Positions 1-64,000 of a stretch of DNA of 64,000 nt are shown one piece after another. This stretch comes from Corythoichthys intestinalis (Eukaryota). Both the position numbers and the translations under genes were made by a program. Positions within the stretch are counted from its first letter, which is position 1. The number at the start of each line of letters is the position of its first letter. The notes under the pieces were generated by a model that was given only the letters and a program-made list of their open reading frames with translations, was not told where the DNA came from and did not search any database. The stretch is from NCBI RefSeq assembly GCF_030265065.1, contig NC_080406.1, forward strand, positions 15,977,094-16,041,093. Reading direction: 5' to 3'.

Positions 1-654
1 AATGCTTTTGGTATTATACCTATTCACATGATTTGAATTTTGTGATGATGCGATATTTATTCTGTGGATAACGATACAGTATTTGCAGATATAAAGTCTG
101 CCACCAGTCGGTTTGATTCAAAAGACTGATTTTAATACAGTATGTACACATAATCAGTTCCATTTTACTCAACACAATACAAAGCAATTTTGACGTTTTT
201 GACAATTTAGATGCGGAAACAGCGGAATCAAAAACGGCATATCAAAAAATTGTATTGATCGATGTTTTGCATATCCATCAATTTGTTAATTTTTTAATCG
301 ATGGACCGATCCTAATGTATCATTACAGCCCTGGTCAAAAGACGTCACGGCAGGATATGGCCCCCCAACTGTGATTTCGACACATATGGACTAAAATGTT
401 TTAACCAGCTAATGTTCGCAACCCAGACAACAATATGCGTGGACATGTTTCAGTCTTCAAAATTAATCATAAAATTCCGCTTTTGAGGTGGATATTAATT
501 CATAGACCACTCAAAAGGATGGTGCAAAAATTCACTTGCTGTCTTGTTCTTGTGGAGGACACAAACTTAAATTGCTATTCCTCAGTTATATGTGGAGAGA
601 TCAAAATTATTTTTTGTCTCCGGGCTCATTAACTATTCATTTGTTCATCTTCCG

Positions 655-930
655 AGCCCCTTATTCCGGGGATGCTGGAGCCTATCCCAGCTAAATATGG
701 ACAGTAGGCGGGGTACACCCTGATTTGATTGCAAGCCAATCGCAGGGCACATGGAGACAACCATTCACGCACACTCTCATACATAAGTAAGGAAAACTTA
801 TTGTTTAGTTGGCCTACAAAGTGTGTTTTTGAGATGTGGGAGAAAACCAAAACACTCGGAGAAATTCCACCCGAGCACAGGGAGAACACACAATTTCCAC
901 ACAGAAAGGCCAGAGCCTAACTGTGAGGTG
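655..930. repeat. Fragment of a widespread teleost interspersed repeat (SINE/LINE-tail-like; motif gagaaaaccaaaacactcggagaaattccacccgagcacagggagaacacacaatttccacacagaaaggccagagcc)
   Basis: Sequence matches from memory the common fish repeat core (…gagaaaacccacgcaggcacggggagaacatgcaaactccacacag…). It has no coding potential, and the ORFs drawn across it lie in both orientations. Confidence 0.45.
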
Positions 931-3900
931 TACTTGCTAACCATTCATCCATCATGGTGCTGCTGGTTAATTAAATGCGTTTAATTGTGCAGTTACTCTA
1001 GTAATTGAAAAGGCAATATTGTGTCACATCTTGTTTGGGTACCAAGTGATAATACTTCATTTGAATTTGTTCAAAATGAGCATTAGATTGGCAATGGCGT
1101 ACCACAAGCAACACGTCACTTTTGCCCATTAATATTCATGACAATGGCAATTGTGGCTAGGCGGGTCAACCTCTCGTTTGTCCCCAATAGTAAATGAATG
1201 GAAATGGTGTACGGAACGAGATGTTTACTGAGCTAAACCTACCAATTCTGCCCGAAAATGTTGTCCCTGGTGCCAAATTCACTGGTAAAGATGTGGAAGA
1301 ACATACAAATGTTCGGTTAAAGTCTAAGAGATTGGTTGAGTGTCGCGGGCTGAAAAGAAAGGGAAAACGAGCCAAGCGGACCTCATCCAGAGGTAGCTTC
1401 TTTATTGACACCTTTTTCTTGTGTGCATTGCCTTACGCCACTGACAATTCTCCTGTTTCAACAATCTATCCTTTACCACAATATGCCCTGTCTTTCTTAT
1501 ATATTATATCTTCTGGTTGTCTTACGTCTCTGACCGTTCTTAGGGCCAATTTACATTTCTATTTTCGTGAGGCGATCACAAATGCTACTCGGTGACAGCC
1601 AAAAAACACTTAATTTTTTTCATTAATAACAAATCTTAATTCCATAATTTATTAACACTTCCCCCTTACAGTTGTTGTTTTTTTTTTACAACAGAAAAGG
1701 TAACAGTGGCAGTCAGATACCATTTTAGTTTTTTTCAGGTCATTCATTGTCAGACAGAAGCATCACGGCAGTACGCCACGCTAAAAAATAAGTAAAAATA
1801 TCCAAATGGCCTACCTCTTCGTCCTCTGAAGGACCATGGCCACCAACAAAATGTTTACTGCATATGAAATGTGAATGGCTTCACCTTGCCGGCATTAAAC
1901 TGGTCTTTTGGACGTCCGCGCAAGTTGATCCATTCTTCATATTTTTTCCTCTGAGTTTTTTGGTTTCGGGAAACGTATGAAGAAAACCTCCTTCATATTT
2001 CGAAATGTCTTCCATAGCAGCAGTGTTTTCTCGGCATGTTCTTTTTTGAAAATAAGCAGAAATAACATGATTTCTATGCGAGAGGGTGTCGAAAATGTCC
2101 CTTTTCCACATTATTATGGCGACGTCAAGGTCTAAAAATAATTCGTACTATACGCTATTGTGGGTTAGCAAAAAATGCTAACAGCTCCCCTTTCTGGTGA
2201 ATTTTACGATTAAAAATGGAAATGATACAGATTTATTAGCTATGCTCACTTGTTTTGTGAGCCTATAATTCACAAAGGCCTGTTCTTTTTTTTAATTTTT
2301 ATAAAGGTCTGGGCATGCCGCTTGAACCACAAAACGGTAACGAGCTACAGTTTGGTGCTGGAGACTTACCAGTGGAAAGCATGGAGTTGGCGTCAACCGT
2401 GACCTCAGGTGGGCCGGGACCCTTTGCATTGGGGCTGAATGGGGTGGCGCCAACCAACGGGCCGGTGCCCTTGGATCAGTGGGAGGACCAGGGGGGGCGG
2501 AACGTGTCCCAGCCTGCTTCTAAAGGGCTGGAGGTCTTCAATGTGACTTCCATGCAAACGCCTTGTCGCTGCACCAACTCTTACGCTTATTTGTAGAGAA
2601 GCCGCTAGTGTGTGGGTGTTTCATTTGTCTTGTACATATTTTGCTATTGTCCTGTTCTGGGTTCATTGTTAGCATCCAACATACATAAATGCTAATGTTA
2701 GAAAGCTTTGTGTAAGCTTTTCTACTGTTATGTAGCTAATACCAATCAAAATTATGTTAAAAAAGGACTTACTTTGCACAATTTTTTAGGACATTTGTAT
2801 TTGAATGGTAATAATTCGGCACCAGACTCCAGTGCCTTTTGACTGGGAGGGTCTGAGGCCCTTCCAACTCAAAAAGGATTGGCCGTCTCCGTAAATGTGT
2901 AATATTTTAAAATAATTATTTGTCATAATAAGTGGTAAGTAAACGGCAGCTAACCAGTCAGTGCCGTAGAATGTTCACATCAGACAGAAAAAAAAAACTT
3001 GGTTGACTAAATGTTGATTAGTAATTTTTGCAATTTACATGTAAGTAAGTATTTTGTAATTGGTTCGCTGCTCAAGATTTGCAAAAAAATTAAAAAATAA
3101 AGGAAGCCTTATTACTTGAGCTGTTATTGGAACACATGTGCTTTTTATCCTCCTGTATTGAGATTGCATAGTATGGGATTTGTGTTGGTATATGAAAGTT
3201 GGTGTATACTGATGAGCGGGTCTAACCTTGTAATTAATGATGTTGCGTCATTAAATGTTGAGCTATTTTATACACTGTTTTTCTTTGCTTTTTTTGACCC
3301 ATTCCCTGCTAGCTAGTGCTGGGCGATATGGGTCATTTTATTGCTCAAATAAATTGAGTTATTTCGGGATGAGTTGACTAATCGGCTTTTATAAATCGTT
3401 GTAAATGTTGTTTACTGTTATGTTTAAACGATATAATTTAACTGGAAATAAGTGTTATGAAATGCTGTGATTGTTTTCCAGTGAAAAGACTTCGGAATTC
3501 GGAATATTTACAGTAGATAGCCTCCCACTCACTTTTTTCCCTCCATCAAAAAATAAAAAATTGTACAGAAAATATTTACTGATTTCCTTCACGTAATGTA
3601 GTGTATACAGAGAATATACTATAAATAAAAATAATCCATGTTTTTATTGAATAAAAAACATTGTTTTTAAAACACTCATATGGTAGTCCCCCGGTGCTAC
3701 GACGTACCCGACTTGCGTGATTTCGACTTTACGACACCAGTGTTTCCGCTGCCGTTTTGTCGACAATTGCGATCTTATTTTTTTTATTTTATTAATATCA
3801 CATATAATACATGTTTTTGGATAGTTATTTTGAGATGTGGTTTTTTTTTAGGGGTACTTAAAGGGTTAATTCCGATATACGCGGAAATTCGGATTACGTT

Positions 3901-4440
3901 GCCAGCGTAGGAACAGAACTTGTTCGTAACCCTCGGACTACCTTTAATTTTAATGATAATTTTATTAATATATTTCCAGTTTGTTTTGTTGAGGGGAAAA
4001 AATTCTAGTCAATATTTCATATTTTCGCTTCATAATTATATATAGACTGCTGGCCAAAAGTATTGGCACGCCTGCAAGATAATGCTCAATTTCTCCCAGA
4101 AAATGATTGCAATTACAAATGCTTTGGTAGTAATATCTCCATTTATTTTGCTTCCAGTGAAAAAACACAAAAGACAAACAAAACAAAAAAAATCATTATT
4201 ATTTTACACAAAACTCCAAAAATGGGCCGGACAAATGGTTTTTTTTTAGGGGTACTTAAAGGGTTAATTCCGATATACGCGGAAATTCGGATTACGTAGC
4301 CAGCGTAGGAACAGAACTTGTTCGTAACCCTCGGACTACCTTTAATTTTAATGATAATTTTATTAATATATTTCCAGTTTGTTTTGTTGAGGGGAAAAAA
4401 TTCTAGTCAATATTTCATATTTTCGCTTCATAATTATATA

Positions 4441-6040
<1,600 letters not shown>

Positions 6041-6115
6041 GTATTTATATCTAATACATAAAATATTTACCATAAAGAGGCTCAAAAGCTTGTTCTGTTA
6101 GGTCTTTTTTTTAAA

Positions 6116-6686
6116 TACCGTATTGGCCCGAATATAGGACGGCCCTGATTATGAGACGACGCCCTCTTTTTCAAGACTCAAGTTTGAAAAAATACTTTTT
6201 GAATACCAAATTAATTTTTATACAGAAAATAATTACAGTACATCTGAAACAAATTATTATAACAATATATTTGAGAGAAAAAACGTTATTTTGCCTCATT
6301 CAAATCTTAATATCTGAACATTTAAATATGTAACTAAGTGCAATCACATTCGTAAATGAATGGCTTCTGGTTTTTGTAATGTAAATAAACCAATCTATTG
6401 TGATAAAACAACAAAATTGCAATAACTGCATTCACCATCAAAGTGAAGTCTAACTAACTAGTCTTGAAACAAATCTGAATAAGGCAAAACAATGCAATAA
6501 AATAATGCAAACCGGTTAAACTTGAGAGTAGCTGAGATCTGTCATGACGGAACATCGCTTCAATGATATCTGGCGTCACCTAGCGTCGTGAATGGGTATA
6601 ATGTCTAGACAGCGAATATAAGACGACCCCCACTTTTTCAGTCTTATTTCAATGCAAAAAACACTGTCTTCGGGCCAATACGGTAC
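6116..6686. mobile_element. MITE family A, copy 1 (~570 bp; TIR ccgtattggcccgaatataagacg / cgtcttatattcgggccaatacgg)
   Basis: Terminal inverted repeats are seen directly. No coding capacity. Three further copies lie in the window (20035, 29737, 60508). Confidence 0.75.
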
Positions 6687-7744
6687 ATAGTAAAAGTTCA
6701 AATTGGACTATGTTTTGATCAAATGACTTAACCATTAACTATCGAAATGTTAATTTTAATAATGCCAAAAAATTTATTGTTGATTATGATATGTATCGCC
6801 CAGCACTACTGCTAGACCAGCTATATGAATATTATTCAGAGTATTGTGGTGTTTTGTTAATTAGAAAATTTATATTAAAAACTCCCATTAACCAATTGTC
6901 TGCCAGAAGTCCAATCCAGTTCAACAGTTGATTCTATCCCGTGAATGGTAGCGAATGAGTTAAATACTGAAGCACACGATCCACGTCCTAGAAGATTAAA
7001 TTCCAAAAATTGGAACCTTACCTCGAAGCGGCATCTTGAGAACTAGTTCACCATGTCATCCAGTTCATACAAATGAGGTCGTGACCTATTTGGAAGCTTT
7101 TCTTTTAGCTTTCAAGAGACATTTTATGGATGGCAGTTCCACATGCCTGTTGAAACTTGCACACACGCTTGACTGTTTGTCTTTTCCCTCCCAGTGTCAG
7201 TGGGCATTTCCCCACTCGGTCATTGTCAAGCGCAGATTCTCTCGCCTGAGATCAGCCAAGTGGAGCACCAGAGGTCTGTTAAAGCGGAGCAGTTGTACAA
7301 CTACACCCTCTTCAGCAGCATGCTCCTCTACCACGGAGCCTAAAGTTAGATGACTTCAAAAATCTTGGTTTGCCTTAAAAGCCATTGAGTCATGAGACGT
7401 TAGTTCCAGAACACATTTCCTGTTTATAAAGGGCAGGCCCAGTGTGGCTGTTTTGTGTTATTTTTGTACGGTTTAAGTGGTTTTGAGTTGTTAACATGAT
7501 TGTTTGCTCTAAATCTTAAGTACGCATCTTTATTAAAGCACTGCCAATGTAAAAAATGATACACTGTTTTGAGTCTTGGGTGATTTTAATTATTTCTTTC
7601 TCACCATAAAAGTTAGGAGAAAAGCAGTAATGAAGTTGGATAAATTGTAGTTACGGTTAGTTTTCAAAAACACCAAGTAACTGCTAATTTCGGAAAATTA
7701 TTGTGAAATGACAACTTGAAAAAATATTTTGTTTCAATTTTTAG

Positions 7745-8010
7745 GTAACACTATTTGACAGTGGTGTCAATGCCGTCATAATTATGACAGTCATTATTAG
7801 CATTAATGAATGTTCAAGACAGATGTCATTAAGTGTCATCCGGCAAATTTCGTCACTAACTTCATTTATGTACAGTCTGCATCTTTTACATCCATTCAGA
7901 AGTGACAGTTTTCCCTATGACACTTAATGATGTGTCATAACTTCGCATTCATTAATGCTTATGACAGTCTCATGTCATAAATTATGACTGTCTAATGACT
8001 AGAGGTGGGA
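7745..8010. repeat. Hairpin or foldback MITE-like element rich in the tgtcataa / ttatgaca motif
   Basis: gtcataattatgacagtcattattagcattaatgaatg … cattcattaatgcttatgacagtctcatgtcataaattatgac form a long imperfect palindrome. Confidence 0.45.
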
Positions 8011-8870
8011 ATCTTTGTGCACCTAACGATTCGATTACGATTCAGAGGCTACGATTCGATTATAAATCGATTATTGATGACACCCCCTCCCCCCGCTATT
8101 AGCCTCTAATGTTTTGTACATTAGTTACAAAAACCGTTTAAAAAAAAAAAAAAAAGCCTCGCAAGCTTAAACGACTATTTCAGTATCAAGTTAACAGTTA
8201 AAAACAAATAATATACTCAAATCCCCATTCTGTATCAGCAGCTTTAAACTACATTCAATTAATTTAATGTTGTCAATCAACCGTTAAAGTTGTTAAAATT
8301 GCTCCTGTTATTCCATAATTTCCCTTTTGTCTACTTTCGACATGTGAAAGTTTTAAAACTATATTAAAGATAGATTCAAGTCAATATTTTACCGATTTAG
8401 GAGTATTTCAGATAAAAAGTTAATTAGGTTAGCTTGGAAGGTTCGCTACAACAGCCTTGCAGGGAAGTCTACTGTTTTAAGATGGCGGCCGTTTACTAAC
8501 ACCCGCATCTAGCTTTCTCTACATGTGCTGCTATCGCCACCGAGTCTCAAATCCATCTAGTTTTCGGCAGCAGTCAGGTATGTTGTTGTTTTTTTTAACT
8601 CGCGGCATAAGTTGAGCTAGAGCCATGAGTTGAGCATTGGAATTACCCGAGGGGCGGGGTAATGACAAGCATGATGTTTAGCTACTCTCGCTCAGTTCCT
8701 CATTGCGTCCTGAAGACCACGCGGCGCGCTGAGTGTGTTTTACTTCCGCTTTACTTGACATATTTCAATAATCGGAATTTGGATGTTTGTGAATCGTTCT
8801 CGAATCTTCCACGGCCGAATCGCGAATAATCTAAGAATCGGAAATTTCGCACACCTCGACTAATGACAGT
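8001..8870. mobile_element. Non-autonomous DNA-transposon-like repeat, family B (~880 bp), copy 1
   Basis: Begins agaggtgggaatctttgtgcacctaacgattcgattacgattcagaggct and ends …gaatcgttctcgaatcttccacggccgaatcgcgaataatctaagaatcggaaatttcgcacacctc. The termini are partly inverted relative to each other. The element carries a YY1-like aagatggcggccg motif. Near-identical copies lie at 47487-48410 and 48640-49135. Confidence 0.65.
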
Positions 8871-9829
8871 GTTATGGCAAATCTGATTTATTACTTTTGA
8901 TTTGTATTTCTCGCAAATATTTATTCTGACTTCATCCTCAAAATATTACGCCTGATTGAACTACAACTTTTAAAATAGAACTTGTAAATAGCTGTGTGTG
9001 TTGCTAGAACTTATTTTGGACAAGTAATACTGCTTTTTCCCTTAGAAAATGACCGCTCTTTCAGTGTCACTTTTTTGGGGGGGAGGGGGGGGGTCTAATT
9101 TCTACCATTTTCATGGGGGTATGAAAAAGTCCGTGCTTAATTTGTAAATCATAAGGTGCCAGAACGCAAAGTACATATGACAGCGCAGGGATAACAAGAC
9201 TGGCACAGGTCCCGGAACATACGCAGAAAATGGTGCTGAAAACAACATGCAAATGCCCACTTGCCATGTTGTGGGACTTATAAGCCTCAATTTCAGATAA
9301 TATCCATGGTATAAATGTTATTACAACACTTTACAATTAGTTAGGCAATACTCTGCACAGCATCATCTTTTTGAAAAAAGACAGTAAATGCAACTGTCTC
9401 TTTGACATGTTGAAATACCGTTTGAGCCTGGCTGTTTGCTCCCCAGATGCTGCAAATTTCCAAAGGCTTTTTTTTTTTTTTTTTTTATGTCAGGGGTGTG
9501 ATTATTGGTCCAGCTTTTCAGTGCATCAACAAATCTCCGACTCTTTCAAATGACGTTAATTTTTTATAAACAACGTGAATTCTTGGGATTTGTTTTGTAA
9601 ATGAATTTACGCATACTATTATTTTATTTTATACATTTTTAAAAAACCTTTATATTATTATTATTTTCTGTACACAAGTGGCGCCCTATCTGCCCAAATA
9701 AGTCCCGGAACACATCGAAACCAAAATCAACAGGTCCTGTTCGGGCAGGATCTGGCACAAATTCACCCTTTATGACAATCCTGGTTAAAGTTAATGTGTT
9801 TCTATTTTATCTAATGAGAGTTCAACAGT

Positions 9830-10060
9830 TTCATTTCATTGTGACTTCTTTTTTTGTGTGCATCAAAATTCTTAGGCGGTTACTATTAAATCACTTTCAT
9901 TTTTTCATCGGTTTGAGCCCAATGCTCATCATTTGTCCATGAGACCTTATCATCTGAAGTTTCTGAATTATTATATGATTAATTTTCAAATATTTTGATA
10001 CATGCAAGAAAGACATCAGACTAAATTATTTTCCTGGTACCAATATATTTTTTGCCTTTT
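9830..10060. repeat. Dispersed duplicate segment, copy 1 of 2 (~85% identical to 10880-11120)
   Basis: ttcattgtgact…catcaaaattc…ggtttgagcccaatgctcat…tttgtccatgagac…ttttcaaatattttgata…gaaagacatcagact…attattttcct recurs 1 kb downstream. Confidence 0.7.
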
Positions 10061-10769
10061 TTTTTTTTTTTTTTTTGTCATTGCATGTAATTGACTTTCC
10101 TATGGTATGTGAATTTAAAATTAAAACTTTTTCGGTAAAATGTTGTTTATTAAAGTTGTAAAACAATAAACAACAAAAATGAATGAAATGAACAAAATAT
10201 TTTTTATAAGGGGTCAAAATAATTTTTCGAACAGATCATGTGACTAGCACCACAGAGACTGTCATTTGCTTTGCTTAGCAAAAACCACCTCAGGATAGAA
10301 GAAACAGGATGCATATATGTAATTTTTTTTCAAACCTGAGCTTCCAAAAGCAACACCAACTACTGAGCGAGAACCAAGAATTGAAGACGTGGACCATGAA
10401 ACGCCGGAGAGCCCTGCCAAAGGGATGAACGGAGTTTCAGTTTGCCCCACTAAAGACGTTAACTGTACAACAAAGCCACCACCAGGGGTACCACATTCAA
10501 TGGACGACAATCTTGGCCAAAAGCACAGCTGTCCTAAGGAGCCTGATTTAGAATTCCCCTAAAAATGATGGGGAACAAAACAAAAAAATGCTCATTTTGA
10601 ACGCATTATTGTAAAGATTCCTGGCTGGAATATTCAGTCACAAAGGATGTGGCATCAACTTCACTAGGTAAGGCAGAAAAATGCGCCTTCACAAACGCAA
10701 GCGCACACACAACTGGGATGCGATTTCTGTATGTACGAGCATGGGCTCAGCTATCCGGGCATATATATT

Positions 10770-10870
10770 TTTATTTTAATTAATTTTATTGCTGACTCTG
10801 CGTTTCGGGGCCATCAACATGTTTTGCGTTAATTTTATCACTGACGCTGCGTTTCGGGGTCGTCAACATG
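10770..10870. repeat. Two ~50-bp tandem units (…ttattgctgactctgcgtttcggggccatcaacatgttttgcg…)
   Basis: Direct tandem repeat seen in the sequence. Confidence 0.7.
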
Positions 10871-10879
10871 TTTTGCCCC

Positions 10880-11120
10880 CCATTTCATTGTGACTTTTCC
10901 TGCATCAAAATTCCAATTCTTGTTACATATCCTTAGGATGTTACTATTAATTCTGTCTTTTATTTCATTTTTCATTTCTTTGGTTTGAGCCCAATGCTCA
11001 TTATTTGTCCATGAGACTATATCATCTAAAATTTCTGAATTATAATATGCTTATTTTTCAAATATTTTGATAAATGCGAGAAAGACATCAGACTGAATTA
11101 TTTTCCTAGTACCAATATAT
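10880..11120. repeat. Dispersed duplicate segment, copy 2 of 2
   Basis: See 9830-10060. Confidence 0.7.
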
Positions 11121-12169
11121 ATTTTTTTTAATGCCAAAATCTCTTGACCGTAATGCCCCCAAATCAAGGGCGTAGGTTTGCGTATGGACGGTAGGGACAT
11201 AACAATAGCAACTTTTCAGGATGCACAAATTGTCCCCACCAACTTTTAAGCAACCATATATGCATTCTATAATGAGTTGATTGTCTTCCCATATGTTGTA
11301 AGGATAAAATTGACCCTAATAATAATTAAATGAATTACTTTCATTATGTTCGGACTTACATTTACCCCTTTACACTTGCTGAATGTGCGGGTCCATTTTT
11401 TTCAGCAGGGTCGAGAACCAAAAAATTTTCCCCCTCAAATGCACATTTGATTGGCTGATGACTTCACCACCACCCACACGCACACTTACACAGCCCCTAC
11501 AGAATTCCATGTTGACGACATGCCGCCTCCTCTGCAGAAGAGGGATATTTTTTTTCGGCCAGCAGCAGCAGCAGCCACTGTAAGTAATGTAAAACAAAAG
11601 TCAATGTTGTGGAGGTGGGGAACACGCCACTAATTTTGCCACTGAAAGTCGGACCTGCATCAGAGTTAGCACAACATTAAACTGTCTGAACTTGCTAATC
11701 TGCAAAACTCGAGTAGGAAGCTGCTTAGAAGTGTCCTCCTACATGTGTTTTATACTTATGTTAATTAAACGACGGGAAATATAGTGAACTCTACTGGAAA
11801 CTAGAGAAAAAATATATATAACTTATTCTGAAAGTTTTCAAAATGTTTCTTCTGTAGCTTTTGAAAACAAAAGGTTTGTATCGAACTGTGAATCACCTGA
11901 ACAAATACACATGAAAGTTCGTGTATTTTGCATTGATTATTTAGCCTATCAATTAATTAGGTTCATATTTGTGTGAAATGTAGCACTGACCCCCGTTCAC
12001 CCAATCTGTTTGGTTTTAATAATGTCCCGTCCCCAGCAAATAGTGCACATGCATGCTGTTATATCAACCCGACCAATGTTGGGACCAAACCTACGCCCCT
12101 GGCCCAAATGAAATTTGAAAGTCTATTTGCTCATGTTTCTGTTAGTTTGTGGGAAGTTGACTTCATGGA

Positions 12170-12695
12170 AGATCGGTTTGACTGTATCTTTAAATAGAGC
12201 GGATGGGGAAGGTTGGCACACCCCGTGCTCACGTGTTTGGCCCCCGCTGAGTTGGCGCTCGGAGTCCGGTCACCTGTCAGGAACAGGCCCGACCTTCACC
12301 AACACAATGCTGCACAATCGCCACGTGATTAAGCCGCGCCCCGTCGGACGCAAGCATTCGCCGAAATAGGGGAGTAAAAATTTTATAAATTAAGGTAAAT
12401 ACTTTTTTTCTCTTGATTATTTGATGCACAAATAGCGGGTGAAAAGAGATTGACGTGCAGACAAAAATGGGTAGGTTTATAAATTTGTTTTATGCGATGA
12501 CTCTAGCGGCTAAGTGTAATTCAGTTTCGTACGCCCCTCTTTGTATTCAAACATGGTATCTCCCTTGTAAAGGGGAAGGGCTAACCAGACGGGATTATCA
12601 TAGAGAGAACGTCCGAACTAGGATGTTTTCAGATAAACGGAGTTAATTAACATAAACAACAGTAATAATAAAGTTTATATTGACAAAGTTGGGCC
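12170..12695 (+). promoter_or_regulatory. ube2a: Putative ube2a promoter and 5'UTR (CpG-rich patch containing a cacgtg E-box)
   Basis: The interval 12170-12360 is GC/CpG-rich (…ccccgtgctcacgtgtttggcccccgctgagttggcgctcggagtccgg…gccgcgccccgtcggacgcaagc…) and lies immediately upstream of the ube2a ATG at 12696. The TSS was not determinable. Confidence 0.4.
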
Positions 12696-12739
12696 ATGTC
12701 CACACCGGCTCGAAGGAGACTCATGAGAGATTTTAAACG
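12696..12739 (+). CDS. ube2a: ube2a exon 1 (MSTPARRRLMRDFKR), donor gtgagt
   Basis: ATG at 12696. The translation matches the RAD6 E2 N-terminus and the donor is GTGAGT at 12740. Confidence 0.9.
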
Positions 12740-13099
12740 GTGAGTTGCTTGTTTCCGCAGACCCCGTAAGGATTTGTTAAAAGTGGCTAAGCTATGTCGA
12801 ATCTCGAAACACTCGGGGGTGTTGTTTTAAATATTAGAATCAATTGAACATAATTTTCATGTGAAGATATAGCCAATATTATGTTCGTGTAGGCTAAAAA
12901 CTGTTCCTAGGTTACATTTTGTAAAAAGATAAGTTATGTGTACTTAAGTGTGGAACGAGCTAATATTTAGCTAGTGGAAAGCAATTGTTTGACTCGTTTG
13001 TCGATTGTTAAGTCATTTTTTAAACCCGTGTCATTGTTTGTGTGTTCCTTCGTTATGAACTTTTCGTAAATAGACAAGAGAACAATAGTGAAGGCTGTC

Positions 13100-13625
13100 A
13101 GCGAATATTTTGTCCGTGGAGTGTTGATAATTGCAATTTTACTTTACTGTTACCTAATTTAAAATAACCCCTACTTACTACTCAATAGGATAGAATAGCC
13201 ATTTATTGTCATTAACAATATACACTGTATAATTGTGTAATTGGTATCTTTGCTAATTCACTTAGCATATTGACCATTTTGTCCGTAGAGTGTTGATAAT
13301 TTCACTTTTACTTTACTGTTACCTAACTTAAAATGACACCTATTTACTACTCAATAGAATAGAATAGCCCTTTATTGTCATTATATAGTGTGATAATGAC
13401 AATAAGGGGCTATTCTATTCTATATTATTATACAAGGTGTATTTATTATCCACTGTATAATGACAGTAAAGGGCTAGTCTATTCTGTTCTATTGAGTAGT
13501 AAGTAGGGGTCATTGTAAGTTGGGTAACAGTAAAGTAAAGTAAAAGGGAAATTATCACCATTCTCCAGACAAAATGGTCAATATACTAAGTGAATTAGCA
13601 AAGATGCCAATTAACAGTGGTTGAA
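13100..13625. repeat. Composite repeat in ube2a intron 1: two direct copies (~13107-13250 and ~13277-13390) followed by an inverted copy (~13395-13620), forming a ~230-bp-arm palindrome centred near 13392
   Basis: The motif …ttactttactgttacctaa(c/t)ttaaaat…ctactcaatag(g/a)atagaatagcc(a/c)tttattgtcatta… recurs directly and then as its reverse complement (…taatgacaataaggggctattctattcta…tagttaagtaggggtcattgtaagttgggtaacagtaaagtaaa…). Confidence 0.75.
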
Positions 13626-13657
13626 CCCCACCCTATAAAATATGTCTTTGGTATTAG

Positions 13658-13738
13658 GCTACAAGAAGACCCCCCAGCTGGTGTCAGTGGAGCCCCGTCT
13701 GAAAACAACATCATGGTGTGGAATGCAGTCATTTTTGG
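13658..13738 (+). CDS. ube2a: ube2a exon 2 ([27 protein letters not shown])
   Basis: Acceptor ttag at 13654-13657 and donor gtaagc at 13739. The phase is continuous with exon 1, and the UBE2A-specific residues PPAG and IMVW are present. Confidence 0.9.
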
Positions 13739-16554
13739 GTAAGCTGACATATACAGAATACAGCTGTGACTGAATTTAAGTGTATAATTCAGGGGTCTAA
13801 ACCTGATTTAGCCGGGGGCTGCTTGAAATACCCTCAGTGATTGTAGGCAATCAGCCCCTGCACCGCAAGTTTGAGACCCTTGGATTAATTCATACTGTGA
13901 ACAACTTTAACACTTTTTACTCGTACAGTAATTGCTTAATTTATTAGGTAACTGACTTTTTCGAGATGCAGTATGAGTCATCAGCAATTATCGTGCCTTT
14001 AAAGGGATCCTCGGATAGAAGGACTTCTAGTTCTTAGAAGATAGATGTTATTATGAGTTTGAAACCCCTCTTGATGTTTTCGTTTTTATACAATTTGTAA
14101 AATTAGTTTAACTAGTAGGTCGCTATTGTTGTTGACATCACAGGACAGTGACGTCACATGGTCATGCTGCCGGGCTTCCATGACTCTAGTGACATAAACA
14201 TGTCATCTGTTCAACCCTTTTAATTTGAACTCAAGATGAACATTAATGAGCATGACAGGACTGTCAATATTTCACAAAATGAGCAGCAAAAGCAAAATGA
14301 ATAGGAAAGACGGGACGAGATGAGAGTAGGAAAAAAAAAACTGTTCTGGCAAAATGTACCACGCCGGCGAAACGTCTACAAGAGGCAAATTTGACACCCA
14401 AAGTACTACTGTGTGCTTTCAGCTTGTTTTGTTTAGGTGCATACAGACAGAACATACTAAAGATGCCTTAAAAAAATAATTAAACTAGTAATAATTTTAT
14501 AATAATTTAATAAGGGTGGTTTGAATATGCTACATGATTAGTGTGGTCAACAGATCAACAATCTGCTTTAAAGCTACCACAAGAAAACACAATGTTTAAA
14601 AGTATGAGAGGGAAACACATGCAATGAAAAGGTAATGAAAGACTTAATAAAAACACAAAGAGTAAGTACTCACCGCTTTTAACCAATGAGTGCATGTGTT
14701 GGATGTCTCGCCGCGTAGAAGGAATTGCAGTAACCCGGTAGCATTCGTCAAGTGACAGTGACAAAATATCGAAATGGTGATGTATCGTGATACTTTGTAT
14801 CCCAAAAGGTTATCGATATGCTCCTGCCAAGAATCGAGATATCGTTTTAAAAAGGTGTCAATGTTAAAAAAAAATAGAATAAAAGGAACCATCAAGTTGC
14901 TACCAAATTCTTCCACCATAATAGTGTCTCAGTTAACTCTAAGGCTTCCATTGACAGTGCTCGACGCCCAATCCATTTAGACTGGGGATGTTGGTTCATT
15001 CGAAACCAGAGCATTCGCAGTCATTCTGTCCGATTTTCAGGGCATTTACAGGTCACTTGCTATTCATTTACAGATCATTTCCTGTTAAGTTTGAGTCACT
15101 GCCTATTGGTTTGGGTGATTCTCAGGTCACTACCTCGACTGCAACTCAAAATCAACAGGAAGTGACCCATAAAATACCCCAAAATCAACAGGAAGTAATT
15201 GAAAATGAACAGGTAAATGACCTTAAAGGGTATGACAACACCTGGGGAAATGCTAATATTCCATCATTTATCCATAAACGCATGCCTTTTGGATTCATAT
15301 CATGCCACTTTGTGTAATTAAACACATCGCAACACCAAGAAAATGATAGAAATTTGGATTGATTGTCAAGCTAAAACGACCCGCCCCCGAGATCCCAGAA
15401 ATTTAGCATATTGTGTGCGTGACGTCACTACAAGGAAACAACCGGCTCAGTGCTTAGTACTGAATGGCGGCGATGATGGGGGACAATTTTGTTTCTAGTT
15501 GCAGCGACGAATCCGACATAACGAACATTCTTCTAATGGTGACGAGGAGAGTTTTGAACCTTTCTTTGGTGTTTTGGGTTATCAATTTGAGCCCAAACGA
15601 AAGCCAATGCAGCCTAATGAAAGGATCATTGAGGGGAGCAATCACACTGATGAAACACCGGCAACAACAGATCGTGTGGGAAACACCAAACTGTTTGTTT
15701 TACATTTCTTTTTGAGAAGCTGATACACCGTGACCGCAAAATAAAGTAATGCAGAGAATAATTATCATTTATTGTGCTATCATCGGTTTTCGCTCTGCCA
15801 ACCGACACAAATATGAATGGGATTAGAGGATTTGTTCTGTATATTTTACGAGCGATAACTTATACATGTGTCCAGTCCTATATCCAATGCGTGATATGTT
15901 TTTTATTATAAAAGAGCACTCACTTTTGCCATTTCGAGCTTGGCTGCTCCACTCCTTTGGTTAGGCTGGGGTGGTAGGGTGGTCTCATCAGAGCCAGTCA
16001 TCGTCCTCTTTCATGATATCTCAGGACATTTAGGTGGCTGCGCGTGTATGGTGGGCACCGCATCGGCTTTCAGCAGCAATTTCTTAGCAAAACCTGATTT
16101 CATTTGTCCATAGTTTGAATAGCTTTCAGGTGTAAAATGCGCACCGCACAAAACTGTGCGGGAGGCTGGGTCTGCAAAATTAGCCATTGCGACAAATGGC
16201 TATTTGTACACCACATAGCATGACAGGTTTGAACAATTTTAGCGATTTTTTGATAAAACACGAACGCAGCTCTCTCGTCGATAAACATCGATGGCACCTG
16301 CCTCGACCTTTTGTTTCCTTGTTGTGACGTCTCCGCCCTATTTGGCTGTTTTCGGAATACTTTCTGAAATGTTCGTAACTTTCGATCTATTTTCGATAAT
16401 TGCTCATGAATGTTATTTATTTTTTTGTTAACTTTATTAATATTTGTTATCTTGCCACATAACGGTTCTATTGATATCTCACAGCCCCTTAGTGTTTTAA
16501 TACCCTTTAAATGGGCCAAAATTACCTCATTGCCTGACATTGACTGCCACTGAA

Positions 16555-16675
16555 AGCCATAGACGTTCAATCTGTTTGAAGTGGGAGGGATGGCAGCGAA
16601 TGAACGAACGTTCATTCGCTGCCACCCTCCCAGTTCAAATGGATTGGACGTCTACCAGTGATAAACTCATTCCAA
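16555..16675. mobile_element. Hairpin MITE family C (palindromic ~120 bp: …tagacgttcaatctgtttgaagtgggagggatggcagcgaatgaacgaacgttcattcgctgccaccctcccagttcaaatggattggacgtcta…)
   Basis: A near-perfect palindrome is seen directly. Related copies lie at 17880-17985, 26090-26160, 40915-41110, 49735-49805, 53465-53580 and 62395-62620, with partial copies at 14957-15010 and 24835-24895. Confidence 0.7.
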
Positions 16676-17241
16676 TTCGCAGGAGAAGCTTGTTTTTTCT
16701 GTTTATTAGTTTTTTTTTAGAATATCCTCCAATGATTTCCTGACCAATGTATCGATAATCGTTGTATCGTCGTATCGTCGTTATCGTGAGCTCTGTATCG
16801 CGTATCGTATCGTGAGGTACCAAGGGGTTCCCACTCCTAGTGACAATCTATGTCATCGCCCCGAGCGTCCATAAAACATGGCGCCCTCTTTAAGTCAAAA
16901 CGTTTACTAAGTATTATAGTTTGTTTTTAAATCAATGGCAATATTTTATGTGTTTCTAATAACACATTTTAGTAAAAGAGAGCTGTGGCTTATTAGAACC
17001 AACAAGTCTTTGAGTCTGAGGTTCCATTTAACATAAATGACTGTTTTGATAGTCGATTAATCAACGGCATTTTAGTAGTGGCCATTTCGGTTTTCAAACT
17101 GAATTATCTGCAGATCAGAGGATACTAACCGTTAAAAGCCTCAAAATACATAATTATTACAATTTTGATGTAAACATTGTCTCTAAATATTTTATCTATA
17201 AACTAATTGAATTGTTTCTCTGCACTTTTCTTATCTTTCAG

Positions 17242-17267
17242 TCCTGAAGGAACTCCATTTGAAGATG
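17242..17267 (+). CDS. ube2a: ube2a exon 3 (PEGTPFEDG)
   Basis: Acceptor …tctttcag and donor gtacgt. The 26-nt micro-exon keeps the reading frame. Confidence 0.88.
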
Positions 17268-17351
17268 GTACGTGTTTACGTATAATGGCCAATGACTGAC
17301 GTATGAGTGTTTTTGATTATTGCCTACGACACTTTTTATTTTTGGTTTCAG

Positions 17352-17441
17352 GTACATTTAAACTGATTGTAGAGTTCACAGAAGAATACCCCAACAAACC
17401 TCCTACGGTGCGATTTGTGTCAAAAATGTTTCATCCAAATG
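17352..17441 (+). CDS. ube2a: ube2a exon 4 ([29 protein letters not shown])
   Basis: Acceptor ggtttcag and donor gtaaga. The ORF-track frame 17303-17566 contains this peptide. Confidence 0.9.
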
Positions 17442-17698
17442 GTAAGAATGTCGCTCAACTTGGTCAACGGCTGCCACACACACGTTTGTACAAATTGCAA
17501 CCACGCCTTAACTGTTTGTGTAGCATTGAAGGTGACAGACGTCCATGTGGCTGTGAATTTAAATGAGTCTATTACTTGTAGAAATCTAATGCATTTAACC
17601 TGGGAGGGTTGAAAAATACATTTTGCAATCATTTCACCATAATATTATTGCATTTATTGCAATTTTACTAAATATCTTAATGATTTTTCCTTTTATAG

Positions 17699-17787
17699 TC
17701 TATGCAGATGGTAGTATTTGTTTGGATATCCTCCAAAATCGATGGAGTCCCACGTACGATGTGTCTTCAATTCTTACGTCCATCCAG
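17699..17787 (+). CDS. ube2a: ube2a exon 5 ([30 protein letters not shown]), containing the active-site Cys
   Basis: Acceptor ttttatag and donor gtaagg. The HPN…C UBC catalytic motif is complete across exons 4 and 5. Confidence 0.9.
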
Positions 17788-17879
17788 GTAAGGAATAGAT
17801 ATTTGATTAGGGCTGCTCGGTTAATTGACGTTTTTAACCAATTTTTTTTCAAAAGCTCTTTATGAGCCTCTTAATTTAG

Positions 17880-17985
17880 TCAATGCCTTGGACAGCAATA
17901 AACATCAAATCCATTTGTACTAGGAGGGCTGTCGATGAATGGATTGGACAGCTATCGCTGTCAATGGCCAATAAAGCCGTTAGGA
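17880..17985. mobile_element. Hairpin MITE family C copy
   Basis: caatgccttggacagcaataaacatcaaatccatttgtactaggagggctgtcgatgaatggattggacagctatcgctgtcaatggcc. Confidence 0.6.
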
Positions 17986-19799
17986 ATAGCAGGAAGTTTG
18001 TCAGTCTGTTTCCTTATTTTCAGTGATGGTACTGTAGGTGGTAAAATACCGAAGTTACTGTGCGGTTAATGCAGTGCTTCTCAATTATTTTCTGTTACGC
18101 CCCCCCCCCAAGCAAGACGTAAATGTTTCGCCCCCCCCCAAACTCTCTGCCGCCACTGTAAATAGTATTATTTGTCTATAAAATTACTATTATAAATACG
18201 CATCTGCCTAACATTGTGTCCTTTTTTTCTAATAAAGAAAAAAAGTAACATAGATCAACTTATAATAAAGTATAACTTTATTAACATTGTTTTGTTTGTA
18301 ACAGACAAGACTTGACGTGCATCAATTTGCCTGAATTTAAAAAAAAAAAAAAAAGAAAGTCACATTCAAACTGTAACAATACACTCAAGGTACATTTTTG
18401 ACCATTTGATACAGAAAAATAAAATGTAATAAAATCCGTAAATAATAACAAATTCAAATTGATTAGAAACATTCACTCATGAGGACAGTATGCCAAAAAA
18501 AATTGACCGAAAAAAACAAAAATGAATAAAGGAATAAAAGAGTGTCCTTGGACTGAAGGACAGTTTTTATTTTTGCTGCTCACACTCTGTATTACCTCCC
18601 TTGCAATGGTGTGGAGTCATTTTGCAATGAGCATGCTAACAATGCTCACTGGTTTACTGATATAACACTGACAAAGCAGGACTATTGTTGGCAATATTCG
18701 GCACGTTTTCGCTGAAAAACAATCAAGCGGCTTATCAATGAGATTGGGGTCGAATGTCTTTAAGTGGCGTCTTAATTGATTTGGCTTCTGGCAGTCCGCT
18801 ATAATTATTTTTATACACAGTAAACAGTAGTCTTTCCTCATCACACACTGTATTAAAATTAAAAGCTAAAAGGCAAACGGCACGAAAAAAGCGCATTCTC
18901 GGCGGCCGAGGTAGAACCGTAGGTGAGGGCGGTCGTCGTGACGATCCCAAGCCGAAAATGGCACTTCTTGGGCAGCGACGTGAGAACCGGACAAGACAGT
19001 GGGTCGCTGCGTGAGTGAGTCCGTTCGGAAAACGGCTTTCGACAACGCCGGCGGCGCACCGCTCTTCATATCTGTTTTCTATGTGCTGAGTGCTCTTCCT
19101 TAGTTCAAAAATACTGCACGCACTCTGAAAATGAGAGCGCCACTGCCACCCACTGAGTGGATGTGCAACTACACTTTATTCCAGTCCGGCAAAAAAAAAA
19201 AGAAAAAAGCATGTTCCCCGAGGACACATGCGCCCCCCCTGGCATTGCTCTGCGCCCCCCCAGGGGGGCGCGCCCCACTATTTGAGAAGTACTGGGTTAA
19301 TGTAAACACAGCTCATTTTTAGAGCAACCCCTTTGTTTATTGCCGTAAATGCCAGCATGAGTTAATTGTGAATTTTGCATTATTTTTTACTTAATTGTTT
19401 ATTAACTTTTGAAACTTTTTTTTTCTCTCAATTAATGAATCAAAGGGTTAAAATGGTAAACATTTACAATTAATGAAACAAAGGAGTTAAAATGGTAAAC
19501 ATTGTGTTTAGTAAAAAGAGTATATCTTTTGTATTTTTAATATTTTGAATGAAATAATCAAAAAAGGGGGGAACCCTTCTTTTTTCCATTTGAAATATAA
19601 TATAATATATATATATATATATATATATTATATTATTAATCTTACTAATAGATTATTATTGCCCTCAGTGAAAATTGATTTTTGTAATTGCCAAAATGAG
19701 ATTTTTTTTTTTTTTTTAACTTTTTTTTATTTTATTTTTTTTTATGAAATAGGAGTAAGGAGTAAATATTTTCTTTGTTTTATTATTATTTAAAAAATA

Positions 19800-20020
19800 T
19801 ACAGTACTGTGCAAAAGTTTTAGGCCTGCCTAAAACCTTTGCACAGTACTGTATATTTTTATTATATTATGTATATACAGGATACACTGTATGTATATAT
19901 TTTCCCCAAGTGGAAGCTTCCATGATCCTAATGAATTTAATAATAATTAAAAAAAATTACAGTACTGTGCAAAAGTTTTAGGCAGGTGTCCTGCCTAAAA
20001 CTTTTGCACAGTACTGTATA
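19800..20020. mobile_element. Two Tc1-type TIR-TIR palindromes (19800-19858 and 19950-20020), internal-deletion remnants of a Tc1 element with terminus tacagtactgtgcaaaagttttaggc
   Basis: Each block is a perfect hairpin made of the Tc1 TIR terminus joined to its reverse complement (…tacagtactgtgcaaaagttttaggcctgcctaaaacctttgcacagtactgtat…). Confidence 0.7.
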
Positions 20021-20034
20021 TATATAAATATATA

Positions 20035-20595
20035 CTGTATTGGCCCGAATATAAGACGGCCCTGATTATAAGACTCAAGTTTGAAAAAGGACTTTTTGAA
20101 CACCAAATTACTTTTTATACAGAAAATAATTACAGCTTAAACAAATGATTATAACAATATATTTGAGAGAAAAAGCATGTTATTTTGCCTCATTCAAATC
20201 TTAATATCTGAACATTTAAATATGTAAACTAAAGTGCAATCACATTCGTAAATCAATGGCTTCTGGTTTTTTAAATGTAAATAAACCAATCTATTGTGAT
20301 AAAACAACAACATTGCAATAACTGCATTAACCATCAAAGTCAAGTCTAACTGTAACTGTAGTCTTGAAACAAATCTGAATAAGGAAAAACATTGCAATAA
20401 AATCATGCAAACTGGTTAAACTTGAGAGTAGCTGAGATCTGTCATGACAGAACATCGCTTCAATAATATCTGGCGCCATCTAGCGTTGTGAATGGGTATT
20501 ATGCCTAGACCGCGAATATAAGACATCCCCCCCCCCCCCCCTTTTTCAGTCTTATTTCAATGCAAAAAACACCGTCCTATATTCGGGCCAATATG

Positions 20596-20597
<2 letters not shown>
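20035..20597. mobile_element. MITE family A, copy 2
   Basis: Same TIRs and internal sequence as 6116-6686. A (TA)n microsatellite follows at 20600-20636. Confidence 0.75.
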
Positions 20598-20636
<39 letters not shown>

Positions 20637-20652
20637 TGTGTATATGATACGT

Positions 20653-21490
20653 ATATGGCGGAAAACACTCAGGTGGCTTGAAGTTTGGTCAAATTTCAGA
20701 ATTGTTCTATATGCATGTGTAATACATCTTTGGAAAGCTTAAAATCTCTATTTTCTGGTGTAAGAAACATTTTAAGCAGGAGGGCATCTTGGGGGGGGGG
20801 GGGGGGGGGGGACAACCCTAAACCCTAACTTGAGGTGAGAGCATGAGAGAGCATAATTAAAGACACCATGATTTTAACGAGATATTATCGCATACTTACC
20901 ATATTTTGATCCTAAAAAATCTGTGTAGCATGTATCACAGAGTGGTAAGACACAGTTGTGAATGGCCACAGCTGGGGATTTTATGGGTGAAACACGGTAA
21001 TATAACAATGGTCGCGATGCATAAATCGCAGACATCAAGGAGTGGTCAAGATTTACTGACGCTATTTTTTCCATTGTGTCGTAATTTGTTTAAAAGTTTA
21101 AAATATGCAATTGAATTTTATAAAAGCAGTTGTTGTTGTTTTTTTTTTTTTGTTTTTTTTAAACTAAATGTTACCGTAGCATAGACATACATTAATGATT
21201 CTAAGCTAAAAATGATAGACATTTCGAATAATAAATATAATTCTCTTCTTTTTATGGCTGGGTTGAAACAAGAGCAGTTGCGCAGTGTCTGTAAACGGAG
21301 GGCTCCAGGGTAAAACGGACAAATTAAAAATATTTCGGGGGCTTAATGCACCATGGAACTCCTATGGCAGCATATAGACATATTGTTCTATCAAATACAA
21401 CAGTTCTTTTGGCTTTAAATACAGTAGTTTATTTTAAAGAGGGGTGCAAAAGCAGAAACTGCCTTTTCAGCTTTGTGTTTTCCGCCATAT
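20653..21490 (-). mobile_element. Repeat family D (TIR atatggcggaaaacac / gtgttttccgccatat), copy A in reverse orientation
   Basis: Termini atatggcggaaaacactcaggtgg… and …gtgttttccgccatatat. The interior matches 39195-40250 and 54666-56318 in reverse complement. The recurrent ORF starting MYHRVSRHRCEWPQ lies inside this repeat. Confidence 0.7.
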
Positions 21491-21680
21491 ATATGTTTGT
21501 ACATGTATATATGTGTGTGTGGGTGTGTGTCTATATGTACGTACATACATGTATGTGATGATTAGACACATGGTAAAAATAACCGCCGATTAATAAAAAA
21601 CTAACAGTTTGTAGCAGCTCAAAATGTGATATTTGCTCACTAAAGGAGAGAAATGACAGGTATTGCCATTTCCGTTGCAG

Positions 21681-21809
21681 TCTTTGCTGGACGAGCCAAA
21701 TCCCAACAGCCCGGCCAACAGCCAGGCAGCTCAGCTGTACCAGGAGAACAAGCGCGAATACGAGAAGAGAGTGTCGGCCATCGTAGAACGAAGCTGGCGA
21801 GATAGTTGA
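21681..21809 (+). CDS. ube2a: ube2a exon 6 ([42 protein letters not shown])
   Basis: Acceptor tccgttgcag and stop TGA at 21807-21809. The assembled protein is 152 aa, the same length as human UBE2A/B. Confidence 0.9.
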
Positions 21810-23000
21810 CCTGCTTTAACGCAAGTTTAGATGATCTTAATCTCACCTTTTCTTTTTTTACTCTCAACATTTTATGCACTTTACCTTTTCACGCCCTTGA
21901 TAGAAATACTTTTTCTTGCCAGCCGAGAGGGAAATGTTTTCTACATTGCCGCCCATTATCCCGGCAGCATTTTGTGCTGAATCTCACCTTGCTCGCGGGC
22001 CGCCGACTTACCTGGCTCACATTTAACGTCCACGCCGTTTTTTCACGTTTGCCGTCGAGGACTCCCGACAATGTTACGCTATCTCTGTTGTGCCGTGATC
22101 TCTTTCTTGCATGCGTGAGACAATGAGCTAATCTTACCTCCCTCTTCAGTACCATGTATATAAGAATCATGCATCTGAATATATATGTACAGATTTTGCA
22201 CGAGCTGTCTCCCATGTCATTTTTTCCCTGAACGTTTGTACGTAAAAAAAGATGAACATGAGGCAAATTTACTGCAGGTGCAGTGTTTGCTTTAGCAAAA
22301 TTTTAATCTAGGTTATAGCACAATGACATTCTGGTGTAGTTCTTTGAGTACCTAATTTTAGACTGTGATGTTTGCGTCACAAATTCTTTGTTACATTATG
22401 TAATGTTTCAAACTAACCGCAATTATGAGGCGTCACATTACACTTCGGGCAGCATATTTGTTTTGTGAACTGCCTCACAGTTGCACAGGTTTTATCAAGT
22501 GAAATTGGAGATTTTTTTTCAAAACACTTGAAACAGAATTTACAGGGTTCCTTCAGTTTCATGCAGTGAAATGTAAGAGCGTTTTAACCCTTTTAATAGG
22601 ATAAGTGAGTATTTCTGGTATTATAAAACAACAACCCAAATTCATTTAAAGTGCGTTCGACAGGATAAAAAAAGTCTTAAATAGGATTATTATGTGAATT
22701 AGAATATTTTGAGACGATTTGGCGATATGCAGCAATTTGGCAAAGCGCAGATGACGGGAAATTAGTCTATTAATCCGCCACGCCTACCATTTATAGGGCT
22801 CTAGCGTCCCCAACAGGAGGATGACGTCGGCAGGGTCATGGTTTCGTCTAATTTAGAATTCAGCCCATTGAGGGGGAACTATTCAGAACGAGGAAAATGC
22901 GACGACGAGAGCTGCAAAATGTCATTGTTTCAGTCTAATATTTTTACAGGATATTTTTTATTGAAGTATTTTTCCCCAATTGCTAAATAAATGGTATGGT
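21810..23000 (+). other. ube2a: ube2a 3'UTR, extent uncertain (candidate poly(A) signals aataaa near 22989 and 23043)
   Basis: Non-coding sequence downstream of the stop codon. The end is not determinable from sequence alone. Confidence 0.35.
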
Positions 23001-25416
23001 CATGACAAATAACAGTCTTGTGCTAAATGGAATATGAAATAATAAAAATGCATTTATTCAGTACGATATGGCAAAATTACTCCATAATGGTCAAAGCTGT
23101 CGACTTCATTTTTACTGTCGCACCTCCCGAACGATATTTTATGCCACCGTGGTTAGTCCGGGTTTTCACATTTCCCGGCTTCGGAGAATGTAAACAAACC
23201 AAGAGGCGTGAACAGCTAGCCAACATGCTAACCCGAACCGAGTGACGTCTCAGACTTATTTTCGCTTTTCGAAGCGAAAAATCACACAAAACTAACCCTG
23301 ATCATGTCACACGGCGGCGGGGTTGTCGATTGTCTTCGCCGCTCGGCAACCCGCCCGGTGGCGAGCTGGTTACAGCTCGTTCCCCTGCTGCAGACAGGAG
23401 AGCTCGCCGGGGGAGCAGCTGGAGAGTACCGCCGGACAAACCGGCCGTCGTCGGAGGAGCTCGTAGCTGCCACATGGTCAACACGAATACTATACTACAC
23501 GGCAAAGACGTAAACAATGAGAGAGCGGCGTGCAGTTGTTGTGCAGCTAACATGGCAGGATGTGTCTGAGGAGAAGTTTTCTACATGTCCGTTCGTGATC
23601 AAACGTCCTATTTAAAGAAAGTTTGTAGTGTTTACTTTGTAATCTCTGTATTCGCAGCCATTTTTAACACAAAGTTGCAATTTCTGATGGGGTTGAAAAT
23701 CTGACAGAACACCCGGCATACGAAGAGGGCAATAGCAGAGTATGGAGGGGTGTGTGTAAACAGACCACCAGTCGTTGGCCGAGTGGCATTCTCTGTGGAC
23801 AATCAGCCACAAATGCAAGCCACCTCCGTATTAAAACGTGTGCCATGATCCCAGTATTTGACATGATACAAAATACGATGTTTACTCACTCAATGGTCCC
23901 ACAGTCGTTGGGCTTGTTTTGGCCTATATCCGCGGTGAACGGGAACCTTTTGAAACACAAAAAGGCTCGCATGCCTCTCCCTGGTGCAGCAACCATTTTT
24001 TGCAGCCGTTTGGCTGGCGTACGTATTAATCCGCAAAATCAGCTGATTCAATTTCTGTATTGTGAGATGCTGATCCGGGTGACGTCACATTCGCATTCGT
24101 CCTAAACCCGAGACTGAAGCAAGTCACTCATTTTCATGGCGCGGGATTCAAAAATATAATATATAAGACAATTGCTTCCGCACACATCCAAGTGGTCCAT
24201 TTCATTCAGGAGCATAAAACACAGCGTGAAATATGAAATAAACATGCTTTTTTGTGTCATACGCACTTTAAACTTGGAAGACTGACATCAAGGACTACAG
24301 AAGTCAATATTTACCAGCCCCTGCTTTATTTTTATTTTTTTTTTTAAATACTCTTAGATTAATCATAAGAGTACAGGTAATAATTAGTTTTTCACATTTT
24401 TTGTGTAGTAAAAAAATATAAACACTGAAAATTATTCATTTCTCAAAAATGAGGAGACATGAGTTAGTTGATTTCACGTCAATCTTGGAATCAACTATAA
24501 AGATATTACTGCATTACTTGCACATAGTTTGTCTTGCTTGCCGATTGTTTCTGGTGCGACTACATACTATCTGGTGCGTACCACATGGTTTAAATGTATT
24601 TTATTTCTGTCGATATTCCTTTAGGGGCCCCGTATGACTTTAAATCTCAGTCCTTTTTTTTTTTCTTATTTGGGCCTAATACTCCATCATACAAACATAC
24701 CCTGCCAGTTCTATAATAATCCCTTTATTTGTTCTTCAGTTGTCTTGAACACGCAGACAGACATAAACTGAATACATAACCTTCACTTCTGCGAATTTAA
24801 ACTACTGGTGGAGGTAACAAGAAATTCCAATGCCATTGACAACGCTTGACGTCAAATCCGTTTGAATTGGAAGAGGCTTAAAGCGACTCGTTTAAATTCC
24901 TTCCACTTTAAATTGCAGTAAATGTGAAAAATATTTAAGAAAAACTTGTTTCTATCACAACCTGATTATTTCAATTGAAATTTGGAATCAGTGAGCAAGG
25001 GGCATTGAGATTCATCCAGGAAATTTGCAATCAATTCAAAGTCCTCTTAAAAAGTCTTAAATTCACTTTTTGAAACCTGTAGGAACACATGTAAGACACT
25101 TTGTAAGCAACAGCAGGAACCCTGATTTTTTATATAGCATTTGGTTTTATTTTTAATACTTTGAAACAGTGGAAAAACACATTCAGATGTAACCCGAATT
25201 TTAGTGAAATCCGATCAAAATGGAGGTGATAATCTTCATGTAACATGGTGTGTTTGACTGGAATCTCTATTTACCTTAGCCAATTGCACATTTCAATAGG
25301 AGGCAGTCTTACAAAAATAACTATTTACAGAACTATTTAGTAATAACACAGAGAAAAAACTAGTTGTACTAATACTAAAAATGTCAGGCAATGTTTTTAA
25401 TTTGCACCGAGTTTGG

Positions 25417-26034
25417 CTACCTGTTGTACGCTCGCTCTTTCTTGGCCCTCTCCAAGGCTTTGTCCATAGTTTTCTCATTCTCACCGCGGCACTTTGGACA
25501 GTACCACTTGCCTTTGGGTTTGTGATGGAGGCCCACGCATGAGAAATGGAACCACTCTTTGGGACACTCGTCGTTATCGCATCCGATCATCTCGCCGTAA
25601 GAAACCTGCTCGCAAAGGCAGTACGTAGGCTCGTCCGGGTCGATGGGCAAATCGGGCGGCGACACCTCCGACTTGCCCTTGGATCTCTTCTTCTTCTTGG
25701 ACGAGGTCTTGGCCCGCTTTTCCCGTGTCGCTCCGGCGCCGATGTCCTCGCTGGCGTCCGGGCCGCCGTAACCATCGCCGTTCTTCTGCCGGCGAGCACG
25801 CTTGCCCTTGTCGCTGCCGGTCAAGTTCGCCGTCACCTCTTCGCGCTTTTTGTCGTGGTGGGCCGTTTTGGTCGGGGCGGCGCCGGACGAAGACGAGGAT
25901 GACGACATGGACGAAGCAGTGGCTGTCACAGAGGAAGTAGGTGCTGGGGTGTGGCTTTCCTGGGTTTCTTTGGCGGCCACCAGGAGTTCTGAGTGCCAGT
26001 CTAACTGACGGGTTCGGTTCTCCACCAACTCCAC
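25417..26034 (-). CDS. ing1: ing1 last coding exon ([12 protein letters not shown]… PHD finger …[30 protein letters not shown])
   Basis: Acceptor tccgttccag on the minus strand and stop TAG at 25417-25419. The ING1-specific C-terminus carries a C4HC3 PHD finger and a polybasic NLS (KKKKRSKGK). Confidence 0.88.
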
Positions 26035-26089
26035 CTGGAACGGAGTACAGCAAATTTTAAAAATATACAGTATTTTGAGTGCTTGCAGG

Positions 26090-26160
26090 ACATGGACGGA
26101 CATAGATGTCTAATCCATTTGAATTGGAAGGACCTGGCAGCGATCATTTGTTCTTGTGTG
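26090..26160. mobile_element. Hairpin MITE family C copy (in the ing1 intron)
   Basis: catagatgtctaatccatttgaattggaaggacctggcagcgatc. Confidence 0.55.
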
Positions 26161-26592
26161 ATAACAAGAACGAACCCACAGATTATCAAAATTGCAGAAT
26201 GTTTACAATATGAAACGAAAGAGATTATTAAATTTGGGTGGAATGTGGTCAAAAGTCACGGAGGTCAGACAGAGTTTTGCGATAGCTTGTTAACATATTA
26301 CTCAATTTGAAGAGTAGGTGAGAAAAGTAAGGGCCAAAGGTCAGAAATACGGCAATGCTTTGTTTTTGGCTGCTTAAGCTCTCAGTCCGAGGTTTGAATT
26401 TTAAAAATGTTTTCAAATACAATTTGCGAAAGAAAATATTTACTTTTTTTGTTTGTTTTTAAAAGAAAATGTAAAAATTAAAAAAAATAATTGACTTTTT
26501 TTTTTAAATGTGTATTTCAAAATGAATATTTACTGTTTTCTACTTTAGTTTAAAAAAAAAAAAAAACATTCACTACTGAAGACAACAATTGC

Positions 26593-27200
26593 CACGTTTA
26601 CATGGAGCCAAATATTCCAATTACAATCGGAATATTTGTTCAAACCGAATAAATGTGTTCCATATAAACACCTCATTCGGAATGAACAGGCCCAAACCGA
26701 ATGAAATTTCATTCCGATTCACAGGGGTGGAATATTCCTTTTCCCAAACCGATTAGAAGTAAAATTATATCATGTAAACAGGGAAGCGGAATGGTGTCTG
26801 GTTGCGTTCTTTCTGCGCATGCTCCGTACTGACGTGGTGACGTCACTTGGTGACGTAAGTAACGTCACTTGCAACATGGCTTCCAAGCACACGCACAGCG
26901 CACCCACACAACTTTTTAAATGAACGGCGTATCATTCTGAAGTTTTGTTTCCACTCGAAAAGTTAAAACAGCAGCTGATCTGACGATCGATCTCCATGTT
27001 TTGCAACGTGACGCTTTGTTTTGATTAATCTGCGCATGTCAGACGGCAGTTGTCAAACGTCCTTTCGGAATAAAGGCAGTCACATGTAAACGCTGGATCG
27101 GAATAGATGAAGTGACATGTAAACAGCTGATGTGAAATTTCCATTTGGAATGATTTGAATTGGTATGAATAAAAGTCAGCATGTAAACGTGGCTAATGTT
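26593..27200. mobile_element. MITE family H (~600 bp; TIR cacgtttacatg / catgtaaacgtg) in the ing1 intron, carrying a cluster of four TGACG(T) half-CRE motifs at 26820-26880
   Basis: The termini cacgtttacatggagcc … cagcatgtaaacgtggc form an inverted repeat, and the interior repeats the catgtaaac motif. A second copy is inserted in a Tc1 transposase at 42376-42956. Confidence 0.6.
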
Positions 27201-27599
27201 GCTTATGATGTTCAACTGCCAATAACTAAAGAACAAAAGTCAAAACAACCATTTTTTTAATGATGAAAGATGGGAAACTAATGTTTCTTTATGTAAGGTC
27301 TGTCTTTCGGTAGCCATATAACACAATATACTGTGGCGCTTGAAAGAACAGGATGTCTTGTGACATGCATGGTAGTGAATGACTGTTAAAGGGACAGATA
27401 ACACCCAGTAAAAATATGATGTTTGAACGTACTTAAGTATGCTAATGATGCATTTTTTAAAGACTTCTATAATGGAAAAAATATGTAAAAATGTAATTAA
27501 CACACACACCTGGCTTTTATTGAGGTTTTTCCCCAAGAAAAAATGAAACTCTGTGTTTTCTTCTATTGATTGTACAAGATTTTTTCCACACTAACTCAC

Positions 27600-27748
27600 C
27601 ATCTGTCCAGCAATTTGAATCTTCTCATCTCCAAGCTCCTGACTGCGAATAAGCGCCCTCTGGATTGACAGCTGTAGCTTGCGTCTTTGGGGCGAGTCTG
27701 ACTCTTTACAATAGCGGTCATAGGCATCCTCCAACTCCTTGAGGACGT
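27600..27748 (-). CDS. ing1: ing1 middle coding exon (DVLKELEDAYDRYCKESDSPQRRKLQLSIQRALIRSQELGDEKIQIAGQM)
   Basis: Acceptor ttcctatcaag and donor gtgagt. The phase is continuous with the flanking exons and the peptide aligns with human ING1 (…ALIRSQELGDEKIQIVSQM). Confidence 0.85.
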
Positions 27749-27835
27749 CTTGATAGGAAGAAAATTATCATTACGTTAGACGACTAAAACAATTTTCAAA
27801 AGTTTTTTTTGTTTGTTGTTGTTTATTTTTTTTAC

Positions 27836-27971
27836 CTTGATACCTCGCATCAATTTCCTTCATGAGGGAAACACTCCTCTGCATATCCAAAGGTAGTGAC
27901 TCCACCAAGTCCAAGTACTCTTCCACATAATTGACAACATGGTTTTGGTCGCCATTTGTAGCGTTCAACAT
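27836..27971 (-). CDS. ing1: ing1 first coding exon (MLNATNGDQNHVVNYVEEYLDLVESLPLDMQRSVSLMKEIDARYQ)
   Basis: ATG at 27971-27969 and donor CAAG|gtaaaa. The peptide matches the human ING1b N-terminus ([45 protein letters not shown]). Confidence 0.85.
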
Positions 27972-28264
27972 TGTGCCTCCACTCTTTTAGTCACAAACAC
28001 CTGCACCTGGAAAAGATGGCGAAAAAGATGTAATTTGCAAGGAAAAATATGTCGTAAGTAAAAAGTGTGTACACTATCTGGAGAACATCAGAGGTGGGTA
28101 CTAATAACGCGTTTCATTTGCTCCGTTACATTTAGTTGTGTGACTTAATGAGGAAAATGTACTTTTTAGAGTAGTTTTACCACGCAATACTTTTTACTTG
28201 AGTCGATTTGTGAGGAGGAAACACTACTCTTTTCCGCTACTTTGGGCTACACTAGAGTCGTTAC

Positions 28265-28822
28265 AAGGGCTGCAGGCTGCAGCTATCAAATATTTTAGTA
28301 GTCGATTAATCGATGGACTAGTTATTGCGACTAATCGAGTAATCGGATAAGGAACATGAAAAATTCAAATACCACAGCTGAGCCTCAAACGGTATATATT
28401 TTTTTTAATGAGGATCTATGTGCAACAAAAGAACAATTGGCTAAATTACATAGAAAAAGTCCGCTAGCTTAAATGCTATATAATGCTAAAGTTTTTTTTT
28501 TTTTTTTTTTTACAATGCTCCTAACAAATTGTTCAGATACATAACAAATGGTTCAGACACATATTCCCACAAAAACGGCTAAATATACCTACAAACTAAA
28601 TTAAGAATGCATGAAAAAACATTAGCTCAAACAAAAACTTAGCTTACGTTGGTCCTAACAGGGAGCAGTTGGATTCAGCCATGTGAAAAGAGGCAGACCA
28701 AAGGGCAGTGTACATTGTGTGCATTACAACGCCACTTTAATTAAACGAATACTCGAAGCAACAAAACTGAATTCGAATATACTCGAGTTAATCGATTAAT
28801 CGTTGCAGCACTAGTCGTTACA
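28265..28822. mobile_element. MITE family E (TIR gctgcagctatcaaatattttagtagtcgattaatcgat … atcgattaatcgttgcagc)
   Basis: Inverted termini are seen directly. Fragments of the same termini lie at 52190-52270, 61560-61610 and 62140-62160. Confidence 0.6.
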
Positions 28823-28859
28823 TTTTTCCTCTTTATTCTACATATTGACTTTATTTTTG

Positions 28860-30690
28860 CCATAGATGCCGACAGTGGCTGTCTCAATTACGCTTGCCTG
28901 GCACAGCCAGACTCTTCTCCCTGTGTTTTTCAAACACCGTGAGAAGAGTCTGCAACCCAGCTCCTTATTGGCCTCTCGAGCCAGAACGAAATCATCTGTG
29001 CAATCAGATTTGTTCATTTGCATGACGTGTTCTTAACAAGCAACGTCACTCTTGCACGTCGGAAGTCGTCCCCACAACAACACAGATGGTGAATGAGAGA
29101 GCCGAGAATGTGTTCCAATCTGCGGTAAATTCAATTTTAAATGACCAAAAACTAGGGCTGTGAAATTTATCGCGTTGCCGGGCGGTAATTATTTTTTTAA
29201 ACTTTAACAGTCATGGTTTCCCAACTTTCCATCATGCATTTGGGTGGAGCAGGAGACGATCTTTTTCTTCACTCTTAACCAATTTCTCAAAAAAATAATG
29301 TTCACAAAAAGAAAAGCGCTCAATGCAAAGAGAACTGGCAATTCCAATCAAAAATTATGCAAAATACACATAAAACTTACTCAGACTTTGCCTTGGCAAG
29401 ATCTCTAATTCAAAACTCGCCATTGACACCTTGTGGTGTATTTCAATCACTACCTTAAGTAGTTAAAGACACTGGAGGAGGAACGGCAGGCAGCCCAATG
29501 TGATGTCACCGCTCGGCGACGTCATCAATGATGAGCTATAAGTTTATTTTTTGATTGAAAATTTTACAAATTTTATTAAAACGAAAACATTAAGAGGGGT
29601 TTTAATATAGAATTACTATAACTTGTTCTCAAATTTATGTTTATGTTTATGTCAGTCTTGTGTCTTATCTTTCCATTTCAACAATAATTTACAGAAAAAT
29701 ATGGCATATTTTAGAGATGGTCTGAATTGCGATTAATTACCGTATTGGCCCGAATATAAGACGGCCCTGATTATAAGACAACCCCCTCTTTTTCAAGACT
29801 CAACTTTGAAAAATACTTTTTGAACACCAAATTAATTTTTATACAGAAAATAATTACAGTACATCTGAAACAAATGATTATAACAATATATTTGAGAGAA
29901 AAAGCATGTTATTTTGCCTCATTTATTCTTAATATCTGAACATATAAAATATGTAAACTAAAGTGCAATCACATTCGTAAATGAATAGCTTCTGCATTAA
30001 CCATCAAAGTGAAGTCTAACTGTAACTAGTCTTGAAAAAAATCTTAATAAGGAAAAACATTGCAATAAAATAATGAAACTGGCTAAACTTGAGAGTAGCT
30101 GAGCTCTGTCATGACAGAACATCACTTCAATGATATCTGGCGCCATCTAGTGCCGTGAAGGGGGACAGTAGCTGAGCTCTGTCATGACAGAACATCGCTT
30201 CAATGATATCTGCCGCCATCTCGCGTCGTGAATGGGTATAATGTCTAGACTCCGAGTATAAGACGACCTCCTCTTTTTCAATCTTATTTCAATGCAAAAA
30301 ACACTGTCTTATATTCAGGCCAATACGGTACGATTAATTAATTTTTAAGCTATGATTAACGCGATAAAAAATTTTAATCGTTTGACAGCCCTACCAAAAA
30401 CACATCGAGTCGCTAAAACCGACAGTCTATCTCGCGCTAGCAATTTTGGATAAACTTCTCCGTTCTCCACGCTTCTCGTATGTTTATTCCCTCACGCTAG
30501 AGTTTCTTGTCGCTTTATCAACGGCACGTCACCCGTTGCTGATTGCTCCACTCCGCTGTCTGTTTGTTTTGGCTTGCTCCGCCCTAGAAATTTGATCCGT
30601 GGAACGGTCGCCAGACTATAGCTGGAACAGCAGTGAGTCTGGAGTTCCAGGCAACAGTTTCACACCAATTAAACGTCGCAACAATAAACA
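28860..30690. repeat. Repeat family F, copy 1 (28860-29152 plus 30396-30690), interrupted by a 1.24-kb TIR element (29153-30395) that itself contains MITE family A copy 3 (29737-30331)
   Basis: The uninterrupted copy at 34560-35095 reads straight across the breakpoint. The inserted element has termini tagggctgtgaaatttatcgcg … cgtttgacagccctac. Confidence 0.75.
29737..30331. mobile_element. MITE family A, copy 3 (nested, with an internal ~70-bp duplication)
   Basis: Same TIRs as copies 1 and 2. The segment gtagctgagctctgtcatgacagaacatc…gatatctg is duplicated in tandem at 30100-30230. Confidence 0.7.
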
Positions 30691-30855
30691 CTTGACTCCA
30701 TTATACCATTCAGAGGTAAACAATGTTTTTTCTCCACTAGAGAGCACTCATGCTCTATGGACCGGTAATAGGTCATAGTGTTGTTCTGGTCTGAATTCGA
30801 TGATTTTGTGTCATCTTTTTATCTGAATATGGTCATGTGATAGGTTATAGTAGAG

Positions 30856-32373
30856 CAGGGGTGCCCAACCGCCGGGCCGCACAGAAATAATAATTTATTA
30901 ACGACTGCATTCTGGCCGAATTAACTTTGGCCTCTGCCCATTAACACACCAATATCCCTGTCTACTATAGATATAATGCTACAGGATACAATGTCGTCAT
31001 AGAAATCAATTGATTGGACTGCTAGCAGTACATCTTGTTTTGTATATCTATGTGCGCTAGTCCTCGATAATAACGTATGACGTTGGGTGGGCGCATCACA
31101 TTTGTTCCCGGAAATAATTAGCCCCAGCACTAGAATGACTGAAAAAAGACGTCTTTGGACAGTTTTTTTTTACGGGGAAAAGAGCATCTGACGAGCCAGA
31201 AGATGAGCCTACAACCTCGAAGAAAACAAAATCTACGCTACTTCCCAATCACTAAAGACCCAGGAACTGCGAAGGAGTGGATTCGTGACCCGTTTGTGAA
31301 TAAACCGAGTGATTCGAGCATGTCTGTGCAACAGCAGGATCAGCTTGTAGAGATCGCAAATGACGGCGACCTTAAACGTACTGTACATTTCTGACAACAA
31401 CTCTACCGAGGTTCTGGATTAAAGTCATTCCGGAATATCCTGACATCGCTACGAGAGCACTGAAAACCGTGCTACAATTTCCAACATCGTATCTTTGTGA
31501 AGCAGGCTTCTCTCACTCTCCCATCACACCTAGATGGGACCATCTCGTCTCAACGAAACAAGCTCAGGCCTCCAACTGATTCAGCAGGTGAGTTATATTT
31601 TCCCTGCATTTAACACGACAAGGCTAAAAACAAATGTTATTTTATATTTGCTGTATTTTTCTGCCACACATTGCCAGTGTTCTGACAAATTTTGCATGCG
31701 CGTAACGTTAAAATGGCCGCGAACGCAGCGATTCCAAAGTAAACACTACAAACTTTCTTTAAAGAAAGGAATATTAACTTACGTTTGATCATGGACAGAC
31801 ATGTAGAAAAGAGTCCAACTGAATATAAAAGAGGGCTTTTTCACTGCCACAATATCTTTGGGAGCAAAATTTTATAAGGGTACTAAATTTAACAGAACAC
31901 CGGTCCGTTAAAAAATGACTCAAATCACACCGGTGTTTGACCATTCCTTACTACGCGGCGAAATGTCTACACAATGCTCAGCGTGCATGCGCACATCGGT
32001 TAGAAGCGGCGAGTACTCACTATTTTTGTTTTTATTTAGTTATTTAGAACATTATCACTGCCTCAAAGATACGTTTTGCATGTATTACCTTCTCATACTT
32101 TTAACCATTGTTTTTTTTTGTGTTAGCTATGAAGCAGTTGACCACATTAGTCATATAGTGTATTTAAACCATCCTTATTTGATATAACTACATTTAAGTA
32201 TTTTCTGCAGGCATTTTTTTAGTACGTTATTCCTGTATGCATCTAAACAAAACAAGTTTAGAGTGCACGCTAGTACTTTGGGTGTCAAATTCGACTAATG
32301 TATGACGTTTTGCCAATGTAGGAGATTTTGGCAGAACACCAGTCCATGGTGCAAAAAAAGTTGGGGACCCCTG
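30856..32373. mobile_element. Non-autonomous hAT-N element (1518 bp) with 14-bp TIRs caggggtgcccaac / gttggggacccctg and a perfect 8-bp target-site duplication TAGTAGAG
   Basis: TIRs lie at 30856-30869 and 32360-32373, and TAGTAGAG flanks both ends (30848-30855 and 32374-32381). The interior retains a hAT dimerization-domain remnant (…FPTSYLCEAGFS…). An 8-bp TSD is diagnostic for hAT. Confidence 0.85.
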
Positions 32374-34559
32374 TAGTAGAGTACAATAAAAACAGTTCAT
32401 TTAGATGAAGTTTTGCTGAGAAAAAAAATCACTATTTTTAAAATAACAGAAATTGTAAGCAGTTACTCACAATGTTACTCATTATTTGAGTATTGTTTTA
32501 ACGAAATACTTTTTAACTTGTACTTGAGTACATTTTTTGGATGACTACTTATTTTGGAGTAACACGACTCTTGAGTAAAAATTTTTTAAAAATAAATTTG
32601 AAAAGTAACACCATGTTTAAAAACACAGTTTTTTTTTAATCGGTTAACTTTAAGCATTGCAAAACAAAAAAAATAAACAAGTGGCGTGAAAGTCATAGCT
32701 AATTTTCTGCATTTATGGGGGTTTAAAAATAAAACCTGCTTTTCTACTGCTGTTACAGTTAAAAACTGGTGAAAAAAACGGTTTTATGGTTCTCTACAAC
32801 GACTGTCAATGCTTTGAAAACGGCAGGGAGTAAAGGAGTTAATGCAGTGTTGCTGATATAGCCCTCCGCATTGCCACTGTATATTTTTTCTTATACTGTA
32901 CAACATAAAAGGTTGTGAACTGCTGTAATAAAATTTTAATGCTAACTTCTACACGTCAAAGCGCCAAAAGGGGCGGGGCCAAGTGCCGAGTTTATTTACT
33001 GTACTCGTACATGCAATACAGTACACGATGACAAAATAATGCCGCTTTTGCCAATTCACACTCAAGACGGTTGCAAAGACAACCAAGTGCGTTGTAGGTG
33101 CTACTACTTTGAATGCTTCCTCAAAGTTACTTTTTTTTACCCTCGGAAGTATTTCACGAAATAGAGGCTAACGTGATGGTAGTCGGCTAGCATGTTTGCC
33201 CCTTTCCCGGCATTTCACGAGTTACGTTTACAGTACAATATACAGTACGTATAAGAGCAATATTTGGTGTCTGGAACTTAACGTCGGTTCAAATAAAATG
33301 TTCATTGTTGCGTATTACAACGTCGACAGACGCCTGGGTATGTAATTAATAGCTTATTAACTCAACGCTTTTTATGAGTCCTCGTAAACGCCTTTAAATG
33401 TTTATTTTACGAGCCAAAGTTCTCCCTAGCAACTTGTTCAATCCTCAAGAGTCGTTAACGTGTCCACTTTAACATTTTAAACTAAACTAGCCTTTGCTTA
33501 CCCAAACTCGTAGCGTGTATCACTGTCAAAATTAACAAGCTTTTAATTTCTATCCAACCGATACGCCAATTAAATGCATGCCTACCTGTGCGTGTACATA
33601 TATTTTTACTTTTCCAGTCAGTTATTTGCTCTTGGGAGTCGAATCATGTAATAGTCTTGATGTGAACAACATGAGTCGTGCTGTGAGTCGGCAACATGAG
33701 CAGCTAATGCTAAGCGTTAGCTCACTATTGCGCATGTGCGTGACGCCACGAGCCACTGTCCATACAAGTCTTTTCCGCACAGCTAATTCATTGTTTACTC
33801 ATACAATATGAATTAAAGGTTCAGATTAGCCAAATATTACAACACTTGGAGCAAAAATGTGGACCCGGGGTCATATATTTAACTAGGATGACCAAACGTC
33901 CTCTTTTGCCCGGACAAGTCCTACTTTCACGTAGTATCCTCGTCGTCCGGGCGGGTTTTATAAATTCATAAAAATGTCCGGTTTTTATGATTTTTCACGG
34001 GACCAATTTGAAGAGAACCCCTCCGGCCGCTGGCTGGCAGAAGTTGACATGGCTCCTACTAGAAGGGAGGGAAGGAGTAGTTCTTCTTGTTTTTGTTGGC
34101 AGTTTACCCCTATCATGAGGCATTACCGCCATCTACTGGGTTGACGATTTGGCCACAACGCCTGCCCAGTTGTTAAGTTTTTTAAGATAAATATGTATAT
34201 AATGGCAACTGTTGACTTATGTCAGAGCTTTGACTGTAAAATCCCGTTTGGTGTGTTCGTTGCGCTCCCGATGATTGTAAACTTTTATCGCAAAGTTTGA
34301 TTTTTTCCTTAGCTAGCTATCAGTAAGCTAAACCATACTAGGTATTATGGGAAACGTAGTTTTGAACTGCTACGTTTGGAAACATGCTGGTTGAATAGTT
34401 TGTCAGTTTGTTTTGGTTATTGTTTGTGTGCAATCTAGAACATTGAATGAGAATATCAATTGAATGGGAATAACAATTCGTCAAGGACAATTGTTGTGAT
34501 AGAAATTTATAAAAATGTTTAGTGGGCACATAGCCTACTGTGTGTATGTGTATTGACTG

Positions 34560-35095
34560 GACTACATTTCCATTGCCTGGCACAGCCAGACTGTTCTCCC
34601 TGTATTTTTCAAACACTGAGAGAAAAGTCTGGGACCCAGCCCATTAACGGCCTCTCGAGCAGGTACAAAATCAATGGACAAATCAGATTAGTTTATTTGC
34701 GTGACGTGTTCTTAACGAGCAACGTCACTCTTGCGCGTCGGAAGTCGTCTCCACAACAACACGGATGGTGAACTGGAGAGCCGAGAATATGTTCCAATCC
34801 ACGGTAAAATCAGTTTTAAATTACCAAAAACACATCGACACGAGTCATTGACAACAATCTATCTCGCGCTAGCCATGTTGAATAAACTCCGCTCTCCTCA
34901 TGTTTCCTTTCGTGCGCAAGTCCCTCGTCCTGCCCTCGTCGTTTTACTAACGTCACATCTGCCCGTCGCTGATTGGTCCACTCCGCTGTCTGTTTGCTGT
35001 GGCTTGCTCTGCCCTGGAAATTGTATCCGCTGAATGGTGGCCAGACTCAATAGCCGGAACAGCGGTGAGTCTGGTGTACCAGGCAAACATTTCCA
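34560..35095. repeat. Repeat family F, copy 2 (intact)
   Basis: Collinear with 28860-29152 plus 30396-30690 at ~85% identity. Confidence 0.7.
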
Positions 35096-36055
35096 TGGGT
35101 CTGCATTCTATATATATATATAGATTTTTTTTTTTCCCCCAAACTGCAGTTTTCCATCCAGAGTGAGGGGGCACACTTTAAATAAATTAAAGTGATATAG
35201 GCATCTTTGAGTGAACTTCGAGTAAAATTCAAGTATCTTGAGGCCGGGCTGAGCGTCCTCTTTTTTGGAAATCAAAATATGGTCACCCTATATTTAACCC
35301 ACTTTTGCGTGCGAATGGTGCACTGCTGCCATCTGCTGGCGAAGACGGGGTGCGTTCTTTCCTTGTAAACCCAGTACAGTAGTACTGTACTAGAAAATGC
35401 TATTTCTAGAGAACTTGTTTGGGAGTATATTCAAGATGGTCGGGAAAGCACGCAGAATTGTGTAAATGATATCTGAATGAAGTGGGAATATGAAATTATG
35501 TTCACTGAAGTGGAATATTTTAAGTTGAATAATGGTGCATAACGTTGGTTTGAAATTACATGAGTGAAGTTCCAAGTGGAATAACTGTATGAGTTTTAGT
35601 GTAACGTCAAATGAAGTGATTAAAGGTCACGTCCTGTTGATTTGGTGCACTTTTTGGTCACTGCCTTTTTTAAATTTGGGCACTTTCAGCTCAGTTTAAA
35701 ATCAATCAGCGCAAATGTGAATCATATTTTAATGGGTACTAGTTTAGGCAGATTGAGACAAAAAACTAACATGTAATGGTTTTAAGAAAAGTAACACTTC
35801 AAGTTGTATTTTTATTTTTTCATTAAAAAAAACAAACATCAATAACAGCTACATTGTTTTTTTCTGTGGTCTGGGAAGACTTGGAAAACCCTCAAAGTAC
35901 TTGGGGGACGCTTACTTTTCCATACACAAAAAAGGTATTGTCAGCCTCCACCAAGACCCGCCCACTCATTAAAACACTTGTCCGTAAGTAACATCTGGAC
36001 GTACCGAAAGAAAAATCAACCACGAGGAATTTTCTTGTACGCGTAATGTCGATTT

Positions 36056-36206
36056 TCATCTTTCAAATAGATTCTTGAAGACGGGTCCGATTTCTTGGAT
36101 CATATCCGACGTGGTGGTGGACCGGCCGTGTCGCTGGAACGCTTGTCTGTTGCACTGTCTGGTGAGCGACGAGGCCCCCATCGCCGCCACCACTGACGGG
36201 TTCACA
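36056..36206 (-). CDS. naxd: naxd exon 9 (last): …[49 protein letters not shown]
   Basis: Acceptor …ctcaccgcag and stop TGA at 36056-36058. The peptide matches the human NAXD C-terminus ([37 protein letters not shown]). Confidence 0.85.
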
Positions 36207-36282
36207 CTGCGGTGAGACATAATAATGGACTTGAGCCACATCCATATTTAATGTGTCCTATCAGGTTTTATGGCGCACCCAC

Positions 36283-36406
36283 CCTGTTATTAGTCCTGCT
36301 TGAGAGGCAGCATGGGCCCAGTGTGCCAATACCCCAGCAGATCCCGAAAGAAGATCACCTTGTCCTCCGCATCGCCTCGCGCTTCCCTCTGTACTGCACG
36401 CCACCA
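36283..36406 (-). CDS. naxd: naxd exon 8 ([41 protein letters not shown])
   Basis: Acceptor tttttttgcag and donor gtgggt. The conserved [12 protein letters not shown] motif is present and the phase is consistent. Confidence 0.85.
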
Positions 36407-36471
36407 CTGCAAAAAAACAAAAAAAAGTTGACGTCATTAACTCAATCACTTACATATAAATCAATACAAAC

Positions 36472-36769
36472 CTGTGCTGCCATCTGCAATTAGATCTTTC
36501 TCTCCTTTAAGTAACACGGTGATGTTTCCCATGGTTTCGCTCAGCTGTAGGACGCTACTACGGTGATCGCTGCCGTCGACCGCCTTGTGTTGCTGAGAGA
36601 ACAATACTTGGACGGGATTCGCATTTTCAACAGATTTGGAATCGGCATTTGGCGAGACACCCACCAGCGTCTCGTACAGCCGCGTAAACTCCATGAAGTT
36701 GGGTGTAATAATGCCCTTTTGGTAGCCCTGAATAACAGACGGCTGCTTTGTCACCAGCCATAATCCATC
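36472..36769 (-). CDS. naxd: naxd exon 7 (DGLWLVTKQPSVIQGYQKGIITPNFMEFTRLYE… …LLKGEKDLIADGST)
   Basis: Acceptor ttccgcttcaag and donor gtttgt. It aligns with human [33 protein letters not shown]… and carries about 20 extra residues in the middle. Confidence 0.8.
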
Positions 36770-36973
36770 CTTGAAGCGGAAAAAGAACAGCAAAGTGGGT
36801 AACACCATCAAAAAAACAAACAAAAATCTAAATACTGAATTAGCATGAATTACTGTAATAATGATGACATTTGAACTGTGTTTCTTTTTTTTACCACAAG
36901 CAAATAAATACCATAGATATCATTACTATGAAGTCTATGTAAATACATTGTGGAGGTGACTAAATAAACTCAC

Positions 36974-37024
36974 CGCATCGATGACAATTGGAATATCTCT
37001 AGCTTTGGACTTCTCTATTACCTC
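36974..37024 (-). CDS. naxd: naxd exon 6 (EVIEKSKARDIPIVIDA)
   Basis: Acceptor ctctttgtag and donor gtgagt. It aligns with human …EVSKARDIPVVIDA. Confidence 0.8.
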
Positions 37025-37180
37025 CTACAAAGAGAATAAAACACATCAACTTATTCACTGCCAATGACGGTGATAAGCATTCGATTGCTGCAAGTCTTTC
37101 TCACTCAAAATTGGATGAGACGCCTAATATTGTCGTAAGACAAACAACCCACAAATGTAGCATTTTTATACAATACTTGC

Positions 37181-37289
37181 CTTTGCTGTTTTTAATAAGA
37201 ACTCCTCTCTTCCTAGACCGGGCCCCACCACAAGGCTGTGTAGTCTCGGCAGCCATTTTTCAATCTCCTCCACAGCGTTTGGGCTGTCC
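37181..37289 (-). CDS. naxd: naxd exon 5 ([36 protein letters not shown]) with a GC donor (AAG|gcaagt)
   Basis: Acceptor acctttaatag lies directly 3' of a (GT)n/(GTGC)n tract on the coding strand. Only a GC-AG intron gives an in-frame join to exon 6; every GT alternative runs into a stop. Confidence 0.7.
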
Positions 37290-37299
37290 CTATTAAAGG

Positions 37300-37300
37300 T

Positions 37301-37382
<82 letters not shown>
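37300..37382. repeat. Compound microsatellite (GCAC)8(AC)24 abutting the 3' splice site of naxd intron 4
   Basis: Seen directly in the sequence. Confidence 0.95.
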
Positions 37383-37385
<3 letters not shown>

Positions 37386-37957
37386 TGACATGCATACACA
37401 GTTAATTACTTTAACCATGCATTACTAATATTTTATATGGAAGTACATTTAAAAGTTTGCTAAAGACGTCTTTAAAACTCAACTCATTCTTGGTTTATGT
37501 GTATGACCCATCAGTTAATCTCAAATTATTATTCACAATTAAAATGTATTATTTCAAGTTAAAATACATATTTTGATTGGTTTCTATGTTAAAACTATGT
37601 CATTTACTACTTTAAAAATCATCAAATTGTGTGTATGACAATGCGATTAATCGCAGTTAATCTTACGTGATTGAGACCAAAAATGCTTAATCATTGCCCA
37701 GCCCTACATTAAACATGAAATATCACTTTTCAAGCAATTGCACTTTTAGGCTAGGTTCATACCACAGGTCTTAATGCCTAAATCTGATTTTTTTTCGTGT
37801 TTTTCCGACTCGAGTCAGGCATTAACTTGACGGTCTGACTGCTATTTTCAATCGAGCCAGTAAATGTAGTACGCATGAGCACTAACTTGCAGTCCAACAT
37901 GTGCTAAGAAAACTGACCGGCATGTGCAGAAGCATCAAAACAAATGACTACACATGC

Positions 37958-39050
37958 TGGCTCTACGTCATTCTAGGGTGATCATTTTTTGATTTCCAAA
38001 AAGAGGACAAAAATAACAGACATAATCCCTGTTTAAATTCATGTTCAAAATTTATATGGATTGATAGAACGCATGCACACACTGTGTGTGCATGACGTAT
38101 ACACATACGGTCAGTTTGCCCAGACTCTCAGTCATGTAAGCAATATTGAAATACAGTACTGCTTATTTGGTGCACAGAAAGAAGACAGAGTATTCTCAGG
38201 CTTATTTCCCTCCCACAATTTTATTTTTTTATGACTGTTGTCAAGCCCGCCTCTTCCCTAAAAGTAGAGTTAAAGCTAGGCGGTAATGCTAATGTACAGC
38301 TCCATCGCTGCCGTCCTCCGTGCCTCTCGCTCTTTGCTGACATAATTGCTGCATGAATTCCGCTTTGTGAGACTTGACAGTTCAGACCGCAGCCACATTC
38401 TGGAAAAATGTGGCCCAGATCAGATTTTAACCACATACCAAGGTGACCTAGCTCAGATTTGAAATGGTCCACACTTATCAGACCTGTCCCGCTCATATCA
38501 TCAACTTAATGCCCCACTCGAGTGGGAAAAACACGAAAAAATCAGATTTGTGCATTAAGACCTGAGGTATGAACCCAGCCTCAGTAGACCATTTCAAATA
38601 TGATGTAGGTCACTTTCATATGCGGTTAAAATCCTATCTGGGCCACATTTTTCCAGAATTTGGCTGCCGTCTGAAGTATCAAGTCTCCCAAATCGTCATT
38701 CATGCATCAATTACGTCAGCAAAGAGCGAGAGAGGCAGGGAGGACCGTGGCGATTGAACTGTGCATTACCGTTAGCGCACAGCTTGAACTCAGCTTTTAG
38801 GCAGGAGTTGGGTTTTACCCATAATGAAAAAAAGTAAAATGGAAAAAAAAAGGTAAGCCCAAGAATGCTGGGTTTTATTTTTGTGTGCCATATGAGCAAT
38901 ATTGCTTACATGACCGAGAGTATGTGCGTATAAGTTCTATCAATCCATATAAACTTTGAATATAAGACTAAACAGGGATTATTTTTGTCTGAAATTTGTG
39001 TGCTTTATTTGGAAATCAAAATATGATCACCTTAGAATGACGACGAGCCA
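37958..39050. mobile_element. Long-TIR foldback-type element (~1.1 kb; ~130-bp TIRs at 37958-38085 and 38925-39050) with an internal ~250-bp-arm palindrome centred near 38530, in naxd intron 4
   Basis: Left TIR ctggctctacgtcattctagggtgatcattttttgatttccaaaaagaggacaaaaataacagac… matches the reverse complement of …gtctgaaatttgtgtgctttatttggaaatcaaaatatgatcaccttagaatgacgacgagccag. The mirror-image ORFs 38221-38496(-) and 38569-38757(+) are artefacts of the internal palindrome. A further inverted copy of the palindrome tip lies at 37745-37835. Confidence 0.65.
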
Positions 39051-39194
39051 GAATGTGTAGTCATTTGTTTAGATGCTCCTGCGCATGCGGATCAGTTTGC
39101 TCAGTACGTGTTGGATGCGAGTAAAGTGCGCATGCGTAATACTTGAACGGGCTCAATGGACAAAGGCAGTCCGAACGGGCACGCCAAAAAACAG

Positions 39195-40250
39195 ATATGG
39201 CGGAAAACACAGACAAGACTGTAAAAGCAGTTCCTGCTCTTGAACCCCTTTTTAAAAGAAACTGCTGTATTTTAAGCCAAAAGAACTGTTGTGTTTGATA
39301 GAACAAGATGTCTATATGCTGCCATAGCAGATTCATGGCACAATAAGCCCCCAAACTATTTTTAATTTGTCCGTTTTACAATGGAAACCCCCGTTTACAG
39401 ACGTCGCGCAACCGCTTTTGTTTCAACCCAGCCATAAATATTTATATATAATTATATATAAATAATATTTATATTTATTATTCAAAATGTCATTTTTAGC
39501 TTAGAATCATTATATTTATTTCTCAAAATGTCATTTATAGCTTAGAATAATTAACTGATGTCTAATATATTGTTAAACAAAAAAAAAACAAAAAAAACGA
39601 CTTTAAAAAATTATTCACTCGCATATTTTAAACTTTTAAACGAATTACGTCACAATGAAAAAATGGTGTCTGTAAATAAGTCACGGACATCTACCTCATA
39701 ACCATGGCTTAATTTTATTTAATTTTTGTTACTTTCGCATTTTCCCCGATATGTTTGGTGATAAATAATCGATCCAAACAAAGAAAAATTGAAAAAAAAA
39801 TTTAAAGGGTAAATATATGAAAAAGAACATCTCGCCACTCATTGATGTCTGTGATTTCTGCATCGAGACTCTTGTTATATTACCATGTTTCACCCATGAA
39901 ATCCCCCCAAAATCCGGCTGTGGCCATTCACATCTGTGTCTTGACACTCGATGATACATCCTACATGGAGTTTTTGGATCGAAATAAGGTAAGTACGTGA
40001 TAATACCTCGTTAAAATCATGGCGTCTTTAAATATGCTCTCGCATGCTCTCAACTCCAGTTAGGGTTTTGCTGTTTAAAAAAATATTTTTTTAAAATGCC
40101 CTCCTGTTTAAAAATTTTCTTCCCTCAGAAAATTGAGATTTTAAGCTTTCTAATGATGCATCACACATGCATATAGGACAATTTTGAAATTTGGCCAAAT
40201 TGGGGGTCTCAGAGCTGAACTTCAAGTCACCTGAGTGTTTTCCGCCATAT
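39195..40250 (+). mobile_element. Repeat family D, copy B (1056 bp, forward)
   Basis: Termini atatggcggaaaacacagacaag… and …cacctgagtgttttccgccatat. Confidence 0.7.
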
Positions 40251-40426
40251 GACAAAAACGGAATTATGTATTAAGACCTGCAGTACTAAACTATCCTACG
40301 ATCCAAGTCCTAAAAAAATGTGTTACTTTACAAAAACAATTTGACAGTATGTAACTATAGCAGAAAGCAAATAGCGTTTTTCTTCCATCTGTTGGTGTGA
40401 TCGTTTTCCACAAATGGGCCACTCAC

Positions 40427-40515
40427 AAGACAGGATGAACTATGAGCTCCGGGCTGTAGGATTTGATTACAGCTGCAGCATCTTTGGTGCAGAACACGTG
40501 AGACAAGTCGGCACC
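40427..40515 (-). CDS. naxd: naxd exon 4 ([30 protein letters not shown])
   Basis: Acceptor ttatctgcag and donor gtgagt. It aligns with human [30 protein letters not shown]. Confidence 0.85.
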
Positions 40516-40582
40516 CTGCAGATAAGACAAACACATTGCAGAAACACCGCATTTAATGCAAAGTGCGATCCGTTTTTCTCAC

Positions 40583-40628
40583 CACTTTCAGTGCCGAAAT
40601 GGCAGCAAAGTAGGGCGCTCCGGTGTAG
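40583..40628 (-). CDS. naxd: naxd exon 3 (46-nt micro-exon, YTGAPYFAAISALKV)
   Basis: Acceptor ctttaccttcaag and donor gtgaga, followed by a 67-nt intron. Skipping the intron gives an immediate in-frame stop. Confidence 0.75.
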
Positions 40629-40723
40629 CTTGAAGGTAAAGACGGACGCATTAGAGGATGAAATGAAATGCAATCAATACCGGGATGAATTCCCAAGCGT
40701 GTGCATGCATGTGTGTGACATAC

Positions 40724-40874
40724 TCTTGGCATCCGCCTATGATACCGATTCGGCCATCTTGTCCCTTGTGCTTGTTGTTGGACAGCGGGGGAACGATCTT
40801 CTTCACCAGTGATAGGATGCGCTCCTCCATGCCGCCGTCAGATGTCGGGGCCAGGCTGTAGCGACGTTCAAACA
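40724..40874 (-). CDS. naxd: naxd exon 2 ([50 protein letters not shown](D/E))
   Basis: Acceptor tttatttgcgcag and donor CAAGA|gtatgt. It aligns with human LERAFSL…[30 protein letters not shown]. Confidence 0.8.
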
Positions 40875-40914
40875 CTGCGCAAATAAAAATCGTGATTACA
40901 AAATAACAATTCAC

Positions 40915-41110
40915 TCAATGGCTACCCTCGACGGCGATAGACGTCTAATCCATTTTGACTGGAAGGGCTGTCAGGGATTGAATAATCGATGTTAGCCCTC
41001 CCTGTCAAAATGCATTTGAACGTCTATCACCGTCAATGGCACTGAAACATGATCATTCACTGTCAGCCCTCCCTGTTCAAATGTATTGGACATTTATCAT
41101 CCTCCTGGGC
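40915..41110. mobile_element. Hairpin MITE family C: tandem pair of copies immediately upstream of naxd exon 2
   Basis: ctaccctcgacggcgatagacgtctaatccattttgactggaagggctgtcagggattg … ccctccctgtcaaaatgcatttgaacgtctatcaccgtcaatggcac …. Confidence 0.6.
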
Positions 41111-41296
41111 AACCAATGACTCGATTATATGGAGACAAAAAAAAGAGCCTTTAGTCCAAGACTTAGAGCCATAAAACGTTACCTTAATTAGTTTGTGCGA
41201 TCCTTGATCCATTGATTAATTTATATTTGTGTTCACAATCTAAAACTTTAAGTACAACAACACATACGGTATTCTGTGAATACAATACATACTAGT

Positions 41297-43470
41297 CTTC
41301 TCAAAAAATTAGCATATTGTGATAAAGTTCATTATTTTCTGTAATGCACTGATAAACATTACTTTCATATATTTTAGATTAATTACACACAACTGAAGTA
41401 GTTCAAGCCGTTTATTGTTTTAATATTGATGATTTTGGCAAAAAAAAAAGTCAAGAAAAAACAAAAATCCCTATCTCAAAAAATTAGCATATCATGAAGA
41501 TGTTCTCTAAAGAAGCTACTAACCTAATCATCTGAATCAACGAATTAACTCAAAATCCCTGCAAAAGATTCTTGAGGCTTTTAAAAACTCCCAGCCTGGT
41601 TCATTACTCAAAACCGCAATCATGGGCAAGACTGTCGACCTGACTGCTGTCCAGATGGCCATAATTGACACCCTCAAGCAAAAGGCTAAGACACAGAAAG
41701 AAATTTCTGAGCGAATAGGCTGTTCCCAGAGTGCTGTATCAAGGCACCTGAGTGGAAGTCTGTGGGAAGGAAAAAGTGTGGCAGGAAACTCTGCACAACC
41801 AGAAGAGGTGACCGCACCCTGAGAAAGATTGTGGAGAAGGTCTGATTCCAGACCTTGGGGGACCTGCAGAAACAGTGGACCGAGTCTGGAGAAGAAACAT
41901 CCAGAGCCACCGTGCACAGGCGTGTGCTGGAAATAATCTACAGGTGCCGCATTCCTCAGGTCAAGCCAGTTTTGAACCTGAAACAGTGGCAGAAGCGCCT
42001 GAACTGGGCTCCAGAGAAGCAGCACTGGACTGTTGCTCAGTGGTCCAAAGTACTTTTTTCAGATGAAAGCAAATTTTGCATCTCATTCGGAAATCAAGGT
42101 GCCAGAGTTTGGAGAAAGACTGGGGAGAAGGAAATGCCAAAATGCTTGAAGTCCAGTGTCAAGTACCCACTGTCAGTGATGGTCTGGGGTGCCATGTCAC
42201 CTGCTGGTGTTGGCCTACTGTGTTTTATCAAGGGCAGGGTCAACGCAGCTAGCTATCAGGAGATTTTGTAGCACTTCATGCTTCCATCTGCTGAAAAGCT
42301 TTATGGAGATGAAGATTTCATTTTACAGCACGACCTGGCACCTGTTCACAGTGCCAAAACCACTGGTAAATGGTTTAAGGGGCAGTTTACATAGCGACTC
42401 TGCGACACAAAGACGCAATAACTGAGTACTCGCCTCCCTGCATATGGTGTCGGCTTAGACGAAAAATTCTGAATCCTGCCTCCAAAGTGGAAGAATCCCA
42501 TTGCGGGGGATTGAAGGGGGCTTCCTCGGCATGCATATCAAAGGCTCCCGCGGCGCGATCGCGCCGATAACGTCAGCACTCGTACACGTCACATTAGTAG
42601 CACCGCTGCGTATGCCCAAACATTAAAAACAGCAAATATGGCAGAATGTCGGCTTTAATTTACTGTTTTAATAATATTTTTAAATTAGATATGTTGAATG
42701 TTTCCATTTTTGTGCCTTTTTGAACAAAAGAAAAATGCCATTGCTTCGAGTGGGCAGGCATATTTTTTTCCCGGGCTGAGGGAGCTTGGTGGGGTCAAAG
42801 TGCATCATTCTCTGTCGCCCTGTAAATCTGCACTGCCCCCTAGGGCCTGACATGAATACTATATCATTTTCATTCGGAATTGCGACATTGTTCGAATGGA
42901 GGCGCAAATGCAAATTTGACATTTTTCGTTTTCTCGAAAAGTCACCATGTAAACGGCCCCTTACTGACCATGGAATTACTGTGCTCAATTGGCCTGCCAA
43001 CTCTCCTGACCTGAACCCCATAGAGAATCTGTGGGATATTGTGAATAGGAAGTTGAGAGACACCAAACCCAACACTGTAGATGAGCTTAAGGCAACTATC
43101 GAAGCATCCTGGGCCCCCATTAACACCTCAGCAGTGCCACAGGCTCATTGCCTCCATGCCACACCGCATTGAAGCAGTCATTTCTGCAAAAGGATTCCCG
43201 ACCAAGTATTGAGTGCATAGTTGATATAACTAATTGAAGGTTGACTTTTTTTGTATTAAAAAAAAAAATTGGGGCAGATGAAATATGCTAATTTTTTTAA
43301 ATTGGGATTTTTGTTTTTTCTTGCCTTTTTTGCCAAAATCATCATAACAATAAAAGGCTTGAACTACTTCAGTTTTGTGTAATGAATCTAAAATATATGA
43401 AAGTCTAATGTTTATCAGTACATTACAGAAAATAATGAACTTTATCACAATATGCTAATTTTTTGAGAAG
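41297..43470 (+). mobile_element. Tc1-like DNA transposon with long (~200 bp) IR/DR termini and a degenerate DD34E transposase, inside naxd intron 1
   Basis: The termini 41297-41510 and 43270-43470 are reverse complements (cttctcaaaaaattagcatattgtgataaagttcattattttctgtaatg…). Internal ORFs give …WAPEKQHWTVAQWSKVLFSDESKF…, …WGAMSPAGVGLLCF… and …VLNWPANSPDLNPIENLWDIVNRKL…. Confidence 0.85.
41622..43172 (+). pseudogene. Tc1 transposase pseudogene, split by frameshifts and by a 580-bp MITE-H insertion at 42376-42956
   Basis: The transposase segments lie in three different frames with in-frame stops. The inserted element has termini ggggcagtttacatagcg … ccatgtaaacggcccc. Confidence 0.75.
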
Positions 43471-43624
43471 GACCTGTATACCAGGGCTGGCTGTGAATGA
43501 GTTGATACATTCTTGAATGTATTGAAGCAGCATGGATTTCCCCACTGCACAACAAATGAAAAAACTTTGCTGGTGGTAACCATCATGTTAAAACCAATTG
43601 CAATAATATCACTGAGCTGCAGCT

Positions 43625-44067
43625 CTACCACTGCCAGTTGACCACACAGGCGGCAGTAACCCCAATACCTAATGGCTGAGAGTCCCGTTTTAACGGCTGA
43701 CACCGCTTGGGTAAACCGTCAGCCGGCGGTGAAGGTTGGTGCTGCGAGTACATCGGCAAGTGTTGGGAGGGCGCGCCGGTCTTTAGTTGAGCAGGGGAGG
43801 AGATGTTGGAGAACATCTGCCCCAGCATCTGGAGCATGTGCAGCTCCCTGGCATGCTCTGCTTCCCGCCGGTTGTCCTCCGCCTGTAAACGGCGCTCCTC
43901 CATTCGGTAGAAGTTGTCCTCGGCCTGTGAGCTCTGCTTCAGGAACTGCTCCATGAGCCGTTCCAAGGGGAAGTTGGTGCGCCGCCGTCGCCGCTGCTTG
44001 GGTGTGGAAGCGGTGCAGTTCGCTGCCAACTGGCTGCTGTTGGGATTCGGATGTTGTTCCGATGTAC
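43625..44067 (-). CDS. Myb/SANT-like gene exon 2 (…STSEQHPNPNSSQLAANCTASTPKQRRRRRTNFPLERLMEQFLKQSSQAEDNFYRMEERRLQAEDNRREAEHARELHMLQMLGQMF…*): basic NLS plus coiled coil
   Basis: Acceptor tcccgttcccttcag. The phase-1 join with exon 1 gives a continuous 319-aa ORF, and the stop sits at 43625-43627. Confidence 0.6.
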
Positions 44068-45409
44068 CTGAAGGGAACGGGAGACATTTTCATTTCCATA
44101 TTTTTGAATCTATAAGCTGCTACTTTTCCCCCACACCCTTTGAAACCTACGGCTACCAAGCATTACAGGCTTACTAGCATCATTCTTCCTAGTTTACTCA
44201 TTAATTTTGGTTAACGTTATGATGACGGTGCCACTTTAGGTGAATTCAGAGTCGTTACCTATGAACGCGAGTAGTCATTTATCCAACGAAAATCAGAATT
44301 TCAGACTGTAGCAGACAAGCTTGGAATTTATTGTCCAATGCACTTGTAGCTTACTTGCTACATTCAAGGTGAGTTACAAGTTTCTAAGGCTTCAACAACT
44401 AATATTTTTTATTGATTAATAAATTTGGTTGTTAACGAATTTGATAATTTATTTTTGCCGGCAGCTACAGCAGTACAGTTTGGGTCCTTGTTTGCGTGAA
44501 CTGTGAAGCTGCGCGCGCGCCAGAGATTAGGGCAAGAAAGAGAGAGTTCACTGCGACACTCAGGTTTAGTTGCTCAATCAATAATATCTACGCAAAAGTC
44601 TTGTCTTGAGTTGTGTGTGTTATTAGATCCAGTCTGCCTCCGACAGAGGTGAGTAAATGAAGCCAATTTTTTTGTTTGTATTCTTTGTTGATGAGACATT
44701 ACTACTTAGCAGGGAGCGCTAAGCTAGTTAGCGATTATGCTAATCAGCGTCTTAAGTGTCGGTTTGTATAGTGTTTTGGAGAGGCAAGTTAGCAGTTGAG
44801 GTACTGTTTGATAGTAAAGTTATCTATTTGTTTTTTTATAAAGAAACCACACACATAACCCATTCATATAACAGTTTAGAGTCACCTTTCAGCAAAAACT
44901 CACATTCAAACTGTAAATCGTCATGCAAGAGAGTGTGCTTTGAAATTGGATTTGGATTGTATTTATGAACAACTGTTTGATAAATTAAAACTGATTCATT
45001 AGTCTGCCTCCTCCCTATTCGATTTTGTTTAGTTTAAGAAAATAAATGAGTCATTGACACCATTTGTATCAGCGATTTGCCCACCAGAAAAAAAAATGTC
45101 AATCAGCAGCACTTTTTTTCATTTGAATGAACAGGACTAATTTGTGTACTGAGAAATACTCTTTTATACTAAGAACCTTTATTAAAACAAGTATTATGTA
45201 CTTAAAACGGTACAGTTGTAGACTACAGTTAAGTCAAGTCGCTGTAATAAAATATTATTTTTGAAGGAAATAGTCATCCAGTTTGTCTTCATAGCTACTT
45301 ACAACATGCCTAAAACAACTTTGGGTTAAAATGTGAAGGTAATTGAAATGTATCCGATTAATCGTTTAATTAAACGTCTGATTAATTGAATATAAGAAAA
45401 TAATAGTTA

Positions 45410-45850
45410 ATCGCCTTCCAAGCTGCGTTCAGACTGCAGGCATATCTGATTCTAATGGGATTCCTCCTCAGATCTAATTTTTAGGGCTGACTGTTCCCAC
45501 TATTTTTTGCAAGTGTCCAAATAAGATTTGGGCCTGTTCAGACTGGGCCACATTATTGACACACCTGACAGGTTGCTGTGGCAACAAATGCGTCATCCTG
45601 CACAAAGTAAGGTCACGCACAATCGAAAACCATCTGAGCTGTTCAGACTGGGAGGCATCTTGTCTATATCTGATACGAAACTACCTCCCATATGTGGCTT
45701 CAATTTGTATTGCAAAAATCAGATTTCTGTGCTTTGTGACTGTTCAGACTGACTACAATAGAGCCATCCAGGTTCTATCTGAATGGGTTAAAACTAAGAT
45801 TTTGGCTGCCAGTCTGAACAAGGCCTTATTGTTAAGCGAAGACACATTGT
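45410..45850. repeat. Repeat family G (recurrent gttcagactg motif), copy 1
   Basis: Collinear at ~80% identity with 53575-53990. Confidence 0.6.
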
Positions 45851-45889
45851 TAAGAGAAGACACAAGACCGGTACCGGCTCGTAGTGCAT

Positions 45890-46575
45890 TTGCTACCGGG
45901 CTGCAGAGAAATAGTAATTAATTTGTTAATGACCGCAATCTGGTCTGTGCCTCTTGACACATCAATATGCCTGTCTACTCTATGAATAATCCGAGTAGAG
46001 ATTTTTGTACGTCGCTCTCTTGTGGTTGGCCGCCATTACTAGGGTGTTTGCACACCTATAGCAGCTCGGCGTCAGTCAATGCAAACAGTAATGTTAGCTG
46101 CTGTTGGCTGTGTGTTGCGAGCGGCAACATCTTTGAAAGCTTTTTTTAATGGGGAAAAGGCCTCCTTGCCGAGCCAGAAGAGGAGCTTATACCCAAGTCC
46201 ATTCTGCATAATATGTGGCTAAAAGCTAGCAAACGAGGCAACAAAAGCGAATGCACTGAGAGCATCATACCTCGTGGCGAACCGCATTGCTAAAGCCAAG
46301 AAACCTTTCACGATTGGAGAAGAACAGATCAGTTATGCCTGCGACCAAAGATATTTGGCCTCAAGTTTTAGGAGAGGCCGCTGTTAAAAAAGGTTGAGAC
46401 GACATATGGTGAGTTACATTTTCCCTACACTTAATGTTCGTTTTTAGCCCCGTTGTGTTATTTTATATTTACTGTAATTTTCTGCCACACACTGCTGGTC
46501 CGTAAAAAAAAAAAAGGCCCACTTCAAACCGGACCGTTGTGCAAAAAAAAGGTTGGGGACCACTACACTAAAGAA
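45890..46575. mobile_element. Second, 5'-decayed and internally deleted hAT-N copy related to 30856-32373 (3' TIR ggttggggaccactac)
   Basis: 46140-46520 aligns with 31160-31690 of the intact copy, and 45957-45990 aligns with 30930-30960. Confidence 0.55.
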
Positions 46576-47486
46576 TGACTCATTGCAAACCTCAGGTGAT
46601 TTGGCATGTTTTTAAAATAAAGCTTATCCATAGTTTGCTATGACAAAGCTGCTATGCAAGCATGCTGCTTGCAGAGTTGGTGGCATTAGAAAGAACAACT
46701 TAAGGCTTGCCTTGGGTGATGTGACAAAATTCAAAAGAACGGACATCCATTCCATAGTGCGCTATGACATGGCTGCAACAAGAGTGCTAGAGTATAGTCA
46801 GATGTTGTTTATATGTGTATTTTTTTCTTCAAGTGTTGTAAGAATTGAACAGCTGAAGTGATCTTAAAAAAAAAAACAACAACAATAACTCGTAATTCCT
46901 ATAGTGTTCGCTGATTTGGAAATAGACATGTGCAGATTACCGGTTTCAAGGTATAACGTCAAAACCACAAGAATTTTCCATCATACAGTCCCTAAGGTAT
47001 TAGCTATTTGTCATGTCCCAAAAATGCACGGAGAAACGCCTCACTTCCAGCTGCAAGGCCCACCAGTTATTGCTCAGTGTTCGTGAATCAGCTGTGCGAC
47101 ACGATGGCTGGAGGAGGTTTAACTCCTGAGCCCCCCCCCCCATCGAAGAAAACGTAATCCTTGGTATGGGAATACTGTGGCTGCAGAAAAGTTTCAGACG
47201 GCCGCGGCTTAGAGGAGGAGGGCCAACCGACATGTAAAATATGTTTGCGGACTATGGCTGCCGAGGAGGCAATACCTCCAATATGATTTCACATTTATAC
47301 AAAATTAAAGGTTTGTAAGCACTCGAGGTGGGAATCTTTGGGTACCTAACGACTCGATTACGATTCAGAGGCTCCGATTCGATTATAAATCGAATATTGA
47401 TGTCACCCAAACCCCCCTTTTAATGTTTTGTACATTAGTACCAAAATAGTTTAAAAATCCTATTAGGCTAAACCAAACTAATTAGA

Positions 47487-48410
47487 GCTGGGAATCTTTG
47501 GGCACCTAACGATTCGATTACGATTCAGAGGCTCCGATTCGATTATAAAACGATTATTGATGCACCCCACTCCTTTTTTTTTTTTTAAAAATTTGTTTTG
47601 TACATTTTGTTCAAAAATCCTCTCAGGCTAAACCAAACTACTATTTCAGTCTCAAGTTAACATATAGCAGTAAACAAATATACAAAAATAACAGTAAATA
47701 AAAAACTCCAGTCCCCATTCTATATCAGCAGCTTTAAACTACTTTCAATTAATTTAATGTTGTGAATCAACCGTTAAAGTTGTTAAAATTGCTCCTGTTA
47801 TTCCATAATTTCTCTTTTGTCTACTTTCAACATGTAAAAGTTTTAAAACTATTTTAAAGATAGATTCAAGTCAATATTTTACCGATTTGGGAGTATTTTA
47901 GATAAAAAGTTAATTGGGTTCGCTTGGAAGGTTCGCAACAACAGCCTTGCAGGGAAGTGTACTGCTTTAAGATGGCGGCCGTTACTAACGCCCGCATCTA
48001 GTTTTTTGTAGATGTGCTGGTAACGATACCTAAGCTATAATGCATCTAGTCCTATATAAATGATATCTACCGTAACATAATGTGGCTTGTAGCAGCTTTT
48101 CGGCAGCAGTCAGGTATGTTGTTGTTTTTTTTTTTTTATCTCGTGGCATGAGTTGAGCTAGAGCCGTGAGTTGAGCATTGGCGTTACCCGAGGGGCCGGG
48201 TAATGAGAAGCATGATGTTTAGCTACTCTCGCTCCGTCCCTAATTGCATACCGAAGACTGCGCGGCGCGCTGAGTGTGTCGTACTTCTGCTTTACTTGGC
48301 ATGTTTCAATAATTGGAATTTGGATGTTTGTGAATCGTTCTCGAATCTTCCACGGCCGAATCGCGAATAATCTAAGAATCGGAAATTTTGCACACCTCTA
48401 AAACTAATAT
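47487..48410. mobile_element. Repeat family B copy 2 (full length). A partial copy lies upstream at 47321-47412 and a 3' partial copy at 48640-49135
   Basis: Near-identical to 8001-8870, including the aagatggcggccg motif. Confidence 0.65.
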
Positions 48411-49734
48411 TTAAGTATCAAGTTAACAGCTAAAAACATTGAATAAAATACTCAAGTCCCCATTCTGTATCAGCAGCTTTAAACTACATTCAATTAACTT
48501 AATGATGTGAATCAATCGTTAAAGTTGATAAAATTGCTCCCGTTATTCCATAATTTCCCCTCTGTCTACTTTCAATATGTCAAAGTTTTAAAACTGTTTC
48601 ATTATTTAAAGATAGATTTAAGTCAAGATTTTGCTGATTTAGGAGTATTTCAGATAAAAAGTTAATTAGGTTCGCTACAACAGAGCCTTCTAGAGAAGCT
48701 ACTGCTTTAAGATGGCTGCTGTTTACAACGCAGCAACTACTAAACGGCAAGCCAGTCATTTTGCATCTAGTTCTTTTTATATGTTCTAACACCGCATTCG
48801 TCTGTTATTTAGCATCTAGTTCTGCATATATGTGATATCTACTATAACCGTATGTGGCCGTATGTTCGTAGCAACTAGCAACTGGGTGTAGTTTGAACCA
48901 GCTGTCGGCCGCAGTCAGGTATTTTTGTTCTTTTATCTAGCGGCATGAGTTGAACATGATATTTGCTCTCGGTCCGTTCCTCATTGCGTCCTGAAGACCG
49001 CGCTGACTGTGTTTTAGTTCTGCTTTACCTGATATAATTCAGTAATCGGAATTTGGATGTTTGTGAATCGTTCTTGAATCTTCCACGGCCGAATCGCGAA
49101 TAATCTAAGGATCAGGAAATTCCGCACGCCTCTAGTAAGCACTGTCATGAATGTTTCCCACCAGCTACGAGAGTTAACTCTAGCGTGTTTAGTGTGTCTA
49201 GCAGTGGTAAAATGTGTCTTTTTTCTCTCAGGTAACTGCGTTAAGAAACTGTGTTAAGAAAGAGAGTGTGTGTATAATGTAAACATGATACGAGTCCTAC
49301 ACATGTGGTTTTTATGGAAAATAAACTAATTATTTTTGTTCTGATGGTAATAATGTTGAGCTATGGCTGTGGGTTTAGGCTCACCTAAAGGACTGCATTT
49401 ATTTTAATTTTAGATTTTTTAACTTAACATTATACTTATGTTCCAAATTGCTAATATGTTTTGAAAAATAAAAATCCTGTTCAATGGAAAAAAGCTTTTA
49501 TTTTATGTTTTTTGAAAACCCAGCTATCTCAAAGTAACACATTTTAGAGCTATAATTGCAATACCGTGATATTTTGGCTGAGAGTTATCATACTGTCAGA
49601 ATATATTACCAGCACATGCCTATTTGGAAGTAAACACATTCGTCGACTTGACTGCATTGAATTGAATTACAATAAAATCTCACAAGTGCAACACCAAACA
49701 TAAGACTTCCAAATAGTGGATACACAAGTTAACT

Positions 49735-49805
49735 CGGTGACTGCCATTGACGACAGTAGATGTCCAATCCACATCTATCACCGTCAATAGCAGTGAATCA
49801 GTTAA
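49735..49805. mobile_element. Hairpin MITE family C copy
   Basis: actgccattgacgacagtagatgtccaatccacatctatcaccgtcaatagcagtg. Confidence 0.55.
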
Positions 49806-50032
49806 TAAAGGGTGTACTGTATAACAGCGATTTCAACAGATTAATTCCATAACCATCATTTTACTTTTAATTCCGACCAAATCTGGAACGGATTTCAGTG
49901 AATCGGATCAACTGAGTTAATCGGTCCTGCCTTCAGCCAAGTTGTATTCATACTACCAAAACTCAAACAATGTCTATAGTTAACACAAAAACAAGAAACT
50001 GGAAGCATCATGAATACTCCACGTGTACTTAC

Positions 50033-50549
50033 TGTTGTTTCCCACTGTGACCTTAACCGGGATGGGAATGGGAATACTGGGATACTCCAGTTTGACCTCA
50101 GTCTCTGCGGGAAAGGGACAGTCTCCGGTGCTCTCCGAATAGACATCCTGAGCATCCTCCGCATCTTCATCTAAGCCGTCCACGGCCTCCTCCCCTCCCG
50201 GCCCTCCGTCAATGAACTCCTGGGGGTCAAGGGCGGGCCGGTTGCTCAGAATCCTCTCCATGGTGTCGTAGAACTTAGCGATCTTGTGGTACTGCCTGTT
50301 ATTACGCAGATTGCCCTCTTTGGCGAGCAAGTATTGTCGTTTGAGGCTCTTAATGCGCACCCTACACTGCTCCGGCGTGCGCTCGAAGCCCATCGCCCCC
50401 AGCCGCCGGGACACGTCGCGGTAAACGAAGCTGTTGCGGAAGTTCCCGTCCAGCGCCTCCTGGACGTCCTGCTCCCCCCAAATGTTTAGCAACGTCCTCG
50501 TCTCCGCGTCCGACCACAGAAAGCCCCGGGTCGTGGTGTTGAGCAGCAT
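50033..50549 (-). CDS. Myb/SANT-like (Myb_DNA-bind_4 / trihelix-type) gene exon 1: MLLNTTTRGFLWSDAETRTLLNIWGEQDVQEALDGNFRNSFVYRDVSRRLGAMGFERTPEQCRVRIKSLKRQYLLAKEGNLRNNRQYHKIAKFYDTMERIL…
   Basis: ATG at 50549-50547. The ORF-track start at 50603 is a TTG. Donor AACAACA|gtaagt at 50032. The N-terminal W…W…R…K signature is typical of Myb/SANT-like DNA-binding domains. Confidence 0.6.
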
Positions 50550-51046
50550 AGTCGCGCCTCGATGGATGTCTGGCCTGCTTCGCAACCTGCGCGTCGGCTC
50601 CAAAAACCTCTGGCGGGATCGCTATCCGAGCGTTCGAGTGGATTCAAATGCTCGAAGCGGACGTATTGTTCAAACGGGGGAGCGTTTGCCCACCGAATGT
50701 CGGCGTTCTAGCTAAAACCTTTCCATGTTTATCCCTTTACGTCGCTCGCAAAAATGCCAAGCTTGGAAGTTTCGGCCAAACTGAACAAGGACCAGCTCCC
50801 AAACCCAATCTCCGTCTTCAGCCTCATTTTGGAAAATTTACAAAACTGACCTCTGATCGGTCCTCTGAGGGAGACGGCCCACGTCAACCCCCTGGTGTCT
50901 ACGGGGTCCTAAACACCTCCGATTCTCCATTTCATGCTAATACAGCTGTCAATACTTACACCGAAATAAACATTTTGGGTGAATTAAAAAGATAGAATGC
51001 CTTAATAAGAAATTTAGACTATATTAAAAAGCTGGACTCACGTTAC

Positions 51047-51146
51047 CTTTCATGTGTAAACAGAAGAATGTGGCGAGAATGGACAGGGTTACGGTGGTAA
51101 ACAAGAAGACGAGCGTCTGAACGGTATGCAGCATGTTATCGTTCAT
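51047..51146 (-). CDS. naxd: naxd exon 1 (signal/targeting peptide: [MNDN]MLHTVQTLVFLFTTVTLSILATFFCLHMK), donor AAAG|gtaacg
   Basis: A hydrophobic N-terminal segment ends in a phase-1 donor that joins exactly to the phase of exon 2, giving …HMK-V-FERRYSL… Human exon 1 likewise encodes the targeting peptide that ends …PLDAV|LERAFSL. In-frame ATGs sit at 51146 and 51134. Confidence 0.55.
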
Positions 51147-51299
51147 TGACAGTCATGCTAGCCGCCGACACACGAGGTTTTCCACAAAAGGAGATTCGAA
51201 CTACGGAATTCTATCTGCTTACCTAAACTCCAAGTTCGTATCAATGCTGTCAACTGTGAATAAATACGCCTGGTCATGAGGCTTTCCTTAGCCACAGCA

Positions 51300-51890
51300 A
51301 TACAGGAAGAAATAGTTCACGATGCGTTCAAATACTACTCGGAAAATATCAAATCCACTCCAAAGCTGCCGTACATCGACAACCATTTTGTGACATAAAA
51401 CTCGAAATTTATAGAGGTAGATGTGTGTCTGTATTATTAACTTTTTTAAAAAGTTGCTTTAAAAAACTTGACTTCAATCAAAAAAAAAAAAAAAAAAAAA
51501 AAAAAAAACACACCAAAAAAAAAGTTTTCAAATGGATTTTTTTTGTTTTAAATTTATTTTGGCATCCAATTTTTTAATTCACATACATAAATATTTTATG
51601 ATGACAGAAATAGTTCACGATGCGTTCAAATACTAATCGGAAAATATCAAAACCACTCCAAAGCTGCCATACACCGACAACCATTTTGTGAGATAAAAAT
51701 CGAAATTATAGAAGTAAATGTGTGTCTGTATTATTAAATTTTTAAAAAGCTGCTTCAAAAAACGTGACTTCAATAAAAATAAAAAAATAAAACGCTAAAA
51801 AAAAATGTTTTCAAATGCATTTTTTTTTTAGTTTAAAATTTATTTTTGCATCCACTTTTTTTTTATTCACATTCATATGGCGGAAAACAC
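51300..51890. repeat. Tandem duplication of two ~300-bp units in the naxd upstream region
   Basis: agaaatagttcacgatgcgttcaaatacta(c/a)tcggaaaatatcaaa…ccattttgtga(c/g)ataaaa…gtctgtattattaa… occurs twice in tandem. Confidence 0.75.
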
Positions 51891-52186
51891 TCAGGTGACT
51901 TGAATTTCCACACCGAGACCCCCAATTTAGCCAACTTTCAAAATTGTCGGATATACATGTGTGATACATCATTGCAAAGCTTAAAATCTGTATTTTCTGG
52001 GGGAGGGCAAAATTTTGAACAGGAGGGCATTTTTTTTTATTCAAAAAAATGTTTTTTAAACAGCAAAACCCCATCTGGAGGTGATAGAACGCGAGAGCAG
52101 AATTACAGACGCCATGACTTTAACGATATATTATCGCGAACTTACCGTTTCGATCCAAAAAGTCTATGTAGCATGCATCACCGAGA
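51885..52186 (-). mobile_element. Repeat family D, copy D (5' ~300 bp only), truncated by a MITE family E terminus at 52190
   Basis: atatggcggaaaacactcaggtgacttgaat… is collinear with the start of copy A. Confidence 0.6.
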
Positions 52187-52475
52187 CTAGAGCTGCAGCT
52201 ATCGAATATTTTAGTAATCGAGTAATCGACTGAAAATTCTATCGATTAATCGAGTAATTGGATAAAACAAATATATTTTTAGGTAAAGAGCAATTATAAA
52301 TATACATGAGAAAACAAGACATTTCATCTAATCTTGAACCATTTTCAGTCAATCAATGTCTTTATTTTCGATGTATATTGTTGAAAACAGCCAACAACTG
52401 CATCTCAGATGTAACTAGAATTTGGAAAAATTCTAATTCACTGCTTTCACTCAAAAAACCTTTAGATCTTATTTA

Positions 52476-52603
<128 letters not shown>

Positions 52604-53464
52604 CTAAAATTGCCGTTACGCTAGATAACACACATCACTTAAAAGTTAGGATTTTTTCCCACGTATTTCAATTGAATTTCTATTTGTGTCAAGCCATTTT
52701 TAAGTTCTAGTTAAGTTTTAAGTTAGTCTAAATTGTAAGTCCTGATAGGATTTTGAGTTTTTGCAGTGTTCAAAATAAATGTATGATACAGGCTGTATTG
52801 GAGCATATTAGGGTCCAGTGCTACTTGGTGTTTTATCCAGCAATGACTACTGAGCTAAAATTGATATTTAGCATTATTGAGTTTTTATTTTACACCCTCA
52901 TCACTCCACAACGCTATGTTATGTTAAAGCCTGTATGTAAGGCACGTTAGCCACGCATCGACAGTGGTCATAATTAATAGAAACCTAGCCCTCCGCAGGG
53001 CTAACGTACGTGAGCTATTGACAGCAATGTTAATCTTTATTTATTAGCGCTTAGCGCTCTACTGCTTTAAGATGGCGGCTGTTTACTAACGCTGCCCAGA
53101 CGCGGCCGAGTCTGTCATTTTGCATCTAGTTCAACATACATGTGATCTCTATGAGACTCATCAGACGCTACCTGCTACCAACGTAGCATCGTGCGGGCAA
53201 GTATTTACTATTTAGCAACGTCGGCGTCGTTTGTAGCGGCTGTCGGTTGCTGTAAGTTTTTTTTTTTTGCCGTCCTTAGGGACGGTATGACCGAAAATTT
53301 TTGCGGTTTTGAAACCTTGACGTTTTCATACTACAGTATACCTTGAAATCGGTAATCGGCAGATGTCAGAAATTGTGACAATACCTCACGTCAGTGATGT
53401 CAAAGTGTAACTGCTGCTCATGAATAGCTAAATATCAGCCTAAGTGTCCTTATGAACTTATAGA

Positions 53465-53990
53465 ACTCATCACCTTTTAGTGCTATTGACAATAATTGAT
53501 GTCCAAATACGTTTGAGCGAGGAGAGCTCACTGCCTGCCATCCCTGTTCCAATAGATTGGGCTTCTATCAGCCTTAGGTTGCATTCAGACTGCAGGCATC
53601 TCTGATTATAATCGGACTCCTCCTCAAATCAGATTTTTAGGGCTGGCAGTTCACACTATTTTTAGCAAGTGTCCAAATAAGATCTGGGCCTGTTCAGACT
53701 AGGCCCCATTATTGACACACCTGACAGGTTGCTGTGGCAACGAAGGCGTCATCCACCATAGAGTGACATCACGGACAGTCAAAACCCATCTGGGCTGTTA
53801 AGACTGAGAAGCATCTTGTCCATATGTGATATGAATAAACCTCCCGTATGTGGTTTCAGTCGGTCTCGCAAATATCAGATTTCTGCTTTGTGACTGTTCA
53901 GACCACAAAAGAGCAGTCCAGTTTCAATCTGGATGGGCTAAATATCTGATTTTAGCTGCTAGCCGGAAAGAGCTCGAATGTTTTAACTCT
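53465..53990. repeat. Hairpin MITE family C copy (53465-53580) followed by repeat family G copy 2 (53575-53990)
   Basis: See family C and family G above. Confidence 0.55.
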
Positions 53991-54665
53991 TGGGCTAGTG
54001 CCTATTTTTGCTACAGTAACTAAAAAACAAAACAAAAGCAAAATTAACCCTATTAAGACCTGCCGTCGCTGTCCACATACATCGACATAGACCAGTCACC
54101 ACGTTATTAACATTTGCTATACAAGTGTGACCTACAAGACCCAAAATATGATGTCAACATAAGTGGACGCTTGGGTCTCAATTAAAATTATGTTATTCTT
54201 ATAGTTATTTTTATGGGGGGTGGGGGGGGGGGCAGAAAAAAAGAGAGAAGGACAGAAAGACCAAAGAAGCACAAACAACAATAAGAAATACATTGAACGC
54301 CTACATTAACTATGAATATGTTGGTGCTATTGTTAGCTAGTTGTATTTCCAGTTGACGCCATGTGGGGGGCCTGATGACCAAGAAAACAGAAATGGGGAG
54401 GGGGGGAGTCAGAAAGATAATTGATTGGAAGGGGTGAAGTGTACACAAATCAGCCATGTGAGGTGTAGAACCCAGTATTTGTGTGAATCCCTTGTGAGTG
54501 TGGATATGTTGGCATCCTAATGTATGCTGCCTGATCGCTCATCCTGAAACCGAGTTTCTCTACTTGAGCGCAGCCCATCCCTCCTCCCGCAGTGCCATAT
54601 ATATGTATTTATGTTATTCATTACTATTATTATCATTATTAATCATTATTGTATTTTTGTAATAA

Positions 54666-56318
54666 ATATGGCGGAAAACAGACAAGACTGAGAGAGCAGT
54701 TTCTGCTCATGCACTCCTCTTTAAAATAAACTGCTGTATTTTAAGCCAAAAGACCTGTTGTATTTGATAGAACAATATGTCAAAATGCTGCCATGGCAGA
54801 TTCATGGCGCATTAAGCCCCTGAACTATTTTTAATTTTTTTCCGTTTTACCCTGGAAACCCCAGTTTACAGACGTCGTGCAACCGCTTTTGTTTCAACCT
54901 AGCCATAAAAAGAAGGTAAGTAATCATATTTATTATTCGAAATTTCTGTCATTTTTAGCTTAGAATCACTAACACTAGAAGTACCATGGGTGTCCCATTT
55001 ACCTGGGATTATACCCAAAGGTGTCCCATTTTGGGACACCTTGGGATCCACGCCCAAGCCTAGCCTAGCCTTTGTTTTGTAAATGGGGCCATTACTTATG
55101 CACCACCTGCCGCATTCCATTTCTATTTTTCTTCCCACACCCCTTGGCCTTTCAAACAAAGCAATTAGGAGTAGGGCTTGAAACGTCAACCCTACGAATT
55201 GGGACCTCTCTTTACACTCACGTACGTCATACGTCCGTTCGGCCAGTTGTTACGTAACCAAAAAGCGACGATAAAAAGTGCACTTGTGCTTTTAGCAAAA
55301 CTGAAAAACAAAACAAACCTTACAAATGAAGAAACACAGTGAATAATAAACTAACATTAAAATTAGTGGTGTCGATTTTTTATTTATTACACCCCTAATT
55401 AGTGCACTTTTTATTGTGATGAATCTTTTTTAACTATTACTTTTCTGACTGAAGAAAACACATTGAGAGTAGATAATACTGGTCATCAGCTGTTAGAATA
55501 TTATTTGGATGCATCAAGCTTGTTTCATTTAATTTAACTAATGTCTAATATTTCGTTTAAAAAAAAAAATCGACTTTGGATAAAGTTTCAACTTAAAAAA
55601 TTAGTCACTCGCATATTTTAAACTTTTAAACAAATTACGTCATGAAAAAAATGGCGTCTGTAAAAAAGTCACGGATATCTACCTCATAACTGTCGCTTAA
55701 TTGTATTTTTTGTTACTGTCGCATTTTCTCCGATATGTTAGATGATAAATAATCGATCCAAGCAAAGAAAAATTGAAGAAGAAGAAAAAAAAAGTTTAAA
55801 ACGGTAAATATATGAAAAAGAACATCTCGACCACTCCTTGATGTCTGCGATTTCTGCATCGCGACCCTTGTTATAATACCATATTTCACCCATAAAATCC
55901 CCAAAAGATCCAGCTGTGGCCATTCACATCTGTGTCTTGACACTCGGCGATACATGCTACATGGAGTTTATGGATGGAAACAAGGTAAGTACGCGATAAT
56001 ATCTCGCTAAAGTCATGGCGTCTTTAATTCTGCTCTCTCATGCTCTCACCATCAGATAGGGTTTTGCTGTTTGATTTTTTTTAATGCCCTTCTTAATCTT
56101 TTTATTTTTTTACATGGTAATGTGCACTTTGAGATTTGTCAAATGTGAAGTGCGTTATAAATAAAATGTATTATTATTATTATTATCCTGTTCAAAAATT
56201 TTCTTCCCCCAGAAAATTGAGATTTTAAGCTTTCCAATTATGTATCACACATGCATATCGGACAATTTTGAAAGTCTCAGAGCGGAACTTCAAGTCACCT
56301 GAGTGTTTTCCGCCATAT
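54666..56318 (+). mobile_element. Repeat family D, copy C, carrying a ~560-bp internal insertion (~54975-55535) relative to copy B
   Basis: The termini match atatggcggaaaaca… and …gagtgttttccgccatat, and the flanks of the insertion are collinear with copy B. Confidence 0.7.
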
Positions 56319-56460
56319 ATATGTTTTAAATAATCCCATAATACAACAATAAACAATAATATAATAATAATACTTTTTAAATTTCCATAAAAGCATTTTT
56401 CCTATTGACAACGACAGGCGCCCACGAATGTCCTGTCCCGCCCCTTTGACGATAATACTG

Positions 56461-56468
56461 TATATAAA
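56461..56468 (+). promoter_or_regulatory. rab20: TATA box (tatataaa) with an upstream GC box (cccgcccc, 56439) and a downstream E-box (cacgtg, 56512), the likely rab20 core promoter
   Basis: The motifs lie ~400 bp upstream of the rab20 ATG on the same strand. Confidence 0.45.
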
Positions 56469-56867
56469 GTCATTTTTATTAGTCTTTATTTCGTACGTCA
56501 AAAAATGTGAATACACGTGAAGTACTCCTCTTCACAACAACAAACGATTCAAAGGCGAAAAACCTCAAAAAAAAAATTTTTTTTTTCTTCAAGTAATTTT
56601 CGATCCTATTTGTCTGTAGGCTCGTCTGCCTCGCCAGCCTTGAACCTGCGAGGCCGAAATGAGGACAAAGTTCCCGAATTACAACTTCCTGTTTCACCTC
56701 ACTTCTCGTCGCAACCACTCAAAAGTGCGAGCGCAGATTTCAGGATGAGTAGAAGTCGCTGCCACATTCTTCAATGTTGTCAACTGAGAAATGGCGCTTG
56801 TTCGCTTAACATTCGCCACTTTTAAAATCTAGATTGTGTGAACGGTTGTGCTGTGACTCCGGCGAAC

Positions 56868-57057
56868 ATGCCCGAGTCTTCGAAGATGAGGAAGCCCGAC
56901 GTGAAGGTGGTGCTTTTGGGCGACATGAACGTGGGCAAGACGTCTCTTCTCCACAGGTACACGGAGAGGAAGTTTAAAGACACGGTCAGCACCGTCGGAG
57001 GGGCATTCTTCCTCAAACAGTGGGGACCCTACAACGTGTCCATATGGGACACTGCCG
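56868..57057 (+). CDS. rab20: rab20 exon 1: M(PESSKM)RKPDVKVVLLGDMNVGKTSLLHRYTERKFKDTVSTVGGAFFLKQWGPYNVSIWDTAG, donor gtaatc
   Basis: Near-identical to human RAB20 residues 1-60 (MRKPDSKIVLLGDMNVGKTSLLQRYMERRFPDTVSTVGGAFYLKQWRSYNISIWDTAG). A second in-frame ATG at 56886 reproduces the human start. Exon 2 is not in the window. Confidence 0.85.
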
Positions 57058-58106
57058 GTAATCTTGCTGTTCTAACTTCTAATGTCTTTGTTTTTCCGTT
57101 GGTGTACTCGGTGTGCCTGCTCAGTGGCGCGTTATTTCTCGGTTGAGGCAATCACTGGCATGTGATGTGACACGGATGGGAAATCGGCTCTCGTGGCAAC
57201 TTAAGAACATAAACCTGTGGTGATTCACTGGCCAAGGATTTAGCAAAACTGACACAATCCTGATTTAAAGCTCAATACAGTGTACCATAGCTGATAATAA
57301 AAATGAGGACTCAAGATTGTAGCACCAAAAATGTTATATTTATTTTCCCAAGCTCCGCTTAATTTGCTGGATAGACGAATCAGAGTTGCTAAAAGTTTTT
57401 TTCTTTTTTACATTGGCCAACCAGTAACTTCCATTTGCAACCTTGAAACTAGGAAACACATCAACAACTTTCCTACTGTTTTAATATGGGGCGCCGTTTG
57501 TAAAGCAGCACATGCTGAAAACTACGACATTTTCTCAAATTTAGCGTCACACAGTGTTGAAAACGTGGTGTGAAATTTTTAGAGTCACTTTTTTTTGCAC
57601 ATTTACAACATTATTTAGCAACCTAAACATTCATTTTTAAATAAGAAGTTTTGGACCTGAATGATTAAACCCAGAACTAAATATTTAATTTAAATCTTAA
57701 ATTTATATCCTATATCCTAAATGCTAAATCTGAAAACGGTTGGAACTAAATATTAACTTAATATGCAAATTCACATGACTGGAGACCGGAAGTCATATTT
57801 AGGGAGGTAGCCGGGCGGTCATTTTGAATTTGTTTTGTGAGGTTTGCTGAAAAAGTAATCATAAATAAAAACACTGACAGAATAAGAATCGTCAGGGAAA
57901 GAACCACCGGTACTTTGCATTAAAATGTATAGCTAAATATTGTTTCCAATGACCATTTATGAAAATATAAAATAGGATCAGTCTATAGACCCTACTCACC
58001 AACGTCACAGAATGACGTGTCGCTGTATCCGGCCGCCATATTGTTTCTCTCTGTTTAGCCCTATTCTCAATGGTTTCAATTAGTCGTTCAGTTTATAGAG
58101 CAATTC

Positions 58107-58379
58107 ATGGAAGCCCCGGTGCTTTCAGACGCTGTAAACTCATTGGATGCGTTGCATAAAAGGCGTTATGTGGAAAAGCTTCAGTCTATCCATTCGCCAG
58201 ATCCATATTTGATGCCTAAATCGATATTTTTCGACCCGCTGTCTTCGCCCTCTCTGCCTGACATCTGCTACCCTGATATCTACAACTATCTTGTCCACAC
58301 AAAATCAGCCTATTCTCACGAAAGTTTGAAAAACTTTAAGAGCAGCACTCTAAGCAACATTACCCTGTGTGATTTCTAA
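58107..58379 (+). other. Unassigned 90-aa ORF (…PDICYPDIYNYLVHTKSAYSHESLKNFKSSTLSNITLCDF); possibly the N-terminus of a transposase-derived or BED/THAP-associated gene
   Basis: Supported only by ORF length and composition; no confident homology. Confidence 0.2.
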
Positions 58380-59021
58380 AATGGCGACAATCAAAAAAAA
58401 AAAAAAGTTGACTGCGATGGCCGTGGATATTGGACTACTTTTTCAATAAAAAACGCAACAACTTTGTCTGCCTCATTTGCAAAGAGACAGTCGCTGTTTT
58501 TTAAAGAGTTCGATGTGACGCGATAATATTACCGAACAAGACACACTGACATGTACGACATTACAGGGAAGATACGCAGCGAGAAATTATAGCAACTTGA
58601 AGCTAATTTAATTTCACAGCAGCAGTATTTCGCAAGAGCCCGAGGGTCGAAAGAGAACGCCACAAAGGCTAGATTGTTGAAATTATGAATTAAAAAAAAA
58701 TAATAATAAAGCAAATGTGACACACAGAAGGGCTTGCTAAAATTTCTACGTAAATCAGCCCAGGTAGCCCCCCACATTTTTACCACACCAAATCTGGCCC
58801 CCTTTGCAAAAAGTTTGGACACCCCTGTTTAACCGATGATCCGTAGACGAGGCCAGTTTCTTTCACTTGTTACCAGCTAAATATTATTCAAAAAATAAAG
58901 ATGGTGGAAGAAATAAGCATCTTGAATTTGAAACGGTATGTTGTCGGCGATTAGCCTAGCAATGATCTTAATTGTGGTTGTCAGCCCAAAACCCTCTAAA
59001 TATATATTAAATGCATCTTAC

Positions 59022-59199
59022 CAGATATAAAATGACTACTACATAATCTGTGGTAACCGTTTGGAGCCCAGTTTTCTCGTCGAATTGCAGCAGTCCATCT
59101 CGCTCTCCTCTCCGGGTCTCTCGGATTACGGTAGAACCTCAAGTCTCTCCGTCTATCTTCGCTGTTATTGCAACCGACCGCCACACACGCCTTCACCAT
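59022..59199 (-). CDS. First coding exon of a THAP-domain protein (MVKACVAVGCNNSEDRRRDLRFYRNPRDPERRARWTAAIRRENWAPNGYHRLCSSHFISG), donor CTG|gtaaga
   Basis: The C2CH THAP signature (C-x2-C … W … C-x2-H-F) is present, with ATG at 59199-59197. A CRE-like tgacgtca lies 110 bp upstream at 59308. Confidence 0.55.
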
Positions 59200-60507
59200 T
59201 TTGATTATTAATGTGAACGAGCAGAAAACACGCCATAATAGGAGGAATTTACGTAGCAGTAATGCATCAACAACGACGAGTTGACGGACAATATGGCGCG
59301 GGGGCGTGGTTGTGACGTCATGTGAGTAGGGTCTATATTCACGGAGGACTACAGAAATCAGATAAATACTGTTAATAAAGTGGATTGCAATGGTAGTACA
59401 ATATTATCATCGGAATTAAAATCTCTAAATCTATGTGGAAAAATTCCGCCTCTACAGTTGGAAACAGGCCGTCATTGTCCACTTTCACTCATCCTGGCAA
59501 TTGATTATTCAAGCTGCCATTTGCTTTGACATAGGGCTTCTGTTCCCAATCTGAAAGATAATACCGCCTCATCACGATGTTGACTGAACGTGTTTTCCGT
59601 GACATTAGTCATAACGCAGACCGCTATGTAAACAGGATTTAGGAAAAATACTTGACTAAGGCAAGATAAGAAATGCTCGGCGAGTCACTTCCTGCCAAGA
59701 CTTATGTTCTGGTTTATCGGGTCACTTTGGCTGTGGGATGTTTTGAAAATAAACAAGCCGCTGTCTGACCTTTTCAATTGAACAGCTGAGTTTCAACGTG
59801 GTTCAGTTTAAGGAGGTCTCCCAGTTCCTCTTAACTGTCACATGACGGTGACATGACCGGAAGACTTTATGCCTCAGTTAGCTAGTTCAACAAGTGCGAG
59901 AAAGCCTTATTTATTAAAGAAATACCTTTGCATCCACATCAGATTCCAGGAAATCATTGCGATGTAGAAGTTTAGAAGATCCAGAAAGAGAGAGGGCCAT
60001 TGGATGAATTAGAATTAGTTTCACTTTCATTTCTCCTCAAATGTGGATTACAAAAGCAGGAATGAGTATGTGAAATTGGTTAGAATTGGATAAGTAGTTT
60101 GAGTTAAAGTTGAAGCTGAGAAGGGAATTAAAGATGCACAGTCATTTGAGTTCAATGGTGGACCAGGAGTTCTGAAATTAAACTAATGAATACCAACATA
60201 AACATAAATAATTAAATGTGTTATTAAATATGTAATTTCTCGGAATGTCCCGATCGCATATTTTGCACCCGAGTCACCTGATTTTATGAATCCGCTGATA
60301 CCGAGTCCATATCTGATACCGAAAAAATATTTTTTTGGCCTATATACATTGCCCTAAATAAATATCTTTTTCACTACACGAAATGCCCACTTTGCACACA
60401 ATGCATCTCCCTGTTCGATAGTAAAATATATCTACACAGGACTCTAGCAGCTACTCATTATGTTTACGCGTTAGCTTCCAAAACGTGCTCCCATATGGGC
60501 TGTTGGC

Positions 60508-61070
60508 CCGAATATAAGACGGCCCTGGTTATAAGACGACCCCCACTTTTTCAAGACTCAAGTTTGAAAAAAGACTTTTTGAACAGCTAATTAATTTTTA
60601 TACAGAAAACAATTTCAGTACATCCGAAACAAATGATTATAACAATATGTTTAAGAGAAAAAGCGTGTTATTTTGCCTCGTTCAAATCTTAATATCTGAA
60701 CATTTAAATATGTAAACTAAAGTGCAATCACATTCGTAGATGAATGGCTTCTAGTTTTTGAAATGTAAATAAACCAATCTGTTGTGATAAAACCAAAAAA
60801 TTGCAATAACTGCATTAACTATCAAAGTGAAGTCTAACTGTAACTGTGGTCTTGAAACAAATCTGAATAAGGAAAAACATTGCAATAAAATAATGCAAAC
60901 TGGTTAGACTTGAGAGTAGCAGAGATCTGTCATGACAGAACATCGCTTTAATGATATCTGGTGCCATCTAGCGTCGTGAATGGGTATAACGTCTAGACCG
61001 CGAATATAAGATGACCCCCCACTTTTTCAGTCCTATTTCAATGCAAAAAACACCGTCTTATATTCGGGCC
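60508..61070. mobile_element. MITE family A, copy 4
   Basis: Same TIRs and interior as copies 1-3. Confidence 0.75.
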
Positions 61071-62394
61071 AATACGGTACTTCTTCCACTTTTTCCGTGA
61101 GTGTTGCGGATTATAAAACGTATATATTTTAGTTTCTTTTGGCATTGCCATTGTATTTCTGGATTATTTTGTTAATTTTTAGCCTGTAACAATACTTAAT
61201 TGTTTTTTAAATTAAAAACCCGATCTTTTTACCCCAATTCTGATCCTCTGAAAAATGGCCCAATTTCCGATCACATATTCAGACCGGGGACGTCCTTAGT
61301 TACTTCAGTATTTAAATATTTGGTTACATTTCAATGTCTTTTTCCTTTATTGTTTTTCTTTCAATCATTTGAATAAAATATTTCCGCCTTTATTTTTATA
61401 AATTCTGTAACATGTACCGTTTTTATATATTTCCAGTAATCCTAAATTACTGTCAATTATTTATTTCATTATTACAATTTTTTATTTCATGCTTCGCTAG
61501 GGGACAGAGTGATTTCCAGAATGAAATTAATACAAAGTGAACTATGTAAAGATTGAAATAATTTAGTGCTGCAACGATTAATCGATTAACTTGAGTAAAT
61601 CGATTAGAAAAAAGATTCAAATCAAATTTTACTGGTCCGAGTCTTCGTTTAATTACAATGGCGTTTTAATGGTTTGTTTTGAAAGTTTTTGCATTTAGGG
61701 TTTTTTTTTATTTGGGTGGATACACAGCCCTCTAGTGGCAAGAGTGAATATGACATAACACAGTTCACATGGCTGAATCCAGTTGCTCCCTGTTCAGACC
61801 AACATAAGCCAAGTTTTTGTGTGAGCTAATGTTTTTTTTTTTTATTTTTTAATGCAGTCGTAATTTAGTTTATAGGTGTATTTAGCCGTTTGTTGTGGGA
61901 ATATGTTTTGAACCATTTGTTAAGAGCATTGTAAAAAGAAACAAAAAACCTTAGCATTTTAAAGCATTTAAGCTAGCTAGCTAGACTTTTGGCCAATTGT
62001 TCTTTTGTTGTACTCTGATCCTCATTTATTTATTTATTTTTTTTACTGTTTGAGGCTCAGCTCAGGTATTTTGATTTCTTTACGTTCCTTATCCAATTAT
62101 TCGAACTAACTAGTTCATCAATAAATCCACTACTAAAATAATCGATACCTGCAGCCCTAAAATAATTACCAAGACATAAAATGAACAAAAACAAATGTTG
62201 AAATAAAAATAAAAATAAATTCAAGTTGTTGTACAATTAAATATAAATACAAATTGAAACAAATAAAACTGAAATGAGTAAACGCTAGTAAATAAACACA
62301 AGTTGAAATGTTAAATATGAAATCAAACTTTAAATAAAGATCCACTAAATAATGAGATATTTATTTATGTATCTGTTTAATTCTGGCACTTCTG

Positions 62395-62620
62395 TTTCTC
62401 CATAGGTTGCCACTGACAGTTATAGATGTCCAATCTATTTGAACTGGGGGGGTGGCAGCGACTGCTTGCAGCCCTCCCACTTCAAATTAAGATTGGACAT
62501 CTACTAGTGACAAACTCTTAAAATTACAGCACAAAAATGACTGGACGCCACATGATTGTACAATCATGTTTCGGTCCAAAATAAATTGGCCACCTATTGC
62601 CGTCAATGGTAGCCAATGAG
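62395..62620. mobile_element. Hairpin MITE family C: a full palindromic copy (62395-62530) plus a terminal fragment (62580-62620)
   Basis: ccactgacagttatagatgtccaatctatttgaactgggggggtggcagcgactgcttgcagccctcccacttcaaattaagattggacatctactagtgac. Confidence 0.7.
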
Positions 62621-63174
62621 TTAAGAATGCCGGACTAACCGAGTAATGTCGATTGCAATAATAAAAAGCCTGTTGTGACTGTGCAGAGTTTTTGATGGCC
62701 TAATTGTGAGTCACTACACAGTTTCATTTCCACCAAAAATACATTTTTGAGTTATTATTTCTCAACAAAGCAGGCATTATGCAAACCAGGGAAAATGCAA
62801 AAGTCACTCACGGCACGTCACTTCCAGTCAAGTCAACAGACTCATTCAGGTGCGTGATTATTATGTGTACAAAAGTCTGCAGGTTACGTGAGGTCAAGTA
62901 AAGCTGGGCATGCTTAGGGCGTAACCATTTATTGTCAATTTATCGTTTTCGGATCATGATTTTAGGTTGCCAAAGCAATGTTTTATTTTTCGCAGCACTC
63001 ATAACTGATCCAGAATCTATTGCACCAACTGTTTTACATATATAAGTCGTCTAAATTGATATCATAACACACCATGAATGTATGTTTGATTAAAATCCTA
63101 AATTAATTAACGATTGGCGTTTTCATGCTGCTTGGAATTTTTTAAATTTCTGAATGTGTAGTTTTTTAAAATAT

Positions 63175-64000
63175 ACAGTTGTGGTCAAAAGTTTACATAC
63201 ACTTGTGAAGAACATAATGTCATGGCTCTCTTGAGTTTCCAGTTATTTCTACAACTCTGATTTTTCTCCGATAGAGTGATTGGAACAGATACTTCTTTGT
63301 CACAAAAAACATTCATGAAGTTTGGTTCTTTTATGACTTTATTATGGGTTAACAGAAAAAGTGATCAAATCTGCTGGGTCAAAAATATACATACAGCAAC
63401 ACGAATTAGCAATTTCTTGTGAGTGATTATTGACTTGAACAATCGTTGCCTTGAACAAGTCAGGAAAGTCACTTGGAGCCATTTCAAAGCAGCTGCAGGT
63501 CCCAAGAGCAACAGTGCAAACAATTGTTTGTAAGTATAAAGTGCATGGCACTGTTTTGTCACTGCCACGATCAGGAAGAAAACGCAAGCTATCACTTGCT
63601 GCTGAGAGAAAATTGGTCAGGAGGGTCAAGATTCAACCGAGAATCACCAAAAAGCAGATCTGCCAAGAATTAGAAGCTGCTGGAACACAGGTGTCAGTGT
63701 CCACAGTCAAGCGTGTTTTGCATTTGCATCTCCATGGACTGAGAGGCTGCCGTGCAAGAAGGAAGCCCTTGCTCCAAAAGCGGCACCTTAAGGCTCGACT
63801 GCTGATCACATGGACAAAGATAAGACCTTCTGGAGGAATGTTCTGTGGTCAGACGAAACAAAAATCGAGCTGTTTGGCCACAATGCCCAGCAATATGTTT
63901 GGAGGAGAAAAGGTGAGGCCTTTAACCCCAAGTACACCATGCCTACCGTCAAGCACAGTGGTGGTAGTATTATGCTGTGGGGCTGTTTTGCTTACAATGG
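63175..64000 (+). mobile_element. Sleeping-Beauty-like Tc1 transposon, 5' portion (TIR tacagttgtggtcaaaagtttacatacacttg); the transposase carries at least one frameshift and the element runs off the window
   Basis: The translation …SLGAISKQLQVPRATVQTIVCKYKVHGTV.SLPRSGRKRKLS.AAERKLVRRVKIQPRITKKQICQELEAAGTQVSVSTVKRVLH… then, in another frame, …ADHMDKDKTFWRNVLWSDETKIELFGHNAQQYVWRRKGEAFNPKYTMPTVKHSGGSIMLWGCFA closely matches SB-type Tc1 transposase. Confidence 0.85.

Follow-up and report, generated by a model that had tools for sequence, protein, structure and literature searches.

The two-exon Myb/SANT-like open reading frame (ORF) embedded in naxd of Corythoichthys intestinalis probably belongs to the naxd transcription unit, as an alternative 5′ coding module of ancient origin, rather than forming an independent nested gene. 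We analysed a window of 64,000 nucleotides (NC_080406.1, positions 15,977,094 to 16,041,093), in which a 319-aa minus-strand ORF (50549-50033 + 44067-43625) lies on the same strand as naxd between its exon 1 and exon 2, as a preliminary description of this DNA had reported. Exon structure, reading frames, donor conservation and purifying selection carry this conclusion, together with both junction types in RNA from other species. At least three alternative naxd 5′ exons (1a, 1b and the first Myb exon, M1) each end in phase 1. The window holds the following features:

51223..51277, minus strand: naxd first exon 1a (55 nt) with MTRRIYSQLTALIRTWSL, of mitochondrial-presequence type; phase-1 end at donor TTAG|GTAAGC
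51047..51146, minus strand: naxd first exon 1b (100 nt) with MNDNMLHTVQTLVFLFTTVTLSILATFFCLHMK, of signal-peptide/anchor type; phase-1 end at donor AAAG|GTAACG
50550..51046, minus strand: spacer from exon 1b to the Myb ATG; 497 nt with conserved non-coding blocks
50033..50549, minus strand: exon M1 (517 nt), coding for the Myb/SANT-like trihelix domain (aa 12-100) and acidic linker; phase-1 end
44068..50032, minus strand: intron between M1 and M2; 5965 nt, full of dispersed and tandem repeats
43669..44067, minus strand: exon M2 in cassette form (399 nt), with phase 1 at both ends and the weak donor TTAG|GTATTG
43625..43668, minus strand: read-through tail GIGVTAACVVNWQW; 14 codons and stop
40875..43668, minus strand: intron from M2 to naxd exon 2; 2794 nt, with a Tc1/mariner DDE_3 remnant inside
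40724..40874, minus strand: naxd exon 2, common acceptor exon; starts in phase 1 (VFERRYSL...)
40628-40583, 40515-40427, 37289-37181/37172 and 37024-36974, minus strand: naxd exons 3-11, first part, from spliced reconstruction
36769-36665, 36592-36472, 36406-36283 and 36206-36056 (stop), minus strand: naxd exons 3-11, remainder, from spliced reconstruction

Reconstruction of exons 3-11 (36056..40628), with the fusion protein of RNA contig L001 as a guide, yields an NAD(P)HX dehydratase domain (PF01256, Pfam E=4.7e-54). Exon 1b and exon 2 join in frame, and the resulting NAXD of 348-351 aa is 88% identical to isoform X4 of Nerophis lumbriciformis over 100% of its length, signal-type N-terminus included. 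Exon 1b agrees with the N-termini of Nerophis X4 (P0123) and Solea X2 (P0087), exon 1a has a homologue in MTRVVCAQLSALRRTSSL, with which the NAXD X2 model of Pagrus major (P0085) begins, and exon 2 includes the cytosolic form's internal Met. The mitochondrial-type first exon (51277-51223) is absent from the preliminary description, which had also raised the alternative that exon 1 was misassigned, the signal-peptide exon being part of something else. We found no support for that alternative and regard it as highly improbable: the match to Nerophis X4 extends through a homologous hydrophobic N-terminus, Solea X2 and L001 carry the same exon type upstream, and in elephant mitochondrial-type and signal-type exons occupy the same place, with the Myb exon about 1 kb behind them. 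The original exon 1 assignment is thus right.

Coordinates and splice sites of the Myb ORF check out as first described. Its exons sum to 960 nt (319 codons plus stop), with the ATG at 50549, an ACA|GTAAGT donor closing M1 in a context also found in Albula, and the acceptor CCCTTCAG|G opening M2, which measures 443 nt when read to the stop (44067-43625). Pfam places PF13837 (Myb_DNA-bind_4) at aa 12-100 of the 319-aa protein (E=5.9e-19; 68.7 bits, cut-off 27 bits) and AlphaFold2 predicts that aa 14-102 form a helical bundle (pLDDT >90), bearing out the proposed N-terminal Myb/SANT-like domain. The proposed C-terminal basic and coiled-coil region is likewise recovered. M2 encodes, in order, the basic cluster KQRRRRR, a long helix and a fast-evolving S/P-rich tail, and the AlphaFold2 model shows the acidic linker as disordered and, besides the basic cluster, aa 207-261 as a single long helix (pLDDT about 95). 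Phase 1 is shared by the Myb exon borders and naxd exons 1 and 2, a point passed over in the preliminary description.

Within M2, 14 codons before the stop, a phase-1 donor (TTAG|GTATTG, exon end 43669) joins naxd exon 2 in frame to give an open Myb/SANT–NAXD ORF of 620-623 aa, and Pfam detects PF13837 and PF01256 on this one predicted protein. The donor is weak in all species examined, with GTA followed by non-consensus bases and never a G at +5; an xTAG|GTA donor, always in phase 1, is present in the window, in L002 and L007, in the Albula genome and in two birds, and is kept although the 40 aa before it evolve fast (pN 0.4-0.6). All RNA evidence comes from other species, with C. intestinalis judged by homology. 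Contig L001 (SRR13709133) comprises exon 1b, the spacer, M1 and M2, the last spliced at its internal donor onto naxd exon 2, and extends as far as the stop; its 609-aa ORF is collinear with the window. A fusion ORF of 609 aa is also present in L015 (SRR19345923), and P0163 is a spliced fusion near-identical in sequence to P0006 that, from this similarity, appears to derive from the same species as read-through contigs L007-L014. Assembled RNA of three fish samples (L001, L015 and P0163) carries the M2>naxd exon 2 junction, and gene models also place M2 as a cassette after a mitochondrial (P0085) or a signal (P0087) first exon, short-read contigs and Gnomon models being unable to prove that M1 and this junction sit on one molecule. 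The in-frame donor at 43669/43668 had escaped the preliminary description.

Sequence comparison indicates that the Myb/SANT ORF is open far beyond chance. Against other teleosts the Myb domain has a pN of 0.05-0.10 and a pS of 0.6-0.8, 46 columns are invariant across fish, bird and elephant, and purifying selection extends over domain, linker and coiled coil. The rab20/Myb/naxd/cars2 synteny is kept in Albula; among mammals the module was found only in elephant, where M2 has decayed. Fused RefSeq/Ensembl models of about 600 aa with PF13837+PF01256 exist for Latimeria (X1), Polypterus, Acipenser (X1) and Polyodon, further NAXD models of this size and composition for Cyprinus, Lates, Sphaeramia and others. 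Frogs and a bird have fused models too, of 512-547 aa, some of them truncated or without M2. The existence of a Myb/SANT–NAXD fusion is thus already annotated.

Myb-like proteins of Harbinger transposons contain trihelix domains of the PF13837 type, and the neighbouring introns are filled with repeats and contain the Tc1 DDE_3 remnant, as might be expected were the ORF a PIF/Harbinger-type passenger or a dead relic open by chance. Self-BLAST of the window places copies of 47321-49134 and 45424-45809, within the M1–M2 intron, at 8000-8857 and 53580-53959, and detects no repeats overlapping the Myb exons. Against a passenger or relic, the ORF is single copy within the window, the homologues found, from coelacanth and bichir to birds and elephant, are all orthologues linked to NAXD, and the ORF is under strong purifying selection. 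These observations refute a present-day mobile-element ORF, answering an earlier concern about multicopy transposon-borne sequence, and leave the passenger or relic with very little probability. An ancient domestication of a transposon ORF could still underlie the module.

The preliminary description took the ORF for a complete nested gene whose transcription must read through or compete with naxd pre-mRNA processing. An independent Myb/SANT–coiled-coil transcription-factor gene would have its own promoter and 3′ end, and the fusions would be read-through or gene-prediction noise. Consistent with such a gene, the ORF is complete, with its stop 14 codons past the donor, spliced M1–M2 read-through RNA contigs occur in at least 4 species (L002, L006 from a bird, and L007-L014), and some annotations of Albula, Danionella and elephant list Myb as a separate gene. 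The bird contig L006 ends about 25 nt past an AATAAA that lies 0.5 kb inside the intron, which suggests a separate 3′ end; in the window, neither AATAAA nor ATTAAA lies within about 1 kb of the Myb stop. In a MAFFT alignment with RNA contigs L001, L002 and L007-9, the spacer is either the 5′ UTR/promoter of Myb-exon transcripts or a retained piece of a long exon 1: it is CpG-rich towards the Myb exon (CpG o/e 1.2-1.3 at 50800-50400), L002 and L015 both start at one conserved spacer motif (about 50905 in the window), and L001 is unspliced from exon 1b across it. The CpG richness and the common start are again consistent with an independent gene. By contrast, the phase-1 donor kept at the end of a fast-evolving region, the M2>naxd exon 2 junction in three RNA samples, the use of M2 with other naxd first exons and the curated zebrafish fusion isoform all argue against an independent gene. 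Teleost read-through contigs (L002 and L007) continue via the retained intron into fully spliced naxd exons and so lack a separate 3′ end. We consider an independent gene unlikely. Because junction, frame and, in teleost RNA, 3′ end are common with the host, the Myb exons are better read as alternative exons of naxd; the nested coding sequence is real and conserved, but with M2 spliced to naxd exon 2 its description as a complete, competing gene is not supported.

The tail GIGVTAACVVNWQW is translated only when the M2 donor is unused, giving the 319-aa stand-alone protein, which may be a genuine product. Logan matches to the read-through form (P0001-3, P0006 with 9 contigs, and P0042) outnumber those to the spliced fusion (P0027, P0163 and P0166). 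Conceivably, although we doubt it, the fusion alone matters and the 319-aa ORF is a functionless by-product of intron retention, possibly lowering naxd output through NMD. In L007 at least eight spliced junctions follow the Myb stop, and teleost read-through transcripts would look like NMD substrates. Stop position and tail length also differ between species, at about 10-35 codons (10, 14, 17 or 34; 14 here) with some ORFs continuing, and the stand-alone tail is predicted to be disordered (pLDDT <50). A by-product fits less well with the recurrence of read-through in nine P0006 contigs (eight from separate RNA-seq runs, one contig in two samples), the similarity of the first tail residues (G-I/T-S-F-G/Y) between percomorphs and birds, and the possibility that the bird transcript has its own poly(A) site.

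We propose that exons 1a, 1b, M1 and an optional M2 cassette would all feed the phase-1 acceptor of naxd exon 2. Transcripts running from M1 through M2 into exon 2 and onwards would encode a 620-623-aa Myb/SANT–coiled-coil–NAXD protein, the orthologue of zebrafish Naxd isoform 1, and skipping of the weak M2 donor would retain the intron and stop the ORF after 14 codons, yielding the 319-aa protein. From homology we infer that C. intestinalis makes both. Since the Myb exons can be spliced in frame onto naxd, a metabolite-repair enzyme carries a predicted DNA-binding domain. It is tempting to speculate that the module, by way of its DNA-binding domain, KR-rich cluster and coiled-coil oligomerisation, might bring NAXD, or a trihelix factor co-expressed with naxd, into the nucleus or onto chromatin, in which case NAXD would have a fourth destination besides those of the known mitochondrial, ER and cytosolic forms.

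The closest known counterpart is curated zebrafish Naxd isoform 1 (NP_001315079.1, 625 aa), which runs from MLVNA.TRGFLWSD... through M2 sequence into Naxd (PMC12861718 Fig. S1A). The window shares architecture, locus and nearly the length with this isoform and with the PF13837+PF01256 NAXD models, as well as the junction motif P-L/I|V-(F/L/I)-E-R, and the zebrafish N-terminus corresponds to MLLNTTTRGFLWSD... in the window. In PMC12861718 the extension is called a long N-terminus that has no targeting peptide, and the DNA-binding domain goes unrecognised; we found no other paper mentioning it. Alternative first exons of NAXD give mitochondrial, ER and cytosolic forms, according to the passage of PMC9804276 citing Marbaix et al. 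As in mammalian NAXD/CARKD, the window combines one catalytic body (exon 2 onward) with destination-setting 5′ exons, of both mitochondrial and signal type; unlike the short mammalian targeting peptides, the Myb/SANT module comprises a predicted folded 100-aa DNA-binding domain and a 55-residue helix. The plant GT-1 trihelix domain (PDB 2JMW/2EBI) is the best PDB sequence match of the Myb domain (E about 0.01) and the best fold match to its predicted structure (probability 0.99, TM 0.61-0.70 on target), yet identity is about 20%, the animal protein is joined to a coiled coil and an enzyme, and its DNA binding is putative. Same-strand host/nested gene pairs likewise place coding exons of a different protein type in the host's first intron, whereas the Myb exons share splice junction, frame and, in teleost RNA, 3′ end with naxd. 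A cryptic TGT AAG T donor, present in M1 of the other species, is missing from M1 of the window.

Two exons between exon 1 and exon 2 of naxd, the gene for NAD(P)HX dehydratase (NAXD), encode a Myb/SANT-like protein on the minus strand. Their coordinates and splice sites were verified by reading the sequence (a slash marks each exon border):

50549-50033, minus strand: first Myb/SANT exon (M1), 517 nt, donor ACA/GTAAGT
44067-43625, minus strand: second Myb exon, 443 nt, acceptor CCCTTCAG/G

Joined, they give a 960-nt ORF with 319 codons and a stop, matching the 319 aa of the preliminary description, and the N-terminal Myb/SANT-like domain it proposed is recovered by the Pfam profile PF13837 (Myb_DNA-bind_4) at aa 12-100 (68.7 bits, cut-off 27; E = 5.9e-19; positions 4-89 of the 89-position profile). 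The sole sequence relatives in the PDB are the trihelix domains of Arabidopsis GT-1 (2EBI and 2JMW). An AlphaFold2 model built with 25 homologues as input places helices at aa 14-24, 27-34, 39-52, 59-77 and 87-102 (pLDDT >90) in a helical bundle spanning aa 14-102, followed by a disordered acidic linker, a single long helix at aa 207-261 (pLDDT ~95) and a disordered tail. Foldseek likewise ranks 2JMW and 2EBI first in the PDB, with probability 0.99 and TM(target) 0.61-0.70. Disorder in two thirds of the model keeps the E-values weak (0.09-0.13), and the fold assignment leans on Foldseek ranking and probability together with Pfam rather than on them. The predicted bundle resembles the GT-1 DNA-binding domain, and sequence-specific DNA binding is putative. 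Within this domain (50260-50275, minus strand) the window encodes HKIAKF, with GCT as the codon for aa 91, where all other species aligned have HKICKF; the TGT AAG T of those species forms a consensus GTAAGT donor that is used in the RefSeq models X4 and X5 (P0058 and P0059), and the window is without this cryptic donor.

Exon 2 of naxd starts in phase 1. M1 and the two alternative first exons of naxd, 1a and 1b, all end in phase 1, M1 and exon 1b because of their lengths of 517 nt and 100 nt. A further donor lies inside the second Myb exon, 14 codons ahead of its stop (CATTAG/GTATTGGG), and through it the exon would end at 43669:

51277-51223, minus strand: naxd exon 1a, mitochondrial-presequence type (MTRRIYSQLTALIRTWSL), 55 nt, donor TTAG/GTAAGC, phase 1
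51146-51047, minus strand: naxd exon 1b, signal-peptide type, 100 nt
44067-43669, minus strand: shorter second Myb exon (M2), 399 nt, symmetric, phase 1 at both ends
40874-40724, minus strand: naxd exon 2

Exon 1a lies about 75 nt upstream of exon 1b and has its homologue in the N-terminus of Pagrus NAXD X2. Spliced through the 43669 donor, M1, M2 and naxd exons 2-11 make an unbroken ORF of 620-623 aa that contains both PF13837, recovered again in a Pfam search of this predicted fusion protein, and PF01256 (Carb_kinase, NAD(P)HX dehydratase; 183.9 bits); M1 joined straight to naxd exon 2 is also in frame (490 aa). The predicted junction peptide of the fusion is DSQPL-VFERR, and the tail peptide of the 319-aa stand-alone form is GIGVTAACVVNWQW. 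The range in length reflects a probable GC donor in naxd exon 5. This exon probably ends at AAG/GCAAGT, 37181 (minus strand); the following GT donor, at 37172, would add three residues (ASI) that are missing from orthologues. The M2 donor is weak in all species examined, reading GTATTG in the window, GTATTA and GTAGTA in the RNA contigs L002 and L007 of other species, GTAGCG in Albula and GTACTT in a bird, with a G at +5 in none of the five. TAG/GTA is kept even though no part of the protein evolves faster than the 40 residues before it (pN 0.4-0.6), and a donor that is conserved yet weak fits a site used part of the time.

Exons 1b and 2 of naxd lie where the preliminary description placed them and join in frame, and the possibility it had raised of a wrong exon-1 assignment is rejected by the window NAXD being 88% identical over its full length to Nerophis lumbriciformis NAXD X4, the closest NAXD in the database. 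The ten downstream exons have canonical sites throughout, save the probable GC donor. Judged from sequence, the NAXD catalytic domain is present, intact and orthologous.

Use of the M1, M2 and naxd junctions is known from RNA contigs and gene models of species other than Corythoichthys intestinalis; since the contigs come from short reads and the models from Gnomon, neither can phase M1 with the M2-to-exon-2 junction. The RNA contig L001 (SRR13709133) is 2818 nt long. It carries exon 1b, the spacer between exon 1b and M1 in unspliced form, M1 itself, and M2, whose homologous donor is joined to naxd exon 2, and it runs on to the naxd stop; its 609-aa ORF is collinear with the window, and the M2 match stops exactly at 43670. 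A second fusion contig, L015 (SRR19345923), likewise encodes 609 aa, and the spliced fusion P0163, near-identical to P0006, appears from its sequence to come from the same species as L007-L014, contigs in which the M2 donor is read through. Both domains occur together in models of about 600 aa from coelacanth (isoform X1), bichir, sturgeon (X1), paddlefish, carp and many percomorphs. The fusion models of frogs and a bird span 512-547 aa, and some of these are truncated or have no M2. Across the gene models the junction always comes after P-L/I in the motif P-L/I-V-x-E-R. Because M2 is joined to NAXD behind both first-exon types, the mitochondrial type in P0085 (Pagrus X2) and the signal type in P0087 (Solea X2), it behaves as a naxd cassette. 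The alternative 5′ exons all match the phase in which the common exon 2 starts, and in the RNA or models of other species they are spliced to it. A complete and separate gene nested in naxd, as originally proposed, does not accord with the M2-to-exon-2 junction shared by L001, L015 and P0163 or with the cassette behaviour of M2. The evidence best supports a single transcription unit that uses alternative 5′ exons, which extends the known NAXD scheme.

Under the single transcription unit, the 319-aa protein would be the product when the M2 donor is skipped. M1 and M2 are spliced together and the M2 donor is read through in L002, in L007-L014 (eight RNA-seq runs of one species) and in the bird contig L006. 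L007 retains the ~420-nt intron after M2, with every downstream naxd intron removed. The teleost read-through contigs run on into naxd exons; L006 ends ~25 nt past an AATAAA, 0.5 kb into the intron, an end that would fit an intronic poly(A) site in birds. No AATAAA or ATTAAA lies within ~1 kb of the Myb stop in the window. The selected product may be the fusion, the stand-alone form or both. L007 (SRR26313429) looks bicistronic, holding at 347-2638 a 338-aa Myb ORF and, 370 nt on, a 300-aa NAXD ORF whose start, presumably the internal Met of exon 2, lies 3′ of the exon-2 acceptor; the Myb and retained-intron structure recurs in eight RNA-seq runs, and the NAXD ORF is reached only by L007 and L008. 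At the 5′ end, L001 is unbroken from exon 1b through the spacer, and L002 and L015, from two species, begin at the same conserved spacer motif (TCTCTAGGACCC; GTTTAGGACCCCGTAGACACC in the window, ~50885-50910, minus strand, start ~50905). This shared start may mark where Myb-exon transcripts begin, or it may be a splice acceptor or graph branch point. CpG o/e is 1.2-1.3 across the start of M1.

A multicopy transposon origin, with the ORF as one of many near-identical copies, had been named as the case that would undo the gene reading. It is rejected by tblastn and blastn against the window, which match only the two exons themselves. Repeats in the window are confined to introns, the Myb exons are single copy, and database homologues of the Myb module are exclusively NAXD-linked syntenic orthologues. 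By these window and database comparisons, the module is not an active or recent PIF/Harbinger-type transposon ORF.

In comparisons of the window with other teleosts, pN is 0.05-0.10 and pS 0.6-0.8 for the Myb domain; the two are given separately, and not as dN/dS ratios, because most fish comparisons show saturation at synonymous sites. The linker and the basic/coiled-coil part are under similar constraint. Across fish, bird and elephant, 46 columns are invariant. The gene order is rab20-like, Myb, naxd, cars2 in Albula and Myb-NAXD then cars2 in the bird, and a further exon in the window confirms conserved synteny:

56868-57065, plus strand: rab20-like small GTPase exon (Pfam Ras/Roc), in divergent orientation to naxd, an arrangement shared with Albula

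In elephant (L004), mitochondrial-type and signal-type exons are followed ~1 kb further on by an intact M1 (10001-10477) with the phase-1 donor GATG/GTGAGT and pN/pS of 0.11/0.36 against the bird. A standard tblastn search for an intact elephant M2 was empty, and a permissive search yielded only frameshifted remnants (~13218-13600; VGQMLA, AGPPQRASCRAYGD and FCAMTAALSPPL) with the donor mutated to CTA AGT. Searching proteins with elephant M1 matched birds, a turtle and fishes, and no other mammal.

NAXD deficiency in humans is a lethal disorder of metabolite repair, for which zebrafish now serves as a model. The known NAXD scheme comprises mitochondrial, ER and cytosolic forms (PMC9804276), to which the present locus adds a folded predicted DNA-binding domain with a coiled coil. 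In zebrafish, both curated (NP_) Naxd isoforms hold part or all of the Myb/SANT module: isoform 1 (NP_001315079.1; 625 aa, labelled 'long N-terminus') starts MLVNA.TRGFLWSDMETRALL...NFRNSHVYRDV... and passes through ...RPRRTKKRFANMSLEKLMEKFLEQS... into Naxd, as far as noisy OCR text allows, and isoform 2 begins within M2 (2026 paper, Supplementary Figure S1A, PMC12861718). That paper describes the extensions as not conserved with human and without targeting peptides, and notes nothing further. Our literature searches on NAXD with Myb/SANT, fusion or DNA-binding domains found no paper naming the extension as a trihelix domain, and none on conservation of the NAXD N-terminal extension or its loss in mammals; a search for Myb_DNA-bind_4 in vertebrates matched only a plant paper. 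Annotations of many species already include this arrangement, and in zebrafish it is curated, so that the window contributes a further orthologue to an isoform system that is known but functionally unstudied.

The module is a strongly conserved predicted trihelix DNA-binding domain with a coiled coil, common to coelacanth, ray-finned fishes, amphibians and birds and decaying in mammals. Its domain types and a KR-rich cluster suggest that it may act in the nucleus or on chromatin. Taken jointly, and as a speculation that we consider rather unlikely to hold in full, non-mammalian bony vertebrates would make a nucleus- or chromatin-directed NAD(P)HX dehydratase, equivalently a trihelix transcription factor physically coupled to a sensor and repair domain for damaged NAD(P)H, with the conserved weak donor switching between enzyme-bearing and enzyme-free forms, a system kept for >400 million years and dismantled in mammals. 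Recognizing the module means that a whole compartment or function may set the NAXD biology of fish apart from that of humans, offers a testable hypothesis of NAD(P)HX repair in the nucleus or linked to chromatin, or else of a naxd-coupled transcription factor, and advises annotators against splitting the locus into 'naxd' and a 'Myb/SANT domain-containing protein' gene.

Several repeats accompany the locus:

42680-43480: Tc1/mariner transposase remnant (ORF 42786-43172, plus strand, Pfam DDE_3 E = 9e-9), in the intron between the second Myb exon and naxd exon 2
47321-49134 and 45424-45809: unclassified, partly tandem repeats in the Myb intron; the copies at 8000-8857 and 53580-53959 are 83-91% identical

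Within the stretch that holds the Tc1/mariner remnant, 65 nt at 43406-43470 recur at 41297-41361 as a 98% copy. A (GT)n/(TG)n microsatellite (~37320-37395, minus strand) lies in the naxd intron immediately before exon 5, and a 93-nt direct repeat (51308-51400 and 51606-51698, 94.6% identical) lies just upstream of the naxd first exons.
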